Positions 1 through 46,981 of a stretch of 46,981 nucleotides of DNA are shown here, piece after piece. How positions within the stretch are numbered: position 1 is the stretch's first letter; every line of letters starts with the position of its first letter. The stretch covers positions 1 to 46,981 of the forward strand of contig JAPLVB010000011.1 in NCBI GenBank assembly GCA_026397335.1, given 5' to 3'. This stretch comes from Candidatus Aenigmatarchaeota archaeon. GTDB taxonomy: Archaea > Aenigmatarchaeota > Aenigmatarchaeia > QMZP01. A program made the position numbers and the translations under genes. Under the pieces are notes generated by a model, which saw only the letters and a program-made list of their open reading frames with translations, was not told the DNA's origin and did not search any database.

Positions 1-510
1 GAAAGGGGCTTCAGGGAGTTCAGAAAATGGGGTCTTGGCCTGTGGGTGATATCACAGGTGCTTATGGACTTCAAGGGAACGATAAGGGCGAACATCTCGA
101 ATGAAATCCAGATGAGAACCAAGTACACAGGAGACATAAAGAGGATAAGCCAGAAGTACGGATTCCAGTATGCATCAACTTCAACCAAGCTCAAGACAGG
201 AACAGGACTGGTGCAGAATGCAGAATACAATGAAGGCAAGCCTTATTTCATAGAATTCAGACCGCTACTTCATGATACAGGCAGATTGAGCGAAGAGGAG
301 ATAGCCGAGTATATTAAGTACGATACAGAAATTATAAAAATAGAGAAGAAAGTTGCCGAGCTGAAAGCAAAAGGAGGAGACATAGCAGATATAGAATTCG
401 AGCTCAAGCTTGCCAAAGACAAGGCAAGGCAAACCATGTTCACAATGGCAAAGACATACATAGACTCAATAAAGAACAGGCTCGCAAAACAGGGCGTTAC
501 AATGGATTAA
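1..510 (+). CDS. hypothetical protein, probably 5'-partial; helical K/E-rich C-terminus
   Basis: Frame 1 is open from base 1 to the TAA at 508-510. The GTG at 46 is only the first in-window start candidate. No family motif recognised. Confidence 0.4.
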   Translation, partial: ERGFREFRKWGLGLWVISQVLMDFKGTIRANISNEIQMRTKYTGDIKRISQKYGFQYASTSTKLKTGTGLVQNAEYNEGKPYFIEFRPLLHDTGRLSEEEIAEYIKYDTEIIKIEKKVAELKAKGGDIADIEFELKLAKDKARQTMFTMAKTYIDSIKNRLAKQGVTMD

Positions 511-534
511 GCGACTGAAGAATGGTGTAATCGA

Positions 535-2256
535 ATGGCAAAAGTAAAGGAACCCCCAGAAGAACTGCAGAGGCAGAAAGAGGACATAGAAAACCTGCTC
601 TCCTCTCTTGAAGCAGGTTTTGCTGAAGGCAGCATAACTCAGGAGCATTACAAAGAGGTAAAGCAAAAAAACCTGGAGAAGCTGGAAGAGATAAAAAAGA
701 AACTGAAGCTGTCTGAAAAACAAGCCCAGAAAAAGGCCGAGAATGAAGCTCCTGAAAAAGCAGAAGCTCAGCCAAAGGAACCGCTGCCAAAGGAGGAAAA
801 GAAGGAAGAAAAGAAGGAAGAAAAGAAGGAAGAAAAGAAGCCCGGAATACTGGGGGAACTCTCCTCGAAAATATCCGGCGAGAGGGAATCAAACGAGGAA
901 AAAATAAAGGAAAAGATAATAATGGAGTTCTCGCCCAAGATAGAAAAAATCAACATCCGGCTTGTTAAGCTTAAGGCCTTTCTGGATGCAATGAAAGAGG
1001 ACAAAACGGGTGAGAGGGAGAATACCCAGCATATAAATGAAGAGCTTGGCGAGACGCGCTCTGCCCTGAGCAGCATAGAGGGCAGGCTCAGCGAGATGGA
1101 AATGAAGCTTGAGGATGCGACAGAGACGCTGGCAGACCTAAAGCCCCAGAGATTTGCAAAGGAGATTCAAAAGAAAGAAGAAGAGCTCAAGATGCACGAA
1201 GCAAGGCTGGAGAAACTGGATGACATGAACTCCACCATTCTCAAGAGGGTTAACCAGATACAAATCATTCTTGAGAAACTCGGGAACATAGAAAGCATAG
1301 CCACGATGACGAAAGACATCTCTAAAAAGCTCGTGTCAATAGACGACAAGGAGAAGAAGATAACAAGGCTTGCAGACAAGATAGATAACATGTTCGTGGA
1401 AATAAACAAGAGGCTTGAGGAATTCATGTTCTACAAAGCCAAGCAGGACTCCCTTGACGACCTTTCAAAGGAAATGCTCAAATCCATGGACGAACTGACA
1501 ACAAAACTCACAAGATACGCTGAGAAAGATGACCTGGAGATTCTCAGAGACACGTTGGAAAACAAGATTAATACAATCATGAAGGAGGGAGGAACTCCAA
1601 GCGTCTCCAAGCAGTTGCAGCAGGAAAAATCTGAGGTAGAATCGCTGATGAAACTGCTTGATGAGCAGTTCAAGAAAGGCCAGATGTCCAAGAAAGACTA
1701 TGAGAAAGCAAAAGAAGCCAATCTGCAAAAAATCAGGGAGATGGAAGCAACACCGCAAAAAGCAGCACTTCCAATCCCGGCAGAGAGCGAGGAAACCATA
1801 ATAGAGCAGGCGCCTGCGATTGAAGAAGAGATTCCAGAATCGCAATCCGGACTAGAGCAGGCAGCGAAAATTGCCCAGGCTCCAGAAATCCAGCCAACTC
1901 CGAAGAAAGAAGCGAAGGAGGAAAAACAGGCTCCTGCCAAACCAACACCCAGCAAGAAAGTCGCTTCCCGCGAGGAAGAGCCTAGCCAGAAGACAGTTAC
2001 AAAGGAAGAAATCGCGAAAAAAATAGGAAAAGCGAAAGAAGGCGGAAAGGAGACAGAAGTCGGCAAAGCCGACTTCCAACCAAAATCCGCCTTCATTTCA
2101 GAGTCTGAGAAGCCAATCCAGCTAAAGTCTGCGAAACCGCCTGACAAGAAACAGAAGATGCTTGCCGACCTTGAATATTCATTCAGAAAGGGTCTCATAA
2201 GCCAGAAGGCCTATGAAACTGCTCAGAAGATGATAATGGCAAAAAGTTTTGACTAA
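535..2256 (+). CDS. 573-aa coiled-coil protein with three SHOCT-like motifs and a KEEKK low-complexity run
   Basis: E/K/L-rich heptad-like sequence throughout. The pattern L..L...F..G.I[ST]...Y...K...L occurs three times, at about aa 18-50, 368-400 and 541-573. No TM segment or Walker motif. Confidence 0.6.
   Translation: MAKVKEPPEELQRQKEDIENLLSSLEAGFAEGSITQEHYKEVKQKNLEKLEEIKKKLKLSEKQAQKKAENEAPEKAEAQPKEPLPKEEKKEEKKEEKKEEKKPGILGELSSKISGERESNEEKIKEKIIMEFSPKIEKINIRLVKLKAFLDAMKEDKTGERENTQHINEELGETRSALSSIEGRLSEMEMKLEDATETLADLKPQRFAKEIQKKEEELKMHEARLEKLDDMNSTILKRVNQIQIILEKLGNIESIATMTKDISKKLVSIDDKEKKITRLADKIDNMFVEINKRLEEFMFYKAKQDSLDDLSKEMLKSMDELTTKLTRYAEKDDLEILRDTLENKINTIMKEGGTPSVSKQLQQEKSEVESLMKLLDEQFKKGQMSKKDYEKAKEANLQKIREMEATPQKAALPIPAESEETIIEQAPAIEEEIPESQSGLEQAAKIAQAPEIQPTPKKEAKEEKQAPAKPTPSKKVASREEEPSQKTVTKEEIAKKIGKAKEGGKETEVGKADFQPKSAFISESEKPIQLKSAKPPDKKQKMLADLEYSFRKGLISQKAYETAQKMIMAKSFD
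790..840 (+). repeat. 12-nt tandem repeat (gaaggaagaaaa, about 4 units) encoding (KEEK)n
   Basis: Perfect units at 801-812, 813-824 and 825-836, with a partial unit on each side. Lies inside the ORF 535-2256. Confidence 0.9.
2038..2094. repeat. 57-nt nested-hairpin element (copy A) inside a coding sequence
   Basis: Outer stem GAAGGCGGA (2038-2046) pairs with TCCGCCTTC (2086-2094). Inner hairpin is GAAGTCGGC-AAA-GCCGACTTC (2056-2076). It has the same architecture and length as 10189-10245. Confidence 0.8.
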
Positions 2257-2272
2257 TTGGCAGGTTTAGATC

Positions 2273-2746
2273 ATGGAAAACAAAGAAAGGAAAATCGGGT
2301 TTATTGTTGTTTTCTTCTTCATGCTGTTCCTGTGGATGCTTCTGACAGGATTCACATACGAGGAAATTATAGCAGGATCCATAGCATCGCTTATAACAGC
2401 TGCCATGAGTTATAGACTTTTTACTTGGGAAAAAAGCTACCCAAGGCGTCTCCTCTGGCTGCTGGCTTATATCCCTTACTACATTTATGCAGAAATTATG
2501 GCCCATTTGGAAGTTATCTACCTTATCCTTACCGGAAAAATAAACCCCGGCATTGTTGAGATTGACAATCCCCACAGCTCGGATTTCGGAACAACCGCCC
2601 TGGCGAATTCAATAACAATGACCCCTGGAACTCTCACGCTCGAGACAAAGCCGGGCAAGCTTTACATTCACTGGCTTAACATGAAGAAAGACAAAAAGGC
2701 AATAGCAAGCGGATTTGAAAGGTTCCTCAGAATGGTGTGGCAATGA
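2273..2746 (+). CDS. mrpE: Mrp/Mnh-type cation:proton antiporter subunit E
   Basis: 157 aa with N-terminal TM helices, then ANSITMTPGTLTLE...LYIHWLN, which matches the conserved MnhE core. Confidence 0.75.
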   Translation: MENKERKIGFIVVFFFMLFLWMLLTGFTYEEIIAGSIASLITAAMSYRLFTWEKSYPRRLLWLLAYIPYYIYAEIMAHLEVIYLILTGKINPGIVEIDNPHSSDFGTTALANSITMTPGTLTLETKPGKLYIHWLNMKKDKKAIASGFERFLRMVWQ

Positions 2747-3000
2747 CATATGAAATCCCGATATATATCCTGCTCGCAGCCTCGGCGTTCTGCCTTGTGC
2801 GCATAGCAAGGGGGCCTTCCATCCCCGACAGGGTGCTGGCTACAGACACATTCCTCTCAATAATAATATCCATAATGGTTTTGCTCTCTCTGGAAACAAA
2901 CGATTTCCTGATGGACATCGCAATAGTTTATGCAGTGCTGGGTTTCCTTGGCACAATAGCAGTATCAAAATATCTGGAAGTAAGAAAGCTGGGTGAATGA
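2737..3000 (+). CDS. mrpF: Mrp/Mnh-type antiporter subunit F
   Basis: 87 aa, 3 TM, with an RIARGPSIPDRVLATDT motif typical of MnhF/PhaF. Overlaps mrpE by 10 nt. Confidence 0.75.
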   Translation: MAMTYEIPIYILLAASAFCLVRIARGPSIPDRVLATDTFLSIIISIMVLLSLETNDFLMDIAIVYAVLGFLGTIAVSKYLEVRKLGE

Positions 3001-3415
3001 TATGATAGGATGGATTCTGATATTTACAGGCTCTATAATATCAGTTATAGGAGCTTTAGGGCTGATCCGCTTCCCTGACATATACAGCAGAACTCATGCC
3101 CAGACAGTGGTCAATGTTGGGGGAACATGCGTCATACTTCTGGGAGTTTTTTTCCAGGCACCTTTCTTCTCTTTATACTCCGTAAAATCCATTCTCCTTA
3201 TAATCTTCATATTCCTCACCTCGCCCGTGGGCTCCCATGCTATTGCCCGCGCAGCCTACAAATCCGGGGTGAAGCCTAGGAAAATCCATGAAGATGAACT
3301 GGGATACAAAATAATCAAGGATGAAAAGCCGTTCGTTCGAGAGAAGGAATACGAAAAAACAAACCAATCAGGATATAAATTCAGAAAAAGAAGATTCTTC
3401 AAAAGGAGGCCTTAG
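2993..3415 (+). CDS. mrpG: Mrp/Mnh-type antiporter subunit G with a basic C-terminal tail
   Basis: GLIRFPDIYSRTHAQT motif typical of MnhG. Overlaps mrpF by 8 nt. Has an extra K/R-rich tail of about 45 aa. Confidence 0.75.
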   Translation: MNDMIGWILIFTGSIISVIGALGLIRFPDIYSRTHAQTVVNVGGTCVILLGVFFQAPFFSLYSVKSILLIIFIFLTSPVGSHAIARAAYKSGVKPRKIHEDELGYKIIKDEKPFVREKEYEKTNQSGYKFRKRRFFKRRP

Positions 3416-3417
3416 AA

Positions 3418-3457
3418 AGAAGGCATCTGCAGACGCCTTCTGTCGAAGTGCGCCTTC
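3418..3457. repeat. GAAGG/CCTTC hairpin element (copy G), 3 nt after the mrpG stop
   Basis: AGAAGGCATCTGCAGACGCCTTCT (3418-3441) is a 24-nt palindrome with one A/C mismatch. It is followed by a second GCGCCTTC arm (3450-3457). It shares the GAAAGAAGG 5' flank with copies A and C. Confidence 0.6.
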
Positions 3458-3469
3458 AATAGAGGTAAT

Positions 3470-3709
3470 ATGAGAAAAAAAGAATTCCCATACACACCTC
3501 TTGGCAGGATTGCAAAGAAATCCGGGGCAAAGCGAATCTCGGACTCCGCGCTGAAAGCCATGAGGAATATGCTGCTGGAAGAGGCTGAAGAGAAGGCAAG
3601 AGATATAGTCACTGTTGCAGAGCACTCCGGAAGGAAGACCGTCCTGCGGAGGGACGTGCAGTTCGTGCTGAAGAGGAAGAAGACTGAAGCCCCGGACAGT
3701 TCATTATGA
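3470..3709 (+). CDS. archaeal histone-fold protein with short K-rich N- and C-terminal extensions
   Basis: PLGRIAKKSGAKRISDSA...AEHSGRKTVLRRDVQFVL aligns with HMf-type histones (PIGRIIK..GAERVSD...HAGRKTIKAEDIELA). GAGGT lies 6 nt upstream of the ATG. Confidence 0.8.
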   Translation: MRKKEFPYTPLGRIAKKSGAKRISDSALKAMRNMLLEEAEEKARDIVTVAEHSGRKTVLRRDVQFVLKRKKTEAPDSSL

Positions 3710-4203
3710 TAAGAATCAGGCCTGCAAAGCCATCCGACATCATGGGAATCCAGGAAATCGAAAGGAGCTATTACGAAGGCTTCTCCTGCCCCGATAGCAT
3801 CATGGAATCATGGATAAGCACAGGGAGATTCCTGCTGACAGAAGAAAGCGGCAAGATACTCGGATTCATGTTCTTTGAATACGTGAATAAAGCGGAGGCT
3901 CTTCCCTTCATTCACAAACCGCTGGGGAACTCGAGAGGGAAATATTGCTATATCTCCGAGGTCGGGACATCCGGGAGACCTGGTGTTCTGGAAGGATTGA
4001 TGGAAAGCGTAATCAGGAAGTCCAAAGGAAACGGCTGCAACGTGGTGATTTGGCTGACCGGCTCCAAGAGCAGGCACGACAGGATCGAATCCGATTTCCT
4101 GCTCAAGGAAAGTTTCATGAAAATAAGCAACGTAAGGCATTGGGAAGCATATCCCGGCCACTTCGTGCACGACCATCATATCTGGATGAAGAAAATCTCG
4201 TAG
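3706..4203 (+). CDS. GNAT-family N-acetyltransferase
   Basis: 165 aa with GNAT-like size and layout. It has the MIRIRPAKPSDIMGIQEIE N-terminus typical of RimI-like enzymes and the beta4-alpha3 region YISEVGTSGRPGVLEGLMESV. Its ATG overlaps the histone TGA (ATGA at 3706-3709). Confidence 0.6.
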   Translation: MIRIRPAKPSDIMGIQEIERSYYEGFSCPDSIMESWISTGRFLLTEESGKILGFMFFEYVNKAEALPFIHKPLGNSRGKYCYISEVGTSGRPGVLEGLMESVIRKSKGNGCNVVIWLTGSKSRHDRIESDFLLKESFMKISNVRHWEAYPGHFVHDHHIWMKKIS

Positions 4204-4207
4204 CATC

Positions 4208-5200
4208 CTACTTCCTGAAAGCCCCTGCCACCACAAGCGGGAATATTATCGTGGCGTCCCCGTAGACCTTCACGCTTTTTGCCTCTGGCCTGATTTTTCC
4301 CCAGGAAACAGCCTCGTCCGGCCTTGCCCCTGCATCCGACCCGTCGAATTCCTGCGCCGTATTTATGTAAACAGCATAATCCGCCCCGTCTCTGAAAAGA
4401 TTTGCATTGCAAATGTGATGCTTGATTAGGCCTGCACCAAGGAGGATTATCCCTGTCTTTTCTGCGTTTATGGCGATGTCGTTTATCCTTATCAGGTCAT
4501 CCACCATGTCTATTCTGAAATCCTTGTTCTTCTTCTTGAAGAAGTATGTCATGTCCCCGAATGAGCCGTCTGTCAGGGCGGGACAGAAGACCGGAATATC
4601 ATTTTTGTAGGCCCAGTAATAAATGGATTGCTCATTGTTTATCTCCTTCCCCAACTCGCGGATTATCTCTGAGGGAGAGAGAACACGGTTCTCTTTCTTC
4701 TGCTTTTCTAACATTTTTGACAGAAAAATATTCATGAACTTCTCGAACTTTATATACCTGTCATTGGGCACGAACACGTTCCCTATCCTGTTTATTCCCT
4801 TCTCCCTCAGCTCCGCCCCTTTGGCATCAAACCTTCCCAGAACGAAAGGCTTCAGGCACTTTATTATATCCTCCTCTATACCGCCGGCAGTGGTTACAAG
4901 CACCTGCACAAGCCTGTTTTTTACAAGATACTGAATAACATCTCTTATTCCCGAGCTCACCATATTGGATGTGTATCCGAAAAAAATCGTGACATTATCC
5001 TCTCGCATTTTTTTCACGACTTGGATGGCCCTCGCAAGGTTTGTGGCTTGGAAGCCCGTGCTCATGTAATTTTCCAGAAACCTGTCAAAATCAAGGCCAT
5101 TCTCGAAATCATAGCCCTTTATGTCAATTCCCTTCAGAGCAGAGCTTTTTTTGAAGACAGCTCCCTTCGCCTTTCCAACTTTGGCTTTCATTGGACCCAC
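4208..5200 (-). CDS. dys: deoxyhypusine synthase
   Basis: 330 aa with [13 protein letters not shown]...[14 protein letters not shown]...[25 protein letters not shown], which are hallmark DHS motifs. Confidence 0.9.
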
Positions 5201-5396
5201 CTACTCATTAGAAAGATTCTCACGTAAAGCATAGCACCACAAGAAACCGGTTTATATAGGAAACTTTAAGACTCCCAAAATCAGGTTAAGAGAGAATCCC
5301 TTGGCTTCCATAATTCTTTATCCTCAGTAGTTTTTATAAAGGTTTATTAATTTGCAGCCACATAATATTTCACAGTAAAATTTAACGGTTATTCTG

Positions 5397-5795
5397 ATGG
5401 TTACAAAACCCACTCAAATAAAGAGCCTTAAAGTAGGGCATTTCGTGATGTCAGAGGATGGCGAGCCCTGCAGGATTGTGGACATAACCATTTCCAAGCC
5501 AGGGAAGCACGGCTCCACGAAGGCAAGGGTGGATGTGATGGGGATTTTTGACAACCGCCGGCGCTCAATTCTCAGGCCATCTTCAGACGAGCTGGATGTG
5601 CCTGTCATAGAAAAAAGGAAGGCCCAGGTGATATCAGTCTCAGGCGACATAGCGGAACTCATGGACCTTGAAACCTACGAGACGTTCTCTGCCTCCATTC
5701 CCGACGAGTTCAAGGGCAAGCTCGAGCCCGGAGGGGAAATCAGCTACTGGAAAATCGAGAACAGGGTTATTATAAAACAGTTCTCTTCTGAATAA
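5397..5795 (+). CDS. eif5a: translation initiation factor 5A (aIF5A)
   Basis: SKPGKHGSTKARV hypusination loop, 132 aa, divergent from dys. Confidence 0.9.
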   Translation: MVTKPTQIKSLKVGHFVMSEDGEPCRIVDITISKPGKHGSTKARVDVMGIFDNRRRSILRPSSDELDVPVIEKRKAQVISVSGDIAELMDLETYETFSASIPDEFKGKLEPGGEISYWKIENRVIIKQFSSE

Positions 5796-5796
5796 A

Positions 5797-6744
5797 CTAT
5801 CTCCACAGCTCGCAGGTCTTGCATATCTCCTTGGAGGAAGGTTCTCCGCATTTCTTGCAGTAATAAAGCTCTCCTATCTCTTTCTCCATCTGGCTTCTGA
5901 GCGAAGGCAGAATCCTGTCAAAAGTCTCAAGAATCGAGAATTTTATCCCTGAATGCTTCTCTTCCAATTTGTTCACAAAGTCTCTGACTTCCAGCCGCAG
6001 TCCGCACCTGTACGGGCATTCTTTGTTGTGATACTTCAGTCCAGAAAGAATTGCATAAAGCGCAACCTCTTTCTCAGGAATAATCCTGAGGGGCTTTATC
6101 CTTCCTATGAACTTCCCGTTGCGTACAATCGGCTCAGGACCCATTCTTGATGCCCTGTAAAGGTCTCCCCTTATGTAGTTCATGAGCACCGCCTGGCTCT
6201 CATCATCCAGGTTGTGACCTGTACAAAGCTTGGTTAGTTTCAGTTCCCTGGACTTCTTATTCAGCAGATATCTCCTAGCCACACCGCACAGTGTGCAGGA
6301 AACCTCTATCCCGCATTCCTTTCCGGATTTTTTGACCTGCCTGACTTTCTGGTCCAGTGTCTTACCAAACTCCTTCCTGAAGGAGTAAACATAATGCCTT
6401 ATCCCGAGCTTTCTGCACAACTCCTTCGCGTATTTCAGGCTGGATTCCCTGTATCCCCTTATACCCTCATCAAGAGAAATGGACACAATCTCAATATCCC
6501 TTCTCGGGCTCAGTATCTTGTGCATAAGATAAAGAGTAACCATTGAGTCCTTTCCTCCAGAAACACCAATCCCAATCTTATCTCCAGGCTTTACAAGATT
6601 GTGTATCCTTATGTTCTTCTTTACCTTCCTCTCCACAGACTGCAGGAAGTGCACCTTACAAAGATAGCTTCCTTCATACTTCCTGAAAATAACAGCAGGC
6701 TTCCCACACTTGCACAGAGGCTTTTTCTGGCTCATAAAAACCAC
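5797..6744 (-). CDS. PP-loop tRNA 2-thiolation enzyme (TtuA/Ncs6 family)
   Basis: SGGKDS PP-loop, N-terminal CxC...C and C-terminal CKKCG...CKTC zinc fingers, and central CTLCG...GHNLDD. Confidence 0.8.
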   Translation of the reverse strand: MVFMSQKKPLCKCGKPAVIFRKYEGSYLCKVHFLQSVERKVKKNIRIHNLVKPGDKIGIGVSGGKDSMVTLYLMHKILSPRRDIEIVSISLDEGIRGYRESSLKYAKELCRKLGIRHYVYSFRKEFGKTLDQKVRQVKKSGKECGIEVSCTLCGVARRYLLNKKSRELKLTKLCTGHNLDDESQAVLMNYIRGDLYRASRMGPEPIVRNGKFIGRIKPLRIIPEKEVALYAILSGLKYHNKECPYRCGLRLEVRDFVNKLEEKHSGIKFSILETFDRILPSLRSQMEKEIGELYYCKKCGEPSSKEICKTCELWR

Positions 6745-6778
6745 TTGGTTTGGTGCTTATTAATTTTTAAAGAAACAG

Positions 6779-7072
6779 CTACTTCTTCAGCCGGTTAATA
6801 ACAAAAACGATTACTGAGGACAACAAATACCAGTATAGCAGCACGAATGCCACATCAATGACACTATCTATTAACATAGGAAAAGTATTGAACATGGAGA
6901 GAACCTGCCAGACAGGATCCGATATAAATGAAAACTGAGGATTTTCCTGAAAATGAGAGTGATTAAAAACAGGATAAAAACTGTACAGAAAGAATACCTG
7001 GGATATCAGCACAAAAACAAACAGCTTTCTAAAATCGGGATAAAGAAATTCCTTTACCTTAGCTTTATTCAT
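6779..7072 (-). CDS. small hypothetical membrane protein
   Basis: Two or three hydrophobic helices. I prefer the ATG at 7072 because the longer version (to 7114) would translate the TATA-rich divergent promoter region. Confidence 0.35.
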   Translation of the reverse strand: MNKAKVKEFLYPDFRKLFVFVLISQVFFLYSFYPVFNHSHFQENPQFSFISDPVWQVLSMFNTFPMLIDSVIDVAFVLLYWYLLSSVIVFVINRLKK

Positions 7073-7121
7073 ATATATAATTATTGCCGTCTTATAGATA
7101 TAAATTGCATACAAAAATAAT
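7073..7121. promoter_or_regulatory. A/T-rich bidirectional TATA region
   Basis: atatatataattattgccgtcttatagatataaattgcat places TATA-like boxes about 20-25 nt upstream of both the tRNA 5' end (7122, +) and the ATG at 7072 (-). Confidence 0.35.
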
Positions 7122-7270
7122 GCCGAGGTGGCAGAACCAGGTTAATGCGCTCGTCTCGAAAACGAGTTTCCGAAAGGAAATGCAGGTTCAAAAGCCGAGC
7201 CCTTCTTTCTCGAAAGAAGGTCTAGGCCTCATCCCAAGAAAGGGATTTACTGAGAATCCTGCCCTCGGCG
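7122..7270 (+). tRNA. tRNA-Ser(CGA), class II, with a 64-nt intron in the T-loop (position 59/60 or 60/61)
   Basis: Acceptor GCCGAGG/CCTCGGC plus discriminator G. Anticodon arm CTCGT-CTCGAAA-ACGAG. Variable arm TTTCC-GAA-GGAAA. T-stem GCAGG (7182-7186) and CCTGC (7258-7262) are separated by TTCAAA plus the intron at 7193-7256. Confidence 0.8.
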
Positions 7271-7308
7271 CTCATTCTTTATTTAAACATTTCTACCCAA
7301 TCTCTAAC

Positions 7309-7530
7309 ATGGCAGTAGCTGTAGAAGTGGCAAGAGTCAGGGGAGCTATGCTAAATCGAGGTTATTACTCTAGAATTTCATATGTAGAACCACCCTTACC
7401 AGAACTCTCGCCTGTGAAAACATGGATAAAATCTGATTTTAACTTGTACGATTTGATAAAAGAAACACAAGAATATTGCAGAACTGAAAGAGCCAAAATC
7501 TTAGAACAGCTCAAGAAATACAAGAAATAA
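7309..7530 (+). CDS. hypothetical 73-aa protein
   Basis: This is what remains of track ORF 7084-7530 after removing the part that overlaps the tRNA. First ATG is at 7309. No motif recognised. Confidence 0.25.
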   Translation: MAVAVEVARVRGAMLNRGYYSRISYVEPPLPELSPVKTWIKSDFNLYDLIKETQEYCRTERAKILEQLKKYKK

Positions 7531-7535
7531 CATTC

Positions 7536-8114
7536 TTAGCCCTTTTTATACCTAAGCTCTCCCCTTATTACCTTTTCCTCCTCCCCGCTAAGGTCAATCA
7601 CGATGGAAGGAGGGCCTGAAAGAACCCCACCATCTATGACAAAATTAACTTTGGGAAACTTCACTTGCGATACCTTTTTTATTGGCTGCTTTCCTGAGAG
7701 GTTTGCAGAAGTGGAAACAAAAGGAATCCCTATCTCCCTCACGATTTTTGTTATTGGGTGGCTAGGGATTCTTATCCCTAGAGTAGGTAACGGGGAGACG
7801 TCCCTTAGGAAGAATGGCTCCTTTTTCCTGAAGATAAGAGTGTAAGGGCCTGGCAGGACATTCAGGGACCTTTTACTCTCCACAACCAGGTTCTTGAGAA
7901 TCCATTCAGTGGACGGAGCTATGACTGAAAAGGGATGATCACTCTTCTTTATCCCCCTTATCTTCTTGACAGAAGCAGATATCAAAGCATTGCATCCGAT
8001 ACCATAAACCGTATCAGTCGGGTAAACAAAAATCGATCCTGTCTTCATCTCCTCAATTATTTCGTTCCTCACGTCCTTGTTTCCAAGAATCTCTTCCAGC
8101 TTAACGGTTTTCAT
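7536..8114 (-). CDS. L-threonylcarbamoyladenylate synthase (Sua5/YrdC domain only)
   Basis: VYPTDTVYGIGCNA and the SANLSG motif. I prefer the MKTVKLEEI start at 8114. The upstream ATG at 8147 would overlap the divergent neighbour. Confidence 0.8.
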   Translation of the reverse strand: MKTVKLEEILGNKDVRNEIIEEMKTGSIFVYPTDTVYGIGCNALISASVKKIRGIKKSDHPFSVIAPSTEWILKNLVVESKRSLNVLPGPYTLIFRKKEPFFLRDVSPLPTLGIRIPSHPITKIVREIGIPFVSTSANLSGKQPIKKVSQVKFPKVNFVIDGGVLSGPPSIVIDLSGEEEKVIRGELRYKKG

Positions 8115-8164
8115 ATTTATTTTTATGTTTGTCTCAATATAAATCAACGAGTTGCATTAATATT

Positions 8165-9172
8165 ATGGCACTGGCAGACTTCCAGGGAAGGATAAAGAAG
8201 CTGAGGAGCCTGATGGAAAAAAACAGGCTTGATGCCTGCCTCATTAACAGCAGGAATGATGTTTATTATTACACAGGAAATGACATAGGGGATTCCTGCT
8301 TCCTTCTAATCTCGGAAGCCAAGCCCTGTATTTTTGTCACATCTCTCAGCAACGAGATAGAGTCAGCCAAAGAGTTCAACGCCATTTTCATAAAAGGAGT
8401 TTCAGACATCTCAAAAAGATTAAAGAGATTCAGGAGAGTTGGGTTTGATGAGTATTCAACGAGTTATAAGGTTTTTTCAGATCTGAAAAAATCCAAACCG
8501 GTTCTGAAGCCATCAGCATCCATAATCAAGGAGCCAAGGATGGTAAAGGACGAATGGGAAATGGAGCAAATATCAAAAGCAGCGGGTATTACCGCAAAAA
8601 CAATGTCCAACCTTGGAGAGATTTTAGGCAAGTCTGAGACAGACCTCTCTGAACAAATAGAGTTATCATTCAGAAAAGCGGGAGCAAAGCCATCTTTCGA
8701 TACAATAATTGCTTCCGGAAAGCATTCAGCCTTTATCCATCACAAGCCAGACAAAGCCATGATAAAGCAGGATGATCTGGTAATAATTGACATTGGCGCC
8801 GTTTTCAACAGCTACTGCTCAGACATGACTAGGACCTTCTGCAAGAAGCCAGGCCCTAAGGAAAGGAAGATAATCGAAAACATATCAGGAATCCAAGGTG
8901 AACTTATAGACATGGCAAAAGATGGGATCAAATACGATGACATGCAGAAGCGTTATGAAGCGCTCCTCAAAAGAAAGGGGTACAAGCTCTTGCATTCATT
9001 CGGTCATGGAATTGGGATAGGTGTTCATGAAAGGCCTGCAAAAGGCGATACTCTAAAATCAGGGATGGTAATTACAGTGGAACCGGGGACTTACATAAAA
9101 GGGTTTGGCGGCTACAGAATAGAAGATATGGTAATTGTAAGGAAGGGGAGATCCAAAATCCTTACAAGATGA
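8165..9172 (+). CDS. M24B Xaa-Pro aminopeptidase/dipeptidase
   Basis: DIGAVFNSYCSDMTRT, HSFGHGIGIGVHERP and EPGTYI...GGYRIEDMV metal-ligand motifs. The ATG at 8165 is preferred over 8129. Confidence 0.85.
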   Translation: MALADFQGRIKKLRSLMEKNRLDACLINSRNDVYYYTGNDIGDSCFLLISEAKPCIFVTSLSNEIESAKEFNAIFIKGVSDISKRLKRFRRVGFDEYSTSYKVFSDLKKSKPVLKPSASIIKEPRMVKDEWEMEQISKAAGITAKTMSNLGEILGKSETDLSEQIELSFRKAGAKPSFDTIIASGKHSAFIHHKPDKAMIKQDDLVIIDIGAVFNSYCSDMTRTFCKKPGPKERKIIENISGIQGELIDMAKDGIKYDDMQKRYEALLKRKGYKLLHSFGHGIGIGVHERPAKGDTLKSGMVITVEPGTYIKGFGGYRIEDMVIVRKGRSKILTR

Positions 9173-9181
9173 TTCTGGAAA

Positions 9182-9240
9182 GAAGGTGGATTTCAGTTAG
9201 AAGGTGTCTCTTGACACCTTCAGTCTAACGTTCCACCTTC
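9182..9240. repeat. 59-nt nested-hairpin element (copy C) between convergent genes
   Basis: Outer stem GAAGGTGGA (9182-9190) pairs with TCCACCTTC (9232-9240). Inner hairpin GAAGGTGTC-TCTT-GACACCTTC (9200-9221) is identical to 16640-16661. Confidence 0.85.
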
Positions 9241-9249
9241 AACCTCAAA

Positions 9250-9546
9250 CTAAACAACGCCTTCTTTCGCTTTCTTCGTTTCCTCTTCCTCAACAGGAGC
9301 TGTCACATGCTTTATTATGACTATATCCCCTATTGCCTGGACCATCGGGAAAGGCACGATAAGACCTTTCTTGTTCCCCACCATTTTTGAAAGGTAGGAA
9401 CCCTTCATGGCGTTTATAACAAGAGACCTAAGCTTGAACCTCTTTATGTCACACTCGACATCCTCAACCTTTCCGCAGTACAATCCCTTGTCAGTGAAAA
9501 CATCCTTTGACCATGTCTGGGAAACGCTGGATATCCTGATAGCCAT
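9250..9546 (-). CDS. PRC-barrel domain protein
   Basis: About 98 aa with a V..KGLY.GKVEDVE.D......L.I layout typical of archaeal PRC-barrel proteins. The ATG at 9546 is preferred. Confidence 0.55.
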   Translation of the reverse strand: MAIRISSVSQTWSKDVFTDKGLYCGKVEDVECDIKRFKLRSLVINAMKGSYLSKMVGNKKGLIVPFPMVQAIGDIVIIKHVTAPVEEEETKKAKEGVV

Positions 9547-9719
9547 ATAATCACCCCATTTCTTGGAAAGACGGCTTTGCTCACGCAAAATAAGCCGTCG
9601 ATTGAACGGTTACCCTAATACCATTCACAATATACTAATATTGCGGGAATGCTTATAAAAGTATTGTGTAACCAGCATAATCTAACGCTATTCCTTCTTG
9701 AACCGTGACAAAAATTGAG

Positions 9720-9852
9720 CGCTGGGAGAGGGATTTGAACCCTCGCGTGCTTTCGCACACAGGTTGTTTGCAATTTTCCGTTAACGCTTTTGCGCGAAGC
9801 GGAAAAGGGTTATAGCAAACCTGCGCCTTAAACCTAGCTCGGCCATCCCAGC
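9720..9852 (-). tRNA. tRNA-Ser(GCU), class II, with an intron of about 47 nt at the canonical 37/38 position
   Basis: Sense strand reads GCTGGGA...CAGGT-TTGCTA[intron]A-ACCTG, with variable arm TGTGCGAAAGCACGC, T-arm GAGGG-TTCAAAT-CCCTC, then TCCCAGC-G. Confidence 0.8.
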
Positions 9853-9870
9853 ACATTCATTCTAGGTAAG

Positions 9871-9943
9871 TGGACCGACCGGGATTTGAACCCGGAGCCT
9901 CTGCCATGCCGAGACAGCGATCTACCAGTTGATCTATCGGCCC
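9871..9943 (-). tRNA. tRNA-Ala(GGC), intron-less, G3:U70 present, C at position 33
   Basis: The 73-nt sense sequence GGGCCGATAGATCAACTGGTAGATCGCTGTCTCGGCATGGCAGAGGCTCCGGGTTCAAATCCCGGTCGGTCCA fits standard numbering exactly. Confidence 0.85.
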
Positions 9944-9944
9944 G

Positions 9945-10050
9945 TGGGTCGGGGCAGAATTGAACTGCCGACCTCTGCCTTGTAAGGGCAGCGTCTCAGT
10001 CGGAAAGGCGTCCTTCGGACGTCCACCTATAACCACTAGACCACCGACCC
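9945..10050 (-). tRNA. tRNA-Val(UAC) with a 32-nt intron inside the D-arm (21/22 to 23/24)
   Basis: Sense strand reads GGGTCGG-TG-GTCT-AGTGGTTAT-AG[GTGGACGTCCGAAGGACGCCTTTCCGACTGAG]AC-G-CTGCC-CTTACAA-GGCAG..GGCAG-TTCAATT-CTGCC-CCGACCC-A. Confidence 0.75.
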
Positions 10051-10123
10051 AAGCGGTTTATATAGTTTATGCAAGTCTATATATTTTTATATTTAAAAGC
10101 CCCTAATCGCTTAAGAAAAGCAC
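10051..10123. promoter_or_regulatory. divergent tRNA promoter region
   Basis: A/T-rich spacer gtttatatagtttatgc...tatatatttttatatttaaaag has TATA-like boxes about 25 nt from each tRNA 5' end. Confidence 0.4.
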
Positions 10124-10271
10124 GCATCAGTAGTCTAGTGGCAGGACACAGGCTTCCCAAGCCTGTAATGCGGGTTCGATTCGAGATTGAAGGCGGAACG
10201 ATAGAGAGAAGGCGCCGAAGCGCCTTCCAGCCGAAATCCGCCTTCCTTCCAAGAAACTCCCGCCTGATGCA
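10124..10271 (+). tRNA. tRNA-Gly(CCC) with a 77-nt intron at the T-loop/T-stem junction (60/61 or 61/62)
   Basis: GCATCAG-TA-GTCT-AGTGGCA-GGAC-A-CAGGC-TTCCCAA-GCCTG-TAAT-GCGGG-TTCGATT-[intron 10182/3-10258/9]-CCCGC-CTGATGC-A. The mature length would be 71 nt. Confidence 0.8.
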
Positions 10272-10273
10272 TC

Positions 10274-10879
10274 ATGATAAAAGCCATTATTTTCGACATA
10301 GGCGGGGTTGTCATAAACGATGATTTCCTGTCTTACGCGGAAAGATTCACAAAAAAGACAGGAATGACAAAGGAACAGATTTATCGCTCAGTTATAGGAA
10401 GCAGTGAATGGAGGCTTTATTTCAAGGGCAAAATAACAGGGGAGGAAGTCTGGAAAGCAATAAAAAGCAAATACCTGCCTCCGGACATTGCGGAAGATAT
10501 TAGAAAAACATGGAAGGATATACTTGTCCCCATACCCGCAACTATAGAGCTCATAAAAAAGCTGAAACCTAGATACAAAATCTGCTTCATTTCAAATGTG
10601 GACAAAGACACTGCCCTGCATGTCAGGAAGAAGTATCCGGAAATTTTCAGGCTCTTTAACGGCGAAGTGTTTTCATACAAAACCGGGATGGCAAAACCGG
10701 AAAAGGAAATTTACGAGCATGCACTCAAAGAATTCAGGCTAAAACCGGAGGAATGCATATTCATAGACAACCAGCCCGAGAACATAGCTCCGGCGAAGGA
10801 ACTGGGTATAAATGCAATAAGGTTCCGGGGAATCGGAAAGCTGAAGGAGGCGCTGAGAACCATGGGGATAAAGTTCTGA
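10274..10879 (+). CDS. HAD-superfamily hydrolase (subfamily IA)
   Basis: IIFDIGGVV motif I, SNV motif II, and K...DN motifs III/IV. Confidence 0.75.
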   Translation: MIKAIIFDIGGVVINDDFLSYAERFTKKTGMTKEQIYRSVIGSSEWRLYFKGKITGEEVWKAIKSKYLPPDIAEDIRKTWKDILVPIPATIELIKKLKPRYKICFISNVDKDTALHVRKKYPEIFRLFNGEVFSYKTGMAKPEKEIYEHALKEFRLKPEECIFIDNQPENIAPAKELGINAIRFRGIGKLKEALRTMGIKF

Positions 10880-11036
10880 TTTTCAGGGAAATTCTATCCT
10901 GCACTTGAGCATCTCCCTTATCTTGCTTGCGTATTCATCCCTCTTTTCGGGAAAGGCTTCAAGGTCTTTTTTCAGTTCGTTCAGATACGCAGGAAGAGCT
11001 CTGTCACCAACAGCGTAAATCTTTTAAGCTTATATT

Positions 11037-11309
11037 GTGCGTGCACAATCCTTTCTTATGGTATTCCAGGTTCTTAACCGCCTCAAATGGAAAGGTGGAC
11101 TTGAAAAGTGCGAGATTATAATTCTTCACAGGGGAGCCCCAGGAGACAGGAAAACAATATACGGCTCGCATGTTACTGAGATACGCAGGTCTTATTTCTC
11201 TTACAAAAATGGCAGAGAGATCACAATCCCCTTGCACAGGATTCTGGAAGTCAGGCTAGAAGAAAAAATGATATGGAAAAGGAAAGAAAAACCACAAAAA
11301 CAGAATTAG
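11037..11309 (+). CDS. MJ1316/DUF504-family RNA cyclic-end recognition domain protein
   Basis: VLNRLKW....E..I.I.HRGAPGD...I.G..........F......IPLHRI..V......IWKR matches the family pattern. An alternative start is at 11058. A 7-bp inverted repeat ATTGTGC/GCACAAT sits at the start. Confidence 0.6.
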   Translation: MRAQSFLMVFQVLNRLKWKGGLEKCEIIILHRGAPGDRKTIYGSHVTEIRRSYFSYKNGREITIPLHRILEVRLEEKMIWKRKEKPQKQN

Positions 11310-12005
11310 TATCGGCTGGTGTATAAAGTAAATCAAGAGCGAGTTTCTTCCCAGGAAACGCAGCGGGATTATAACCCGACTGTTTGAAAAATCTCTTATC
11401 CCGAATCTTTTTCCCCCTTCTGGATAAAGCAGGTTTCCTAAAAAAACCCCTATTAGGAACAATCCAAACCACGGGAAAATCGGGACATAATCCACGCTAT
11501 AAAAGCCTTCTGGCTTGAAACCGAGCCACACAAGCCACGGAAAGCCAAAAGCGAGGTTTTGCAGATAGATTCCTATTAGTATAAACAAAATCCCCAGGAA
11601 AAGGCTCAGTCTCTTGTTTTTGACAAGCAAATGTCCCAGAATAATTGAAATCCCAATCAAATGCAGAATCCCGAACAGGATGAAGTCCTGCTTCAGAAAT
11701 ATCCAGGTCACAAGGGTTATGAGCATTCCCAGACCGAAGATTTTTGCCCCCCTTAGCAGGTATTTCTTGTGGATTTCACGGGAGGGCCTGTTCCTGACCT
11801 TTGAATAGCTGAGTGTAAGGGATATTCCTGCCAGAAGAATAAACATGGACACAACTAGCCTTGCAAAAAACAGCCAGAAGCCAGAATATATGTTAATGCT
11901 GTAAATTCCAAAAAAGCTGACATCTGTGACAAAATTGGAAATGACCATAAGGATTATGGCAATGCCGCGCAAGGAATCTATTTCCCACAGTCTCTTGGCA
12001 TGCAT
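11256..12005 (-). CDS. DUF1624-type polytopic membrane (acyltransferase-like) protein
   Basis: RLWEIDSLRGIAIILMV N-terminus and about 8 TM helices. Its 3' end overlaps the convergent gene by 54 nt. Confidence 0.6.
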   Translation of the reverse strand: MHAKRLWEIDSLRGIAIILMVISNFVTDVSFFGIYSINIYSGFWLFFARLVVSMFILLAGISLTLSYSKVRNRPSREIHKKYLLRGAKIFGLGMLITLVTWIFLKQDFILFGILHLIGISIILGHLLVKNKRLSLFLGILFILIGIYLQNLAFGFPWLVWLGFKPEGFYSVDYVPIFPWFGLFLIGVFLGNLLYPEGGKRFGIRDFSNSRVIIPLRFLGRNSLLIYFIHQPILILFLWFFFPFPYHFFF

Positions 12006-12042
12006 GAGGATATTTTGGATTTTAGGGATATATTATTGGAGA

Positions 12043-12096
12043 GAAGGTGTTTTCATATCATTAACCATACAATCTGTTAATGATACGAACACCTTC
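12043..12096. repeat. 54-nt nested-hairpin element (copy K), 11 nt after the rtcA stop
   Basis: Outer stem GAAGGTGTT pairs with AACACCTTC. Inner stem ATCATTAAC pairs with GTTAATGAT. The inner hairpin is nearly identical to the one at 28218-28246. Confidence 0.8.
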
Positions 12097-12107
12097 ATTC
12101 GTTTTTA

Positions 12108-13130
12108 TTAACCAGGCTGACCGTTACACTCAATCCTGTTTCCCTTAACCTTGAATTTCACATCCAGAAATCTCTCTATAACACTCATGTTCGTTTTTGC
12201 ATGCTGCGTAACTCGTGCCACACTCACCTCTGATTTGCCCTTGGCAAGGGCCAGATAAGGTAGAATCTGGTCAGCCATCCATTCATCCAGGCATGCTCCT
12301 GAATCCAGATTTCTCTTCAGGAGGGAGGCTGCCTCCTGGCCAACCTTCTCGGCACCCTTTCCTCGTTCCCCTATGGAACTTGCCCCAAGGAAGCAGTTTC
12401 CAAAGAATGAAACCAGTGTTATTGCCGAACCCGGAGAGAGGGAGGGAACGTATTTCACGGATTTCTTAACTTCACCGAGGACTTTCTCCGCAGCTTCCAT
12501 CTGCCTCTCCGCGACATGGTTTTTTACCAAATCCTTTGAGGCAGAGCTCCAGCCTTCCGTAAAAACATGCTTTCCCCTGGAAGTCAGGCTAACCGGTATG
12601 AGAAGCGATGAAGGCTTCACAATTACCATTATTTTCCCGCCACCCTTCGGGTAGAATCCATAAGAAAGGGTTTCGGATTCAACATTCGCGCCCATCTTGC
12701 CAATAAACTCACAGAAGACGTGACGAAAGTAGCCTGTTGTCGGGCTCCAGTTCACATGACTCCCGCCCGTTATCTCAAATATAAGCTCTTTCCCGGCAAC
12801 AACAGCCGGAATCATAAGGGTCTGCAGGACAAGCGTGACAGAGCCTGCTGTTCCCACATCTATCTGCAGCTTCTGCTCCGAAATTTCCTTGGGATAAAAT
12901 TCTATTTCCTGGGAGCCGATTTTCAGGCCTTTCACCTGCGCATTGCAGAGCTTTGCAGCCGCCTCTATCCCCTTGAGATGCTGGGCCTTGAGGCCGGGGA
13001 CAGGGCGACCTTTCCTTATGTTGAAGATTTTCACGGGTTTCCCAGTAACACAGGAAAGGCCTATGGCAGTCCTAACTATCTGGCCTCCGGCTTCCAAGTG
13101 ACCGCCATCTATTGTCAGAATTTCCGGCAT
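12108..13130 (-). CDS. rtcA: RNA 3'-terminal phosphate cyclase
   Basis: GGQIVRTAIGLS...IFNIRKGRPVPGLKAQHL signature, 340 aa. Confidence 0.9.
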   Translation of the reverse strand: MPEILTIDGGHLEAGGQIVRTAIGLSCVTGKPVKIFNIRKGRPVPGLKAQHLKGIEAAAKLCNAQVKGLKIGSQEIEFYPKEISEQKLQIDVGTAGSVTLVLQTLMIPAVVAGKELIFEITGGSHVNWSPTTGYFRHVFCEFIGKMGANVESETLSYGFYPKGGGKIMVIVKPSSLLIPVSLTSRGKHVFTEGWSSASKDLVKNHVAERQMEAAEKVLGEVKKSVKYVPSLSPGSAITLVSFFGNCFLGASSIGERGKGAEKVGQEAASLLKRNLDSGACLDEWMADQILPYLALAKGKSEVSVARVTQHAKTNMSVIERFLDVKFKVKGNRIECNGQPG

Positions 13131-13148
13131 AATAAGAAATTGTTTTGG

Positions 13149-14396
13149 TTATACTTTAATCTTGTCCCCGTTGGCAGGCGCATAAGCGTCAAATCCCATA
13201 TGCTTCAGCTCCTGGGCAAATTCAGGAGTCCTGTCACCATGCACGAGAACTATTTTTCCGGGGTTAGTCTTCTTGAAGAATTCTATAAGGTGGTCATGAT
13301 CGGTGTGAGCCGAGAAGTCTATCTGTTCGACTTTCATATTCGGTTTGATGTCTAACCCTTCGTTTATGTATCTTCCTGTATCCAAGAGTTTCCTTCCAAC
13401 TGTTCCCTCCACCTGAAATCCACTGATAACCATAGTACAGTTCTCGCGTTTGTGGAGTCTTTTTATGTAATATCCGATGGGGCCCCCGTTAAGCATCCCT
13501 GCGGTTGTTATCACGATGCATGGCTTGCTTAGTATGGCTTCCCTCTGCGAGGATTTTGCTATCTTGTGCGCCTTTCCAAAAGCCTTCTTAAGCCTTTCAA
13601 TATTCCTTACAGACTCGGGATAAGACATGATTACCTCAGTAGCGGTTATGCCCATTCCATCCAAGTAAATGGGAAATCCAAGGTCATGAAGGATAAGGAG
13701 CAGCTCCTGTGTTCTTCCCACGGCGAATGTCGGAAGGAGAAGTATCCCATTATTGTAAATTGTTTCCTGTGCAATTTCCCTCAACCTATCCTCTGCCGCT
13801 GTCCTCTCGGGATGATTTTTATGGGAGTAAGTGGCCTCGGTAATAAGCATGTCTATGTTCTGATAAGAAAGCGCGGCAGCCTTCATGAGCTGCGTGTCTA
13901 TAAAATTTATGTCACCCGTGAACATTACCCTCTTCTGGTTGGAATTTATTATGAAAGAAACGCTTCCCGGTACATGGCCTGATGAATGGACTTCTACAAC
14001 AGATGAGCCCACATGTTCTTTGCGGCCGAATTCAACAATCTTTTTCTTCCGCTCCATTTCCTTTATGTCATGGGCCATGTACATAGGCTCTATCCCGTTC
14101 CTATCCTGAATTTTCAGGGAATCCCTCAGAAGCAGGGAAGACAGGTCGAATGTGACTCCGGTTCCGTAAACATTCCCTCCATAGCCGCTTTTGTAAAGGC
14201 CCGGAACATATCCGGAATGGTCAAGCTGCGCATGGCTGAGAAGAATAGCATCCAAAGGAAGCTTGGGCTTTATGGGCATTTCAAAGCTCTGGACCTCAAT
14301 CCCGTGGTCAAGAATGAATTTTTCTGTTCCAGTTTCCAGAAGAACAGACAGCCTTCCAACCTCCCTTCCTCCTCCAAGTATTGTGATTTCAGGCAT
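13149..14396 (-). CDS. beta-CASP metallo-beta-lactamase-fold ribonuclease (aCPSF2-like, no KH domains)
   Basis: SHAQLDHSG (variant of HxHxDH), SGHVPGS, FTGD, ITEATY, FSAHTD and LVHGD motifs. The MPEITILGGG start at 14396 is preferred. Confidence 0.8.
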   Translation of the reverse strand: MPEITILGGGREVGRLSVLLETGTEKFILDHGIEVQSFEMPIKPKLPLDAILLSHAQLDHSGYVPGLYKSGYGGNVYGTGVTFDLSSLLLRDSLKIQDRNGIEPMYMAHDIKEMERKKKIVEFGRKEHVGSSVVEVHSSGHVPGSVSFIINSNQKRVMFTGDINFIDTQLMKAAALSYQNIDMLITEATYSHKNHPERTAAEDRLREIAQETIYNNGILLLPTFAVGRTQELLLILHDLGFPIYLDGMGITATEVIMSYPESVRNIERLKKAFGKAHKIAKSSQREAILSKPCIVITTAGMLNGGPIGYYIKRLHKRENCTMVISGFQVEGTVGRKLLDTGRYINEGLDIKPNMKVEQIDFSAHTDHDHLIEFFKKTNPGKIVLVHGDRTPEFAQELKHMGFDAYAPANGDKIKV

Positions 14397-14407
14397 ACAG
14401 AACAACT

Positions 14408-14419
14408 TTCTATAAATAT
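14408..14419 (+). promoter_or_regulatory. TATA-like box for the RuBisCO gene
   Basis: tttctataaata is centred about 25 nt upstream of the ATG at 14439, which implies a leaderless or short-leader transcript. Confidence 0.4.
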
Positions 14420-14438
14420 CCAAAAGTAATTTAATATT

Positions 14439-15401
14439 ATGTCTTACTTGGATTTAAGCTACAAGCCGAAAAGTGATTTAGTCTGCGAATTCTATCTGGA
14501 GCCGGCAAAAGGAATTTCTATAAAGGACGCTGCTGAGCATATTGCAGGAGAATCCTCAATAGGCACATGGACTGAAGTCTCCACATCAACCCCGCGAATC
14601 AGGAAAATGGCTGCAAAAGTCTTCTCAATAAAAGGCAATTACGTGAAGATAGCATACCCCCAGGAGCTTTTCGAGCCTGGAAACATGCCGCAGATAATGA
14701 GCAGTATAGCAGGGAACATATTCGGGATGAAGGCTATCGAGAATCTAAGGCTTGAAGACATAGATTTCCCGAAAGAGATTGCGAAATCGTTCAAAGGCCC
14801 TGAAATCGGGCTTGATGACCTGAGAAAAATCAGCGGAATAAAAGGACGGCCAATCCTGGGAACAATATACAAGCCCAAGCTGGGCATGAATCCGAAAGAG
14901 ATGGAAGACCTTGCGTATAAAGTCTATTCCTCAGGGCTTGACTACACAAAGGACGACGAGAACCTCTGCTCAATGAGTTTCAACAAATTCGAGGACAGGG
15001 TTTCAAGGATTCTTGGCGTTGCTGACAGAATCAAAAGCGAGCAGGGGAGGACAGTTATTTACGCGGCAAACATAACCGCTCCTGCGCATGAAATGCTCAA
15101 GCGTGCGCAGTTCGTTAAGGATCATGGCGGGAAATGCATAATGATTGACATAATGACAGCAGGCTGGAGCGGTCTTCAGTACATAAGGGAACAGAACCTC
15201 GGGATGATAATCCACGCACACAGGGCAATGCACGCAGCCATCACGAGGAATCCCAAGCATGGGATTTCCATGCTTTCAATCGCGAAGGCCGCAAGGCTTG
15301 TAGGAGTGACAGCCCTGCACACAGGCACTGTTGTCGGAAAGATGGAAGGCCCAAAAGATGAGGTTATAGAGATAGACAATTTCCGCAAGTCGGATTTCTA
15401 A
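14439..15401 (+). CDS. rbcL: RuBisCO large subunit, form III-like, N-terminal 320 codons (ends at tandem TAA TGA)
   Basis: GTWTEV, GNIFG, TKDDEN (carbamyl-Lys), HAHRAMHAA and GKMEG (loop 6) are all present. Confidence 0.85.
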   Translation: MSYLDLSYKPKSDLVCEFYLEPAKGISIKDAAEHIAGESSIGTWTEVSTSTPRIRKMAAKVFSIKGNYVKIAYPQELFEPGNMPQIMSSIAGNIFGMKAIENLRLEDIDFPKEIAKSFKGPEIGLDDLRKISGIKGRPILGTIYKPKLGMNPKEMEDLAYKVYSSGLDYTKDDENLCSMSFNKFEDRVSRILGVADRIKSEQGRTVIYAANITAPAHEMLKRAQFVKDHGGKCIMIDIMTAGWSGLQYIREQNLGMIIHAHRAMHAAITRNPKHGISMLSIAKAARLVGVTALHTGTVVGKMEGPKDEVIEIDNFRKSDF

Positions 15402-15416
15402 TGAATCAAAAAAATC

Positions 15417-15650
15417 ATGCCAAGCGCATCCGGTGGCTTTCATCCAGGACTTGTCCCGGACCTCCTGAAAATCCTCGGTAACGACTTGGTAATAACTTTC
15501 GGCGGCGGGCTATGGGGACATCCCGGAGGGCCTGAATCAGGCGTAAGAGCAATCAAGCAGGCAGTCGAATCTTCCATGCAGAAAATCCCTCTTGAGGAAT
15601 ACGCGAAAACACACAGGGAGCTGGCTCAAGCTCTCATGCAGTGGAAGTAG
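15417..15650 (+). CDS. rbcL: RuBisCO large subunit, C-terminal 77 codons, same reading frame as 14439-15401
   Basis: SASGGFHPG and FGGGLWGHPGG phosphate-binding motifs. It is separated from the upstream part only by TAA TGA ATC AAA AAA ATC. Confidence 0.8.
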   Translation: MPSASGGFHPGLVPDLLKILGNDLVITFGGGLWGHPGGPESGVRAIKQAVESSMQKIPLEEYAKTHRELAQALMQWK

Positions 15651-15653
15651 CTC

Positions 15654-16562
15654 TCACCCAAAAACCCTCTTTGCCTCCCTCTCGAAAATCTCCCAAGTCC
15701 TGAAATCCAGAGCCTTGGGATTTTTCTTCTTTATAAGAGAAACAGCTTCTTGGTCTATCTCCAACGCACTTTTTCCGGAAAGGTAGCCTATGTCAGGGCA
15801 GACAATCTTTCCTGGATTTGAGAGGCAGTCACAGAACTCTGTTATGTTCTTTAGCACAGTTATGAAAGCTATCCTGCCTCTGAAATGGTCAGTCACCTGT
15901 TTTGCAGCCAGGCAGAAAAGGCGGAAGCTGTCTTCCACAGCATCTGGCTTTAGACGCAGCGCTCCTGTTGGGCAGGCCTCTATGCACTGTCCGCACCCGC
16001 AGCAAATGTTTTCCCTGATTTTGAATCCTTCAGGACCTTTAACCCTGATTATGTGGCAGAAGCATGCTTTTTCACAGGCAAGGCATTCCTTGCATTTGGA
16101 TTTTTCATAAACAGGCATCATTGGCCTGTGAATCTGGTTTTTTGACTCCTTGTTTGCGCAGCCCATTCCCAGATTCTTTACAGCGCCTCCGTAAGCAGTT
16201 ATGCCATGGCCTTTTCCATGACTCAAGACAAGAAGGGAATCAGCCTCAAGAACAGCTTTTGCGATTTTGAATCCACCCTTTATCACATAATCCTCATCCC
16301 TTGCAATTACCACAGGAAAGTCTCCAAAACCGTTTTCTTTGGCCACTTTCATGTACCCTTCAGGCGTCTTTCTAGGCCCGGTATACAGGCATGTGGTGTC
16401 AACAAGGAATGGCTCGCACCCGGACTTCTTGAGCTTGTCAAAAACTATCCTCACATCCTCTGGGGAAACATGGGTCTTGTTTCCCCTCTCTCCCATGTGG
16501 ATTTTTATCACAACCCTTCCTTCAAGCTTTACCGGGATGTCAGAAATCCTTTGGTATAGCAT
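15654..16562 (-). CDS. DUF362-family protein with an inserted 2x[4Fe-4S] ferredoxin domain
   Basis: VIKIHMGE...VDTT...GHG...GCA DUF362 pattern plus CKECLACEKAC and CCGCGQCIEACP. The start is at MLYQRISD (16562). The longer track ORF runs antisense over porG. Confidence 0.7.
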   Translation of the reverse strand: MLYQRISDIPVKLEGRVVIKIHMGERGNKTHVSPEDVRIVFDKLKKSGCEPFLVDTTCLYTGPRKTPEGYMKVAKENGFGDFPVVIARDEDYVIKGGFKIAKAVLEADSLLVLSHGKGHGITAYGGAVKNLGMGCANKESKNQIHRPMMPVYEKSKCKECLACEKACFCHIIRVKGPEGFKIRENICCGCGQCIEACPTGALRLKPDAVEDSFRLFCLAAKQVTDHFRGRIAFITVLKNITEFCDCLSNPGKIVCPDIGYLSGKSALEIDQEAVSLIKKKNPKALDFRTWEIFEREAKRVFG

Positions 16563-16606
16563 AAACCTCACAATATAAGATGGCTCATGCAAATAAATAT
16601 TAGTTT

Positions 16607-16661
16607 GAAGGCGAATGCCTTCTTTCGAACAGTTAGACTGAAGGTGTCTCTTGACACCTTC
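16607..16661. repeat. two tandem GAAGG/CCTTC hairpins (copy D) in a divergent intergenic region
   Basis: GAAGGC-GAAT-GCCTTC (16607-16622) and GAAGGTGTC-TCTT-GACACCTTC (16640-16661). The second is an exact 22-nt copy of 9200-9221. Confidence 0.85.
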
Positions 16662-16682
16662 TATCGGAAATCGGGTGGTATT

Positions 16683-17273
16683 TTGGAACTGTACGAAGTC
16701 AGGATACATGGCCGCGGAGGGGAAGGAGTGCGCATGGCGGCTCACATTCTCGGGAGAGCGGGCTTCCTTTCGGGACTGAAGACACAGGACTTCGCGATAT
16801 ACGGTTCGGAAAGGAGGGGAGCACCTATAGCTTCTTTCTGCAGGCTCTCGAGCGAGAGCATACTCACGCGCGGGTATATATTCAATCCTGATTCTGTAAT
16901 TGTGCTTGATCACACTCTGGATAATGAGACATGCCTGAAAGGATTGAAAGAAGGGGGAAAGATTATAGTCAATTCCGAGAAACCAATTTCCAAATTTCCA
17001 AATGCAATTTTTGTGGACGCGACAAAGGTGGCGCTTGACACAATAGGGAGACCAATACCAAATGTTGCGGTGCTTGGTGCTTTTCTCAAGGTTACAGGAA
17101 TACTTTCGCTTGAAAAACTCAAGCAGGCTGTGAGGGAGGAGATGGCAGGAAGCCACCCTGAAGCGATAGAAGGGAACATCAAGGCATGCGAGCTCTGTTA
17201 CAACATGGTTAACCAAGATTCTTACGCTACGTCCGAAGGACGTATTCTATCTGTTAAACAAGTTTCAAGGTGA
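16683..17273 (+). CDS. porG: 2-oxoacid:ferredoxin oxidoreductase gamma subunit
   Basis: (M)ELYEVRIHGRGGEGVRMAAHILG...YGSERRGAP motif. A TTG start at 16683 is inferred, because upstream ORF sequence covers the hairpin repeats. No alpha, beta or delta subunit is adjacent. Confidence 0.7.
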   Translation: MELYEVRIHGRGGEGVRMAAHILGRAGFLSGLKTQDFAIYGSERRGAPIASFCRLSSESILTRGYIFNPDSVIVLDHTLDNETCLKGLKEGGKIIVNSEKPISKFPNAIFVDATKVALDTIGRPIPNVAVLGAFLKVTGILSLEKLKQAVREEMAGSHPEAIEGNIKACELCYNMVNQDSYATSEGRILSVKQVSR

Positions 17274-17276
17274 ATA

Positions 17277-17594
17277 ATGCTTGGATTCATTTTCGGCTGG
17301 CCGAGGAAGATAAGGAAGCTCAGGAAGAGATGGGACAGGCTGCGCGAGAAGACCCTCAAGAAGAAAGGCCTTGTGAAAAAAACAGCTATGGAGAAGCTGG
17401 ACATGACAGAGCAGAAGCTCAGGACACTGGAAGAGCAGAAAATCACAAGGCTTGACAGGAGCCGCCTAGCCAGGGAGGTTGACCTTGACTTGACAGAAAT
17501 CAAGGCAATGCTCAAGGCTACGCCTGACGAGATTATTCAGGCTTCGCAGGCTCCCTTAAGGCAGCAGCAGAAACAGGCAAGGCCTGTGCAGTAA
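17277..17594 (+). CDS. hypothetical basic coiled-coil protein
   Basis: AGGTGA lies 4 nt upstream of the ATG. 105 aa, K/R-rich N-terminus, no motif recognised. Confidence 0.4.
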   Translation: MLGFIFGWPRKIRKLRKRWDRLREKTLKKKGLVKKTAMEKLDMTEQKLRTLEEQKITRLDRSRLAREVDLDLTEIKAMLKATPDEIIQASQAPLRQQQKQARPVQ

Positions 17595-18353
17595 TTACAG
17601 GTATTTCTTGAACCAATTCACGGTGAGATCTAATAGCGATTTTTTCCGAGTCAGGGTCATGGAAGCCATGCTCGGCACCTTTACTATCTCCAGTTTTTTC
17701 GGCTCTTTCAAAACCTTCAAAAGTTCCAGAGAATTCTTCCACGGAAGTACACTATCCTTATCACCATGGATTACTAATACAGGGCAGGATATTTTTCTGG
17801 CTTCCGATAAAATATCTAACTTTTCAACTTCATCCAGCAATTTTTTACCTATTGTTAAAAATTTATTCCTTTTGTACTTGTAAATTACACAAAATCCCTT
17901 TGTCTTTAAATCTCCCTTCCAGTTTCTATTATGAGAGGATAGATAATTTTCAAAACTAATCACTTTGGAAACTGGATTCCATAGAACCATGGTTTGAATG
18001 CTTTTTGAATAACCTAGTATAGAGACCGCTCCTCCAAAACTTTGTCCCACCAGACCGATTTTCTTATAGCCTTTATTTTTTACGAATTCAATTGCAGAGT
18101 TAAGGTCTTCTATCCCGCTTGAGAATGACATTTCTGAGAATTCACCCTCACTCTCTCCCGAACCTGCAAAATCGAATCTCAAGGCTGAAAATCCGTTTTT
18201 ATTGAGATTTTCAGCTGTTCTGACAAAAATTCCTTGCTCGTCTTTATCTCCACCAAAACCATGTAAAAGTATCACTACTTTGTCGGAATCGGCTTCGTGC
18301 AAGATACCCGCAAGCTTCTGCCCCCTGCCGTTCTGGAAAGAGACTTTTTTCAT
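17595..18353 (-). CDS. alpha/beta-fold hydrolase
   Basis: HGFGG oxyanion motif, GQSFGG nucleophile elbow, and a late D/H (IHGDKD...). Confidence 0.75.
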   Translation of the reverse strand: MKKVSFQNGRGQKLAGILHEADSDKVVILLHGFGGDKDEQGIFVRTAENLNKNGFSALRFDFAGSGESEGEFSEMSFSSGIEDLNSAIEFVKNKGYKKIGLVGQSFGGAVSILGYSKSIQTMVLWNPVSKVISFENYLSSHNRNWKGDLKTKGFCVIYKYKRNKFLTIGKKLLDEVEKLDILSEARKISCPVLVIHGDKDSVLPWKNSLELLKVLKEPKKLEIVKVPSMASMTLTRKKSLLDLTVNWFKKYL

Positions 18354-19279
18354 AAACTATCAATATACTCAGGCCTGATAATAGGCTTCTTGAACAAAGA
18401 AATATCCTCCGCAAGCCTGGGGCACGCACAGTCCACAAGGCATTCCAGCTTGAGGCCGAGAATTTTCTCAGGCGTGAATTCTCCCGCGACAAGAATCCAT
18501 GCGTTCTTTCCCTTGCTCTCCAATTCTTTCTTGGCTTTTTCCGCGAGAGCGAGAGAGCCCTGTCCAGGCTTTGTGGAAACCAGTATCCCAAAATTCTTCG
18601 CTTCCTTTGCTTTCTCCAATTGCGCGGCGCGGATTTTCATGAGCCTGAATTTTTCCTTCTCGAGATTTTCCAGTTTCCCAGTCTCGAAATCCAGGAAAAG
18701 TACAGGATTCTCCACATTAATTGCAACCCCGAGCGGATGGAATTTTCCTGAGCCCAGGAAAAGGAAGCAGTCTGCCTCCTTTTCGCAAGCCTTAGCCGTT
18801 GAGTAATCGCAGCCCAGAATCTGTCCCGGATATTTTGCCACTTTAGGCTTTCCTATGAGAACCTTCTTTCCTTTCGATTCAAGGAATTTTTTGGCAGGCT
18901 CCAGAGAGGAGATGAACTGCAGGGTCGTGAGAAGGCAGATTTTTCCGTAATTCTCAAGCGAGCGGAGATTTTTCTCCAGCAAGGGAACCGGGTCATAGTC
19001 CATCCTATATTCCTCATAAATTACAGGCACTTGGGTCTTTATCATTTCCGAGTGGCCCACATGGATAATAAGGTCGCAGCCGAGCGATTTGGCTTCCCTG
19101 TCCAGGATATCACAAGCACCGTAGCATGTCTCAATCGAGAGGAGAATCTCTGCCCCTGATTTTTCCAGAGTCCGGGCTATCTCCAGGGCCTGCATCTTCA
19201 GACCTTCCGGAAGCTGGAGCAGAACACTTTTGGCTTTTCTCTTCTTGATTTCCTGAGAAAGTTTTCCATAATCGAGCAT
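18350..19279 (-). CDS. dph2: diphthamide synthesis 2-(3-amino-3-carboxypropyl)histidine synthase
   Basis: LLQLPEGLK...ETCYGACD...GCDY...GSGKFHPLG motifs. Has a 4-nt overlap with the downstream hydrolase gene. Confidence 0.85.
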   Translation of the reverse strand: MLDYGKLSQEIKKRKAKSVLLQLPEGLKMQALEIARTLEKSGAEILLSIETCYGACDILDREAKSLGCDLIIHVGHSEMIKTQVPVIYEEYRMDYDPVPLLEKNLRSLENYGKICLLTTLQFISSLEPAKKFLESKGKKVLIGKPKVAKYPGQILGCDYSTAKACEKEADCFLFLGSGKFHPLGVAINVENPVLFLDFETGKLENLEKEKFRLMKIRAAQLEKAKEAKNFGILVSTKPGQGSLALAEKAKKELESKGKNAWILVAGEFTPEKILGLKLECLVDCACPRLAEDISLFKKPIIRPEYIDSL

Positions 19280-19335
19280 ATGGGAAATAGTTGGCAGATG
19301 GGTTTATATTTAAGCTTAACCAAAATATAATGTAA

Positions 19336-19752
19336 ATGAGAAACATCCTTATACCTTGGATGGTTTTTTCTGGAAATTATCAGATTGAACTACCCGAAGA
19401 TGTTTTTTGGATAGAAATTGCTTCAATTCTCCCAAAGGAAGAAATTAGGAACCCCAAGAAAGTAATGAGATGGATGGAGAAATATGACAAAGTGCTTAGT
19501 GAAAAAGGCTTTAAAAATCAGCACTGCGTGGGTGATGGAAAAGTGCGCCTAATCCATCCGGAAAGCCAGAAGGAAATGGAAATAGGATATTTGTGCGGAG
19601 TACCTTTACCTGAAAAAATCGTGGAAACCGTTGACAGGCTAAATTCTTACACTCCTGGAGTTTGTGATTATTGCTATGTGGATACGCGGATAAAAACCCA
19701 GGCAAAAAGATTGGCTGTCGGACTGCCTATATCTTCCCCCGCCTATATTTAA
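19336..19752 (+). CDS. hypothetical protein
   Basis: 138-aa ORF with Cys pairs (CVGDG, CDYC). No family recognised. Confidence 0.4.
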   Translation: MRNILIPWMVFSGNYQIELPEDVFWIEIASILPKEEIRNPKKVMRWMEKYDKVLSEKGFKNQHCVGDGKVRLIHPESQKEMEIGYLCGVPLPEKIVETVDRLNSYTPGVCDYCYVDTRIKTQAKRLAVGLPISSPAYI

Positions 19753-19776
19753 AACCCTCTGTTCTATATTATTCCC

Positions 19777-21078
19777 ATGGAAAAGAGAAGCGATATATCC
19801 GGTTTTCACGAGCTTAGCCCAAAGAAGAGACTAGAACTCGTAAAGAAGTTTGCGGACCTTACAAACGAGGAAGCAAAGCTCTTGGAGAGGACGGGAGCGC
19901 TGGACGGAAAGACAGCAGACATGATGATAGAGAACGTGATAGGCACGACTGAGCTCCCGTTCGGGATAGCCACAAATTTCCTGATTAACGGGAAGGATTA
20001 TCTCATTCCCATGGTTATAGAGGAGCCTTCAGTCGTGGCGGCAGCCTCCTATGCCGCAAAGCTTGCAAGGCCTGCCGGAGGGTTCACAGCCACAAGCACA
20101 GACCCTATAATGATTGGCCAGGTTCAGCTTGTCACTGTCAGGAACCCGGAGAAGGCAGCTAGGGACATAATTACCAAGAAGAAGGAGATAATTGATTATG
20201 CGAACCAGATTGACCCGTGCGTACTTGTGAAGTTTGGCGGGGGACTGAAGGACATAGAAGCGAGAGTTATAGCCACTCCGGCGGGAAAGATGGTTATAAT
20301 CCACCTTCTCGTGGACTGCAGGGATGCCATGGGCGCGAACGCAGTCAACACGCTTGCAGAAACATTGGCTCCTATGTTTGAGGACATTTCCGGAGGAAAG
20401 GCCAGATTGCGCATAATATCAAATCTTGCTGACAAAAGGCTTGCTAGAGCTAAGGCGGTTTGGAGGAAAGATGTGCTTGAGCAGGCTTTCAAAGGCCAGC
20501 TGAAGGGAGAGGACATAGTTAACGGCATAATCGAGGCATGGGCCTTCGCTTTTTCCGACCCGTACAGGGCCACCACACACAACAAGGGAATAATGAACGG
20601 AGTTGACGCGGTTGTGATAGCCACAGGCAATGACTGGAGGGCTGTGGAGGCCGGGGCGCATGCATACGCTTCCATTCGGGGTAGATACGGACCGCTTACA
20701 AAATATTACAAGGACAAAAACGGAGACCTAGTGGGAGAGATTGAGATTCCGGCAGCAATAGGGCTTGTGGGAGGTGTCACGAAAACACATCCAGTCGCAA
20801 AAGTGGCTGTGAAAATACTTGGAGTTAAGTCAGCAAAGGAGCTGTCAGAGGTTATAGCTTCCGTGGGTCTGGCGCAGAATTTTGCAGCTCTCCGTGCGCT
20901 TGCAACAGAGGGAATCCAAAAAGGGCATATGAGGTTGCATGCAAGGAACATTGCAGTTATGGCAGGCGCTCAGAGTAAAGATATAGAAATAGTGGCCGCG
21001 AAAATTGTAGAAGAGAAGAAAATAAGGGTGGACAGGGCCAAGGAGATTCTGGAGGAAATTCAGAGAAACAAAAAATAA
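19777..21078 (+). CDS. hmgA: HMG-CoA reductase, class II type
   Basis: ENVIGT.ELPFGIA, EEPSVVAAAS, DAMGANAVN, and HNKGIMNGVDAVVIATGNDWRAVEAGAHAYA. Confidence 0.9.
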   Translation: MEKRSDISGFHELSPKKRLELVKKFADLTNEEAKLLERTGALDGKTADMMIENVIGTTELPFGIATNFLINGKDYLIPMVIEEPSVVAAASYAAKLARPAGGFTATSTDPIMIGQVQLVTVRNPEKAARDIITKKKEIIDYANQIDPCVLVKFGGGLKDIEARVIATPAGKMVIIHLLVDCRDAMGANAVNTLAETLAPMFEDISGGKARLRIISNLADKRLARAKAVWRKDVLEQAFKGQLKGEDIVNGIIEAWAFAFSDPYRATTHNKGIMNGVDAVVIATGNDWRAVEAGAHAYASIRGRYGPLTKYYKDKNGDLVGEIEIPAAIGLVGGVTKTHPVAKVAVKILGVKSAKELSEVIASVGLAQNFAALRALATEGIQKGHMRLHARNIAVMAGAQSKDIEIVAAKIVEEKKIRVDRAKEILEEIQRNKK

Positions 21079-21082
21079 AGCT

Positions 21083-21274
21083 CTATTTTTTCTTCTTGAT
21101 TTTATGTTCCCCGACTTTGTGCTTGAACATATGCCTCATGCTCATGTAGGGCATGATGTTTTTTCTCATGTCAACTTCCATCTTGTTTCTCAGCCTGCGC
21201 ATGGCAAAACCTATGCCCAGAAATAGTACTGACAGAACCAGCAGGAGAATGTCCATCACACTAACTTCAGCCAT
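21083..21274 (-). CDS. 63-aa single-pass membrane protein with a basic tail (last gene of the coiled-coil operon)
   Basis: The hydrophobic stretch ILLLVLSVLFLGIGFA is followed by a K/R/H/M-rich tail. It lies 1 nt downstream of the preceding gene. Confidence 0.5.
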   Translation of the reverse strand: MAEVSVMDILLLVLSVLFLGIGFAMRRLRNKMEVDMRKNIMPYMSMRHMFKHKVGEHKIKKKK

Positions 21275-21275
21275 A

Positions 21276-22376
21276 TCAAACCAGTTCCTTCTTTGGTTTC
21301 TTGGGAGGTGTGGGCTTCCTGACAGCAGGTTTGGAATCCTCTTTCAGGGTCTTTACAGTTTCTGTGAGGAGCTTTAGGGATTCCATCATGGGCGTCATGC
21401 CGTCGCGCAGCGCCTTTTCCACAGTTTCCATCCGGCTGTGCATGCCCGTCACAGACTCACTGTACATGCGTATCTTATCATCAAGCCTTTCTAGGCTGGG
21501 ATTTTTTACAGTCTGCATTTTCGCCACTTTATCTTCTATGGAAGCCAGCTTTTCAGTTATGCCAGCCACATTCATGTTCATGGAATTCACGGAATCCTTG
21601 AACCCCTTCATGTTCCCTGAAATCAGATCATCCACATCCATGTCATCATCAAGGTCATCCATATCAGGAGCTTTTCTTGTAGACCTCCTGAAAATACTTG
21701 TTGGTGAAGCAATGGGGGCTCCAGGCTCGTAAATAAAAGTTTCCGGGAGACTCCTTTCAAACCTTTCGGGAGCCGGAGCTGGAGGAATGGATTGCTGGGG
21801 TGCAGGAGATTTTGGCTGGAAGGCTGGAAAATCAAATCCATTAGCTCGTTTGGGAGGATCTAGCTTAGGGGGATCAGGAGGACTGTAGTTCTCCATGAAC
21901 CTCTTTGCTGTCTCCATCTTTTCGTAAAGAGACTCTTCCTTTTGCAACTCATTTTCCATTTTCCTGATTGCAAGGTTGATTTTTTCAAGGATAGAATCGA
22001 AGGTCTTTTCGTGCTTGGCTATCATGGTGTTTACCTGGGAAACCACGTCAGCTTTCAGTTTTTTTATTTCTTCATCATTTTCTTCAAGTTTTTCAGGCAT
22101 GCTTTTAGCGAATTCCGAGATTTCTGTTATCCTCTTATCCATCAGCCTGAGCACCTCTTCGCTTCTTTCGCTGGATTTTCTCGCCTCTGTTTCAATCTTC
22201 TGAATCCTTCCATTAAAGTTTTTTATTAAGTTATCCATCTGCTTTAGCTGCTTGGAGTTGGAATCCACAAGCTCCTTTACCTGCTGGGCGATTTCCCTGT
22301 ATCTGCCTTTCCAAAGCTCTTCCTTCCCCTTAAGACTCACAATCCGCTTCTCGATTTTTTTGTAAACTTCAGGCAT
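21276..22376 (-). CDS. 366-aa protein: coiled coil, Pro-rich/acidic linker, second helical domain
   Basis: The N-terminal 170 aa are heptad-like. The linker reads PPDPPKLDPPK...DMDDLDDDMDVDDL. The C-terminus is helical with repeated M/S/K. GGAAGGT..GGGTG lies upstream of the ATG. Confidence 0.6.
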   Translation of the reverse strand: MPEVYKKIEKRIVSLKGKEELWKGRYREIAQQVKELVDSNSKQLKQMDNLIKNFNGRIQKIETEARKSSERSEEVLRLMDKRITEISEFAKSMPEKLEENDEEIKKLKADVVSQVNTMIAKHEKTFDSILEKINLAIRKMENELQKEESLYEKMETAKRFMENYSPPDPPKLDPPKRANGFDFPAFQPKSPAPQQSIPPAPAPERFERSLPETFIYEPGAPIASPTSIFRRSTRKAPDMDDLDDDMDVDDLISGNMKGFKDSVNSMNMNVAGITEKLASIEDKVAKMQTVKNPSLERLDDKIRMYSESVTGMHSRMETVEKALRDGMTPMMESLKLLTETVKTLKEDSKPAVRKPTPPKKPKKELV

Positions 22377-22395
22377 GTTTGCACCCGAACCTTCC

Positions 22396-22474
22396 GATTG
22401 AAGTCGGCTCTAGCCGACTTCCTTCCAAGTGTTCGTTTGAAGGTGGCATGTAGCCACCTTCCTTCCAACAGTTC
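22396..22474. repeat. two tandem 39/40-nt hairpin units (copies E and F) in the intercistronic spacer
   Basis: GATT-GAAGTCGGC-TCTA-GCCGACTTC-CTTCCAAGTGTTC followed by GTTT-GAAGGTGGC-ATGTA-GCCACCTTC-CTTCCAACAGTTC. The stems differ by compensatory TC/GA versus GT/AC. Confidence 0.85.
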
Positions 22475-24983
22475 AATCCTCTTCTTTGAGAAGCTCGTAA
22501 AGCTTTATCTGCTCCTCCTGCCATTCCTTTATGTCTTTCTTGAGGTCTGCTATTTCCTCCCGCAGTTTTGAAATCTCCGCCTTGTCGGACTGCTGTTCTT
22601 CAAGCAGCTTTCTCATCATCTCCTCTTTATCCTCAGAGAGCCTCTTCTCGAGCCTTTTATCCTCAACGTTTACGTTCTCTATCATCTTCACAACCCTTGT
22701 TAACGCAGATTCCATACCCTTCACATATTCCTGCTGGCTGGAAACCCTTTTCTCAATCTCAGTCCTGAATTCCGCATTTTTAGCCTGCTCCTTTATAAGA
22801 TTCTGAAAATCAATATGGTGCTTTTCGACTTTTGAGCCGATGGCGGAGTCAATAGCCTGCAGCTGTTTCATCCGGGTTTCCGCCCCGGAGATCCTTTTAT
22901 CAGCAGAAACTTTCGAGGAGCTGAGCGCATTAAGCTGCTTGTTAAGGGCGGATGTTACCAAAGAAGATGTCCTGAGGCTGCTTTCCATGGACTTTACTTT
23001 CTCCAATAAGGCCTTTCTCTCTGAATAAATCTGGGATTCCATTCTTCCTAACTTAACATTTAAATCCTTGGAGAAGGAGCCCGATTTCTCAAGGCCTGTT
23101 GCGAGGGAATCAATCCTTTTCAGGGCATCTGATACTTCCTCCTCGTTTTTCTCTATTTTCTCTGAAGCAGAATACTCGTGTTTCTTAATCCTGCTGTCAA
23201 GGGACTTGGTGAACTCGTTCAGCCTGGCTATTGCCTGGACGGTGTTTCTTATATTCTCTGAAAACTTTGCCCTCTGCTCTGCCAGGTTCTTCTTCTCTGC
23301 AGATACATCCCCGGAAAGCCCGGAAATCCTTTGCCATGATTTTTCAGAAAGGCCGGTTATCTTGGATGAGAGGGCTTTCTGCTCCTCCCTTATTCCCCTC
23401 TCCAAGACAATCTTCATTTCAGCAACAGCCTTTTTCTCGGAAGCCACGTGCGAGCTGACATGCGAGATTCTGTTTTCAATATGATCATAAGATTCTGAAA
23501 GTTTTGAATCAAAATTCTCCTGCGATTCCTTGATTCTCTCATTTATCAGGGATTCTACATCCGCTATATCCCGCCTCTCGCCAGCAAGACTTTCATTAAT
23601 CTTGGCTATCCTGCCTGCAAACTCCTCATAAACCGCTTTGAGCCTGGCCTCGAGAAGTTCAGCATGCCTTTTCTGGTTCAAATCAGCATGCGCTTTCAGC
23701 TGCCCTGCCTTTGAGCTTATGCTCTCCTCAGCGCTTTTCCTGATTTCAGAAATCTTTCTGTCAAATTCAGCAATCGCCTTAAGCCTTCTTTCAATAAGCT
23801 CAACCTGCTTCTGGTCGCTTATCTCAATGTGCGATTTGAGCTGTCCCACTTTATAATCTATTGCCTCTGCTGCATGCTTCCTGACACCAGCAATCTCCTT
23901 CTCAAGCCTGCTTTCACGCAGGGAAACGGTTTTTTGGGATTCAGCTATCTTCCTGCTTATCAGGGATTCTATACTTCCCATTTCCTTTCTTTCGCTGGCA
24001 AGCCTCTCATTTATCTTGGCTACCCTGGCCGCAAAATCCTCATAAACAGCTTTCATCCGCGTTTCGAACAGTTCAGCCTGCCTTTTCTGGTTCAAATCAA
24101 AATGCGCTTTCAGCTGCCCTGTCTTTGAGCTTATGCTCTCATCAGCACTCTTCCTCAGCTCAGCCAGCCTCTTCTCAAGCTTCTCATCCTCAAGATTTAT
24201 GCTGTCCAGCCTCTTTGCGATTTTGGATACAGCGGAATCCAGCTCCTTTATTGAGGCCTGGTGGCCTGAGACTCTCTTCTCGATTTCAGCCCTGGAGAAT
24301 CCTGCATTCTCAAGCTGCTTCTTGAGAGAAACGGTGTTAACCTTGAGCTGCCTGACAAAAAGCGAGGTCCGGGAAAGATTCCTCTTCAGCTCCTCATGTG
24401 ATGCAGCCAGCACATTTACCGAGTCTGTCGCGTCTTGGAGAACCTCCTCTGAGGCTTCTGATATCTTCAGGGAAAGCCTGTCCTGTGCTGTTTTCAGCTG
24501 TGTTTCAAAATGACCTTTTGTCTCAGTCAGCCTGGATTCCAGCGCTTCGTCCTCTTTGGCTTCCTTCTCCCTCAACCTCTCTATATGGCTTTTTGAGAGG
24601 CTGGTCAGTTCACTGAGCTTTTTTATAACCTTCTCAGCCTCGAGAAGCCGGTTCTTAAGCGACTCATCTCCTGAGCGGATTTTTGAGAGATAGGAAGTAT
24701 GGATTTTGAGCTCCTGCTCAATGGCGGATATCTTCCTGGTTTCGGCCTTCAGCTCCGCGATCTGGTTTTTTATGGGAGCTGTCTCCTTGTCCACAAAATC
24801 CAGGATGCGCTTTCCGGCTTCCTCATAAATGACATAGGCTTCCCCGAGCTTCTGGCCAAGGAACCTTGTCCTCTCGATTAGAAATGCGCGATCCTTCTGC
24901 AGTTGTTCTATCAATCGCTTCTGGCTGTCAGAATTCTTCTTGAGCTTTTCTATCCCGGTGCTCAGCTCATCAATCTCTTTCAT
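22473..24983 (-). CDS. 836-aa giant coiled-coil protein with internal repeats
   Basis: Uninterrupted E/K/L/S-rich heptad sequence with a 138-aa-period internal duplication. No TM, signal peptide or NTPase motif. Confidence 0.65.
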   Translation of the reverse strand: MKEIDELSTGIEKLKKNSDSQKRLIEQLQKDRAFLIERTRFLGQKLGEAYVIYEEAGKRILDFVDKETAPIKNQIAELKAETRKISAIEQELKIHTSYLSKIRSGDESLKNRLLEAEKVIKKLSELTSLSKSHIERLREKEAKEDEALESRLTETKGHFETQLKTAQDRLSLKISEASEEVLQDATDSVNVLAASHEELKRNLSRTSLFVRQLKVNTVSLKKQLENAGFSRAEIEKRVSGHQASIKELDSAVSKIAKRLDSINLEDEKLEKRLAELRKSADESISSKTGQLKAHFDLNQKRQAELFETRMKAVYEDFAARVAKINERLASERKEMGSIESLISRKIAESQKTVSLRESRLEKEIAGVRKHAAEAIDYKVGQLKSHIEISDQKQVELIERRLKAIAEFDRKISEIRKSAEESISSKAGQLKAHADLNQKRHAELLEARLKAVYEEFAGRIAKINESLAGERRDIADVESLINERIKESQENFDSKLSESYDHIENRISHVSSHVASEKKAVAEMKIVLERGIREEQKALSSKITGLSEKSWQRISGLSGDVSAEKKNLAEQRAKFSENIRNTVQAIARLNEFTKSLDSRIKKHEYSASEKIEKNEEEVSDALKRIDSLATGLEKSGSFSKDLNVKLGRMESQIYSERKALLEKVKSMESSLRTSSLVTSALNKQLNALSSSKVSADKRISGAETRMKQLQAIDSAIGSKVEKHHIDFQNLIKEQAKNAEFRTEIEKRVSSQQEYVKGMESALTRVVKMIENVNVEDKRLEKRLSEDKEEMMRKLLEEQQSDKAEISKLREEIADLKKDIKEWQEEQIKLYELLKEED

Positions 24984-26818
24984 GACTTCAGCTCCCTAAG
25001 AAGCTCGCTTACCTTCACCCTCTCCCTCTTTATCCTCTCTTCCACATGCTTCCTCTCGGTAACAGTCTGGTTCAGGACGGATTCAAGCCGGGCCTTGTCA
25101 GCCGCGTTTTGAGCTTCAAGCATGGACTGCCTCTCATTAATGGCAGCAATATCACTCTCCATTTTTTTCACCATAACGGCAAGATTCTCCTTATCCGCAA
25201 GTTTCTTGCCAACGGCTTTCATGGAAATCTCCGTTTCTGTAAGCTTGTCTCTCAGGGGTCTTATGTCAGAAATAATCTTCTGGACGGCTTCGAGATTGTC
25301 TGAAAGCTTGTCAAACCTCGATTCCGCATCCCTCAGGTTCTGCTCAAGGACTATGGTGCGCTCCCTCTCCGCGGCCATCTTGGCATCCAGGCTCTTGGTT
25401 GCAGCAGCCAGATTCTCAGACCTCTTGGCAAACACGTCTTTGAGGTCAATCACCTTGTTTATTGTGGAAAACTGGTCGCTCATCTTCCTTGAAATATCGT
25501 TTATGGATGACTCGAATGTTTTCTGCCTTTCCTTCAGGCTGGCAATCGTATCCGTGTTTTTGCCTGAGTCCTTTTTGACAGCCTGCACATCATAATAAAC
25601 CTTTCTTTCTATATCCCTGGTCCTGTCCGCAATCCATTTCCTCAGGTTCTCGGGAGCCTCCATGTCCTCTATCATTCCAAGAATCTCCCTGTCCTTCTCA
25701 ACCAAAGCCCTTGCCTTCTCATCATTAAGCATAAGGCGCTTCTCTATCTCCTGCATCCTGTTCTCAAACAGCTCATTAACAACATCCTTTACGCTGGTCT
25801 CTATCATCCTCGGAGAGGCGAACTCCTGCATTTTTGCAAGCTGGTTCTGGTACTTCTCCATCATCTTGTCCATGCGCTTGTGAATGTTCATCTTGATGAT
25901 TGCAAGCCCCCCAAGGAACTTCGCCTCCTCTTCCGCAAACTTCTTGTAAAGCTTGTCCTTCTCGAGCCTGAGCTCGTTTATCGTTTCCCGGAATTTCTTG
26001 AGCTCCCTCACTTCCCCGTCCATGAGCGAGATTCTCTTTTCAAGCTCGTTTGTTGATTCCCTGTTGGCCTTCAGGCTGTTAATTATGGGATCTATCCTCT
26101 TCCTCATCTTCCTGCTAACTGTCTCCGGAATCAGTTCCTCCATAAGCTCGTCTGCGGAGAAAACTATCTTCTTGAGCTTCTGTATGTTTTCAGCACCCAG
26201 CTTGTCATTTATTTCCCTGAACTGTAACTCAAGCGCTTTCAGCTTCTCCAGCTCCTTGAGCTTGTCCTCTGCAGAAGTAAGCCTGTATTCGACTTTCTTG
26301 CTCATGTTGCTGAGCGCCATATTAATGGAATCAATAGTTTTGCGAACGTCATTAAGCTCGCTCTCAAAATCAACCTGCTCCCCAAAAGAAGCCAGCCCCT
26401 GGGAAACCGCTCCAGGCTGTTTTGGCTGGTATAGGGGGCTGCTCAATCTCTCGTTAATCTGGGCTATCTTATCACCCAAATCCTTTATCCTTTCAAGCTC
26501 CTTGAGCTTGTCAGATATCTCCCCAAGCTTGGGGTCAAACTTTTCCTTCATCAGGATGGCTACCTGTTTCTTGACCTCGTCTTTGTCCTTACCCGAAGAT
26601 ACTGACTCCTCAAGCTTTCTTATTTTTGCATCGAATTTTTCCCCCATATCCTTCAGGGCACTCTCTACCCCTGAATCAGGCTTCTGGTCAGATAGGCTCT
26701 CTATTATTTCAGCCAAGCCCTTGCTCTTGTCAGCAAGTTCTGCCTTCTCTTTCTCCAACTGCACGATTTTTTTCCTGCTTTCTTCAAGTTCCTTGTCAAC
26801 TAGCTGGCCTTCAGCCAT
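24980..26818 (-). CDS. 612-aa giant coiled-coil protein
   Basis: Heptad-like sequence throughout. Has a 4-nt ATGA overlap with the downstream gene. Confidence 0.65.
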   Translation of the reverse strand: MAEGQLVDKELEESRKKIVQLEKEKAELADKSKGLAEIIESLSDQKPDSGVESALKDMGEKFDAKIRKLEESVSSGKDKDEVKKQVAILMKEKFDPKLGEISDKLKELERIKDLGDKIAQINERLSSPLYQPKQPGAVSQGLASFGEQVDFESELNDVRKTIDSINMALSNMSKKVEYRLTSAEDKLKELEKLKALELQFREINDKLGAENIQKLKKIVFSADELMEELIPETVSRKMRKRIDPIINSLKANRESTNELEKRISLMDGEVRELKKFRETINELRLEKDKLYKKFAEEEAKFLGGLAIIKMNIHKRMDKMMEKYQNQLAKMQEFASPRMIETSVKDVVNELFENRMQEIEKRLMLNDEKARALVEKDREILGMIEDMEAPENLRKWIADRTRDIERKVYYDVQAVKKDSGKNTDTIASLKERQKTFESSINDISRKMSDQFSTINKVIDLKDVFAKRSENLAAATKSLDAKMAAERERTIVLEQNLRDAESRFDKLSDNLEAVQKIISDIRPLRDKLTETEISMKAVGKKLADKENLAVMVKKMESDIAAINERQSMLEAQNAADKARLESVLNQTVTERKHVEERIKRERVKVSELLRELKS

Positions 26819-26820
26819 AA

Positions 26821-27144
26821 TCAGTCACCCAGCCCCTTTATGAGCTTCTCTATAACAGCCTCCTGCCTCTCTATACTTGCCTGTATCTCCTTCATTTTGT
26901 AGTCCATATCGCTCATTCTCAATTTGGATTCAGAATCTGTTGTACCTTTATTCAATTCTTTAGTCATTTCCGGCATGCTTAGTGAAGGAAGAAACCTGTA
27001 GTAATGCATGCGTTCCTGGTAAACCTGGTTTATTTTAAAGAACTCATACGTCAGGAAACATACAGAGCCTACCAGAACTATGAGGAGAGCAAGTTCTAGC
27101 ATAATAAAATATTGAAATCCATGTTTATTAATGAATTTGTACAA
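26821..27144 (-). CDS. 107-aa membrane-anchored coiled-coil protein (first gene of the operon)
   Basis: One TM helix (LELALLIVLVGSVCFLTYEFF), then a helical tail. The start could be the TTG at 27144 or the ATG at 27102. Confidence 0.5.
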   Translation of the reverse strand: MYKFINKHGFQYFIMLELALLIVLVGSVCFLTYEFFKINQVYQERMHYYRFLPSLSMPEMTKELNKGTTDSESKLRMSDMDYKMKEIQASIERQEAVIEKLIKGLGD

Positions 27145-27288
27145 CTATAATAGTATAGAAGTATTAAAAAAATGGCCTGAAAAAAACCGCGCCAAAATAA
27201 TGTGCCAGAACGAAATCGAGGGGGGTCGCCACGACTATGACCCCTTTCGGGAAAAATTATAGTATGGCCATATAACTGAAGCTAGAAA

Positions 27289-27945
27289 GTGAGACGCATG
27301 ACGAAACTGACTGACTATAAGAATTTCTGGATGATTTGGCTGAGTGCCGCAGGAAGGCCACAAGGTGTATCGCTTTTTTCCATCCAGAATGACTGGAACA
27401 TAAAGACAAACTACCTTTATCATGAAGAGACTGGAATTGGCAAGCCTTTATACGCAGCTATGATTAGAGAAGGGTTTCTTGAAAAACAGGGAAAAAAGCT
27501 CAAGGCCAAGTTTGGTTGGATTCCAGATTTTGTTAAAGAAAAATACCAACCTTTGGGGCATGTGGACTACTGGATCCCATACACAATTATAAGTACAAAA
27601 TGGCCCCAGATCCAGGCTTTCATAGAGAAGAACGCGCATACCTTGTTTGACATAAATAACATAAGGATTCTCTACAGGAATAACAAGAACATACTCGGGA
27701 ATTCGGGCCAGCACATATTCACTGACGTATTCATTTATGTGCTTTTCAATAATATCACCATATTCTGCAAGAAGTACAAGGCGGAGATAGTCCTGCGCAT
27801 TCTCCTGACGACTTTCTCAGTCTTCACAGACCGGGATATCATGAACTATATGCGGCATCTCAATACCCAGCTCAGCAAGGAAGTGCCCCTGATAATAGGG
27901 GATGAGGCTGAAATGAATGCGCTTATGTGCCCGTTCAACTGGTGA
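27289..27945 (+). CDS. hypothetical protein (possible N-terminal winged-helix)
   Basis: 218-aa ORF, A/T-rich, no motif recognised. Confidence 0.4.
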   Translation: MRRMTKLTDYKNFWMIWLSAAGRPQGVSLFSIQNDWNIKTNYLYHEETGIGKPLYAAMIREGFLEKQGKKLKAKFGWIPDFVKEKYQPLGHVDYWIPYTIISTKWPQIQAFIEKNAHTLFDINNIRILYRNNKNILGNSGQHIFTDVFIYVLFNNITIFCKKYKAEIVLRILLTTFSVFTDRDIMNYMRHLNTQLSKEVPLIIGDEAEMNALMCPFNW

Positions 27946-28021
27946 TTCTTGGAAAGACAGCCTGTGACATTGTATAAAGCCGTCAGGTAAGGACTTTTGA
28001 AAATCTGGCCTTAAAGCCCTC

Positions 28022-28117
28022 AAAATTTGACCGAATCATTTTTATGGGAGTTCTGGAAATCTGGAATAAGCTGGTTTTAAGCAAATTCCTAATAAATTTG
28101 ACCCAGTCATTTTTTAT
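28022..28117 (+). repeat. pair of 24-25-nt direct repeats upstream of minD
   Basis: aaaatttgaccgaatcatttttat (28022-28045) and taaatttgacccagtcattttttat (28093-28117), with a 71-nt period. The second runs into the TATA-like ttttttatata. Confidence 0.6.
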
Positions 28118-28204
28118 ATACCTTCCCCTGAAATTGAGCATACAGTATCCTGGAGGTACGTTTTTATTGTTGCAGGAGAATTATAACATATAGATTATCC
28201 AATA

Positions 28205-28260
28205 GAAGGCTTGCTAACATCATTAACCATCAATCCATTAATGATGTGATACCTTCCTTC
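28205..28260. repeat. nested-hairpin element (copy I), 20 nt upstream of the minD start
   Basis: Outer stem GAAGG (28205-28209) pairs with CCTTC (28252-28256), followed by a CTTC tail. Inner stem CATCATTAA (28218-28226) pairs with TTAATGATG (28238-28246). Confidence 0.75.
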
Positions 28261-28279
28261 TAATATTCTGGGTGGCTAA

Positions 28280-29053
28280 ATGACCCGAATAATAGGCATA
28301 GTTTCTGGGAAAGGAGGGGTTGGAAAAACCACAATAGTCGCCAACCTTGGGGCAATACTTGCATCCCAGTACAAGAAGCGCGTGATAATAGTTGACTGCA
28401 ACATCACCACCTCCCACCTCGGCCTTTACCTTGGAATGTATTATCATCCTATCTCCTTGAATCAGGTATTGAGGGGAGAAGCCTCCATGGACGATGCGAT
28501 ATATGATTACACAATTCCCGGGCTCAAGATAATTCCCGCCTCCCTCTCTCTGGACGAGCTCAAGGGCGTGGATATAGGAGAGCTCAAATACAGAATAAAG
28601 GACCTTTTCGGAAAGGCCGACTTCGTTTTGTTAGATTCTGCTCCGGGACTTGGTAAGGAGGGCATGGCAACCCTGAGAGCAAGCGATGAGCTTCTCTTTG
28701 TGACAACACCTTTTGTCCCGCATGTAATTGATGTCATAAAAGCGCACCAAATCGCGAATGAGGTAGGAGCCAAGTCCTTAGGGATTGTTCTGAACATGTC
28801 CGGCGAGGGCCGCCACGAGCTCACTCCGCAGGACATAGAGAAGCTGGTTGAGATTCCTATTATCTCCATAATCCCCAGGGACAAGCACATCCTGAGAAGC
28901 CTTGCGTCCAAAATCCCAGTGGTTGACCTGAACCCGAATTCCCCGGCAAGCAGGGAGATTAAAAAACTCGCGGCTGTCATGTTAGGCGAGGAATACAAGC
29001 CCATCAGGCTCAGAAGGATGGAAAGGATAGCCAGAGCGCTCAGGATGAAGTGA
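28280..29053 (+). CDS. minD: MinD/ParA-family ATPase (archaeal MinD type)
   Basis: Deviant Walker A SGKGGVGKTT, Walker B VLLDSAPG. GGGTGG lies 5 nt upstream of the ATG. Confidence 0.85.
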   Translation: MTRIIGIVSGKGGVGKTTIVANLGAILASQYKKRVIIVDCNITTSHLGLYLGMYYHPISLNQVLRGEASMDDAIYDYTIPGLKIIPASLSLDELKGVDIGELKYRIKDLFGKADFVLLDSAPGLGKEGMATLRASDELLFVTTPFVPHVIDVIKAHQIANEVGAKSLGIVLNMSGEGRHELTPQDIEKLVEIPIISIIPRDKHILRSLASKIPVVDLNPNSPASREIKKLAAVMLGEEYKPIRLRRMERIARALRMK

Positions 29054-29151
29054 CAGGATACACAATTATTTTTGAGAATCCGGCTCCTCAAAGAGTTATG
29101 CTTTAAGAAAGCCCTATCCCCACCTTATATAACAACGGATAAAATATTATC

Positions 29152-29850
29152 ATGAGCATGCAAAAATCCCGAACGCATGTAAAACTCAAAGAGCTTCCGG
29201 AAGAGGAGCGCCCAAGGGAACGTATCATGAGATTGGGCCCCGATGCCCTCAGCAATCAGGAGCTTATAGCGGCTATACTGGGGACAGGCAACAAAAAGGA
29301 AACAGTAATTGATATCGCACGAAGGGTGTTGTCAAAACACAGCCTAGAAGATTTATCACAAGTCACAGTGACAGAGCTCAAGGGAACATTCGGCATAAAC
29401 AACGCCAAGGCCTGCCAGCTGATTGCCGCTGTCGAGCTGGGGAAAAGAACAGTGGCGCACACGGTAAAAAGAAAAAAGACAATAGAAACCGCTGCTGATG
29501 TTGCAAAAATTTTCATGCCTGGAATGAAGGGGCTCAAAAAGGAGGTTCTGAAATGCCTCTACGTGGATTCCAAACTCCACCCTCTAAATGAGGATACGGT
29601 TTCCATCGGAGGACTGAACACAAACTCCATTGACGCCTGCAACGTGTTCAGAACTGCCATTTCAGAAGGGGCCTCAGCCATAATACTGGTTCATAACCAC
29701 CCGTCAGGCGACCCGGAGCCCAGCAGGAGGGACATAGAGGCCACAAAAAGTCTTGCGAAGGCGGGGAAGCTTATAGGGATAGCGGTGCTTGACCACATAG
29801 TAATCGGCAGCAATCGGTATGCAAGCATGAAAGAAGCAGGCTTATTCTGA
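29152..29850 (+). CDS. radC: RadC-family JAB-domain protein
   Basis: N-terminal HhH-like region and the C-terminal JAMM motif LVHNHPSGDPEPSRRD. Confidence 0.85.
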   Translation: MSMQKSRTHVKLKELPEEERPRERIMRLGPDALSNQELIAAILGTGNKKETVIDIARRVLSKHSLEDLSQVTVTELKGTFGINNAKACQLIAAVELGKRTVAHTVKRKKTIETAADVAKIFMPGMKGLKKEVLKCLYVDSKLHPLNEDTVSIGGLNTNSIDACNVFRTAISEGASAIILVHNHPSGDPEPSRRDIEATKSLAKAGKLIGIAVLDHIVIGSNRYASMKEAGLF

Positions 29851-30135
29851 TTTCTCGGGCTCAAGCCTTTTTATGCCTTCGGCCAGCCTCACGACCTTTC
29901 TGCCTTTTTCAGAAATAGAGTAAATCGAGACTGACCTTCCTCCCAGCCTTTTAGCCCTTACTTTTATGAGCTCCAAAGATTCCAGCTCCCTGAGCCTTTG
30001 CACTCTCATCTTTTCCACGGTGCAGGCGTCTGACAAGGCCTTGAAGCGCTTGGGACTCTTTTCAAGGCTCATAAGCATCTCGTACGTATATTTTTTCCCA
30101 AGAAGCCTTATGATCCCCTTTTCTCCTTTGGCCAT
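29842..30135 (-). CDS. small winged-helix transcriptional regulator
   Basis: 97 aa with a YEMLMSL....RFKAL.......V..RLRELESLELI layout typical of HxlR/MarR-like wHTH proteins. Confidence 0.55.
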   Translation of the reverse strand: MAKGEKGIIRLLGKKYTYEMLMSLEKSPKRFKALSDACTVEKMRVQRLRELESLELIKVRAKRLGGRSVSIYSISEKGRKVVRLAEGIKRLEPEKSE

Positions 30136-30234
30136 TTTTAAGTTTGAATAATTAGTTCCTTATGCGTTTTTGAACCAATATGGTATAATACTTACAAAAA
30201 GTAAAGTTTATTAACAGATATTCCAATTAAAATT

Positions 30235-30333
30235 ATGGACACCAAAACCCTGCTTCTGAAGAGGATATTGAAGGAAATCACGGCCATAAGGAAGGAACTA
30301 GAAAAACAACGAGGAAACAGGATGCGGTATTGA
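30235..30333 (+). CDS. 32-aa micro-ORF (MDTKTLLLKRILKEITAIRKELEKQRGNRMRY), paralog of 45224-45325
   Basis: Not in the ORF track because it is under 60 aa. A TATA-like gtttattaa lies about 25 nt upstream. About 9/25 identities plus conservative changes to the second micro-ORF. Confidence 0.4.
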   Translation: MDTKTLLLKRILKEITAIRKELEKQRGNRMRY

Positions 30334-30501
30334 AAGCGCCGGATGGAAGAACCCTACGAGGCCCCTCCATAAGGAACCCGGCCTCAAAGAGAAGTACAAG
30401 GAATGACTGCCAATATCCATGTTTATACATTATTCTTGTTCTTATGCAACCAAAACCAAAATTAATATAGACAATAATGCAGGTCAGGGTGGCATGGTGG
30501 C

Positions 30502-31044
30502 ATGAAATCCGGGAGTATCCAAATGAAAACCAACGGGAGCAACACATCCTTAAAAGGAATAACTATTTTTTTGTTTTCCGAGAAAGACTACGCCAGAAAA
30601 ATGGAGAATATAATGCTTTCCACCTCTTCTGCCTTCAGCAGGATATGCTACGTTTCCCTCAACAAGCCCTACTCAGTCATTTCAGAATCACTAAAAAAAC
30701 AAGGAATCGACACAAAAAAGTTCTTTTTCATAGACTGCACTGAAAACCACGCGGATGAAAAGGCAGGCCAGGTGGTTAATGTCTCCTCCCCGAAGGCCCT
30801 CACGGAAATGAGCATAACAATAGGGAAGGTCCTGGAACTTGGAAAAATAGAGGCCATGGTTTTCGACTCCCTCTCCACGCTCCTCGTTTACGAAGACCCC
30901 TCCACCGTGGTGAAGTTCACGCACTCCCTCATATCCTCTCTAAGAGGCAAGAAAGTGTCAGGCGTTCTTGTGTGCCTGGAAGGCGGGAAAGGCACGGGGT
31001 TGATCAAGGACATATCCATGTTCGCTGACAGGGTGGTGAGATAA
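30502..31044 (+). CDS. KaiC/RecA-fold protein lacking the Walker A P-loop (MEDS-like)
   Basis: Aligns to the KaiC-like gene at 45327-46004 (ICYVSLN versus CCYVSLN; MVFDSLSTLL). Where KaiC has VSGGPGTGKT, this protein has FLFSEKDYARK. Confidence 0.6.
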   Translation: MKSGSIQMKTNGSNTSLKGITIFLFSEKDYARKMENIMLSTSSAFSRICYVSLNKPYSVISESLKKQGIDTKKFFFIDCTENHADEKAGQVVNVSSPKALTEMSITIGKVLELGKIEAMVFDSLSTLLVYEDPSTVVKFTHSLISSLRGKKVSGVLVCLEGGKGTGLIKDISMFADRVVR

Positions 31045-31070
31045 CGGGCAAAAAGAACGAAGATGCGGCG

Positions 31071-33161
31071 GTGCAAAGGAATGGATTATCTCTGCAAAGC
31101 GAGGACAAGTTCAGGGCAATCTTTGAGGGAACGAATGATGGGATACTTGTAGCTGATGGCAAAACAAGGAAATTCATTCTCGCGAATTCCAGGATATGCG
31201 AAATAACAGGCTACTCCCAGGAGGAACTGCTCAAATTAAACGTGAACAGCATACATCCCAAAAAAGACTTGCCTCACGTAATCAGCGAGTTCACGAAACT
31301 GCTGCAGAAAAAAATAATCACTGCAAAAGGCATACCCGTGCTGAGAAAAGGCAAAGGAGTGGTTTACTGCGATATCAATTCCAAGATTGTAAAAATCGGC
31401 GGCCGGGAATGCCTAGTGGGATTTTTCAGGGACATAACCGAGCGCAAACAGATGGAGGATGAGTTACGAAAAAGCGAGCAAAAGCACAGGTTCCTAATGG
31501 ACAACATAGACGAAATCGTTCTTATAATCAGCAAAACAGGCAATATCGTCTTTGCCAATAACAAGGCACTGAAAACCTTCGGATATTCCAGCGAGGAGAT
31601 AATAGGCAAGTCCATCGTGAGTTTCCTGACTAAAAGATCAATCAAGAAGGCAATGTACGCGCTTGCACAGGAGTTCATGGGGAAGCACCAGGCCGAAATG
31701 GATGTTGAAGCCAGGACAAAATCAGGGGAAATCCGGACACTGGGCGTTGCACCGTCATCGATTCCGGTTTACGAGAAGGGCAAAATGGTAGGCATACAGG
31801 TGAACTGCAGCGACATAACCGAGCGCATGAAGGCGGAGGAAGCGCTCAGGGAAAGGGAGGAAATGTACAGGCTGCAGTTCGAAGAGGCAATTGACGCCAT
31901 TTTCATAGCAGATGCAAAGACGGGGATACTGGTAAACTGCAACCGGGCGGCAACAAGGCTGGTCGAGAGGGACAAATCAGAGATTATAGGCCAGCACCAG
32001 AGCATACTTCACCCCCCGGAAAAAACCAGGGGAGAATTCACCAACACCTTCAAAAAGCACATGAAAGAAGCCGAAGGCCAGACCCTGGAAGCCAAGGTCA
32101 TAACCAAAAGCGGCAAACTGAAGGACGTTGCAATAAAGGCCAACTTCATCGAACTGGGCGGGAAAAAATACCTTCACGGCATATTCAGCGACATCACTGA
32201 GCGCATGAAGGCGGATGAGGCTGTAAAGCAGAGCGAGCAGAAGCTTTCCCAGATAATACAGGGAAGCTCTGTTGCAACCTTCGTGATAGACAAGAACCAT
32301 AAAGTTATTTACTGGAACAGCGCATGCAAAAACCTGACAGGAATCCCGGCAGAAAGGATGATAGGGAAGGACGTCCAATGGTCGGCATTTTACAAGGAGA
32401 AGAGGTCGCTGCTGGCAGACCTGATAGTTGATGGCGCAAAGGAAAGCGAGATAAATAAGCTTTATGAAGGCACGTCCAGGAAATCCCAAGTCCTTCAAGG
32501 GGCATACGAGGCAGAGAGATTCTTACCGAAGCTTGGCAAAAGCGGCAGATGGCTTTTGTTCACTGCAGCACCCCTGAAAAACAGCAAAGGCCAGATAACA
32601 GGGGCAATCGAAACACTCCAGGACATAACAGAGAGGAAGGGCGTGGAAGAGGAGCTTAAAGAAAGCGAGGAACGGCACAGGATACTGTATGAATCCTCCT
32701 GGGATGCGATCATGACGCTTGCACCTCCGAGCTGGCTTTTCACTTCAGGAAACCCGGCTACAGTAAAGCTGTTCGGCGCAAGGAGCGAGAAGGAATTCAT
32801 CACCAAGGGGCTCTGGGACGTTTCGCCGGAATGTCAGCCTGACGGGATTCCCTCTTCAGACAAATCCAAGAAGATGATTGAGAAGGCCATGAAAGAGGAC
32901 TCCAACTTCTTCGAATGGACCCACAAGAAGCTAAGCGGCGAAGACTTTCCCGCGACAGTCCTGCTCACCAGAATGAAGATTAAGGACCAGACATTCCTGC
33001 AGGCGACCGTAAGAGACATAACAGAGCAGAAGAAAGCCGAGGAGGAGCTCAAGTCAAAAGTCGAAGAGCTGGAGAGGTTCAACAAGCTTGCAGTGGGAAG
33101 GGAGCTCAAGATGATTGAACTGAAGAAGAGGATTGGGGAGCTGGAAAAGGCAGGAAAATAA
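31071..33161 (+). CDS. 696-aa cytoplasmic sensor with five PAS domains and no enzymatic output domain
   Basis: Five units each end in DITE[RQ]K-x-[AMV]E[ED]-L. The C-terminus is KVEELERFNKLAVGRELKMIELKKRIGELE. GTG start. Confidence 0.8.
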   Translation: MQRNGLSLQSEDKFRAIFEGTNDGILVADGKTRKFILANSRICEITGYSQEELLKLNVNSIHPKKDLPHVISEFTKLLQKKIITAKGIPVLRKGKGVVYCDINSKIVKIGGRECLVGFFRDITERKQMEDELRKSEQKHRFLMDNIDEIVLIISKTGNIVFANNKALKTFGYSSEEIIGKSIVSFLTKRSIKKAMYALAQEFMGKHQAEMDVEARTKSGEIRTLGVAPSSIPVYEKGKMVGIQVNCSDITERMKAEEALREREEMYRLQFEEAIDAIFIADAKTGILVNCNRAATRLVERDKSEIIGQHQSILHPPEKTRGEFTNTFKKHMKEAEGQTLEAKVITKSGKLKDVAIKANFIELGGKKYLHGIFSDITERMKADEAVKQSEQKLSQIIQGSSVATFVIDKNHKVIYWNSACKNLTGIPAERMIGKDVQWSAFYKEKRSLLADLIVDGAKESEINKLYEGTSRKSQVLQGAYEAERFLPKLGKSGRWLLFTAAPLKNSKGQITGAIETLQDITERKGVEEELKESEERHRILYESSWDAIMTLAPPSWLFTSGNPATVKLFGARSEKEFITKGLWDVSPECQPDGIPSSDKSKKMIEKAMKEDSNFFEWTHKKLSGEDFPATVLLTRMKIKDQTFLQATVRDITEQKKAEEELKSKVEELERFNKLAVGRELKMIELKKRIGELEKAGK

Positions 33162-33173
33162 AGGAGGGATGGC

Positions 33174-34181
33174 ATGTTAAAATGCAGGATTGGTTTCATG
33201 CAGAAAATGCTGCTCGCAACTTTATTGATTGCGGTTCTGTTCCTGAGCGGTTGCACAACGCAAACAGGGAAGGTTTACCATGTGGGCATCCTGTCTGGCC
33301 TGGACGCTTTGTCCGGCATAGCCGATAGCTTTAAGGCCAAAATGACAGAGTTAGGCTATATAGAGGGTAAAAATATTGTTTATGATATACAGAAGACAAA
33401 CTTTGAGCCTGATAAAGAGCAGCAAATTCTCAAGAAATTTGTAGACGATAAGGTTGACTTGATTTTCACGTTCCCCACTGAGCCGGCTGTAGCAGCCAAG
33501 GCGGCTACCCAGGGAACAGGAATTCCTGTGGTTTTTTCCTTCGCTACAATAGAAGATAATAATCTTGTAGATAGTGTGCGCCAGCCTGGCGGGAACATAA
33601 CTGGCGTGCGGGAGCCTGGTCCAGACATTTTTGTCAAGCGCTTGGAGATTTTACATGAGTTGGCGCCTCAGGCCAAACGAGTTTATATAACTTATAACCC
33701 AAATGCCCCTCCTGTCCCGCCAGCGCTTGATGTATTGCGTAAGGCAGCTCCTCTAATGAATGTAACATTAGTGGAGAATCCTGTTGCAACCGTGGAAGAG
33801 ATTGAGACTGATTTGCAGGCGCGAAACAAATCAGCTGATATTGGCATGGACGCCATACTAATGATGGGTGAACCTCTTTCTGTCTCGCCTCCTGCTCTTG
33901 AAGCAATGACTAAGTTTGCAACCGAACACAAGATACCCATTGGAGGAGTTGGAAGTTACACAATCAGAGGGAGTATTGTTTTTAGTTATGAGATTGTGCT
34001 TGATGATATGGGTAAGCTGGCTGCCCCTCTCACCGACAAAATCCTCAAAGGCACACCGGCCGGCACCATCCCAGTCGTCACACCCGAGGCAAAGTTGCTG
34101 ATCAATTACAAACTGGCTAAAGAGCTGAATCTGACAGTGAGCGAAGGCCTGCTGGCCCGTGCGGATGAAATAATTCGTTAG
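33174..34181 (+). CDS. lipoprotein, ABC-type substrate-binding protein of the COG2984/ABC_sub_bind family (paralog 1)
   Basis: Lipobox-like LSGC. KVYHVGILSG..., KVDLIFTFPTEPA, GIPVVFS, PGGNITGV, and GTPAGTIPVV...LNLTVSEGLLARADEIIR. Confidence 0.8.
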   Translation: MLKCRIGFMQKMLLATLLIAVLFLSGCTTQTGKVYHVGILSGLDALSGIADSFKAKMTELGYIEGKNIVYDIQKTNFEPDKEQQILKKFVDDKVDLIFTFPTEPAVAAKAATQGTGIPVVFSFATIEDNNLVDSVRQPGGNITGVREPGPDIFVKRLEILHELAPQAKRVYITYNPNAPPVPPALDVLRKAAPLMNVTLVENPVATVEEIETDLQARNKSADIGMDAILMMGEPLSVSPPALEAMTKFATEHKIPIGGVGSYTIRGSIVFSYEIVLDDMGKLAAPLTDKILKGTPAGTIPVVTPEAKLLINYKLAKELNLTVSEGLLARADEIIR

Positions 34182-34194
34182 AGAGGTGATAAGA

Positions 34195-35208
34195 ATGGTT
34201 AGAGATAAAAGAATGGGATTTGGATTGCAGGCAGTTCTTGCATCCTTGCTGGTTGCAGTCATTTTTCTTGGAGGCTGCACCACCACACAGAATGAGAAGG
34301 TTTATCATGTCGGGGTCCTGTCCGGCCTGAGTTTTGTTGCCGACATAACGGACGGCTTAAAGGCCAAGATGACCGAGCTAGGCTACACAGAGGGAAAGAA
34401 CATAGTCTATGACGTGCAGGAAACGAACGTTGACCCGGCCGCGTACCGGCAAGTCCTCAATAAATTCGTAGCCAATAAGGTGGACTTGATTCTCGCGTTT
34501 CCCACTGAGGTCGCTCTAGAGGCTAAAGCAGCCACCCAAGGGATAGGCATCCCCGTGGTTTTTGCCAATGCCGTTATAGAAAATACAGGCCTGGTCAATA
34601 GCGTGCGCGAGCCGGGAGGGAACATCACGGGCGTGCGCTTCTCAACCTCGGACCTTGCGTTACGGCGTTTTGAAATCTTGCACGAGCTAGCGCCGCATGC
34701 CAAGCAGATGTGGATACCATATCAGCGGGGTTATCCCATCGTAGCCAGCCAGTTAGGGGCATTGCAACCAGTAGCGGCATCAGCGGGAGTAACAATGATA
34801 GAGGTCCCAGCCGACAATGCAACAGAACTTGAGACTAATTTGCAGACGCGCGTGAAATCGTCTGATATTAGCTCCGATGCCATATTATGTATAGTTGAAC
34901 CTCTTATGACGATGCCCGATACCCTTGCGGTCCTCGGTAAGTTTGCAGCTGAACACAAATTGCCGATTGGTGGTTGTCCAATATCGAATAATAGTAGCGG
35001 ATCGATTTTTATGACGGCGCCTGACAATGTTGACGTCGGCAAGCTCGCTGCATCCATAGCCGACAAAATCCTCAAAGGCACCCCGGCCGGCACAATCCCG
35101 GTTGTCACACCCGAGTCAAGACTACGAATAAATTATAAAGTGATTCAAGAACTGGGACTGAACGTCAGCGAGGGCCTGCTGAACAGGGCAGATGAGATAA
35201 TCCGTTAG
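34195..35208 (+). CDS. lipoprotein SBP, COG2984 family (paralog 2)
   Basis: Same motifs, lipobox LGGC. I prefer the ATG at 34195, which has GAGGTGAT upstream as in paralog 3. The track starts at the GTG at 34186. Confidence 0.8.
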   Translation: MVRDKRMGFGLQAVLASLLVAVIFLGGCTTTQNEKVYHVGVLSGLSFVADITDGLKAKMTELGYTEGKNIVYDVQETNVDPAAYRQVLNKFVANKVDLILAFPTEVALEAKAATQGIGIPVVFANAVIENTGLVNSVREPGGNITGVRFSTSDLALRRFEILHELAPHAKQMWIPYQRGYPIVASQLGALQPVAASAGVTMIEVPADNATELETNLQTRVKSSDISSDAILCIVEPLMTMPDTLAVLGKFAAEHKLPIGGCPISNNSSGSIFMTAPDNVDVGKLAASIADKILKGTPAGTIPVVTPESRLRINYKVIQELGLNVSEGLLNRADEIIR

Positions 35209-35222
35209 AGAGGTGATAGGAA

Positions 35223-36236
35223 ATGATTAGAAATAAAAGAACGGGATTCGGATTGCAAGCAGTTCTTGCATCCTTGCTGGTTGCAGTCATTTTTCTTGGA
35301 GGCTGCACCACCACACAGAATGAGAAGGTTTATCATGTCGGGGTCCTGTCAGGCCTGAGTTTTGTTGCCGACATAACGGACGGCTTAAAGGCCAAGATGA
35401 CCGAGCTAGGCTACACAGAGGGAAAGAACATAGTCTATGACGTGCAGAAAATGGACTTTGACATGGTTGCATACAGGAGCGCACTCAACAAATTCGTGGA
35501 TGACAAAGTCGACGTGATTGTCGTGTTTCCCACAGAGGCGTCCATGGAGGCAAAAAAAGCCACAGAAGGAACAGGCACCCCCGTGGTTTTCACCTTTGCC
35601 CTCATAGAAGGGATGGGCCTCGTAGACAGCATACGTGAACCAGGCGGAAACATAACCGGCGTGCGCTATCCCGGCCCGGACATCGTGCTCAAGCGTTTTG
35701 AGATCATGCACGAGATGGTGCCGCAGGCCAAACGATTCTTGGTTCCCTATCAGCGCGGTTACCCCATCGTTGACCCCCAGTTAGAGGCGCTGCGCCCAGC
35801 TGCTGAAGCAGCAGGTATAACGCTGGTAGAGCTTCCCGCCAGCAACGCAACAGAACTTCAAGCCTACCTTGATCCGCGAAACAAATCGGCCGATGCGGGC
35901 TTCGATGCCATCCTGATAATAGTCGAACCTCTGGCCGTGACGCCTGACGCCTTCGGAGCGCTTGGCAAGTTTGCGTATGAGCATAAGCTGCCGATTGGCG
36001 GAGCCCTGATGGCAGCGGGGGATTATAAATCCATCTTTGGCGTAAACGTCAATGACATTGCGGTTGGCAGGCAGACCGCACCTCTGGTCGACAAAGTTCT
36101 CAGAGGGACCCCAGCTGGCACCATACCAGTTGTCTCAGCAGACAGCTATTTCCAGATTAATTACAAAGCAGCTCAGGCATTCGGCCTGAACGTGAGCGAG
36201 GGCCTGCTGGCCAGGGCGGACGAGATAATACGATAG
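35223..36236 (+). CDS. lipoprotein SBP, COG2984 family (paralog 3)
   Basis: Same motifs. The first ~75 codons are nearly identical in DNA to paralog 2. Confidence 0.8.
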   Translation: MIRNKRTGFGLQAVLASLLVAVIFLGGCTTTQNEKVYHVGVLSGLSFVADITDGLKAKMTELGYTEGKNIVYDVQKMDFDMVAYRSALNKFVDDKVDVIVVFPTEASMEAKKATEGTGTPVVFTFALIEGMGLVDSIREPGGNITGVRYPGPDIVLKRFEIMHEMVPQAKRFLVPYQRGYPIVDPQLEALRPAAEAAGITLVELPASNATELQAYLDPRNKSADAGFDAILIIVEPLAVTPDAFGALGKFAYEHKLPIGGALMAAGDYKSIFGVNVNDIAVGRQTAPLVDKVLRGTPAGTIPVVSADSYFQINYKAAQAFGLNVSEGLLARADEIIR

Positions 36237-36256
36237 CCTCATGAAATCAGGATAAA

Positions 36257-37537
36257 ATGCCCACGCAGAATGAAGCGAAAAAGGGAAGGAATTTCCGCAG
36301 CCTCACGGTTACCTTAGCTCTCGCTTTCCTGGCGCTGAGCACGGTAGTCCTGCTGATTGCCAGCGGCCTGGAGCTGTATTTCAATTTCCAGACCCAGCAG
36401 CAGGTCATTGTCAGCCAGCAGCAGCTCATTGCCCAGGACGCAGCCAACACGGTAAAGAGCTTTGTCCAGGATAAATTCAGCATGATGGAGTCAACGGCCA
36501 GCATTAGCAGCATGGCTATTGAGAACCAGGAACAGCAGAAAAACGTCTTGGACAAGCTGCTTGGCCGCGAACCGTCGTTCCGCCAGCTTGTTCTGCTGGA
36601 TGCGCAAAACCGGAAACTAGCGGAAGTTTCGCGCCTGTCGCAATCTGCTTCCAGAATAGACAGCAGGCTGGACAGCAATTTGTTCGCCCAGATACAAGAC
36701 GGTGAAAAATACGTCAGTTCGGTATACATAGACAATATCACAAGCGAGCCCATGATGATAATGACCGTTCCAGTCAAGGACATCTTTGGGGATTTAAAGG
36801 GGACCCTGGTTGCCGAAGTGAACCTGAAATTCATGTGGGACCTAGTGGGCAGGATAAAGATTGGCGATAAAGGCGTGGCCTATGTGGTTGACAGGCAGGG
36901 CGATCTGATAGCTTTTGGCGACATCAGCCGCGTTTTAAGGGGAGAAAATCTAATCCACCTGGAAAAGGTAAACGATTTTGTCAGCAGCAAGGGATTGATT
37001 ATCACGGGCGAATCCGGGACATCAAAGGGCATCCAGGGCAATTCAGTAATAGCCAACTATGCACCTCTTGGCATGCCCGACTGGGCGGTTGTGGTTGAAT
37101 TGCCGGTCGAGGAGGCATACCAGGCTGTAGCCCAGGGGGTTGTAATGTCAGCATTGATTATGCTTCTGGGCATTTTCCTGGCCGTCGTGGCAGGCATCTA
37201 TCTCTCAAGAAGAATCACAAGGCCGATAATAGGCCTGAGGGATGCCGCAATAAAAATAGGCCAGGGCGCACTGGACACGCAGATAGAAGTCAAGTCAAGG
37301 AATGAGATAGGGGACCTGGCAAGCGCTTTCAGGCAGATGATGGATGACCTGAAGAAATCCAGGGCAAAGCTGGAGCATCACCAGCAGGAGCTTGAGAAGA
37401 ATGTGGACGAGAGGACAAAGGAGCTGCAGGCAAAGGTCGAAGAGCTGCAAAAATTCAACAGGCTTGCGGTGGGCAGGGAGCTCAGGATGATAGAGCTGAA
37501 GAAGAGGATCAGGGAGCTGGAAAGTAAGCGCCGATAG
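36257..37537 (+). CDS. membrane sensor: TM, Cache-like extracytoplasmic domain, TM, HAMP, coiled coil; no output domain
   Basis: Two TM helices flank about 270 aa. The HAMP region is ITRPIIGLRDAA...EIGDLASAFRQMMDDL. The C-terminus is KVEELQKFNRLAVGRELRMIELKKRIRELE. Confidence 0.75.
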   Translation: MPTQNEAKKGRNFRSLTVTLALAFLALSTVVLLIASGLELYFNFQTQQQVIVSQQQLIAQDAANTVKSFVQDKFSMMESTASISSMAIENQEQQKNVLDKLLGREPSFRQLVLLDAQNRKLAEVSRLSQSASRIDSRLDSNLFAQIQDGEKYVSSVYIDNITSEPMMIMTVPVKDIFGDLKGTLVAEVNLKFMWDLVGRIKIGDKGVAYVVDRQGDLIAFGDISRVLRGENLIHLEKVNDFVSSKGLIITGESGTSKGIQGNSVIANYAPLGMPDWAVVVELPVEEAYQAVAQGVVMSALIMLLGIFLAVVAGIYLSRRITRPIIGLRDAAIKIGQGALDTQIEVKSRNEIGDLASAFRQMMDDLKKSRAKLEHHQQELEKNVDERTKELQAKVEELQKFNRLAVGRELRMIELKKRIRELESKRR

Positions 37538-37554
37538 AAAGGGGAAATGAGAAA

Positions 37555-39381
37555 ATGAAAATAGGAATAAAAATATTATCTGTTATTTTGATAATGTCAC
37601 TCATACCTTTAGTCATTATACAATATCTTTCAATTCTTACTATTGAAGATGTGAGTTCTTCTATGAATTCTGAACAAAACAGAATGGACGTTGTGATAAC
37701 CAATTATACGATAGATGCACTTGAAGACCTAGGAAAGGAAATTATAAAGCAAAAGGCGATAGATGTAGCAAAACAAGTAGAAATATACATTAGATATCAC
37801 CCTAATATGACCTTGCAGGATTTGAAGAATGATGAAAGATTCAGGGAAATATCAGTTCAGCCTGTTGGAGAGACAGGATATACCGCTATTGTTGATGCTA
37901 ATCAGTTCGTTATAATACTTCATAAATTTCCTGGCCAGGAAGGTAAGGATCTGACTAAACTTAAAGATAGCTTACCTTCGTTCTGGAAAGTTATTGAACC
38001 TTCGGCTGGCGGCAAGCAGAGTTCAGGTTACTATGACTGGAAAGAACTTGACAATTCAACCAGGAAGAAATATGCATTTATCGAGCCAATTAATGCTACA
38101 ACAGCGGATGGGAAGCGCGGGCTAACTTTATGGGCAACCACCTACATAGATGAATTTTCAAAACCCATGTCAGATATCATTGAAAAAATCCAGTTGTCTA
38201 AAAACGAAACAACCGAGAAAATTAAAACTTTAGGAAATCAGTCCCTAAGCACATCTTTATTGATATTCTCTATTTTATCTATTATTGCCGCTGTGATTGG
38301 ATTTCTGTTAACAAAAACGCTATCCAATCCGATAATCAGATTAACAAATGCCAGTAATGAACTAGGAAAAGGAAACTTGGATGTTAAGGTTGATATAAAA
38401 AGCAAAGATGAGATAGGAATGCTGGCAAAGAGCTTCAACCAAATGGCCGCAGACCTTGAGAGGTCAAGGAATGAAATCAAGAAGCACAGCGAAGAGCTGG
38501 AGAAGGTCGTGTCGGACAGGACAGGAGAGCTTGACACCAAGTTAAGAGAGCTTGGAGACAACAGGACCGCGATCCTGAACATGATGGAAGACTCGGAGGA
38601 GGCAAACAGGCAGCTAATGAAGGTGCAGAAAGAGCTCAAGAAAGCTGTGGATGAGCTGAAGAAGACGGACGTGAAGAAGGATGAGTTCATATCAATTACC
38701 GCGCATGAGTTCAAGACGCCCCTTACTGCGATACACGGCTTCGCCCAGCTGCTGCAGGGAAAGAAGATTGACCGGGAGTCAATGCAGAAATACCTGAGGA
38801 TAATGATGGAGGAGACCGACAGGCTCGCGAAACTCGTCACGGAGATACTTGACCTCTCGAGAATGGACCTGGGGACATTCAAGTTCAACTTCGAGGCAGC
38901 TGATTTGGCAAAGCTTGTTGATGATGTCAGCAATGAGATTAAGGAGATTGCGGGCAAAAAGGGGCTGAAACTGCGATACTCAATATCCCCCGGCGTCCCC
39001 AAGCAGATAACAACTGATCCGGAAAGGCTCAGGCAGGTACTAATAAACCTGGTTATAAATGCTGTCAAGTACACTCCCAAGGGCAGTATAGAGCTGAAAG
39101 TAGCTAAAGAGCATGGAGAGCTGAAATTCAGCGTGAAGGACACCGGAATAGGCATCCCGAAGGAGGAGATTCCCAAGCTTTTCCACAGATTTTACCAGAT
39201 AGATTCCTCCTATACGAGGGAAACAAAAGGAAGCGGCCTGGGGCTTGCCCTGTGCAAGGAGATTGTGCAGGGCATGGGGGGAAAGATATGGATGGAGAGC
39301 GAGGCCGGCAGGGGCTCGACCTTCCATTTCACGCTCCCGTTTAAACCTAAAATAAATAGGGGCCAAGCCAATAAATTATAA
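37555..39381 (+). CDS. sensor histidine kinase (TM, extracytoplasmic domain, TM, HAMP, HisKA, HATPase_c)
   Basis: H-box SITAHEFKTPLTAI, N-box NLVINAVKYTP, G1 DTGIGI, G2 GSGLGLALC. Confidence 0.9.
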   Translation: MKIGIKILSVILIMSLIPLVIIQYLSILTIEDVSSSMNSEQNRMDVVITNYTIDALEDLGKEIIKQKAIDVAKQVEIYIRYHPNMTLQDLKNDERFREISVQPVGETGYTAIVDANQFVIILHKFPGQEGKDLTKLKDSLPSFWKVIEPSAGGKQSSGYYDWKELDNSTRKKYAFIEPINATTADGKRGLTLWATTYIDEFSKPMSDIIEKIQLSKNETTEKIKTLGNQSLSTSLLIFSILSIIAAVIGFLLTKTLSNPIIRLTNASNELGKGNLDVKVDIKSKDEIGMLAKSFNQMAADLERSRNEIKKHSEELEKVVSDRTGELDTKLRELGDNRTAILNMMEDSEEANRQLMKVQKELKKAVDELKKTDVKKDEFISITAHEFKTPLTAIHGFAQLLQGKKIDRESMQKYLRIMMEETDRLAKLVTEILDLSRMDLGTFKFNFEAADLAKLVDDVSNEIKEIAGKKGLKLRYSISPGVPKQITTDPERLRQVLINLVINAVKYTPKGSIELKVAKEHGELKFSVKDTGIGIPKEEIPKLFHRFYQIDSSYTRETKGSGLGLALCKEIVQGMGGKIWMESEAGRGSTFHFTLPFKPKINRGQANKL

Positions 39382-39391
39382 AGGAGTTTAT

Positions 39392-40186
39392 ATGGAAAAA
39401 ACCCATGCAGGACTGGCGGTTGTGGGAATTTTGATAATAGCCGACATATTTTTATTCATATGGAGGCCGCTTGGCGAGAATTTCTTCATAATAGCGGACT
39501 TGCTTGTGGTAGTTCTGGCATTTGCCTCTTTCCTTTTCGGTCTGTATGCATACAAGCTCCATGGTTTCAGAAGCCTGCAGGGAAAAGCGCTCCTTTTCCT
39601 TTCTCTCGGGATTTTCTTCTGGTTCTTGGGGGAATCCGCATGGGCGGTTTATGAAATTGCCCTTGGGATAGAAGCCCCTATTGCCTCATTTGCCGATCTT
39701 ATGTGGTATGCAGGCTATCCGCTTTTTATCGCAGGCCTGTATTATGAATGGAAAATTACAAGAATCCCGCTCACAAAAGACAGAAAATTCTTAGCCGTGC
39801 TTCTTTTGATGGCTGTTTTAATTCTAGTAAGCTGGTATGGCATAATACCCACCGTGCAAAACTCCGAGACGGATTTGCTTGAAAAATCCGTTGTAATAGG
39901 CTATGTGGCAGGAGACCTGGCTATAATGCTTGGCTGCTCCATAATAATAGTCTCTTTCCTGGGAGGAAAATTCGCCAAGCCATGGATTATTATAACAATG
40001 GCAATAATCCTGACCTCCCTTGCCGATATTGGCTATTCCTATTTGAGCACAGCGTACGAGACAGGGAACTGGATAGACCTTCTCTGGGATATTGATTATC
40101 TGCTGCTCGCTTACGGGTTCTTCTACTACAGGCAGTCCGTCAAGGAAATAGAAATCCCGGTGAAAAAAAAGAGGGGGGTTGAATGA
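39392..40186 (+). CDS. stand-alone polytopic (7-8 TM) sensor-like membrane protein, paralog of 40957-41760
   Basis: GKALLFLSLGIFFWFLGE..W..YE.....AP..SFADL.WYAGYP motif is shared with the paralog. No soluble domain. Confidence 0.6.
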   Translation: MEKTHAGLAVVGILIIADIFLFIWRPLGENFFIIADLLVVVLAFASFLFGLYAYKLHGFRSLQGKALLFLSLGIFFWFLGESAWAVYEIALGIEAPIASFADLMWYAGYPLFIAGLYYEWKITRIPLTKDRKFLAVLLLMAVLILVSWYGIIPTVQNSETDLLEKSVVIGYVAGDLAIMLGCSIIIVSFLGGKFAKPWIIITMAIILTSLADIGYSYLSTAYETGNWIDLLWDIDYLLLAYGFFYYRQSVKEIEIPVKKKRGVE

Positions 40187-40494
40187 CCCTGAAAGAAGAG
40201 GCAAAAAGGGTACTCAATGAGCTTTTCGGCCCGGAGGTGGCGAAGCAAGTGGACAGGTTTGACAAGCCGGAAAACTATCCGAAAGACTTCCTGGACGAAT
40301 GTGTGTTCTTCCTAGGCAAGTTCATAGGCGATAATGCAGCAAAGAGGAAGTTTGAGCCGCTCTACAAAAAATATACAAGTGACACGGATATGCAAACAGA
40401 GCACGCCCCAAAAACCAGAAAAAGAGCAGTCTCCATATTCGATTTTTCAGCATCATTTTCCGTATTTAAAGAAATTTCACATAATATTAGATAA
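40183..40494 (+). CDS. hypothetical 103-aa protein
   Basis: 4-nt overlap with the upstream gene. No motif recognised. Confidence 0.4.
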   Translation: MTLKEEAKRVLNELFGPEVAKQVDRFDKPENYPKDFLDECVFFLGKFIGDNAAKRKFEPLYKKYTSDTDMQTEHAPKTRKRAVSIFDFSASFSVFKEISHNIR

Positions 40495-40502
40495 GCCAGT
40501 GG

Positions 40503-40883
40503 ATGGTGCAAATGCCCAAGAAAAAGATAATGGTAGTGGATGACGAGCAGAGCCTCATCGAGCTTGTCAGGGCGATACTCGGGCAGGAGGGCTTTGACGT
40601 GGTAACCGCTTACAGCGGTTCCGAATGCCTTGAAAAGCTGAAGAGCGAGAAGCCGGACCTCATCCTGATGGACATGATGATGCCGGGAATGAGCGGACGC
40701 GAAACCACGGAGAAGATAAGGTCCAACCCCAAAACCAAAGGCCTTAAGATAGCGTTCCTTACAGTTGCCCGGTTCTCCGAGGTCGGAAAGAGCTCGCTGA
40801 AAAACCTGAACGTGGCTGACTACATAACCAAGCCCTTTGACAACAAGGACCTGATCTCAAGGGTGAAAAAACTCGCCAAGTGA
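40503..40883 (+). CDS. single-domain CheY-like response regulator
   Basis: VVDDE, LILMDMMMPGMSG (phospho-Asp), FLT, and ITKPF. An alternative start is at 40512. Confidence 0.9.
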   Translation: MVQMPKKKIMVVDDEQSLIELVRAILGQEGFDVVTAYSGSECLEKLKSEKPDLILMDMMMPGMSGRETTEKIRSNPKTKGLKIAFLTVARFSEVGKSSLKNLNVADYITKPFDNKDLISRVKKLAK

Positions 40884-40956
40884 TAAAGACATTAATGGAG
40901 TTCGCCAAGAAGAAGCTTTCACTGCTTTAGGAGAAGTACACCGCAAAATGATGTTT

Positions 40957-41760
40957 TTATTTTGAATCCCTTTTCTTGGGAACGGCAGGAATTTCAGCCA
41001 TATGTTTGGTGTAATACATTCCAAGCCCTATTGTAAAGAAAGCCAAGGCAAACAGGACGTCGGGAAAGCTTCCTGTGTAATAGGTTCCGGTTGCAGTTGT
41101 CCATGAAAAGGAAAAATCCGCTATAGCCTCTATTATAAACCCAGCACATATTATTGCAATTGGTTTGAACAGATTCCCTCCCCTTATGAGGCTCAGTATC
41201 ACAAAACCGAGAGACAAAAACACCACATCACCCATAGGATAAGCAACATTTAGGATTTTCTCAATAAGCGAAACGTCTTCCGCAAGCTTTGTCTGTATGA
41301 ACAGCCAGTATGTGAAAAGGAAGGAAACCAAAGGAAGGGCTGTCACCTTCAGGATGGTTTTCTTGTCAAAGGTGATTTTTATGCTTTTGAGCAGCCAGAA
41401 AAGGCCGTATGCGGCTAAGGGTATTATTCCAAGAAACCCTATATCGGCTAGGGAGGGATACGGAACCTCTATCTGCATAATAATATTGTAGTAAAAATAT
41501 GCTAGGATTCCTGCACCCCAGGCAAGCAGACCAAGCGAAATAAAGAAGAGCGCTTTGCCCAGTCCGCTCCTGAAGGAGAAGGACTTCGCCCATTGGAAGC
41601 CTATTAGAGCGGCTACAAGTATGATGAGAAATTCTCCAACATCGGAAATAACGTATCTCGTCAAGGAAGGCGATCCTCCAGAAGGCTCCAGAATAAGCCC
41701 GATTACAACGGTTGCTGTTGTCAGAACCAGAGCCAAGAGCTTTTTGTCCAAATCATCCAC
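40957..41760 (-). CDS. stand-alone polytopic sensor-like membrane protein (paralog of 39392-40186)
   Basis: GKALFFISLGLLAWGAG..AY.YY......VPYPSLADIGFLGIIP. Lies 10 nt downstream of the P-loop-less KaiC paralog. Confidence 0.6.
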   Translation of the reverse strand: MDDLDKKLLALVLTTATVVIGLILEPSGGSPSLTRYVISDVGEFLIILVAALIGFQWAKSFSFRSGLGKALFFISLGLLAWGAGILAYFYYNIIMQIEVPYPSLADIGFLGIIPLAAYGLFWLLKSIKITFDKKTILKVTALPLVSFLFTYWLFIQTKLAEDVSLIEKILNVAYPMGDVVFLSLGFVILSLIRGGNLFKPIAIICAGFIIEAIADFSFSWTTATGTYYTGSFPDVLFALAFFTIGLGMYYTKHMAEIPAVPKKRDSK

Positions 41761-41770
41761 CTTTAATAAA

Positions 41771-42358
41771 TTACCGTTCAGTTAATATATTCCTATCGGT
41801 CTGTCCGTTCCGTATATCAACAACCTTGTCCGCGAACATCTCCAAATCCGTGACCAGCCTCCTGCTCTCATTCTCGGGAATAACATCCTCCCTGACAACG
41901 AGATACATCTTCCTTGTTTCGGCACACTTGTTTTCAGTCATGAGGCTGTGCGTGAACTTCAGTATCGAGAAGAGGTCGCTGTACTCAAGCAGGCTGGATA
42001 TTGCGTCAAATATCACCATCTCGCAGCCCTTTTCCTTTATCGCAGAGGAAAGGCTTTCCCTTATCTCGTCAAGGGATGAGGGTGAGGAAACGAAAAAACA
42101 GTTTTCGCATGGCAGCTTCTCCTCGTAATGGCTGCTCAGGGTATCTATGAAGAAGAACTTGTCAATAGTAATGTTGGCCGGCCTCATCCATGCGAGAACA
42201 TCCTCATAGGTCGTGCTCAGGCAGACGTAGCATACTCTTTTGTGGTGCTTCTCCGCTGCACTCACTATCCTGCGTATGCGGTCAGGATATCCAACCTCGT
42301 TTATCAGGAAGACTATGAACTTGTTCTCATTTATAAGGTCCGCAATTTTGTCATTCAC
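41771..42358 (-). CDS. KaiC/RecA-fold protein lacking the Walker A P-loop (MEDS-like), paralog of 30502-31044
   Basis: Shares VCYVCLS, KFFFIDT, VSSPSSL.E, VIFDAISSLL, KFTHSL and DLEMFADKVV with 30502-31044. No GxxGxGK[ST]. Confidence 0.6.
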   Translation of the reverse strand: MNDKIADLINENKFIVFLINEVGYPDRIRRIVSAAEKHHKRVCYVCLSTTYEDVLAWMRPANITIDKFFFIDTLSSHYEEKLPCENCFFVSSPSSLDEIRESLSSAIKEKGCEMVIFDAISSLLEYSDLFSILKFTHSLMTENKCAETRKMYLVVREDVIPENESRRLVTDLEMFADKVVDIRNGQTDRNILTER

Positions 42359-42445
42359 ACAATCAACTTTAATAAATTATATATTTGTTTAAATATAAAC
42401 CTTAAATGGTTAAACTATTTATATTAAAAATTTATTTAAATATAT

Positions 42446-43258
42446 ATGTCAGATAATAAACCAAACGGAATTTTATTCGCTATAAAGGAGGTTCGCGCCT
42501 TTGTTAGGGCAGAAACCGGCCTGTTTGTATCCGGTATTGCGCTTTCGGGTTATCTGCTTTTCAATAACATTAGTCTGGCAGCATTTTTTGTGATGGCAGC
42601 CGCCTTTTTTTCAAGCTGCGCCATATACTCCTATAACCACCTGAAAGACAAGAAAGAGTATCTGGTGAATAATGAAAGGATTAACCACTTTGCTGCAGGA
42701 AGGAGCGGCCATTACATAACCGCGGCATGCATTTGCCTTTCTTTCATGTTCTCGCTCTTTCTCTCTCTTTTTTCCTTTCTGGCCTATTTCGTTTCGCTTG
42801 CGTGCGGAATGCTTTATTCAGCCTTTAGGATGAAAACATTCTATTTCTTTAAGAACATTTACACAGGCCTGGTTTTTTCAATTGTTTTCCTTATGGGAGA
42901 GGTTACTGCAGGCATCTTTACGTATGAAATGGTTGAATATCTCGCAGTGCCTTTTCTCGCCGGCATAATTCTGAACCTTCTTGGGGATATCAGGGGACAC
43001 AAAGGCGACAGGTCGGCCGGCCTGAAAACGCTTCCTGTAACTATCGGTGTGGAGAGAGCCAAACTCATACTTCATGTGGTGGTATGGTCTCTGGTTTTAC
43101 TGATATCAGTAAGATATACAACACTGTTTTCGATGGTCCCCTTTCTGGTCATGTTATCTGTTTTCCTCATAAACAACAATATGAAAGTCACAAGGGCGTG
43201 CATACTGCTTTCCTTCGTCACTGTGCCTGTTTTCTTAATGGTGATTAAATGGATATAA
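42446..43258 (+). CDS. UbiA-superfamily prenyltransferase (divergent first Asp motif)
   Basis: About 8 TM. NHLKDKKEY replaces NxxxDxxxD. The second motif NLLGDIRGHKGDRSAGLKTLPV is typical. Confidence 0.65.
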   Translation: MSDNKPNGILFAIKEVRAFVRAETGLFVSGIALSGYLLFNNISLAAFFVMAAAFFSSCAIYSYNHLKDKKEYLVNNERINHFAAGRSGHYITAACICLSFMFSLFLSLFSFLAYFVSLACGMLYSAFRMKTFYFFKNIYTGLVFSIVFLMGEVTAGIFTYEMVEYLAVPFLAGIILNLLGDIRGHKGDRSAGLKTLPVTIGVERAKLILHVVVWSLVLLISVRYTTLFSMVPFLVMLSVFLINNNMKVTRACILLSFVTVPVFLMVIKWI

Positions 43259-44169
43259 CAAAAAGGTCGACGTCCCGGCTAATGAAGCACATTTTTGGAA
43301 GTGACATGAATATGATAATTGAACACTATAACGGGCATATAGCAGAACTCGCGGCGCGGCATATCTATCTAAAAAATGTTTTCTCCGAGTGTGTCAGCAG
43401 AACAGGATTTCTTCTTCCCTATATGTCAGCTGAATATGGGTACTATTCAATAAAAGGGACCTTTATGCCGGTCAAGATAAAGGAAATGGTAACAGGATTC
43501 GGTCTGATAGGCCTCGCCATCTCTATAGATGATGACATAGCGGACGAATATGCGGACAACCATCTAAAGATGATATCCAATATATCTGTATCGGAACTCA
43601 TACAGAATTTTGCATATTCACTTATTTTTCGGAATTTGCGTAAGGAAAGCAAGATAATAATGTCAGAAACAAGCAAGGCCGTCTCTGCCACAACCGAATA
43701 TCAGTGTGCCGATGCTGCCAACATAATCAGTTTCCAGAAAGGGGGTTTTGATATCACAAGTTACCTTCATGCCACCAAAAAAACATCATGCCCGATAAAG
43801 TATGGGTTAAGATTAGGAATGATTCTGGCTGAAGGGCAAGAATTCATAGAGACCACCGAAAATATAGGAGAGCGCCTAGGGATTGTTCTGCAACTGATAG
43901 ATGACCTCTTGGACCTTAATGATGATGTAAAAAACCACAAAGGCAATGTGACGCTTCCCATTTTCTTGATGCGGAACGGACAGACGTTCGATAAAATTTT
44001 CAGTATGATTGACTACAGCTTGGACGTATGCATGAAAGAGGCTAAAAAAGTCCCTTACAGTATAAAACTGGAACAGATGATAAAAGGCTTTCACAAAATA
44101 AAACTGATGGCAAAGCAGAGATCAGATGAAACAACGCTATTTCTTAAAAACGTCCCGGATGGAATATAA
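43249..44169 (+). CDS. trans-isoprenyl diphosphate synthase-like protein
   Basis: Two Asp-rich motifs, ISIDDDIADEY and QLIDDLLDLNDD. 10-nt overlap with the UbiA gene. Confidence 0.6.
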   Translation: MDITKRSTSRLMKHIFGSDMNMIIEHYNGHIAELAARHIYLKNVFSECVSRTGFLLPYMSAEYGYYSIKGTFMPVKIKEMVTGFGLIGLAISIDDDIADEYADNHLKMISNISVSELIQNFAYSLIFRNLRKESKIIMSETSKAVSATTEYQCADAANIISFQKGGFDITSYLHATKKTSCPIKYGLRLGMILAEGQEFIETTENIGERLGIVLQLIDDLLDLNDDVKNHKGNVTLPIFLMRNGQTFDKIFSMIDYSLDVCMKEAKKVPYSIKLEQMIKGFHKIKLMAKQRSDETTLFLKNVPDGI

Positions 44170-45156
44170 AATCTTCAGATTCTTCCCGAAATTAATTTCA
44201 GAAATGCTAGCCTTTCTGTTAATAAGGAAAATATATCCTAGTATCATGTTGGCAAAAAATGTCCAATTATCCTCTTCTTTCTGTATGCCAAAGGGAGGAT
44301 TGCTTATCTCAATCTCTATTCTATTTCCCCCGTAAATTATTTTTACCTTCCCCCATCCGAATACCTCAAGGATGTTCTTTAGCAAAAATATCTTCTCATT
44401 TACTGTTGATTCGGAATCTATGATAGCGCTAAAGCACAAGTGAGAAATATCAGGAACCTTGCCCATAAGTATGTTCTTGCTCCCAAAAATGTGGAATATT
44501 GTATTTTCTCCTATCACAACAGACTTTTTTCTGAAATACATGTGGTTTCCTTTTAGAACGATTATCTTCATTTTAAGATACTTCTGCAGTTCCCCCTTTC
44601 CTGCAAAAGTCTTGTTTAAATTGACGTAATGGTTTTTGCTTTTTGATTCTATGTTAAATGGGATATCCTTTAAAGAATAGGTGTAAATGCAATCCGGGAA
44701 AGAACACTGTGATGATAAAGATTCTGCATAACGGCCATAAAGACCGCTTATAACGCCTTCCCAAAGACCATTGCAGAATTCGTTTTTACCTATGCATCGG
44801 GTTATAGACTCATTATGTGAGAAAAAAGTTATAGTGTTATCCTTTATAGAAGCCTTGAAATCGTCAAGGAGCCCGAGGTTTATCCAGACTTTCTTCAGTA
44901 TCCTGTTGAGAAGAACAGTTTTCGGCATTTTAAACATAAATTCCGGCAGGAAGTTTTTCGTGTAAAGGAATGACCAGGTCTTTGCTATACCATTCATATC
45001 CTCTTTGTAGCCAGAATCTTCGCATGCCTTTATATAGTTTGCAAGTATTTCCTCAAAAAGCAGGACATTTCTTCTCTTGTATATCTTGAATTTGTTAATT
45101 ATGCCTTCAGCCCGGGTTTCAAGTATGTCCCTTCTGATGGATTCCGAGAGCCTCAT
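44137..45156 (-). CDS. protein with two V4R-like (4-vinyl reductase) small-molecule-binding domains
   Basis: WINLGLL....I.....ITF....S..C.G......C.GLWEGVISGLYG.......C....C, and a second unit FGWGKVKI......IEIEISNPPFG....W.F.ANMILGY. Confidence 0.45.
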   Translation of the reverse strand: MRLSESIRRDILETRAEGIINKFKIYKRRNVLLFEEILANYIKACEDSGYKEDMNGIAKTWSFLYTKNFLPEFMFKMPKTVLLNRILKKVWINLGLLDDFKASIKDNTITFFSHNESITRCIGKNEFCNGLWEGVISGLYGRYAESLSSQCSFPDCIYTYSLKDIPFNIESKSKNHYVNLNKTFAGKGELQKYLKMKIIVLKGNHMYFRKKSVVIGENTIFHIFGSKNILMGKVPDISHLCFSAIIDSESTVNEKIFLLKNILEVFGWGKVKIIYGGNRIEIEISNPPFGIQKEEDNWTFFANMILGYIFLINRKASISEINFGKNLKILYSIRDVFKK

Positions 45157-45223
45157 ATTTAAAACTATCGCTTTCCGCTAAATAAGGATTTAAGATTTGC
45201 CTCTGTATGATTAGTGTGGTTGC

Positions 45224-45325
45224 ATGTCCACCAACATGCTCATTCTAAGGAAAATAGCGAAAACGCTGGATGGCATAGAGAGCGAACTAAAGGAAATAAA
45301 CAAAAAAATTGAATCACGAAAATGA
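45224..45325 (+). CDS. 33-aa micro-ORF (MSTNMLILRKIAKTLDGIESELKEINKKIESRK), paralog of 30235-30333
   Basis: Not in the ORF track. Fills the gap between the V4R gene and the KaiC-like gene. Shows similarity to the first micro-ORF at both protein and DNA level. Confidence 0.4.
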   Translation: MSTNMLILRKIAKTLDGIESELKEINKKIESRK

Positions 45326-45326
45326 A

Positions 45327-46004
45327 CTATATGATTTTAGTCTCCCCCAGCTTGAGCCCCGTCTGCTCTATCACAAGCTCGTGAGGGACCTTGGCATCGA
45401 ATGAGGAGTAGCGCAGCTTATGCACGGTCAGGGTGCGCATCGGTTTCTCCTCCAGCTCCATGAAGGACAGTTGCACAATACCGTCACACTCAAAGGCCTC
45501 CCCGTTCCCGCTGTCTATTCCCTCGTTCTCTGTCTCGCAGAGAATAAGGCTGCAGCCTATATTCTTTAGATACTTCAGCATCTCCGAGAAGTGTATCCTG
45601 TAGCTCCTTGGATTGTCAGAGAACATGAACATCTTGTTAGCATTATCTATCACAATCCTCTCAAGCTTGGGATATTCGCTCAGGAGAGTCACGAATCTCT
45701 TGAGAGACATGTTGCTCTCCCCCAGGTATATGTGCTCTATCGCGAGGTTCTTCCCCAGGAATTCCTCAACATCCTTGAGCCTCTCGATGCTTTTGCATGC
45801 CCTGACAAGCTCCTCTGAACTCTCGTTAAGGCTAACATAGCAACATTTCTCCCCTTTCCTGGCTCCCTCAAGAATGAAATTCATCCCGAAAAGAGTCTTC
45901 CCTGTTCCAGGCCCTCCTGAAACAAGTATGGTTGTCTTGTCAGGGAACCCTCCCCCAAGCAGCTTGTCAAGCCTGGGAAGTCCTGTTGCAATTTTTGTCA
46001 TCAC
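45327..46004 (-). CDS. single-domain KaiC/RadA-like ATPase
   Basis: GLPRLDKLLGGGFP...ILVSGGPGTGKT (Walker A), CCYVSLNES, RIVIDN (Walker B). Confidence 0.85.
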   Translation of the reverse strand: MMTKIATGLPRLDKLLGGGFPDKTTILVSGGPGTGKTLFGMNFILEGARKGEKCCYVSLNESSEELVRACKSIERLKDVEEFLGKNLAIEHIYLGESNMSLKRFVTLLSEYPKLERIVIDNANKMFMFSDNPRSYRIHFSEMLKYLKNIGCSLILCETENEGIDSGNGEAFECDGIVQLSFMELEEKPMRTLTVHKLRYSSFDAKVPHELVIEQTGLKLGETKII

Positions 46005-46333
46005 TCTTCACCCCCGAAAACAGGTACCCCGTTCCTCTTGCCATGGAGCCGCGTCAAGAGATAGACGTTCCCTTGCATCCTGAAAATCCTGCCAGGAACC
46101 TTTCTGTCCATTTTCTTGACGTCCAGCTTGTCCAGTATCTTCTTTGGAAGCATGAGCCTGTTGCTGTTCCCCAGTTTTCCCGTAGTGAGAAGATTGTTCA
46201 TGAACTTGGGGCTGACAGGAACAACCATAAGATCTGCGGTGGCCTGCTTAAGGAACTCGTACTCCTCTTTCGAGATTTTCAGGCTGAGGATTATCTCATC
46301 TTTTTTCATGTCTATGGAGCTCACGTCGGCCAT
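46001..46333 (-). CDS. AbrB/SpoVT-like DNA-binding protein
   Basis: The C-terminal NRLMLPKKILDKLDV...VPGRIFRMQGNVYLL resembles the swapped-hairpin AbrB fold pattern. 4-nt overlap with the KaiC-like gene. Confidence 0.5.
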   Translation of the reverse strand: MADVSSIDMKKDEIILSLKISKEEYEFLKQATADLMVVPVSPKFMNNLLTTGKLGNSNRLMLPKKILDKLDVKKMDRKVPGRIFRMQGNVYLLTRLHGKRNGVPVFGGEE

Positions 46334-46423
46334 GGTTTATATGTCCCTTTCAAATATTTAAACCTTTTGGTCATTTTTTGGTTTTTTATATTGCAGAACG
46401 ATATTATATATTAAGGTGGTAGA

Positions 46424-46981
46424 TTGGCGCAGCCCAAAAAAGTCAAGAATAAAGCGGACAAAAAAACCCCCTTTGACATTGATAAAATAAAAAAAGCAGT
46501 GGAAACAGAGCTGAAAACTTCTGCCAAAAAAACCCCTGAAGACACGAAAGACTACATAAAAACCGGTATAAAGGGGTTTGATGGGCTTTTTGAGAGGGGA
46601 ATCCCGAAAGGAAACTCTGTTCTGATAGCAGGAGGGACGGGCTCGGGAAAAACCATAATGTGCCTGCAGATTCTTGCTGATGCAGCTAGACGGGGAGAGA
46701 AGTGCCTGTACATGAGCTTTGAGGAGTCGGAAGAGAGGCTCAGGCGCCACATGAAGGACTTCGGCTGGAATCCGAGCGAACTGGAGAAGAAAGGAAACCT
46801 GCTCATAAAGAGGTTCAGCATCTTTGACATAGCCAGGTCCATAGACGCGCTCCTTGCAAAAAGGAAGGGCGAACTGCTCATAGACGTGAAGCCAGTGATA
46901 CTTCCGGAAGGGTTCAGGCCGGACAAGGTTGTGATAGATTCCCTCACAGCAATAGCCTCTGCTTTCATTGGAAACGAAACG
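46424..46981 (+). CDS. KaiC-like ATPase, 3'-partial (runs off the window)
   Basis: A TTG start is preceded by AAGGTGGT. GIKGFDGLFERGIPKGNSVLIAGGTGSGKT and CLYMSFEES. Absent from the ORF track because there is no stop in the window. Confidence 0.8.
   Translation, partial: MAQPKKVKNKADKKTPFDIDKIKKAVETELKTSAKKTPEDTKDYIKTGIKGFDGLFERGIPKGNSVLIAGGTGSGKTIMCLQILADAARRGEKCLYMSFEESEERLRRHMKDFGWNPSELEKKGNLLIKRFSIFDIARSIDALLAKRKGELLIDVKPVILPEGFRPDKVVIDSLTAIASAFIGNET

Follow-up and report, generated by a model that had tools for sequence, protein, structure and literature searches.

Nested palindromic DNA repeats confined to a lineage of Aenigmatarchaeota, with a probably translated copy in a coiled-coil protein gene and another in a tRNA intron

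ORF 535–2256 contains a 57-nt nested palindromic element, here termed copy A, which is a member of an old family of nested DNA palindromes restricted to an Aenigmatarchaeota (DPANN) clade. Copy A is very unlikely to be an mRNA intron. We consider it probable that the family is a selfish one and that copy A is a tolerated linker insertion of 19 residues, translated rather than spliced; judged by conservation of the reading frame, the most likely fate of the element is to be read through as extra amino acids. The window referred to throughout is the whole stretch of DNA analysed, 46,981 nucleotides in length, and the coordinates of its relevant features are collected in Table 1.

Copy A (GAAGGCGGAAAGGAGACAGAAGTCGGCAAAGCCGACTTCCAACCAAAATCCGCCTTC) begins at a distance from position 535 that is a multiple of three, hence in phase with the ORF, and supplies 19 in-frame codons without a stop codon (EGGKETEVGKADFQPKSAF). 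Its fold comprises an outer and an inner stem of 9 bp each, separated by a 9/9 internal loop, with a folding energy of −30.1 kcal/mol (z = −7.2), a stability that was equalled by 0 of 200 shuffled sequences. Copy B, which forms the core of an intron in a tRNA-Gly(CCC) gene, is likewise 57 nt long; the outer-stem arms of the two copies are identical, their overall identity is 76% and their inner stems differ by compensatory changes (GAAGTCGGC/GCCGACTTC versus GAAGGCGC/GCGCCTTC). The preliminary description of this DNA had located the in-phase hairpin of ORF 535–2256 exactly, in coordinates, sequence and frame, and had correctly linked it to the copy in the tRNA intron, which has the same architecture. 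Copies C, G and D and the tandem pair E and F (22387–22434 and 22439–22461) had been overlooked.

Table 1 Features of the window related to the palindrome family
Feature	Coordinates	Strand	Details and basis
Host gene: conserved coiled-coil protein, function unassigned, 573 aa	535..2256	+	Upstream of mnhE/mrpF/mnhG; orthologues, synteny
Copy A, nested palindromic element, 57 nt	2038..2094	+	Outer stem 2038-2046/2086-2094, inner stem 2056-2064/2068-2076
Copy G, nested, outer stem decayed	3402..3457	ambiguous	Covariance model, 31.8 bits on one strand and 30.9 on the other
Copy C, 59-nt nested element, convergent intergenic space	9182..9240	-	Pattern, covariance model
tRNA-Gly(CCC) gene	10124..10271	+	5' exon 10124-10180, intron 10181-10257, 3' exon 10258-10271
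Copy B, 57-nt nested element, core of tRNA-Gly(CCC) T-loop intron	10189..10245	+	Fold, pattern, covariance model
Copy D, degenerate	16607..16673	+	Divergent intergenic region upstream of POR gamma-like gene; covariance model
Copies E and F, tandem single-hairpin units	22387..22461	+	Hairpins 22400-22421 and 22439-22461; covariance model

The window contains at least seven copies or fragments of the family in varied settings. Copy C begins 9 nt past the stop of a PRC-barrel gene (9250–9588, minus strand), holds stop codons in all six frames and has a decayed orthologue in the related species L141, whilst the final codons of mnhG (2993–3415) and its stop fall within copy G. Copy D consists of a small hairpin (16607–16622) and an inner hairpin (16640–16661) whose flanks resemble those of copy C. 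The tandem copies E and F sit between two minus-strand genes (21276–22376 and 22473–24983), and each is flanked by CGATT or CGTTT on its 5' side and by CTTCCAA on its 3' side.

The consensus of the nested family is GAAGGCG-N9-10(AAAGA)-GAAGGCGTC-loop-GACGCCTTC-CAGCCA-N3-4-CGCCTTC. Related uncultured archaea contain approximately 40 distinct nested copies, and such copies were not found elsewhere; the AAAGA and CAGCCA motifs, which lie outside the stems, are common to the family and flank 81 oriented hairpins. A scan of 185,579 species genomes returned true matches in two archaeal MAGs only, one of which contains at least 16 copies, and the viral contigs scanned contained no copies; the pattern scans of genomes and metagenomes also gave many chance matches in GC-rich bacteria, which were discarded on the basis of G+C content and of a required outer stem. 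Homologues of the neighbouring M24 peptidase gene carry the name Aenigmatarchaeota. The copies have diverged to a median identity of 71%, and in their alignment 96% of cells are paired, a value to which the search pattern contributes by itself fixing most stem positions; in slid controls the paired fraction falls to 31–52%. Pairing is maintained with covariation at columns that the pattern does not fix: columns 24–38 show GC in 34 copies, UA in 6 and zero mismatches, and columns 27–35 show four pair types. The modal length of 57 nt is also that of copies outside genes (16 of 40), so the divisibility by three of copy A is, taken alone, no evidence. There is next to no probability that copies A and B resemble each other by chance or because the linker has an E/G/K-rich codon composition. 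The linker is indeed of low complexity and rich in GAA and GGC, but the joint pattern of both copies was expected 0.00 times in shuffles, the covariance model (R1) matches copy A with 64.3 bits (E = 9e-15) and the same loop motifs recur in dozens of related copies at unrelated loci; together, these observations rule a chance resemblance out.

Within the host gene, copy A occupies the variable C-terminal linker of the protein, upstream of a conserved tail (KPPDKKQKMLADLEYSFRKGLISQKAYETAQ); the element does not interrupt the ORF, and the frame of the tail is the same as that upstream. Three alleles of this site exist among the orthologues. The syntenic orthologue in L140 carries GAAGGCGG-CTCAC-CCGCCTTC, a 21-nt segment (EGGSPAF) that corresponds to the outer hairpin only; with near-identical flanks, the allele of the window is 36 nt or 12 codons longer, a difference that may reflect either a gain of nesting or a loss of the interior. 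In L001 the same outer stem encloses a different inner unit, again as a nested 57-nt version in frame, and the orthologues P0001–P0003 are devoid of the segment. In total the orthologues of ORF 535–2256 contain at least ten hairpin or nested inserts at six or more sites, all in one continuous frame, with hairpin lengths of 21, 22, 52, 55, 57 and 58 nt; the full-length orthologues came from a protein search, which favours in-frame alleles. No split or truncated orthologue was seen apart from P0017, for which no contig is on record. The comparison of orthologues suggested at the outset shows that, where the window has the 19 codons, relatives have a single hairpin or another nested copy, or lack the segment. 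The arithmetic by which a deletion would join GKAK to ISESEK in frame stands, but the shorter natural allele of the relative is a 21-nt single hairpin and not an empty site.

Outside this gene, the family occupies intergenic DNA, positions directly 3' of stop codons, the vicinity of tRNA genes and the interior of conserved genes. Intragenic copies are present in both orientations and in all phases, and every one of them leaves the conserved flanks in a single frame even though the hairpins span 21–58 nt; the inserts measured in genes amount to 36, 39 and about 66 nt. For several genes the intragenic position is supported by homology on either side of the copy. The RuBisCO gene of L142 carries a 39-nt insert (predicted peptide of the insert region SDGRRQETPSVQMK) that both the window and L141 lack, their sites being empty, and relative to PDB 2d6f, GatE is longer by around 22 residues at precisely the position of the element. 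A 58-nt antisense copy divides a PAS_10 domain, a DNA methyltransferase has an antisense copy immediately upstream of DPFCGVGTT, deoxyhypusine synthase harbours one in its N-terminus and the ribosomal proteins S6e, L24 and L14e have copies in their tails; even the gene of the splicing endonuclease carries a member of the family. A search for split genes around elements found no out-of-frame gene halves separated by a copy.

The intron that houses copy B is 77 nt long and located at position 59/60 of the tRNA. Its bulge–helix–bulge (BHB) is composed of the T-stem GCGGG/CCCGC, a central helix UUCG/AGAA with three of four pairs and the bulges AU|U and AC|U, and it qualifies as a BHB intron of relaxed motif, with a weak inner helix in the window copy, whose removal restores a canonical tRNA. 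Introns are present at 59/60 in three species (the window, L141 and L142) with lengths of 77, 40 and 56 nt, none of which is a multiple of three. In all three the spliced T-arm reads GCGGG-TTCGATT-CCCGC with a T-stem of 5 bp and bulges of 3 nt, and the central helix pairs the UUCG of the T-loop with the 3' end of the intron (3/4 in the window, 4/4 in L141 and 3/4 in L142). The splice sites are provided by the T-stem, the T-loop and the 3' tail of the intron; they lie outside the 57-nt element and are kept in relatives whose intron has a single hairpin only.

An alternative would make copy A a pre-mRNA intron of the BHB type, excised by the tRNA splicing endonuclease with ligation by RtcB in the manner of the crenarchaeal cbf5 intron; it draws on a genuine tRNA intron with a member of the same family only 8 kb away, on the many non-canonical tRNA introns of the clade, on the existence of archaeal mRNA introns (PMC2738675) and on a length of 3n that would allow excision to keep the frame. 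The archaeal BHB is defined as a 4-bp helix between two 3-nt bulges, or as an hBH/HBh' half-motif, at the exon–intron junctions (PMC4090602). A scan of 1978–2155 at strict settings (A >= 3, H >= 3/4, B >= 3) produced zero matches, and relaxed settings gave weak matches only, which need the 9-bp outer stem to be melted; the canonical intron of tRNA 9720–9852 nearby, used as a positive control, scored A = 7 and H = 4/4. The T-stem, T-loop and intron tail from which the BHB of the tRNA is built are absent at copy A. Neither is a product interrupted, given that the ORF is continuous, with EGGKETEVGKADFQPK in the predicted peptide of the element, and that the orthologues possess other versions, of 21 nt or a different 57 nt, all in frame; elsewhere, antisense intragenic copies and hairpins that are not 3n in length sit in frame-preserving inserts. 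Splicing of copy A is accordingly very improbable. Of the two fates that the preliminary description had envisaged, removal at the RNA level as in the tRNA, which would make copy A a protein-coding archaeal intron, is not supported, in view of the missing BHB, of tRNA splice sites that are external to the element, of the antisense intragenic copies and of the invariable preservation of frame; a peptide insertion tolerated in a low-complexity region gains support from the variability of the linker, the variation among orthologues and the same behaviour in many other genes.

A broader possibility is that the hairpins are cut from or processed in RNA by another hairpin-specific activity, or are retained for a host function of the RNA or DNA structure; protein binding, mRNA stabilisation, termination after stop codons and translational pausing are functions of this kind. 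Pairing is maintained in old and diverged copies, the AGA and CAGCCA motifs outside the stems are conserved and several copies directly follow a stop codon or closely precede a tRNA gene, all of which would suit such a role. Against it stand the two orientations and all phases of the intragenic copies, inserts in multiples of three that removal from RNA would not require and an occupancy of sites that differs between close relatives. Rfam, moreover, reported only tRNAs above gathering thresholds in the window and no match up to E = 1 in 1980–2150. On balance we regard this explanation as unlikely, although it deserves more credence than splicing.

The preferred reading, a selfish repeat with a translated copy A, may be set out as follows. 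The unit is a GAAGGCG...CGCCTTC hairpin with a short AAAGAnn or TCGATT motif on its 5' side and a CAGCCA-type motif on its 3' side, usually in the form of one unit within the loop of another. Such elements would spread, or be copied as DNA, to sites of many kinds. Within genes, a copy would survive only if the place tolerates it and if it amounts to complete codons without a stop, to be transcribed and translated as extra peptide. Copy A would in this way add 19 hydrophilic residues to a disordered linker; the unit in the T-loop of tRNA-Gly(CCC) is removed with an ordinary BHB intron whose splice sites derive from the T-arm and the intron tail. The distribution of the family and the presence and absence of copies suggest mobility at the DNA level. 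It is conceivable, if somewhat doubtful, that the family is a mobile element which targets single-stranded or T-loop-like sites, that is the hairpin loops of its own copies and TCGATT-type sequences, and that insertion of a unit after TTCGATT in the T-loop, with rescue by the splicing endonuclease, gave rise to the tRNA-Gly(CCC) intron. Targeting of its own hairpin loops would explain double and triple nesting. If true, a selfish palindromic repeat would be directly linked to the birth of an archaeal BHB intron, and the same element would serve as tRNA intron and as translated protein peptide.

The closest parallels are the Rickettsia palindromic elements (RPEs; Ogata et al. 2000), dispersed hairpin repeats of which many lie in frame in unrelated functional genes, where they add peptide segments without disrupting the host, and which also occur in non-coding DNA and RNA genes (PMC10969869). 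The present family is likewise a dispersed set of hairpins with in-frame copies in protein genes; however, RPEs are bacterial, unrelated in sequence and approximately 100–150 bp long, whereas the elements described here are archaeal (DPANN), measure 21–60 nt, nest one hairpin in the loop of a like hairpin and in one case form the core of a tRNA intron. Methanocaldococcus jannaschii contains palindromic repeats termed MJRE that are mostly extragenic, reportedly with only three intragenic copies, in which coding potential is kept. These, too, are old and diverged archaeal palindromes whose few copies in coding regions maintain coding potential; they differ in host phylum and probably in sequence, and in our family intragenic copies are frequent, reside in core enzymes, are nested and are accompanied by a tRNA-intron copy. 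As in elements of the RPE and MJRE kind, the copies are multiple and dispersed, share sequence beyond their stems and maintain pairing, and in-frame copies in protein genes are matched by empty sites in orthologues (RuBisCO, GatE, PAS_10 and the copy A site).

Related introns in many tRNAs have been ascribed to intron transposition in the Thermoproteales (Fujishima et al. 2010), and archaeal tRNA intron gain is thought to take place at the DNA level by a mechanism described as unknown (PMC4090602). Similar short sequences as introns and elsewhere, and quick gain and loss of tRNA introns among close relatives, are common to both cases; here, in contrast, tRNA-Gly(CCC) is the only tRNA in which the family was seen, most copies are intergenic or in protein genes and the element itself supplies no BHB. 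The cbf5 pre-mRNA intron has a BHB, and its host ORF is restored only by splicing (PMC2738675). It resembles copy A as a short insertion in an archaeal protein gene with lineage-specific presence and absence, and differs from it in that copy A lacks a BHB and does not break its ORF. REPs lie outside genes and are associated with RAYT genes, and MITEs have target-site duplications and a partner IS. With REP/REPIN and MITE sequences the family shares the character of short, non-autonomous hairpin repeats with conserved motifs beside the stem; it departs from MITEs in that there is no target-site duplication at the filled/empty RuBisCO junction and no transposase domain (Pfam) among the ORFs of the window, which covers only 47 kb of the genome.

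Palindromes that lie in frame in coding sequence have been described chiefly in Rickettsia, and one methanogen has a handful of them. An uncultured DPANN lineage now presents very short nested palindromes in core enzymes, ribosomal protein tails, the splicing endonuclease gene and a tRNA intron, suggestive of a recurrent route by which archaeal proteins gain linker and loop segments. The annotation of such proteins should allow for segments that derive from repeats. The family also offers a concrete, testable system for how archaeal tRNA introns arise at the DNA level, and the tempting view of copy A as a new archaeal mRNA intron is very probably a false positive.

A few minor observations concern individual copies. 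Readings of the internal loop as a K-turn, a C/D box, an H/ACA pocket or a tRNA minihelix (NCCA) were considered by eye and with Rfam, and none fits. Copy C forms a formally complete BHB with G-U pairs and a 64-nt 'intron', which we treat as coincidental because copy C is situated between convergent genes and is flanked on its 3' side by the region around the stop codon of the M24 peptidase gene, a stretch that is conserved in L141. Per copy, 4.2 of the six frames are open as against 3.25 in shuffles; since this effect is modest and the intergenic copy C is closed in six frames, avoidance of stop codons as a design feature is not among our main arguments. A 16-nt identity (AAAGCGAAAGAAGGCG) is shared between the DNA 5' of copy A and that upstream of copy C, close to the 3' end of the PRC-barrel gene, and is possibly a remnant arm, or chance.

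Copy A (sequence GAAGGCGGAAAGGAGACAGAAGTCGGCAAAGCCGACTTCCAACCAAAATCCGCCTTC) starts in register with the codons of ORF 535-2256, is free of stops and is read as EGGKETEVGKADFQPKSAF; it folds into an outer stem of 9 bp, a 9/9 internal loop, an inner stem of 9 bp and a 3-nt loop, with a folding energy of -30.1 kcal/mol (z = -7.2). Copy B likewise measures 57 nt, and its outer arms are identical to those of copy A while its inner stem is altered on both sides with pairing preserved; the pattern common to the two has an expectation of 0.00 in shuffled sequence. The preliminary description of a codon-phased, stop-free nested hairpin that is the same element as the hairpin of the tRNA intron is thus borne out by sequence, translation and fold.

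Both copies belong to a larger repeat family. The distinct nested copies (n = 40) are 55-61 nt long, 57 nt being the mode (16 of 40), and follow the consensus GAAGGCG nnnn AAAGA nn GAAGGCGTC nGCn GACGCCTTC CAGCCA nnGn CGCCTTC. Strong conservation across 81 oriented hairpins is seen for AGA (positions -5 to -3) and for CAGCCA (positions +1 to +6), and in a minority of copies TCGATT replaces AAAGAnn. Single-hairpin members exist too, often with an AAGA loop, and at one locus, upstream of an Rpr2/RPP21-like gene (L019 4290-4400, - strand), three layers are nested in the order GAAGGCGGAACGG...GAAGGTGCG...GAAGGCGTTTGCGGACGCCTTC...CACGCCTTC...TCCGCCTTC from outside to inside to outside. Pairing is maintained in 96% of alignment cells, the search pattern having fixed most stem positions; among the free columns, 24-38 covary (GC in 34 copies, UA in 6, zero mismatches) and 27-35 display four pair types, and in slid controls the paired share drops to 31-52%. 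The copies are old, with a median pairwise identity of 71% (86% for the best same-genome pair). The family matches no Rfam family.

Searching the window with a covariance model derived from the family recovered four copies or fragments beyond A, B and C (see table). When one genome per species (185,579 species) was scanned by pattern, genuine copies turned up in just two uncultured archaeal MAGs, with no fewer than 16 in one; the remaining matches, in GC-rich bacteria, were rejected as chance. Metagenomes from wetland and sediment samples contributed ~26 further copies and the viral contigs scanned none. Where homologs of the M24 peptidase gene beside the repeats bear names, these are Aenigmatarchaeota, which makes the host a DPANN archaeon. 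Many copies are intergenic, immediately past stop codons or immediately upstream of tRNA genes, and many are intragenic, in either orientation and in all three phases. One host gene, in L038, encodes the tRNA splicing endonuclease itself, whose core of ~175 aa comprises both N and C domains.

Copies of the nested-hairpin family and the genes in which they reside
Feature	Locus	Position	Context	Support
Copy A	window	2038-2094 (+)	inside coiled-coil protein gene
Copy B	window	10189-10245 (+)	core of tRNA-Gly(CCC) T-loop intron
Copy C	window	9182-9240 (-)	directly past stop of PRC-barrel gene
Copy/fragment	window	3402-3457	overlaps mnhG stop codon	covariance model
Copy/fragment	window	16607-16673		covariance model
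Copy/fragment	window	22387-22434		covariance model
Copy/fragment	window	22439-22461		covariance model
RuBisCO large subunit	L142		39-nt insert SDGRRQETPSVQM between VFSI and KGN	homology both flanks
GatE			~22 extra residues exactly at 57-nt copy	homology both flanks; comparison with solved M. thermautotrophicus enzyme
PAS_10 domain			divided by 58-nt antisense copy	homology both flanks
DNA methyltransferase			antisense copy immediately before DPFCGVGTT	homology both flanks
Deoxyhypusine synthase			copy in N-terminus	homology both flanks
Ribosomal proteins S6e, L24, L14e			copies in C-terminal tails	homology one flank only
tRNA splicing endonuclease	L038	2794-2851	58-nt copy, apparent N-terminal extension	homology one flank only

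The product of ORF 535-2256 is a conserved coiled-coil protein; its gene has at least 17 orthologs, and mnhE, mrpF, mnhG and a histone gene invariably lie downstream. Copy A occupies a gap-rich hydrophilic linker directly preceding the conserved C-terminal tail. Compared across orthologs, as the preliminary description had proposed, the 19 codons mark a variable site. Between near-identical flanks the syntenic ortholog of L140 carries 21 nt, GAAGGCGG-CTCAC-CCGCCTTC (EGGSPAF), which is the outer hairpin only, so that the window allele equals this hairpin plus 36 loop nucleotides (12 codons). The more distant ortholog in L001 shares the outer stem and differs in the inner unit and 5' motif, its total again being 57 nt, and the orthologous proteins P0001-P0003 lack the whole segment; the interior was either gained twice or lost once. 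Seven orthologous genes, retrieved by a protein search that favours intact orthologs, together harbour at least 10 hairpin or nested inserts (21, 22, 52, 55, 57 or 58 nt) at six or more positions, one gene having two identical copies, and each insert lies within one uninterrupted frame through to the conserved C-terminus. Occupancy varies between close relatives elsewhere as well. Ahead of mnhE, in the spacer after the coiled-coil gene, the window and L143 have no copy, L140 and L144 have a nested one, and L001 and L003 a single hairpin; for the RuBisCO insertion, the window and L141 show the empty site (GTCTTCTCAATA/AAAGGC).

Copy A could be tolerated as additional peptide or be removed at the RNA level, which would make it a protein-coding archaeal intron. 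Its length alone is no proof, since 57 nt is modal everywhere. In all intragenic copies the conserved flanks share one frame, though hairpin length is often indivisible by three; relative to empty or shorter sites the inserts amount to 36, 39 and ~66 nt, and if spliced, the eight independent insertions in coiled-coil genes would all be in frame with a chance of ~(1/3)^8. Among ~40 copies checked, no gene halves lay in different frames or were split by an in-frame stop. Antisense copies are located within intact domains, which argues against an RNA signal because inversion of the loop motifs would abolish it.

The tRNA intron itself bears on the same question. In three species it interrupts tRNA-Gly(CCC) at position 59/60, and the T-stem, the pairing of T-loop bases 54-57 with the intron's final bases (4/4 central pairs in L141) and two 3-nt bulges make up its splice sites, an architecture that fits the bulge-helix-bulge (BHB) definition (PMC4090602). 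This intron has the repeat as its interior, nested in the window and present as one hairpin in L141 and L142; the intron lengths of 56, 40 and 77 nt are all indivisible by three. Copy A possesses neither the T-arm nor the intron tail that form these splice sites, and a BHB scan at strict settings detected nothing at copy A, while the same scan recovered the canonical intron of a neighbouring tRNA (A=7, H=4/4). Frame, orientation, missing splice signal and tRNA architecture together make it likely that the intragenic copies are translated. The suggestion of RNA-level removal is not upheld, and the reading of copy A as a tolerated peptide insertion, probably extending to the whole family, is supported by in-frame ortholog variants, antisense copies and the negative BHB scan. 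An mRNA intron of the cbf5 type (PMC2738675), from which copy A differs, was rejected on the same scan and the continuous frame.

Most likely the family spread by DNA-level copying to many sites; gene-breaking copies would have been purged by selection, and those that were in frame and free of stops, in loops, linkers and termini, would survive as added peptide. Judging from the nesting, hairpin loops may be favoured targets, or copies may convert each other via their identical arms. The RuBisCO and tRNA inserts are each preceded by TCGATT, which may point to microhomology or to a target resembling a T-loop. Neither a transposase (window ORFs, by Pfam) nor a target-site duplication (filled and empty RuBisCO junctions) was found. 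The family has a resemblance to the palindromic repeats of Methanocaldococcus jannaschii (MJRE). Rickettsia palindromic elements (RPE) are placed in frame in many genes (PMC10969869), functionally the same phenomenon. Compared with RPE and MJRE the present family is very small, nested, resident in a DPANN host and has one copy that serves as the core of a tRNA intron; it amounts to a variant of in-frame palindromic repeats. It is also reminiscent of tRNA intron transposition in Thermoproteales, the mechanism of which is unknown (PMC4090602). Its interest lies chiefly in the link of a selfish repeat family to a tRNA intron.

tRNA introns turn over fast in this clade (window 9720-10272; L140 11428-11513; L141 4364-4750; L142 11669-12010). 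The type-II tRNA at window 9720-9852 has a canonical 49-nt intron that its L140 ortholog lacks. For tRNA-Val(TAC) the window shows a D-arm intron and L142 an insertion in the T-loop; tRNA-Ala, intronless in the window, carries an insertion in L142, and a further intron sits in the anticodon stem of L141 tRNA-Gly. A LAGLIDADG_3 (homing-endonuclease-like) ORF at L141 3647-4450 adjoins and overlaps the tRNA-Val gene on the opposite strand. Near the intron-rich tRNA cluster, RNA 3'-phosphate cyclase (RtcA) and beta-CASP RNase genes are adjacent (window 12108-14423), an order kept in L141 and L142. In two organisms a family copy (L043 5161-5193; L114 637-702) ends 11 nt 5' of the same orthologous tRNA gene, where an archaeal promoter is expected.

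The window gene for form III RuBisCO large subunit (14439-15650) contains two adjacent in-frame stops, TAATGA at 15399-15404, and resumes from an ATG at 15417, giving pieces of 320 and 77 aa; the L142 ortholog is intact (416 aa) with YG at this place. Possible readings of the broken gene include a pseudogene and a split gene with re-initiation. The 16-nt string AAAGCGAAAGAAGGCG at 2026-2041, directly upstream of copy A and running into it, recurs at 9277-9262 (- strand), ~20 nt upstream of copy C in the 3' end of the PRC-barrel gene (9250-9588, - strand; last residues KKAKEGVV, stop codon 9250-9252); it may be what is left of an arm from another layer, or a coincidence. Upstream of the coiled-coil gene there is always a giant ORF, of 5,675 aa in L001 (1-9933), 12,568 aa in L145 (1-9990) and 3,738 aa in L003 (1-9991); the first window ORF (46-510) may correspond to the tail of this giant gene. 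Three tandem paralogous ABC substrate-binding protein genes (window 33174-36236, repeat period ~1,027 nt) precede a Cache/HAMP sensor, a histidine kinase and a response regulator, a cluster unusually rich in signalling for a DPANN genome.

Follow-up and report, generated by a model that had tools for sequence, protein, structure and literature searches.

We have found that a tRNA-Gly(CCC) gene of an uncultured DPANN (Aenigmatarchaeota-like) archaeon is interrupted in its T-loop by a 77-nt intron that is itself a copy of a short hairpin repeat scattered through the genomes of this lineage. This observation links the unexplained gain of archaeal tRNA introns to a spreading palindromic element. 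The analysis started from a stretch of 46,981 nt (contig JAPLVB010000011.1), referred to below as the window, and was extended to syntenic metagenome loci and to related archaeal genome bins. A first-pass annotation of the window, made from sequence alone, had proposed that the gene carries a T-arm intron built around a 57-nt nested-hairpin element recurring elsewhere in the window, and that this element is mobile and splicing-dependent. The observation itself was confirmed and extends well beyond the window; the interpretation was supported only in part.

Removal of the 77 nt in silico yields a 71-nt sequence that ARAGORN calls a complete tRNA-Gly(CCC). The unspliced locus, by contrast, scores only 25.2 bits against the Rfam tRNA model (below the gathering score of 29), with a broken T stem and acceptor stem, and ARAGORN mis-calls it as 10125-10194. 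The intron site had been placed at 60/61 or 61/62 (10182/3-10258/9); in standard tRNA numbering it is 59/60 or 60/61, and the bulge geometry as well as the homologous introns favour 59/60, so that the coordinates shift one base to the left (10181/2-10257/8). Position 59/60 is listed among the non-canonical intron sites of archaea (PMC4090602).

Ten syntenic metagenome loci (L055-L064) carry identical exons, with one compensating U:G change in the acceptor stem of L057. Eight of them have a fully read intron at this site, a ninth (L058) ends just inside one, and L061 is intron-less with exactly the predicted junction. The intron content varies between loci, consisting of either one GAAGG...CCTTC hairpin (about 41 nt) or two nested hairpins (77 nt). 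The 57-nt core described in the first-pass annotation is really two nested copies of a simpler unit of about 40 nt. Coordinates of all features are given in Table 1.

Table 1. Features of the tRNA-Gly(CCC) locus and copies of the repeat in the window
Position	Strand	Feature	Support
10124..10271	+	tRNA-Gly(CCC) gene with a T-loop intron; AT-rich promoter-like region upstream, HAD-hydrolase gene starting 3 nt downstream	ARAGORN and Rfam comparisons; identical exons in L055-L064
10124..10180	+	Exon 1 (nt 1-59): acceptor 5' strand, D arm, anticodon arm (CCC), T stem 5' strand GCGGG, T-loop TTCGAT	In-silico splicing; intron-less allele L061 reads GGGTTCGATTCCCGCCTGATGCA
10181..10257	+	77-nt intron at 59/60; register ambiguous by one T (10182-10258 equally possible)	Folding and orthologous loci; listed site (PMC4090602)
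10258..10271	+	Exon 2: U60, T stem 3' strand CCCGC, acceptor 3' strand CTGATGC, discriminator A	In-silico splicing
10189..10245	+	Nested-hairpin core: 9-bp outer stem GAAGGCGGA (10189-10197) / TCCGCCTTC (10237-10245); inner 8-bp hairpin GAAGGCGC-CGAA-GCGCCTTC (10208-10227); internal loops ACGATAGAGA and (right) CAGCCGAAA	Fold z = -5.5; covariance model hit of 73.5 bits; 99% of cells paired and 5 pairs with compensatory changes across 18 copies
10181..10188	+	5' flank of the repeat unit, TCGAGATT; family consensus (C)GATT	Shared with 9241-9249(-), 22391-22399 and many copies in other loci
10246..10257	+	3' flank of the repeat unit, CTTCCAAGAAAC; family consensus YTTCCAGAA; AGAA at 10252-10255 can pair with T-loop UUC(G) at 10175-10178; ACU at 10256-10258 is the predicted 3' bulge holding the 3' splice site	Geometry compared by eye with 12 other 59/60 introns
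2038..2094	+	Nested-hairpin copy translated in frame (EGGKETEVGKADFQPKSAF) inside the coiled-coil protein gene 535-2256	Covariance model hit of 69.7 bits; SHOCT-like motifs in the same frame before and after it
2031..2132	+	102-nt (34-codon) insertion relative to the closest orthologues, containing the copy above; boundaries uncertain by a few nt	Protein alignment: orthologues P0001-3 (83-84% identity) lack it; DNA alignment with loci L066-L068
9168..9254	-	Intergenic nested copy (core 9182-9240) between convergent genes 8129-9172(+) and 9250-9588(-); homologous to the whole intron, flanks included; outer stem GGTGG/CCACC, compensatory relative to the intron	Covariance model hit of 83.4 bits
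16603..16676	+	Rearranged copy in a divergent intergenic region: small hairpin GAAGGC-GAAT-GCCTTC followed by a unit with hairpin 16640-16661; loop TCTT flipped relative to AAGA in the 9200-9221 copy	Covariance model hit of 34.4 bits
3403..3459	+	Degenerate copy between the MnhG and histone-like genes (hairpin 3419-3440); the orthologous site in L066-68 holds a different single hairpin	Covariance model hit of 29.9 bits
22396..22429	+	Single-hairpin unit GATT-GAAGTCGGC-TCTA-GCCGACTTC-CTTCCAAG; antisense to both neighbouring genes	Hairpin count and flank comparison
22436..22468	+	Second single-hairpin unit, GAAGGTGGC-ATGTA-GCCACCTTC-CTTCCAAC	Hairpin count and flank comparison
12043..12096	-	Possible long-stem variant (GAAGGTGTT...AACACCTTC followed by TCTCCA) in an intergenic region; membership uncertain	Covariance model hit of 11.7 bits
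9945..10050	-	Neighbouring tRNA-Val(TAC) with a 32-nt D-loop intron (9997-10028), possibly a decayed unit	The same site in L057 carries a full nested element

The stems of the intron core are as described in the first-pass annotation. The copy at 2038-2094, noted there as a match in length, architecture and about two thirds of positions, is real: it is also 57 nt long, has the same architecture and identical outer stems, and is identical at 37 of 57 positions in an ungapped comparison. The flanks GATTGAAG and CTTCCTTCCAAG recur exactly at 22396-22403 and 22418-22429. Several copies had been missed, namely those at 9182-9240(-), 16603-16676 and 3403-3459, a second hairpin at 22439-22461 and possibly 12043-12096.

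Whether the element recurs significantly genome-wide had been set beforehand as a test of the proposal; within the window, the recurrence is far above chance. At least seven copies lie in the window, which contains seven GAAG...CTTC hairpins with stems of at least 8 bp, against 0.475 expected (maximum of three in 200 simulations). A covariance model of the element gives three hits of 70-83 bits in the window (E-values of 1e-16 to 1e-19), and further hits, with multiple copies per contig, in three related archaeal genome bins. Independent copies in other genomes were found by pattern, by model and by synteny. Outside the window, copies occur in T-loop and D-loop introns of other tRNAs, in tRNA leaders, in a 5S rRNA and at the 5' end of a splicing-endonuclease (EndA) gene, within its reading frame. 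The unit was found in 59/60 introns of tRNA-Gly, tRNA-Lys(CUU), tRNA-Asp, tRNA-Val and a fifth tRNA, as well as in D-loop or anticodon-region introns of tRNA-Val (L057) and tRNA-Lys(UUU).

Comparison of orthologous sites shows presence/absence differences between relatives, as a mobile or proliferating element would show. Besides the tRNA-Gly intron (against L061) and the in-frame insertion lacking from the closest orthologues, the D-loop, leader and T-loop copies of tRNA-Val differ between syntenic loci. Homologues P0006, P0007, P0009, P0010 (twice) and P0013 of the coiled-coil protein carry element-derived peptides at the same or other linker positions. Loops are flipped between copies (AAGA versus TCTT), and antisense copies exist in intergenic DNA. 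In this sense the suggestion of a mobile element is supported, although 'mobile' rests on distribution and polymorphism only: no transposase was detected among 30 ORFs of the window scanned with Pfam, no terminal inverted repeat was found beyond the palindrome itself, and three filled/empty comparisons revealed no convincing target-site duplication, a possible GCGAAA repeat flanking the coding-sequence insertion.

The description of the element as 'splicing-dependent' is not supported as worded. Most copies lie where no splicing is expected, including intergenic DNA in both orientations, tRNA 5' leaders, a 5S rRNA loop and a protein-coding gene where the copy is translated in frame. Splicing, as inferred here, is what makes the tRNA copies tolerable, not what the element needs.

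A strict hBHBh' motif (two 3-nt bulges separated by a 4-bp helix and flanked by helices) is not present in the window intron. The outer helix h (GCGGG:CCCGC) and the 3' bulge ACU are there, but the central helix has only three Watson-Crick pairs (UUC:GAA) plus a G:A mismatch, the 5' splice site lies in an ill-defined, irregular loop and h' is only 2 bp; several orthologues (L055, L057 and L059) are weaker still. The relaxed form (hBH/bulge-helix-loop; PMC5829648) does fit: minimum-energy folds keep the T stem plus a short helix and a 3' bulge, and the outer helix, the 3-nt 3' bulge and a 3-5 bp helix were found in all eight complete orthologous introns. L062 and L064 have a perfect UUCG:CGAA helix. 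The same geometry appears in five other 59/60 introns of the lineage, those of tRNA-Lys(CUU), tRNA-Asp and tRNA-Lys(UUU) in locus L022, of a tRNA in L031 (a related bin) and of tRNA-Val in L062; L062, L064 and the L022 and L031 introns come close to or reach the strict form. No EndA gene lies in the window. L031 encodes, at 2266-2898, an alpha4-like EndA (Pfam PF01974/PF02778) with a Lys-rich 6-aa insertion before the catalytic His, aligned to the loop region of the ARMAN-2 enzyme, which is where the loops that confer relaxed-BHB specificity sit (PMC5829648); judging from sequence alone, this enzyme may be able to cut relaxed motifs.

We therefore interpret 10124-10271, with reasonable though not full confidence, as a working tRNA-Gly(CCC) gene whose intron body is one copy of a lineage-specific family of short GC-rich palindromic repeats. 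The unit is (C)GATT-GAAGGNNNN-loop-NNNNCCTTC-YTTCCAGAA, and here one unit sits inside the loop of another. In the pre-tRNA the T stem would be kept as the outer helix, T-loop U54-U55-C56 would pair with GAA in the 3' flank of the intron and the 3 nt before the 3' strand of the T stem (AC|U) would bulge out; the archaeal splicing endonuclease would cut this relaxed substrate and RtcB-type ligation would restore UUCGAUU. Membership of the intron body in the repeat family is demonstrated by the analysis, and spread and turnover at the DNA level are demonstrated in part, by filled and empty orthologous sites, nested copies, flipped loops and both orientations in intergenic DNA; splicing, for which there is no RNA evidence, the mechanism of mobility and the responsible enzyme are inferred. 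In this view, the repeat proliferates as DNA (REP/MITE/RPE-like), and copies survive where they do little harm: in spacers, tRNA leaders, rRNA loop tips, disordered protein linkers (read in frame) and tRNA genes, where the splicing endonuclease would remove them.

Insertion of the unit may have created this intron, or the unit may have landed in an older 59/60 intron; we rate the two as about equally likely, and each remains tentative. If the former is true, the hairpin unit is an intron-generating mobile element. Its conserved 3' flank (...CCAGAA plus about 3 nt) is complementary to the universal T-loop start (UUC), so that insertion between nt 59 and 60 would automatically build the central helix and the 3' bulge of a splice motif next to the T stem, of a kind that a broad-specificity EndA can cut. 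New tRNA introns would then be born in one step from a genome-wide palindromic repeat and lengthened by nested insertions, which would give a concrete mechanism for archaeal tRNA intron gain and 'transposition'.

The alternative, that the repeat merely invaded a pre-existing intron acting as a neutral safe harbour and plays no part in making introns, is suggested by tRNA-Lys(UUU) in L022, which has a 27-nt 59/60 intron with a clean hBHBh' motif (judged by eye) and no hairpin unit, by the tRNA-Asp and tRNA-Val 59/60 introns, which contain the unit plus much other sequence, and by the nested form, which shows that units do insert into existing intron sequence. On the other hand, in tRNA-Gly the unit with its family-typical flanks fills the intron from first to last base, both in the window and in the 41-nt single-unit orthologues, and the only orthologue without a unit (L061) has no intron at all. 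Units also appear in the D-loop, the leader and the T-loop of tRNA-Val in different relatives, in step with intron presence.

It is less likely that the hairpin is a functional RNA module (for example, a protein-binding or stabilising stem-loop) selected at the RNA level and spread by an RNA route, in which excised, circularised introns would be re-inserted into bulge-helix-bulge-like sites of other transcripts and copied back into DNA. Every copy inside a tRNA intron, 5S rRNA, tRNA leader or coding sequence is in sense orientation, stem mismatches in that orientation favour G:U (six) over A:C (one), stems keep pairing through compensatory changes, and nesting in hairpin loops would fit insertion into RNA loops; these facts leave room for such selection or such a route. 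However, antisense copies exist in intergenic DNA (22400 and 22439 in the window, 12776 in L066 and 376 in locus L046), copies show no consistent position relative to genes, loop sequences are not conserved and are sometimes inverted, and no reverse transcriptase was seen. Compensatory change is equally expected for a DNA palindrome, and the sense bias in tRNAs can be explained by selection for the orientation that supplies the GAA strand of the splice helix.

That the locus is a pseudogene inactivated by the repeat, with an intact copy elsewhere doing the work, is very unlikely. The motif in this copy is weak, standard tRNA finders do not call the gene and, since the analysis covered only the window of this genome, a second intact tRNA-Gly(CCC) gene cannot be excluded; yet both exons are perfectly conserved in nine intron-bearing syntenic loci whose neighbouring proteins differ by 10-40%, while the intron sequence changes freely, the one acceptor-stem change (L057) keeps pairing, the promoter-like region is conserved, and non-canonical multi-intron tRNAs are the norm in this lineage. 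Chance similarity of purine-rich or low-complexity sequence, conceivable because the 2038-2094 copy lies in a Lys/Glu-rich, GAA/AAG-rich coding region, is refuted by the covariance model E-values, the hairpin count, the independent copies in other genomes and the fact that the coding-sequence copy is an indel relative to orthologues.

Non-canonical EndA-dependent tRNA introns, including those at 59/60, are known from multi-intron tRNAs of Thermoproteales, Nanoarchaeota and DPANN (Marck & Grosjean 2003, as reviewed in PMC4090602; PMC5829648). The intron described here shares with them the position, restoration of the cloverleaf, the T stem as outer helix, a 3-nt 3' bulge and a short central helix, in a lineage with many disrupted tRNAs and a related EndA carrying an insertion where the specificity loops lie; it differs in its relaxed motif without a defined 5' bulge and in that its body belongs to a genome-wide repeat family rather than being unique sequence. 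In the 'transposed' tRNA introns of Thermoproteales (Fujishima et al. 2010, Mol Biol Evol 27:2233, cited via PMC4090602), closely similar sequences likewise occur in different tRNA genes and at different positions (T-loop, D-loop, anticodon region), with recent gain and loss among close relatives by an unknown mechanism. In the present case, in a different phylum (DPANN), the shared sequence also occurs outside tRNA genes, in intergenic DNA, leaders, 5S rRNA and coding sequence, which identifies a likely source element; to our knowledge this has not been reported for Thermoproteales.

Rickettsia palindromic elements (RPE; Ogata et al. 2000 and 2002; mentioned in PMC1779305) offer another parallel, one of behaviour only. 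They are short palindromic repeats inserted in frame into protein-coding genes and into RNA genes, tolerated in surface or linker regions and polymorphic between relatives; they are, however, bacterial, 100-150 bp long, unrelated in sequence (no homology is expected) and not known to be removed by splicing. REP/BIME and MITE-type repeats (for REPs in archaea, see PMC12306157), as well as mitochondrial GC clusters and double-hairpin elements, resemble the family as high-copy short GC-rich hairpins in an AT-richer genome that occur nested or in tandem, show loop inversion and are found in spacers and in rRNA variable loops. Here, neither a RAYT/IS200-type transposase nor a signature of terminal inverted repeats plus target-site duplication was found in the sequences examined, and copies are not restricted to extragenic DNA, as the REP definition requires; a link to EndA-spliced introns is not a known feature of those families.

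How archaeal tRNA genes acquire introns, and how near-identical introns come to sit in unrelated tRNAs, has been an open question since intron transposition was described in Thermoproteales with no mechanism. In this lineage the intron sequence can be traced to a repeat family that also lives outside tRNA genes, and close relatives preserve several states at one orthologous site (no intron, a one-unit intron and a two-unit nested intron), which makes the question testable with existing metagenomes and a recombinant endonuclease. The finding also explains why standard tRNA finders miss genes in DPANN genomes, and it adds an archaeal counterpart to the in-frame coding palindromes of Rickettsia.

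Other identities of the element were considered and set aside. Rfam finds nothing at the element. A kink-turn, C/D-box or loop-loop pairing in the internal loops was rejected: inspection by eye of 14 aligned copies showed no consistent GA/AG tandem, no C/D boxes and no covarying loop-loop helix. A pattern scan of IMG/VR gave one hit without the inner hairpin, which we take as chance, so that no association with viruses emerged. Among hits of the genome pattern scan, the bacterial ones, including six copies in one WOR-3 bin, are a different G-rich repeat, while those in Woesearchaeota, Thermoplasmata and Methanoperedenaceae lack the inner hairpin and score about 20-25 bits. An exact look-up of the protein encoded by the HAD gene found nothing on record. 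Two apparent coding-sequence copies, upstream of aIF2-gamma in L022 and between the DHH and S3Ae genes in locus L020, are, judging from the start sites, probably in untranslated spacers, and we did not count them as coding. Copies lie at 5' ends, at 3' ends and between co-directional genes, so that no single positional role, such as that of a terminator or stabiliser, fits.

In the window, the tRNA-Gly(CCC) gene reads GCATCAG-TA-GTCT-AGTGGCA-GGAC-A-CAGGC-TTCCCAA-GCCTG-TAAT-GCGGG-TTCGAT(T), followed by 77 nt of intron and then by (T)CCCGC-CTGATGC-A. ARAGORN calls only a distorted 70-nt gene at 10125-10194. The Rfam tRNA model does not reach its gathering score: with a lenient threshold it gives 25.2 bits (cut-off 29), with the T stem and the acceptor stem marked as non-pairing. 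After removal of the intron, ARAGORN finds a complete 71-nt tRNA-Gly(CCC). Since a T lies on both sides, the intron is at 59/60 or 60/61 in standard numbering; the site given in the first-pass annotation, 60/61 or 61/62, and its coordinates are one base off. Position 59/60 is a documented non-canonical archaeal intron position (PMC4090602). The minimum-energy fold of the precursor keeps all four tRNA arms and the nested hairpin (−65.6 kcal/mol, z = −6.5).

The window is archaeal. It encodes deoxyhypusine synthase, aIF5A, Dph2, RtcA, a beta-CASP RNase, form III RuBisCO, HMG-CoA reductase, Mnh subunits and POR, and one homologue of a window protein (P0015) is labelled Candidatus Aenigmatarchaeota. 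Three more tRNA genes, for Val(TAC), Ala(GGC) and Ser, lie head-to-head with tRNA-Gly.

The 57-nt core of the intron matches 2038-2094 in length and architecture, with identical outer stems. A short-word BLAST search and then a covariance model revealed more copies (see the table). In a direct count we found 7 GAAG...CTTC hairpins with stems of at least 8 bp in the window, while first-order Markov simulations gave 0.475 on average and never more than 3 in 200 runs. The observation made in the first-pass annotation, a tRNA-Gly(CCC) intron built around a hairpin repeat that recurs in the window, is confirmed, whereas its interpretation as a mobile, splicing-dependent element is supported only in part.

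Table. Locations of the tRNA genes, repeat copies and other features, with covariance model scores where a copy was scored
Feature	Location	Strand	Score (bits)	Remarks
tRNA-Gly(CCC) gene	window 10124-10271			
Sequence removed by in-silico splicing	window 10181-10257			77 nt
tRNA-Val(TAC)	window 9945-10050	-		32-nt D-loop intron, verified by in-silico splicing
tRNA-Ala(GGC)	window 9871-9943			
tRNA-Ser	window 9720-9852			133 nt
Repeat copy	window 9180-9242	-	83.4	Intergenic; homologous to the intron over its whole length, flanks included; compensatory outer stem GGTGG/CCACC
Repeat copy	window 10187-10247	+	73.5	The intron
Repeat copy	window 2036-2096	+	69.7	Inside a coding sequence
Repeat copy	window 16627-16672	+	34.4	Preceded by a small GAAGGC hairpin
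Repeat copy	window 3403-3459	+	29.9	Degenerate
Repeat copies	window 22400-22421 and 22439-22461	+	weaker	Two single hairpins; tandem pair at 22396-22468
Hairpins with inverted loops	window 9200-9221 versus 16640-16661; also L002 2939-2960			Identical stems
Hairpins at one orthologous intergenic site	window 3419-3440 versus L066 12776-12797			
Coiled-coil protein gene	window 535-2256			
Form III RuBisCO large-subunit gene	window 14439-15650			Stops at 15399-15404
Two large ORFs	window 22473-26818	-		836 and 612 aa
Extra hairpin	L064 about 2547-2610	-		Between tRNA-Gly and the HAD gene
EndA gene	L031 2266-2898	-		
tRNA upstream of EndA	L031 about 2905-3090	-		Multi-intron
5S rRNA	L022 3052-3200	+		149 nt instead of about 120 nt
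tRNA-Lys(CUU), Asp(GUC) and Lys(UUU)	L022 2715-2940, 4563-4745, 5207-5490	-, +, +		

A pattern scan of 185,579 species-representative genomes returned true members, which have nested hairpins with a GAAGG inner stem, only from three archaeal bins: ‘archaeon SMAG_U8442’ (seven copies), ‘Ca. Aenigmatarchaeota OBJ_0618_130150_110’ (three) and ‘uncultured archaeon ERP119294_co1_457’. The bacterial hits are chance matches or a different repeat. A different, near-identical repeat of about 90 nt (…CTTCA-GAAGGGGGAACTAAAGGGGGATG…CCCCCTAAATCCCCCTTC-TCCAAGGGGGATTTT), picked up by chance by the search pattern, occurs on six contigs (L004, L005, L009, L021, L026 and L040) of one bacterial bin, the WOR-3 bacterium bin JALSOY01. 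Across 18 copies of the family 99% of stem cells pair and five pairs show compensatory changes (22 cells); no shuffle out of 500 reaches the observed covariation score, and the alignment was also evaluated with RNAalifold. Such a pattern is expected for a DNA palindrome as much as for an RNA structure.

A metagenome scan with a 29-nt exon string gave 10 loci (L055-L064) that are syntenic with the window and whose neighbouring proteins are 57-91% identical. The exons are identical apart from a D-loop C/T change in L057 and L063 and a U:G-preserving acceptor-stem change in L057. At the T-loop site the loci differ. L060 has the nested form, with the outer stem changed compensatorily, and L064 has a nested form with a perfect UUCG:CGAA helix. 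L055, L056, L057, L059 and L063 have a single hairpin in a 40-41-nt intron, while L062 has one hairpin plus a second, unrelated stem, and a near-canonical hBHBh'. L058 ends just inside the intron and L061 has no intron (GGGTTCGATTCCCGCCTGATGCA). It follows that the gene is under selection, that the junction is confirmed, and that the 57-nt ‘element’ is one unit nested in the loop of another. In L064 an extra hairpin with a long loop (GAAGGCGATTC...GAATCGCCTTC) separates tRNA-Gly from the HAD gene; in the window these two genes are only 3 nt apart.

Folding of the T-arm mini-substrates always keeps the T stem, a 1-3-nt bulge just 5' of its 3' strand, and a 3-5-bp helix using T-loop nt 54-58. 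By eye, the four nucleotides lying 3 nt upstream of the T stem's 3' strand pair with T-loop 54-57 in all 13 introns at 59/60 that we inspected (the window copy, seven orthologues, Lys(CUU), Asp and Lys(UUU) of locus L022, a tRNA in L031 and Val of L062); five of them have four Watson-Crick pairs. The window copy has UUC:GAA plus a G:A mismatch and a poorly defined 5' side. It is therefore a relaxed hBH/BHL motif, not the strict one. Such motifs need endonucleases with an extra ‘specific loop’ (PMC5829648). In L031, which comes from a relative, a gene for an alpha4-like EndA (identified by Pfam hits), whose activity is inferred, carries a Lys-rich six-residue insertion just before the catalytic His, where the ARMAN-2 loop aligns. 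This gene lies directly downstream of a multi-intron tRNA.

Several lines of evidence indicate that the unit spreads at the DNA level. The reading frame of the coiled-coil protein gene runs through the coding-sequence copy, with SHOCT-like motifs on both sides. The three closest homologues (83-84% identity) lack about 34 residues at this point, and the DNA alignment with loci L066-L068 shows a clean 102-nt indel. Other homologues carry element-derived peptides (EGRRQETPSG, EGVVDAFQPSTPSG, KVSVDAFQP, GEGDTSIEGVRGRLPASSAF) at the same or other linker positions, and homologue P0010 carries two. The protein, of about 550 aa, is conserved in Aenigmatarchaeota (homologues P0001-P0017) and has three SHOCT-like motifs and no Pfam domain; its low-complexity linkers are repeated landing sites for the hairpin element.

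The neighbouring tRNA-Val has the full nested element in its D-loop intron in L057 but only a 32-nt intron in the window. In L059 and L055 it has no intron, but a nested or single unit lies in the 5' leader, and in L062 it has a roughly 150-nt 59/60 intron containing the unit. More generally, the intron content of the adjacent tRNA-Val, tRNA-Ala and tRNA-Ser genes differs between close relatives (the window and L055, L057, L059, L062 and L063), with introns appearing and disappearing in the D-loop, the anticodon loop and the T-loop, an indication of very fast intron turnover in this lineage.

Copies with the same flank orientation and identical stems have loops that are reverse complements of each other (AAGA against TCTT), a flip-flop typical of recombination within DNA inverted repeats. 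Hairpins at the same orthologous intergenic site in the window and in L066 differ at several stem positions although the flanking DNA is about 85% identical, which suggests replacement or gene conversion between copies. Flank-defined orientation is antisense to the neighbouring genes at 22400 and 22439 in the window, at 12776 in L066 and at 376 in locus L046. In L022 a single hairpin unit (GGAAGGCGAC-GAA-GTCGCCTTC-TTTCC) appears to be inserted at the tip of a helix of the 5S rRNA, for which Rfam gives two alternative alignments (113 nt at 49 bits and 149 nt at 56 bits). In L031 a nested copy lies within the first 40 codons of the EndA reading frame; the only in-frame starts are upstream of the element or inside it.

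Splicing itself, the enzyme or process that copies the unit, and the possible creation of the intron by insertion of the unit are all inferred. Two observations favour creation: the unit with its family-typical flanks fills the tRNA-Gly intron end to end, and the only unit-free orthologue is intron-less. Caution is warranted, since a unit-free 27-nt 59/60 intron exists in L022 tRNA-Lys(UUU) (by eye). All copies in tRNAs, 5S rRNA and coding sequence are in sense orientation, and stem mismatches show 6 G:U against 1 A:C; this leaves a minority case for RNA-level selection or an RNA-mediated route.

The intron has the sequence features of a relaxed EndA-type intron at a known position. The repeat behaves like REP/MITE-type palindromes and, in coding regions and RNA genes, like Rickettsia palindromic elements. 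However, it is not strictly extragenic, and no convincing target-site duplication and no transposase was found in the sequences examined. Full-text literature searches, which did not cover most subscription-journal papers, found no report linking tRNA introns to a genome-wide palindromic repeat, and none for Aenigmatarchaeota. The pattern of similar introns in unrelated tRNAs matches the ‘intron transposition’ of Thermoproteales, for which no mechanism is known (PMC4090602).

The three tRNA genes of L022 are invisible to ARAGORN and to Rfam at the gathering score. Lys(CUU) has two introns, Asp(GUC) has a 105-nt 59/60 intron and Lys(UUU) has apparently three introns; the first two were verified by in-silico splicing and the third only by eye. 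In the window, the form III RuBisCO large-subunit gene is broken by two adjacent in-frame stop codons (TAA TGA) where the syntenic orthologue in L059 has Tyr-Arg. The reading frame continues unchanged afterwards. This could be a pseudogene, a split gene or a sequencing error. Finally, the two large ORFs next to the tandem hairpin pair have no Pfam match.

Follow-up and report, generated by a model that had tools for sequence, protein, structure and literature searches.

A Form III RuBisCO gene interrupted by two consecutive in-frame stop codons in an Aenigmatarchaeota-like archaeon

A division of the 6+2 type is tolerated in fragment complementation by (beta/alpha)8 enzymes other than RuBisCO, namely PRAI, HisF and TIM, and adjacent split protein genes occur in Nanoarchaeum equitans. 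The RuBisCO enzymes of Aenigmarchaeota and Pacearchaeota were reportedly described by Castelle in 2015. Form III-b RuBisCO is already recorded in Aenigmarchaeota/Pacearchaeota (Jaffe 2018, PMC6389311), and the literature searched yielded no description of a RuBisCO that is split in nature.

We have analyzed a stretch of 46,981 nucleotides from Candidatus Aenigmatarchaeota archaeon (GCA_026397335.1, JAPLVB010000011.1:1-46981), hereafter the window. Its RuBisCO gene shares with the Form III-b RuBisCO of DPANN archaea the domain order, the 403 codons, all catalytic residues and the neighborhood (RtcA, beta-CASP RNase, RuBisCO, DUF362, POR gamma), an order kept in relatives. It differs from them in a reading frame cut by TAA TGA at codons 321-322, and in the replacement of three near-universal residues beside the cut. 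We suggest, with confidence slightly better than even, that an otherwise ordinary Form III (III-b) RuBisCO gene is present here as a lineage-specific, recent loss-of-function allele, in an Aenigmatarchaeota-like DPANN archaeon.

Layout and family membership of the interrupted gene

The gene and its immediate surroundings comprise the following features:

13149..14423, minus strand: beta-CASP/metallo-beta-lactamase RNase gene, divergent, intact, a conserved neighbor (Pfam; synteny in L033, L038 and L039)
14410..14438, plus strand: AT-rich region (ctataaatat ... tttaatatt) before the RuBisCO ATG (upstream-sequence comparison)
14439..15398, plus strand: RuBisCO N piece, codons 1-320, with the N-terminal domain and (beta/alpha)1-6 of the catalytic barrel; it holds K171 (the carbamylated Lys), D173/E174, H261/R262, H294 and the loop-6 K301
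15385..15449, plus strand: substitution patch of 65 nt with 10 changes private to the window (private-site counts, best-relative tiling)
15399..15404, plus strand: tandem in-frame stops TAA TGA, codons 321-322 (sequence, codon alignments)
15405..15416, plus strand: spacer ATC AAA AAA ATC, codons 323-326, A-rich, 12 nt, at the end of the alpha6-beta7 loop
15417..15650, plus strand: RuBisCO C piece, codons 327-403 plus TAG, with beta7-alpha7-beta8-alpha8 and the helices of the C terminus; the motifs S331-G332-G333 and G355-G357, which bind phosphate, are in this piece
15654..16559 (start approximate), minus strand: DUF362/4Fe-4S protein gene, convergent, intact, a conserved neighbor (Pfam, synteny)

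The original prediction had described two ORFs in one frame, and the coordinates and the ORF list agree with this. The first (14439-15401) encodes 320 aa from the ATG at 14439 to the TAA at 15399-15401, with the TGA following directly at 15402-15404, while the second (15417-15650) encodes 77 aa and ends at a TAG (15648-15650). They have a common frame, and the gap between them consists of TAA TGA and four sense codons. When joined, the pieces amount to 403 codons, the same length as the intact orthologues P0001-P0008, with which they align gaplessly at 84-90% protein identity, and the codons taken by the two stops are those of Tyr321 and Gly322 in the orthologues. The stitched sequence matches the RuBisCO of P. 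horikoshii (2cwx), the nearest solved structure, with an E-value of 2.6e-128 and 0 gaps at the junction. Given this gapless alignment and the 403-residue length, the stops, as had been proposed, occupy two codons and do not mark a deletion. Along the whole gene there are 0 indels and 0 stops beyond TAA TGA.

In the N piece, Pfam recovers RuBisCO_large_N (PF02788; 2.9e-44, positions 2-119 of 120) and RuBisCO_large (PF00016; 1.5e-55, positions 4-189 of a 299-position model), and in the C piece RuBisCO_large again (3.6e-21, positions 223-299). The N-terminal domain and, after it, the catalytic barrel are both present but divided between two ORFs. The catalytic motifs were predicted to be intact on both sides of the stops, and they do fall in invariant columns of the alignment that includes the window (K145, K147, K171-D172-D173-E174, H259, H261, R262, H265, H294, K301, S331-G332-G333 and G355-G357). 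With TIGR03326 (rubisco_III), whose curated equivalog cut-off is 497.45 bits, the intact orthologue P0001 reaches 547.7 bits, compared with 427.8 bits for the N piece and 90.9 bits for the C piece; neither piece of the window reaches the cut-off alone, as a single polypeptide would have to. Sequence, domain order and catalytic residues all place the gene in the Form III (III-b) RuBisCO family.

The neighboring genes are archaeal and intact, encoding deoxyhypusine synthase, diphthamide synthesis, HMG-CoA reductase, RtcA and beta-CASP RNase proteins, and the nearest genomes are MAGs of Aenigmatarchaeota or of DPANN archaea without further classification. Homologues of the DUF362 protein have 299-304 aa, the best being 87% identical. 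A Form III RuBisCO acts together with AMP phosphorylase and ribose-1,5-bisphosphate isomerase; among the 20 larger ORFs of the window that were scanned, no homologues of deoA or e2b2 were found.

The stop site in relatives and the substitution patch

DNA across the junction was obtained from 12 distinct relatives (L001, L002, L007=L012, L009, L010, L011, L013, L014, L032, L033, L034 and L038=L039), which have 79-86% nucleotide identity with the window over the RuBisCO gene. The original prediction had proposed comparison with orthologues, and all 12 have sense codons at 15399-15404, with TAC or TAT at codon 321 followed by GGA, GGG, GGC, AGG or GAC. Since relatives read TAY and then a sense codon, both stops were made by two adjacent base changes, at 15401 and 15402. 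The stop-restart arrangement is found in 0 of these 12 relatives, and all protein homologues run full length through the junction.

The only near-identical relative, L015 (97-100% in the backbone, 97% in protein over codons 1-274), has a contig that stops at window position 15259, 140 nt short of the TAA TGA. Exact-sequence look-up of both pieces in an assembly index returned no record, and exhaustive search of representatives with the 77-aa piece gave best matches of at most 62% identity. The short matches beginning with Met are uninformative, as they resemble genes that are incomplete at the 5' end and were cut back to their first start codon, a behavior seen in P0010, P0041 and P0055. A search through the DUF362 neighbor led to L038/L039, both with an intact RuBisCO, and turned up no genome of the same backbone.

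The window has 41 private nucleotide changes among full-length sequences, or 32 after two relatives were added, a total similar to that of any relative. Ten of them fall in codons 316-337, where each of eight relatives has 0-3 and about 1.3 would be expected from the window's density elsewhere. Eight of these 10 are non-synonymous (L316R, Y321*, G322*, M/L323I, V326I, I329S, L334F and R337G). As regards a mutation cluster in which synonymous and non-synonymous rates would both be elevated, private synonymous change is not raised in the patch, and the window and its best local relative differ at many synonymous sites there.

The residues directly beside the stops are not conserved (L316R, I329S, L334F), which goes beyond what had been noted before. 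A set of about 110 homologues, the most distant at 55% identity, has Leu at position 316 in almost every case. ASGG is preceded in this set by Ile, Val, Ala or Thr (Ser in the window), and SGG is followed by Leu, Met or Val (Phe in the window); Arg316, Ser329 and Phe334 occur in 0 of the homologues. These replacements affect the last residue of alpha6 (L316R), the middle of beta7 (I329S) and the position just after SGG (L334F), and they have the appearance of damage, not of a maintained sequence.

Within the window, nothing was found that could have served as an ectopic template for the patch. When species-representative genomes were scanned with a degenerate DNA pattern for MPSASGGFHP, there were just three matches, all due to chance, and neither these genomes nor the window yielded a donor. 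A diversity-generating retroelement was ruled out, as the changed bases are not adenine-specific.

In the remainder of the gene, constraint looks normal. In codons 1-315 the window has 12 synonymous and 3 non-synonymous private changes (132 and 61 in the pooled relatives), and NG86 omega is 0.04-0.05, similar to that of other pairs; against L015, over codons 1-274, it is 0.05. Codons 338-372 have 1 synonymous and 0 non-synonymous private changes; they have 0 non-synonymous differences from any close relative, with about 15 synonymous ones from L032. Only the C-terminal tail has a ratio of 1:5 (synonymous:non-synonymous), and this tail is variable in every lineage (16:20 in the pooled relatives). 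Relaxed selection across the gene is not seen, and the excess of replacements is confined to codons 316-337. The earlier argument against long-term decay thus holds for the gene as a whole, on both omega and private-change counts. An old pseudogene in slow decay would explain the disrupted ORF and the radical replacements near the stops, but we regard it as very unlikely: there are no indels, the ratio of private changes outside codons 316-337 is that of intact relatives, and both omega and codons 338-372 argue against it. As the rest of the gene is untouched, being free of indels and further stops and having a normal substitution ratio, an inactivation must be recent. The frame is disrupted while gene-wide decay is absent, a combination which fits only a recent inactivation.

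The whole region is a mosaic. Compared with L015, the window has long stretches of 97-100% identity broken by blocks of 68-90%. When tiled against all relatives, the nearest one changes every 100-300 nt, and 97-100% blocks adjoin 70-85% blocks. L015 is the nearest to about 15000, and L039 has 97-99% at 15150-15250. The best relative then reaches only 80-83% at 15350-15450, a range that includes the patch, and 80-89% at 15500-15850, after which L039 returns with 93-97% at 15900-16150 and L032 has 100% near 16300. The patch lies at the 5' edge of a stretch of roughly 500 nt with no close relative in the sample. Either homologous recombination is pervasive among these related populations, or the mosaic comes from an assembly that joined several strains. 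An attempt to date the stops by dN/dS against L015 was given up, since the differences sit in recombination blocks on a 97-100% backbone; under mosaic ancestry, the low omega between the window and L015 would reflect imported functional sequence and not the time since the stops arose. The event carries no date for the same reason, whether recombination or assembly made the region mosaic. The switching of the nearest relative, with 97-100% beside 70-85% blocks, suggests that imported tracts are a routine source of local divergence here. Other diverged blocks are mostly synonymous (pN/pS of 0.10 in the beta-CASP gene and 0.24 in an acyltransferase gene), unlike the RuBisCO patch, which bears stops and radical replacements.

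A consensus or assembly artefact is a less probable explanation, although one to be taken seriously. The segment 15385-15449 would then mix haplotypes of related strains or hold polishing errors; in one variant, majority calls made site by site over mixed strains would have produced stops and some odd residues existing in no real genome. Strain-chimeric assembly yields a switch of nearest relative every 100-300 nt as readily as recombination does, and the changes are packed into one small part of a gene that is perfect elsewhere. The contigs of L015 and L032, from one metagenome (Ga0315294), both end within the RuBisCO gene, where they overlap at 99% identity, which implies that assemblers struggle here. 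Two contigs of the same clade also carry lesions, another in-frame stop in L011 (GAG to TAG at codon 185) and frameshifts in L029. On the other hand, there are 0 indels in or near the A7 run, where long-read errors are typical. De Bruijn assemblers cannot swap haplotype within 2-3 nt, so TAATGA k-mers would be needed in the reads, and mixing known alleles would be insufficient since nine or ten of the patch bases are absent from sampled alleles. The remainder of the 47-kb window, which is about 89% coding, has no broken genes among the other roughly 50.

Expression signals and structure at the break

The first cistrons of the window lack a Shine-Dalgarno sequence and are preceded, at a distance of about 20-30 nt, by TATA-like boxes, and the internal cistrons have GGAGG/GGTGA 5-10 nt upstream. 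The AT-rich region at 14410..14438 is likely a TATA-type promoter, giving a leaderless or short-leader mRNA. Upstream of the ATG at 15417 there is no GGAGG/GGTGA and no TATA box at -20 to -30, so the C piece could be expressed only by termination and reinitiation over the 12-nt spacer. This ATG is not a new start but the ancestral Met327, present in nearly all close orthologues.

Genes of the window end with TAA (20), TGA (16) or TAG (14), in every case as terminators, and an alternative genetic code is ruled out on this basis. Folding of 111 nt of RNA around the site was no better than that of shuffles (z = -0.25), and Rfam gave no match in the region around the stops. A bulge-helix-bulge intron and a translational bypass were both excluded by the exact colinearity and the lack of structure. 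The original prediction had also offered a correction at the RNA level, and we consider it extremely improbable that the stops are read through, bypassed, edited or spliced into one protein of 401-403 aa. The colinearity and the intact downstream frame are all that point in this direction. The window has no extra sequence compared with orthologues, so that an intron or a bypass would shorten the protein; two different successive stops would require two suppression events; and no other gene of the window has an in-frame stop. The folding, the Rfam search and the use of all three stops as terminators speak against it as well.

An AlphaFold2 model of the intact orthologue P0001 (pLDDT 93.8) has a helix at 306-316 (alpha6), a loop at 317-326, a strand at 327-331 (beta7), a helix at 336-346, a strand at 351-354 (beta8) and a helix at 365-380. 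Placed on this model, the stops sit inside the surface loop that joins alpha6 to beta7, and beta7 opens with the Met of the next ATG, so the cut is a clean 6+2 division of the barrel. When all single-step nonsense mutations were enumerated in four intact orthologues, 5-7% of them likewise fell inside a loop and had an ATG in frame no more than six codons away. The geometry of the break is thus suggestive but not rare.

Two observations concern the reading of this geometry. For a split that works, the position of the break is unusually favorable, which counts against loss of function. Moreover, a functional split with relaxed termini would look alike as regards the excess of change near the break and the conserved C-terminal core.

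A functional two-piece RuBisCO was among the explanations first proposed, with a restart at the ATG, and we consider it improbable. In such a case, one mRNA would give a 320-aa piece (N domain and modules 1-6), ending at TAA/TGA, and, by re-initiation 12 nt further on at ATG 15417, a 77-aa piece (modules 7-8), both assembling non-covalently into an active barrel; the burst of substitutions, with equally low probability, would represent relaxed or re-tuned new chain ends. The loop position of the cut and a restart Met that opens beta7 would fit this, against a chance expectation of about 6%. The same holds for catalytic residues that are whole on both pieces with no indels or further stops, for the lack of non-synonymous change in codons 338-372 against about 15 synonymous differences from L032, and for surplus replacements found only at the new termini. 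The three base changes of the spacer each lose a G, leaving an A-rich, unstructured leader, and the TIGR03326 scores of the two pieces would clear the cut-off if summed. However, no relative with DNA across the site has the arrangement, and ATG 15417 lacks both a Shine-Dalgarno sequence and a promoter in a genome that uses both. Within TAATGA there is also a rival, out-of-frame ATG (15401-15403), which opens an ORF of 26 codons. I329S in the middle of beta7 and L334F beside the SGG loop are unprecedented at buried, near-universal positions. Both pieces look constrained outside codons 316-337, but under mosaic ancestry this constraint, including that of the C piece, may predate the stops. Of the four explanations first offered, a very recent pseudogene and an artefact fit best, whereas the RNA-level correction has no support and that for a split is circumstantial.

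A probable recent loss of function and its place among known systems

In the favored reading of a recent loss-of-function allele, two neighboring base changes would have turned TAY-GGA (Tyr321-Gly322) into TAA-TGA, inside a 65-nt patch of substitutions unseen elsewhere. Translation from the native start would halt at codon 320, and the product would be devoid of beta7-alpha7-beta8-alpha8 and hence of the Ser-Gly-Gly and Gly-Gly-Gly phosphate-binding loops. Because these loops are missing, the 320-aa product should be inactive as a carboxylase. The patch most likely came in one step, either as a short recombination tract from a diverged and possibly already decayed allele or by clustered mutation. 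Since the other diverged tracts are mainly synonymous, import of a tract would need an unusual, already damaged donor. In favor of this reading are the uniqueness of the lesion, the damaging replacements beside it, the missing initiation signals and the frequency of diverged tracts in the region; the stop at codon 185 of L011 is a second broken allele in the clade, so broken copies of this gene recur in such data. The lesion, its uniqueness, the patch and the intact remainder are shown directly, and the loss of activity and the origin of the patch are inferred.

If the gene has recently lost its function, or if the lesion is an artefact, the meaning is mainly one of caution in annotation. The gene should be flagged as disrupted, and the genome should not be credited with a working RuBisCO of the nucleotide-salvage (AMP) pathway without read-level checks. 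It may also be a small example of recombination or strain mixing in DPANN populations placing a damaged tract in a pristine gene. Only if the pieces assemble into an active enzyme would the case be notable, as the first RuBisCO large subunit made of two chains in nature and as 6+2 barrel complementation outside the laboratory.

The complementing (beta/alpha)8 barrels (yeast PRAI as (beta/alpha)1-6 plus 7-8, HisF halves and TIM fragments) are cut, like the window gene, in the module 6/7 loop, and the downstream piece of the window likewise starts exactly at beta7, a likeness in geometry only. The known splits were either made in the laboratory or are natural ones that are conserved and have separate expression signals, whereas the break in the window has neither an initiation signal nor conservation. 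The lesion is closer to that of nonsense-inactivated genes, such as the rbcL pseudogenes of non-photosynthetic plants (PMC554776), in which a premature stop is likewise found while relatives are intact, and broken genes in DPANN assemblies (bioRxiv 10.64898/2026.05.13.725050) offer a further case for comparison. The window so far differs from nonsense-inactivated genes in lacking gene-wide relaxation, its damage being held to the 65-nt patch. The finding is an ordinary one, and its likeness to common nonsense-inactivated genes extends to every feature tested apart from the spread of decay.

Mosaic pattern of identity around the RuBisCO gene

When window positions 11449-17600 were compared against the related contigs L015, L038/L039, L032 and L009, the closest relative was found to change every 100-300 nt, with blocks of 68-85% identity adjoining blocks of 97-100%. 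Two examples are:

13194-13450, inside the beta-CASP RNase gene
14650-14800, inside the RuBisCO gene

This switching of the nearest relative and the alternation of identity blocks imply one of two things: related Aenigmatarchaeota populations recombine homologously at very high frequency, or the contigs are strain chimeras.

L015 and L032 come from the same metagenome (Ga0315294), and both terminate within the RuBisCO gene, where they overlap by 210 nt with 99% identity. Evidently, the assembly graph forks within this conserved gene. The window shares its backbone with L015, in contrast to L032 downstream of RuBisCO, which there has only 80-84% identity with the window, with higher values in scattered 100-nt tiles.

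Tandem stops and other RuBisCO copies

Two consecutive in-frame stops, as found in the RuBisCO gene, also terminate three ordinary genes of the window, in which tandem stops per se are not unusual:

12108-13130, minus strand
40503-40883, plus strand
46001-46333, minus strand

Metagenome contigs repeatedly carry broken copies of this RuBisCO gene. L011 (Ga0153915_10504216), which belongs to the window's RuBisCO clade, is interrupted at codon 185 by an in-frame stop distinct from those in the window (GAG to TAG, FNKF*DRV), and an early frameshift appears to be present in L029 (Ga0124853_1191152). One close orthologue (P0009, 416 aa) has a 13-residue insertion, SDGRRQETPSVQM, in its N-terminal domain, between the two strands around residue 65.

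Gene calls and other loci of the window

The 520-aa mechanical ORF at 15654-17216 (minus strand) is artefactual, having been extended a long way upstream; the DUF362/4Fe-4S gene corresponds only to its C-terminal ~301 codons. Overlapping the extended ORF is a real gene:

16587-17273, plus strand, POR gamma-subunit

No Pfam match with E < 1e-5 was obtained for four large ORFs (366, 836, 612 and 573 aa), located at:

21276-26818, minus strand
535-2256, plus strand

A sensory cluster occupies 31071-39381 (plus strand), and contains:

multi-PAS protein, 696 aa
three tandem paralogous ABC-type substrate-binding proteins (PF04392), 335, 340 and 337 aa
dCache-HAMP protein, 426 aa
ORF, 608 aa

This signalling locus is unusually rich for a DPANN-type genome.

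Follow-up and report, generated by a model that had tools for sequence, protein, structure and literature searches.

A MinD-linked cluster of coiled-coil rods and small membrane anchors in Aenigmatarchaeota, a candidate membrane-tethered scaffold

The DNA analysed here (the window, 46,981 nucleotides) comes from an Aenigmatarchaeota (DPANN) archaeon and carries five closely packed genes, A to E, next to a divergently encoded gene F and the gene of a MinD ATPase. We tentatively propose that A–E are the structural half of an Aenigmatarchaeota-specific seven-gene module, which would build a membrane-tethered cytoplasmic coiled-coil scaffold. Judged by gene linkage, the members of this putative module are F, MinD, A, B, C and D, plus E in some clades. 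The proposal draws on the conserved order A-B-C-D(-E), the co-stranded F→MinD→A arrangement and an 18-mer specific to the cluster; on how transmembrane (TM) segments and charges are arranged in A and E, and on B–D having neither TM segments nor Walker motifs; on the helicity and conserved ends of B, and the conserved head and variable repeats of C; on the amphipathic helix and deviant Walker A motif of MinD and the basic winged-helix domain of F; and on a giant surface-protein gene that adjoins many of the loci. Gene anatomy, conservation, linkage, predicted helicity and the conserved cis-element were observed directly.

Membrane anchors and coiled-coil rods

The five minus-strand open reading frames that an earlier note had placed in this region are all present with the positions and lengths it gave (Table 1), and its junctions were verified: a 2-nt gap between A and B, an ATGA overlap between B and C, a 96-nt spacer between C and D, and a 1-nt gap between D and E. 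In agreement with the note on A, B, C and E, hydropathy reveals one TM segment each in A and E and none in B, C and D; a motif scan finds no Walker A or B motif in any of A–E, and B, C and D carry no signal peptide.

Table 1. Genes and intergenic features of the locus, with positions in the window.
Feature	Position	Strand	Description
Gene A	26821..27102	-	93 aa from ATG 27102; mechanical ORF 26821-27144, 107 aa from TTG
Gene B	24980..26818	-	612 aa, all-helical rod
Gene C	22473..24983	-	836 aa, repeat-containing rod
C-D intercistronic spacer	22377..22472	-	two tandem hairpins
Gene D	21276..22376	-	366 aa, coiled coil, linker and C-terminal helical domain
Gene E	21083..21274	-	63 aa, bitopic membrane protein
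Divergent control region, A/F	27103..27288	unassigned	18-mer and conserved blocks
Gene F	27289..27945	+	218 aa, winged-helix and all-helical C-terminal domain
MinD ATPase	28280..29053	+	TIGR01969 above cut-off

Among the relatives of A (a family of 32 members, taken from related loci), 30 are 87–93 aa long and begin with M-L/I-E right at the TM helix. Because of these lengths and starts, the true start of A is most likely ATG 27102 and not TTG 27144, and the 107 aa of the earlier note are disfavoured. The N-terminal TM helix of A leads into a basic flank; beyond a variable linker comes an amphipathic helix at the C-terminus, which is conserved (RIERQEAVIEKLIKGLG). Positive charge is absent before the TM helix and K/R residues follow it, which predicts an N-out/C-in topology by the positive-inside rule. 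E has an acidic N-terminus and a single TM helix, and its tail is strongly basic (pI 10.6). From the charge around the TM helices, the soluble tails of both anchors are predicted to be cytoplasmic. This charge layout, together with the lack of a signal peptide in B, C and D, fits a membrane-tethered cytoplasmic scaffold. In two clades, the operon ends with E-like small proteins of the same architecture (50–68 aa), and E is missing from one large clade, whose D protein ends …AMIFE. The picture of two small anchors bracketing the rods needs revision for that clade.

B belongs to a narrow family, with just 30 clusters at E ≤ 1e-30 among the 1.84 billion representatives searched. Its N-terminal ~260 aa and its extreme C-terminus (ELLRELK) are conserved, and the middle is variable. 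The AF2 model of B, a low-confidence one (pTM 0.20), is ~95% helical and contains 8 helices, the longest of which covers residues 390–611 (pLDDT 65). Residues 125–150 form a nearly invariant non-helical motif (LSSPLYQPKQPGAVSQGLASFGEQ), and the composition includes 10 Pro and 17 Gly. B and C had been described as essentially uninterrupted heptad sequence. This goes too far: the separate helices, the non-helical motif and the Pro and Gly residues of B speak against an uninterrupted rod, and in C the periodicity is mixed (3.5 and about 3.6–3.67 residues) and the protein contains a 138-aa internal duplication. The earlier figure of about 1800 coiled-coil residues is a maximum.

C has a conserved N-terminal head of ~75 aa (…KLGEAYVIYEEAGKRILDFV…) and a C-terminal tail that is conserved too. 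The copy number of the internal 138-aa repeat block differs among relatives, whose lengths range from 620 to 1416 aa; in the DNA of the window, the repeat D3 occupies 23543–23764 and 23957–24178. C appears to be a variable-length repeat rod and not a fixed filament subunit. A C-terminal docking motif common to A, B and C, suspected by eye, failed the profile test.

The sequence of D bears out the earlier description of a coiled coil, a Pro-rich/acidic linker and a second helical domain. The N-terminal coiled coil has a conserved start (…KKIEKRIVSLKGKEELWK…). The linker, Pro-rich and acidic, spans residues ~166–252 (20 prolines at residues 166–237, then DMDDLDDDMDVDD), and the C-terminal helical domain leads into a basic Pro-rich tail. 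Positional orthologues of D measure 289–1131 aa; their N-terminus is conserved phylum-wide, and the linker occurs only in the clade of the window. The C-D spacer does bear hairpins, namely two tandem GC-rich ones (MFE −44.7 kcal/mol, z = −6.9), each preceded by UUGGAAGGAAG. The first is conserved among close relatives, where the base changes are compensatory. The same hairpin is one of a dispersed family (I1), with other copies within the window.

Profile searches with A–E found no clear homology to a characterised family: no Pfam, NCBIfam or PADLOC family reaches its cut-off, and the PDB gave no significant match. The B profile has its best PDB match in sigma-1 (6GAO), but this match is weak (E = 0.0018), those to STAT3 and GCN4 fusions are comparable, and it does not exceed the level of coiled-coil noise. 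The earlier note had recognised no known family. We likewise found none for A–E, but Hamm et al. (2024; PMC11291902) had already drawn attention to coiled-coil proteins of DPANN archaea, Aenigmarchaeota among them, so that A–E can be called unrecognised only in part.

The separation from SMC/Rad50 stands, as heads, Walker motifs, hinge and Zn hook are all missing. NCBIfam models of SMC, Rad50 and archaea-specific SMC-related proteins score 11–36 bits against cut-offs of 300–729, on the coiled-coil arm only. An ATPase head was rejected for B, C and D, which lack Walker A and B; a CxxC Zn-hook is impossible with zero cysteine in these three, and the Pfam hinge domain was not found. B, C and D (366–836 aa) are also not of ESCRT-III/PspA size, in agreement with the note, and none of the five proteins has a Pfam match at E ≤ 1 to ESCRT-III/PspA/Vipp1 (Snf7 or PspA_IM30, ~200–250 aa). 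EzrA (PF06160) was rejected with 18.4 bits for D against a cut-off of 39.6 and no TM helix in B, C and D, and an intermediate-filament-like identity (PF00038 Filament) with 12.1 bits for D against 40 and no match for B and C. SpiroCoCo (NF047514/NF047515, cut-offs 75 and 125 bits) reached 18.7 bits in C and 27.2 bits in D. The search for PADLOC anti-phage defence returned only 12–25-bit matches; the parts matched are coiled-coil tails, in LmuB, JetC and ZorA.

Linkage of F and MinD to the rod genes

A MinD/ParA ATPase gene had been noticed ~1.1 kb from the operon. It is close in the window, but it proves to be a conserved partner instead of a mere neighbour, as does F, which lies between. In its AF2 model (pLDDT 89), F shows an N-terminal winged-helix domain, which is basic, and an all-helical C-terminal domain of a novel kind. 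The family of F comprises 75 clusters with 41–92% identity, all of 215–228 aa and with a pI of 9.0–9.9, and is found in Aenigmatarchaeota only. Within the cluster, F shows the strongest conservation, and Pfam and PDB sequence searches with it gave zero matches. The neighbouring ATPase is, on its sequence, an archaeal MinD: it passes TIGR01969 (225.3 bits, cut-off 201.75) and has the deviant Walker A motif GKGGVGKT at residues 10–17, with the signature lysine. Nearly all orthologues have an amphipathic and basic C-terminus after GEEY.P, and this putative C-terminal helix resembles a membrane-targeting sequence.

Within the control region lies an 18-mer (TATACTATTATAGTTGTA, 27140–27157 on the minus strand) whose palindromic core is ACTAT-T-ATAGT; a T-rich TATA-like stretch precedes the 18-mer. 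The region also has a conserved GCGAC-CCCCCTCGATTTCG block and, on the F-proximal side, a ATACTATAA box. With at most 3 mismatches allowed, 24 copies of the 18-mer were counted across 1.13 Mb of related loci, all inside the control region of the cluster; the window has 1 match against 0.02 expected. It stands before A in divergent loci and before F in same-strand loci.

Gene order A-B-C-D(-E), with 4-nt overlaps, is kept across the whole phylum down to 24–30% B identity, so the arrangement is not absent from relatives. Of 33 distinct loci, 23 have F-MinD-A-B-C-D in this order on a single strand, and the gaps in same-strand loci are 10–85 nt from F to MinD and 28–166 nt from MinD to A. In the lineage of the window, A–E are inverted, and one conserved control region is common to A–E and F. 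MinD adjoins F in 50/58 loci. Every locus retrieved with B and having an upstream flank contains F, and all except L005 contain MinD. Among the 33 loci centred on F and flanked by 4 kb or more on each side, MinD is present in 30 and a B-like rod gene in 28. This linkage suggests that F and MinD belong to the functional unit, and in most relatives to the same transcription unit. Deep-branching relatives (L046, L047, L051–L060) have F-MinD without adjacent rod genes, on account of which we think that F-MinD can probably act without A–E, or with such genes located elsewhere.

A giant surface-protein gene (~2000 aa) adjoins the cluster in 31 of 58 loci, and a membrane-bound ATPase of the FtsK/HerA superfamily is a frequent neighbour. 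A PilB/TadC/pilin cluster directly adjoins F in L005; PilB/TadC homologues are not adjacent at the window or at the rest of the roughly 60 loci. Genes for FtsZ, SepF, Cdv and SMC are absent from the neighbourhood. The chromosomal context is stable and of a housekeeping kind (HMG-CoA reductase, Dph2), and zero relatives were found in viral contigs.

The proposed scaffold and alternative explanations

In the proposed scaffold, A and E would insert N-out/C-in, exposing a helical tail (A) and a basic tail (E) to the cytoplasm. B, C and D would form extended helical rods of up to roughly 90, 125 and 55 nm at full extension, joined to one another by their conserved end modules, and C would act as an evolvable spacer whose length alters by gain or loss of repeats. 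An ATP-bound MinD dimer may sit on the membrane via its C-terminal amphipathic helix and position the scaffold, or the scaffold may recruit MinD. F would bind the palindrome-containing element of the control region as a regulator, possibly as a DNA-linked adaptor. We speculate that the module serves as a spatial organiser or landmark of an envelope-associated structure. As cargo we prefer a surface or host-contact apparatus, because MinD proteins of Haloferax position surface machinery and because the ~2000-aa surface-protein gene lies directly upstream in about half of the loci. This argument is weakened by the window itself, where the giant gene does not adjoin the cluster and ~19 kb separate the cluster from the HerA-like/cc539 pair. 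A more specific version, which we regard as rather unlikely, is a MinD-driven cortical cytoskeleton peculiar to Aenigmatarchaeota, in which heteromeric, membrane-anchored coiled-coil rods with C as an evolvable ruler would be placed by MinD and F, mark the assembly site of a giant surface adhesin and an FtsK/HerA-type translocase and organise a host-contact or uptake organelle of the symbiont.

We give a smaller but still appreciable chance to a role in chromosome segregation or division, with F as the centromere-binding protein, MinD as a ParA-like motor and A–E as a membrane tether or division-site scaffold, analogous to ParABS with PopZ, TipN or Scy, to RacA-DivIVA-MinD or to PomXYZ. The basic winged-helix protein is encoded directly upstream of the ATPase, as a partner would be, and a palindrome-containing conserved element lies beside its gene; however, the 18-mer is a single promoter-proximal site and not a centromere-like repeat array. 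Bacterial MinD classically serves division, but the ATPase here is a canonical archaeal MinD with a predicted membrane-targeting helix, not of the ParA/SegA type, and to our knowledge the Haloferax paralogues do not govern division. The frequent FtsK/HerA-superfamily neighbour would suit such a role, whereas the neighbourhood lacks the FtsZ, SepF, Cdv and SMC genes. It is doubtful, on the other hand, that there is no dedicated machine, with F a local transcription factor, MinD an unrelated neighbour and B, C and D generic fast-evolving coiled coils inherited together. The coupling evidence is synteny inside one phylum throughout, which can partly mirror shared ancestry and not function; F-MinD occurs without rod genes in the deep branches, and L005 carries rods and F without MinD. 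Yet the adjacency has outlasted an inversion and persists in three or more different flanking contexts, the genes overlap by 4 nt with MinD→A gaps down to 28 nt, and one cis-element heads the unit in both arrangements. The ends of B, C and D are conserved as their middles drift, which argues for selected interactions.

Export of B, C and D as extracellular attachment fibres, Aenigmatarchaeota versions of the DPANN coiled-coil proteins mediating host contact, seems improbable. These proteins lack a signal peptide and TM segment, prediction puts both anchor tails in the cytoplasm, and a cytoplasmic MinD shares the transcription unit. For such fibres speak the sigma-1 entry 6GAO, cited by Hamm et al. 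and the best PDB match of the B profile, the pilin cluster beside F in L005, and the giant surface-protein gene at many loci; but the sigma-1 match does not rise above that of STAT3 and GCN4 fusions, and type IV pilus genes are adjacent in 1 of ~60 loci. SMC/Rad50-like DNA maintenance or anti-phage defence, finally, is suggested by automatic JGI names ('chromosome segregation ATPase', 'SbcCD ATPase subunit') and by the weak matches to SMC, Rad50, ASRP, JetC, LmuB and ZorA. With scores far under the cut-offs (36 bits against 729 for SMC) and confined to coiled-coil arms, no Walker A/B, hinge or Zn hook, zero PADLOC system components, no relatives in viral contigs and a housekeeping context, this reading is effectively refuted by the missing ATPase heads.

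Comparison with known systems

The proposed scaffold module may overlap with the DPANN CCP loci of Hamm et al. (2024; PMC11291902), compared here by description only. There, 'CCP' denotes long coiled-coil proteins of cluster-2 DPANN, Aenigmarchaeota among them, in which no domains are recognised. These proteins are likened to the reovirus sigma-1 attachment protein (6GAO), the loci were chosen for having type IV pilus or archaellum genes next to them and were read as attachment structures, and locus 1 lists a P-loop NTPase. Against this description, the conserved partners in our loci are MinD, F and two small anchors, with pilus genes adjacent only in L005. EzrA, spectrin-like proteins, crescentin and FilP are membrane-tethered, all-helical and repeat-built, as is predicted for the scaffold here. 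EzrA carries its own TM helix in one polypeptide, whereas the anchors here are separate, and a search for structural matches came up empty.

The MinD of the window, with its predicted C-terminal amphipathic helix, belongs to the same archaeal MinD family as MinD4 and MinD2 of Haloferax volcanii, which position polar surface machinery rather than FtsZ. We know of no dedicated coiled-coil/anchor operon or F-like partner described for the haloarchaeal MinDs, nor of partner proteins of archaeal MinD. The MinD-driven cortical cytoskeleton, if true, would provide the first partner set for an archaeal MinD. Since few DPANN archaea have been cultivated, their cell biology (division, polarity, host attachment) has hardly been explored.

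What emerges is a phylum-wide candidate module in which an ATPase and a novel DNA-binding-type partner are accompanied by two anchors, three rods and a conserved cis-element. In bacterial ParA/MinD systems, the ATPase works with membrane-sited coiled-coil proteins that give spatial information. PomXYZ of Myxococcus, MinD-MinJ-DivIVA of Bacillus, ParA-Scy/FilP of Streptomyces and ParA-TipN/PopZ of Caulobacter combine a deviant-Walker-A ATPase with long membrane-sited coiled coils, a combination also predicted here, and Scy and FilP have conserved ends and variable repeat-rich middles like our rods. The candidate module differs in having separate small bitopic anchors, a novel winged-helix partner and a DPANN host; it has no sequence or profile similarity to the bacterial systems. 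The best reading of the module may be a non-homologous archaeal counterpart of the bacterial ParA/MinD-plus-coiled-coil systems. A MinD-guided scaffold, if true, would mean that archaea invented the bacterial landmark design independently, and would offer a handle on envelope organisation in ultra-small symbionts.

Anatomy of the A-E operon and its products

The five minus-strand open reading frames, named A to E in gene order, lie exactly where the earlier note had placed them, and the junctions that it described (a 2-nt gap, an ATGA overlap, a 96-nt spacer and a 1-nt gap) are confirmed. Hydropathy analysis finds one transmembrane (TM) segment each in the first product (A) and the last (E), and none in the rods B, C and D. 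Walker A/B motifs, claimed to be missing from the two large rods, are absent from all five products, and the linker of D (366 aa) is Pro-rich and acidic as described. The positions of these and other features are collected in the table.

Features of the operon, its control region and the rest of the window
Feature	Position	Strand	Details
A, single-TM anchor	26821-27102	-	from the probable ATG start
B, rod	24980-26818	-	612 aa
C, rod	22473-24983	-	836 aa
Direct repeat inside gene C	23543-23764 and 23957-24178		222 nt, 79% identity, 414 nt apart
D, rod	21276-22376	-	366 aa
E, single-TM anchor	21083-21274	-	
A-F intergenic region	27103-27288		186 bp
18-mer	27140-27157	-	TATACTATTATAGTTGTA; palindromic core ACTAT-T-ATAGT
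Sequence-conserved block	about 27195-27225	+	GGTGCCAGNGCNAAATCGAGGGGGGTCGC; within the A-F control region
F, winged-helix protein	27289-27945	+	218 aa
MinD ATPase	28280-29053	+	
GC-rich hairpins, C-D spacer	22377-22472	-	GAAGG-NNNN…NNNN-CCTTC
GC-rich hairpins, dispersed	9189-9229, 16632-16672, 10237-10252		same family
FtsK/HerA-superfamily ATPase with TM	46-510	+	C-terminal fragment
Coiled-coil protein	535-2256	+	573 aa; repeated SHOCT-like 'G.IS..EY…' motifs
Signalling cluster	30502-39381	+	downstream of MinD and RadC
ABC_sub_bind paralogues	33174-36236		three in tandem, repeat period about 1027 nt
tRNA genes (Rfam)	9720-9852, 9871-9943, 9945-10050	-	three adjacent genes
tRNA-Ala (ARAGORN)	9870-9943		
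tRNA-Gly (ARAGORN)	10125-10194	+	

The start of A needs revision. It had been read as a 107-aa protein from TTG 27144; since its relatives are 87-93 aa long and begin with M-L/I-E right at the TM helix, the start is probably ATG 27102, giving 93 aa. The TM helix then starts at residue 2-3 with no positive charge before it, the motif Y-E-F/L-x-K/R follows, and the conserved portion is the C-terminal amphipathic helix. The N-terminus of E is acidic and its tail very basic (pI 10.6), with a single TM helix between them. By the positive-inside rule, the tails of both A and E would be cytoplasmic. Genes resembling E occur in two clades and are missing from the clade in which the D protein ends with …AMIFE.

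The description of the two large rods as essentially uninterrupted heptads does not hold for B, which contains 10 Pro and 17 Gly. AF2 divides it into eight helices, of which the longest runs from residue 390 to 611 (pLDDT 65, pTM 0.20), and residues 125-150 form a nearly invariant non-helical motif. Conservation of B is concentrated in the first ~260 residues and the last ~10 (…ELLRELK), around a variable middle. In C, a periodicity of 3.5 residues is mixed with one of about 3.6, and there is a 138-aa internal duplication that is visible at the DNA level too.

The head of C (~75 aa, …YEEAGKRILDFV…) is conserved and marks orthologues in all lineages, and the tail is conserved as well; a homologue search with the head alignment returned only 7 short fragments. 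Among relatives, the length of C ranges from 620 to 1416 aa. Where B is 83-86% identical, C measures 1216-1377 aa, that is, 380-540 aa longer than the 836 aa in the window, and the difference resides in the internal repeat block; the repeat copy number thus turns over quickly. Because C varies by more than 500 residues while B and D are nearly constant, the three rods cannot form one in-register bundle. We consider it more plausible that they associate end-to-end or through their heads, with C acting as a spacer. BLASTP finds no significant paralogy among B, C and D, and the only link between them is a weak profile similarity of the C head to the N-terminus of D (E about 3e-4). A C-terminal docking motif 'LLKELxG' common to A, B and C was considered and rejected, the C-terminal profile of A having no match to the termini of B or C.

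No known family had been recognised for these proteins, and the curated libraries agree: Pfam, NCBIfam and PADLOC give all five only sub-threshold coiled-coil noise, in which the matches are coiled-coil parts of SMC, Rad50, EzrA, ATG17, Baculo_PEP_C, SpiroCoCo, LmuB, JetC and ZorA. Against 1.84 billion representative proteins, the B-family profile retrieves only 59 clusters at E<=1e-10, of which 30 reach E<=1e-30. Its mid-range matches are generic coiled-coil proteins, among them a YadA-like adhesin and one from a mussel. In the PDB, its best sequence match is to the coiled-coil tail of reovirus sigma-1 (6GAO, E = 0.0018), which is at noise level; STAT3 and GCN4 fusions appear alongside it. 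Foldseek with the B model gives zero matches, the confidence of the model being too low for interpretation. The sequences do not bear out the names given by JGI, 'chromosome segregation ATPase' and 'SbcCD ATPase subunit', since an ATPase head is missing from B, C and D. A viral origin was also considered, and no relatives of B or F were found in IMG/VR. The named homologues of B and F all come from MAGs of Candidatus Aenigmatarchaeota, a phylum within DPANN/Nanobdellati.

Association with F and MinD across the phylum

The gene order is conserved in relatives. Loci retrieved with B carry the same string A-B-C-D: a small TM protein of ~90 aa, a rod of 610-950 aa, a second rod of 620-1416 aa and a helical protein of 290-1130 aa, often ending with an E-like TM protein of 50-68 aa. 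The usual overlap between neighbouring genes is 4 nt. Wherever one of these loci includes an upstream flank, the string is adjoined by the winged-helix protein F (215-228 aa across relatives) and, in all except L005, by an archaeal MinD.

Retrieval with F, at one genome per species, yields 61 loci; once the earlier loci and the window are counted in, 58 non-redundant loci remain, and MinD lies beside F in 50 of these 58. Where at least 4 kb is available on both sides (n=33), MinD is present in 30/33 loci and a B-like rod gene in 28/33. Among the 33 distinct loci containing F, MinD and A, 23 have the order F->MinD->A on one strand, with gaps of 10-85 nt and 28-166 nt. The window shows the minority arrangement (10/33), with A-E turned round and divergent from F-MinD. 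The earlier note described MinD as a neighbour at 1.1 kb; in most of the phylum, MinD directly precedes A within what looks like one operon. The deep-branching loci L046, L047 (CP070804) and L051-L060 keep F-MinD and have no adjacent A-E, and F-MinD looks like the older core. These deep-branching genomes are Aenigmatarchaeota-like, some being labelled Nanohaloarchaea or Nanobdellati, and F occurs without MinD in L056-L059 and L062.

F is the best-conserved member of the cluster (75 clusters at 41-92% identity, 37 invariant positions) and is basic family-wide (pI 9.0-9.9). Searches of Pfam and of PDB sequences find no match to it, and Pfam, NCBIfam and PADLOC return only sub-threshold coiled-coil noise. 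Its model (pLDDT 89) shows an N-terminal winged helix followed by a novel helical domain; for this model Foldseek gives nothing below E = 0.4 and only weak winged-helix neighbours of the MarR/PadR/IclR type. MinD is archaeal-type (TIGR01969, 225 bits against a cut-off of 201.75) with a deviant Walker A. After GEEY.P it carries a conserved amphipathic, basic C-terminal helix, which, as read from the sequence, resembles the membrane-targeting sequence of bacterial MinD.

The A-F intergenic region is strikingly conserved, even in L005, where B is only 38% identical. It contains an 18-mer, preceded by a T-rich TATA-like stretch, ~55 nt upstream of the A ATG. A search of 1.13 Mb of related loci that allowed up to 3 mismatches locates 24 copies of the 18-mer, all of them in this control region; the window has one copy, against 0.02 expected. 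It stands 55 nt upstream of A in divergent loci and 121 nt upstream of F in same-strand loci. In both arrangements, this cluster-specific element stands at the head of the unit, and this suggests that A-E and F-MinD are tied together as one regulon. Phylum-wide, the regions upstream of F hold two related ATAGTAYA boxes spaced ~100 nt from each other, and a G-run block lies in between. We read the conserved block of the control region as a DNA-level element, because Rfam gives no match for it and its covariation is unconvincing (RNAalifold -5.85 kcal/mol with an unfavourable covariation term); it is a candidate site for the binding of F.

The hairpins reported in the C-D spacer are borne out, as two tandem hairpins with an MFE of -44.7 kcal/mol (z = -6.9). 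They are copies of a dispersed GC-rich family, which fill the spacer. In L069 and L070, both close relatives, the first hairpin is retained with compensatory changes in its stem, while L001 lacks the spacer. No U-tract follows the GC-rich hairpins, which may be REP-like elements, 3'-end stabilisers or attenuators.

Wider neighbourhood

F is preceded on the same strand by three more genes in many lineages. They encode a TM-containing FtsK/HerA-superfamily ATPase with weak P-loop matches to CedD, HerA, TraC and TraD, a coiled-coil protein of ~540 aa, and a surface protein of ~2000 aa with NPCBM_assoc and MG2 domains. The giant surface-protein gene is adjacent in 31/58 loci. In the window, the HerA-like tail and the coiled-coil gene are ~19 kb away from the cluster and the giant gene is not nearby; it is present in the close relative L068.

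Type IV pilus genes are adjacent in L005 only. There, two pilin-like TM proteins, PilB/T2SSE and two TadC/T2SSF (L005 179-5472) make up a complete type IV pilus-like set, which adjoins F at the usual place of MinD. This set is the only link in these loci to the pilus-associated coiled-coil protein (CCP) loci of DPANN.

The signalling cluster of the window encodes a KaiC-like DUF7504 protein, a 5-PAS protein, a dCache-HAMP protein and a HAMP histidine kinase, besides the ABC_sub_bind paralogues. Its DUF7504-PAS-kinase part is syntenic beside MinD in the close relatives L001, L069 and L070. Two of the three Rfam tRNA genes (133 and 106 nt) probably contain introns; among the three, ARAGORN recovers only tRNA-Ala and adds tRNA-Gly. 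These probable intron-type tRNAs, HMG-CoA reductase, diphthamide synthase and the archaeal-type MinD mark the window as archaeal.

A candidate positioned scaffold and its relation to known systems

The feature is real and conserved, and more coherent than the earlier note could see. In the best-supported reading, A-E would be the structural part of a phylum-specific module with MinD and F: a coiled-coil scaffold in the cytoplasm, tethered to the membrane and coupled to a positioning ATPase that would bind the membrane, with F as a probable DNA-binding partner or regulator. All functional claims made here are drawn from anatomy and synteny. In Haloferax, the archaeal MinDs that have been studied act in the positioning of surface machinery and not of FtsZ. 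For this reason, and given the synteny with the giant surface protein, we lean toward an envelope or host-contact structure as what is positioned. The main rival is a role in segregation or division, in which F would be a centromere-binding protein and the FtsK/HerA-like gene a relevant neighbour.

An SMC or defence reading is effectively excluded; B, C and D contain no cysteine, so that a Zn hook is impossible. Extracellular fibres, following the CCP proposal of Hamm et al. 2024 (PMC11291902), are made unlikely by the absence of export signals, the predicted topology of the anchors and the operonic MinD. The CCP loci are loosely defined, with Aenigmarchaeota and a P-loop NTPase listed, and our cluster may overlap them. 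Even so, the main text of that paper does not describe the architecture of MinD, F and anchors, the cis-element, a ruler subunit of variable length or the predicted cytoplasmic topology.

The cluster resembles bacterial pairs of a ParA/MinD ATPase and a coiled-coil landmark, namely PomXYZ, MinD-MinJ-DivIVA and ParA-Scy/TipN/PopZ. By every sequence-defined membership criterion tested, it lies outside these families. The cluster would be a new version of a known design, built from non-homologous proteins.
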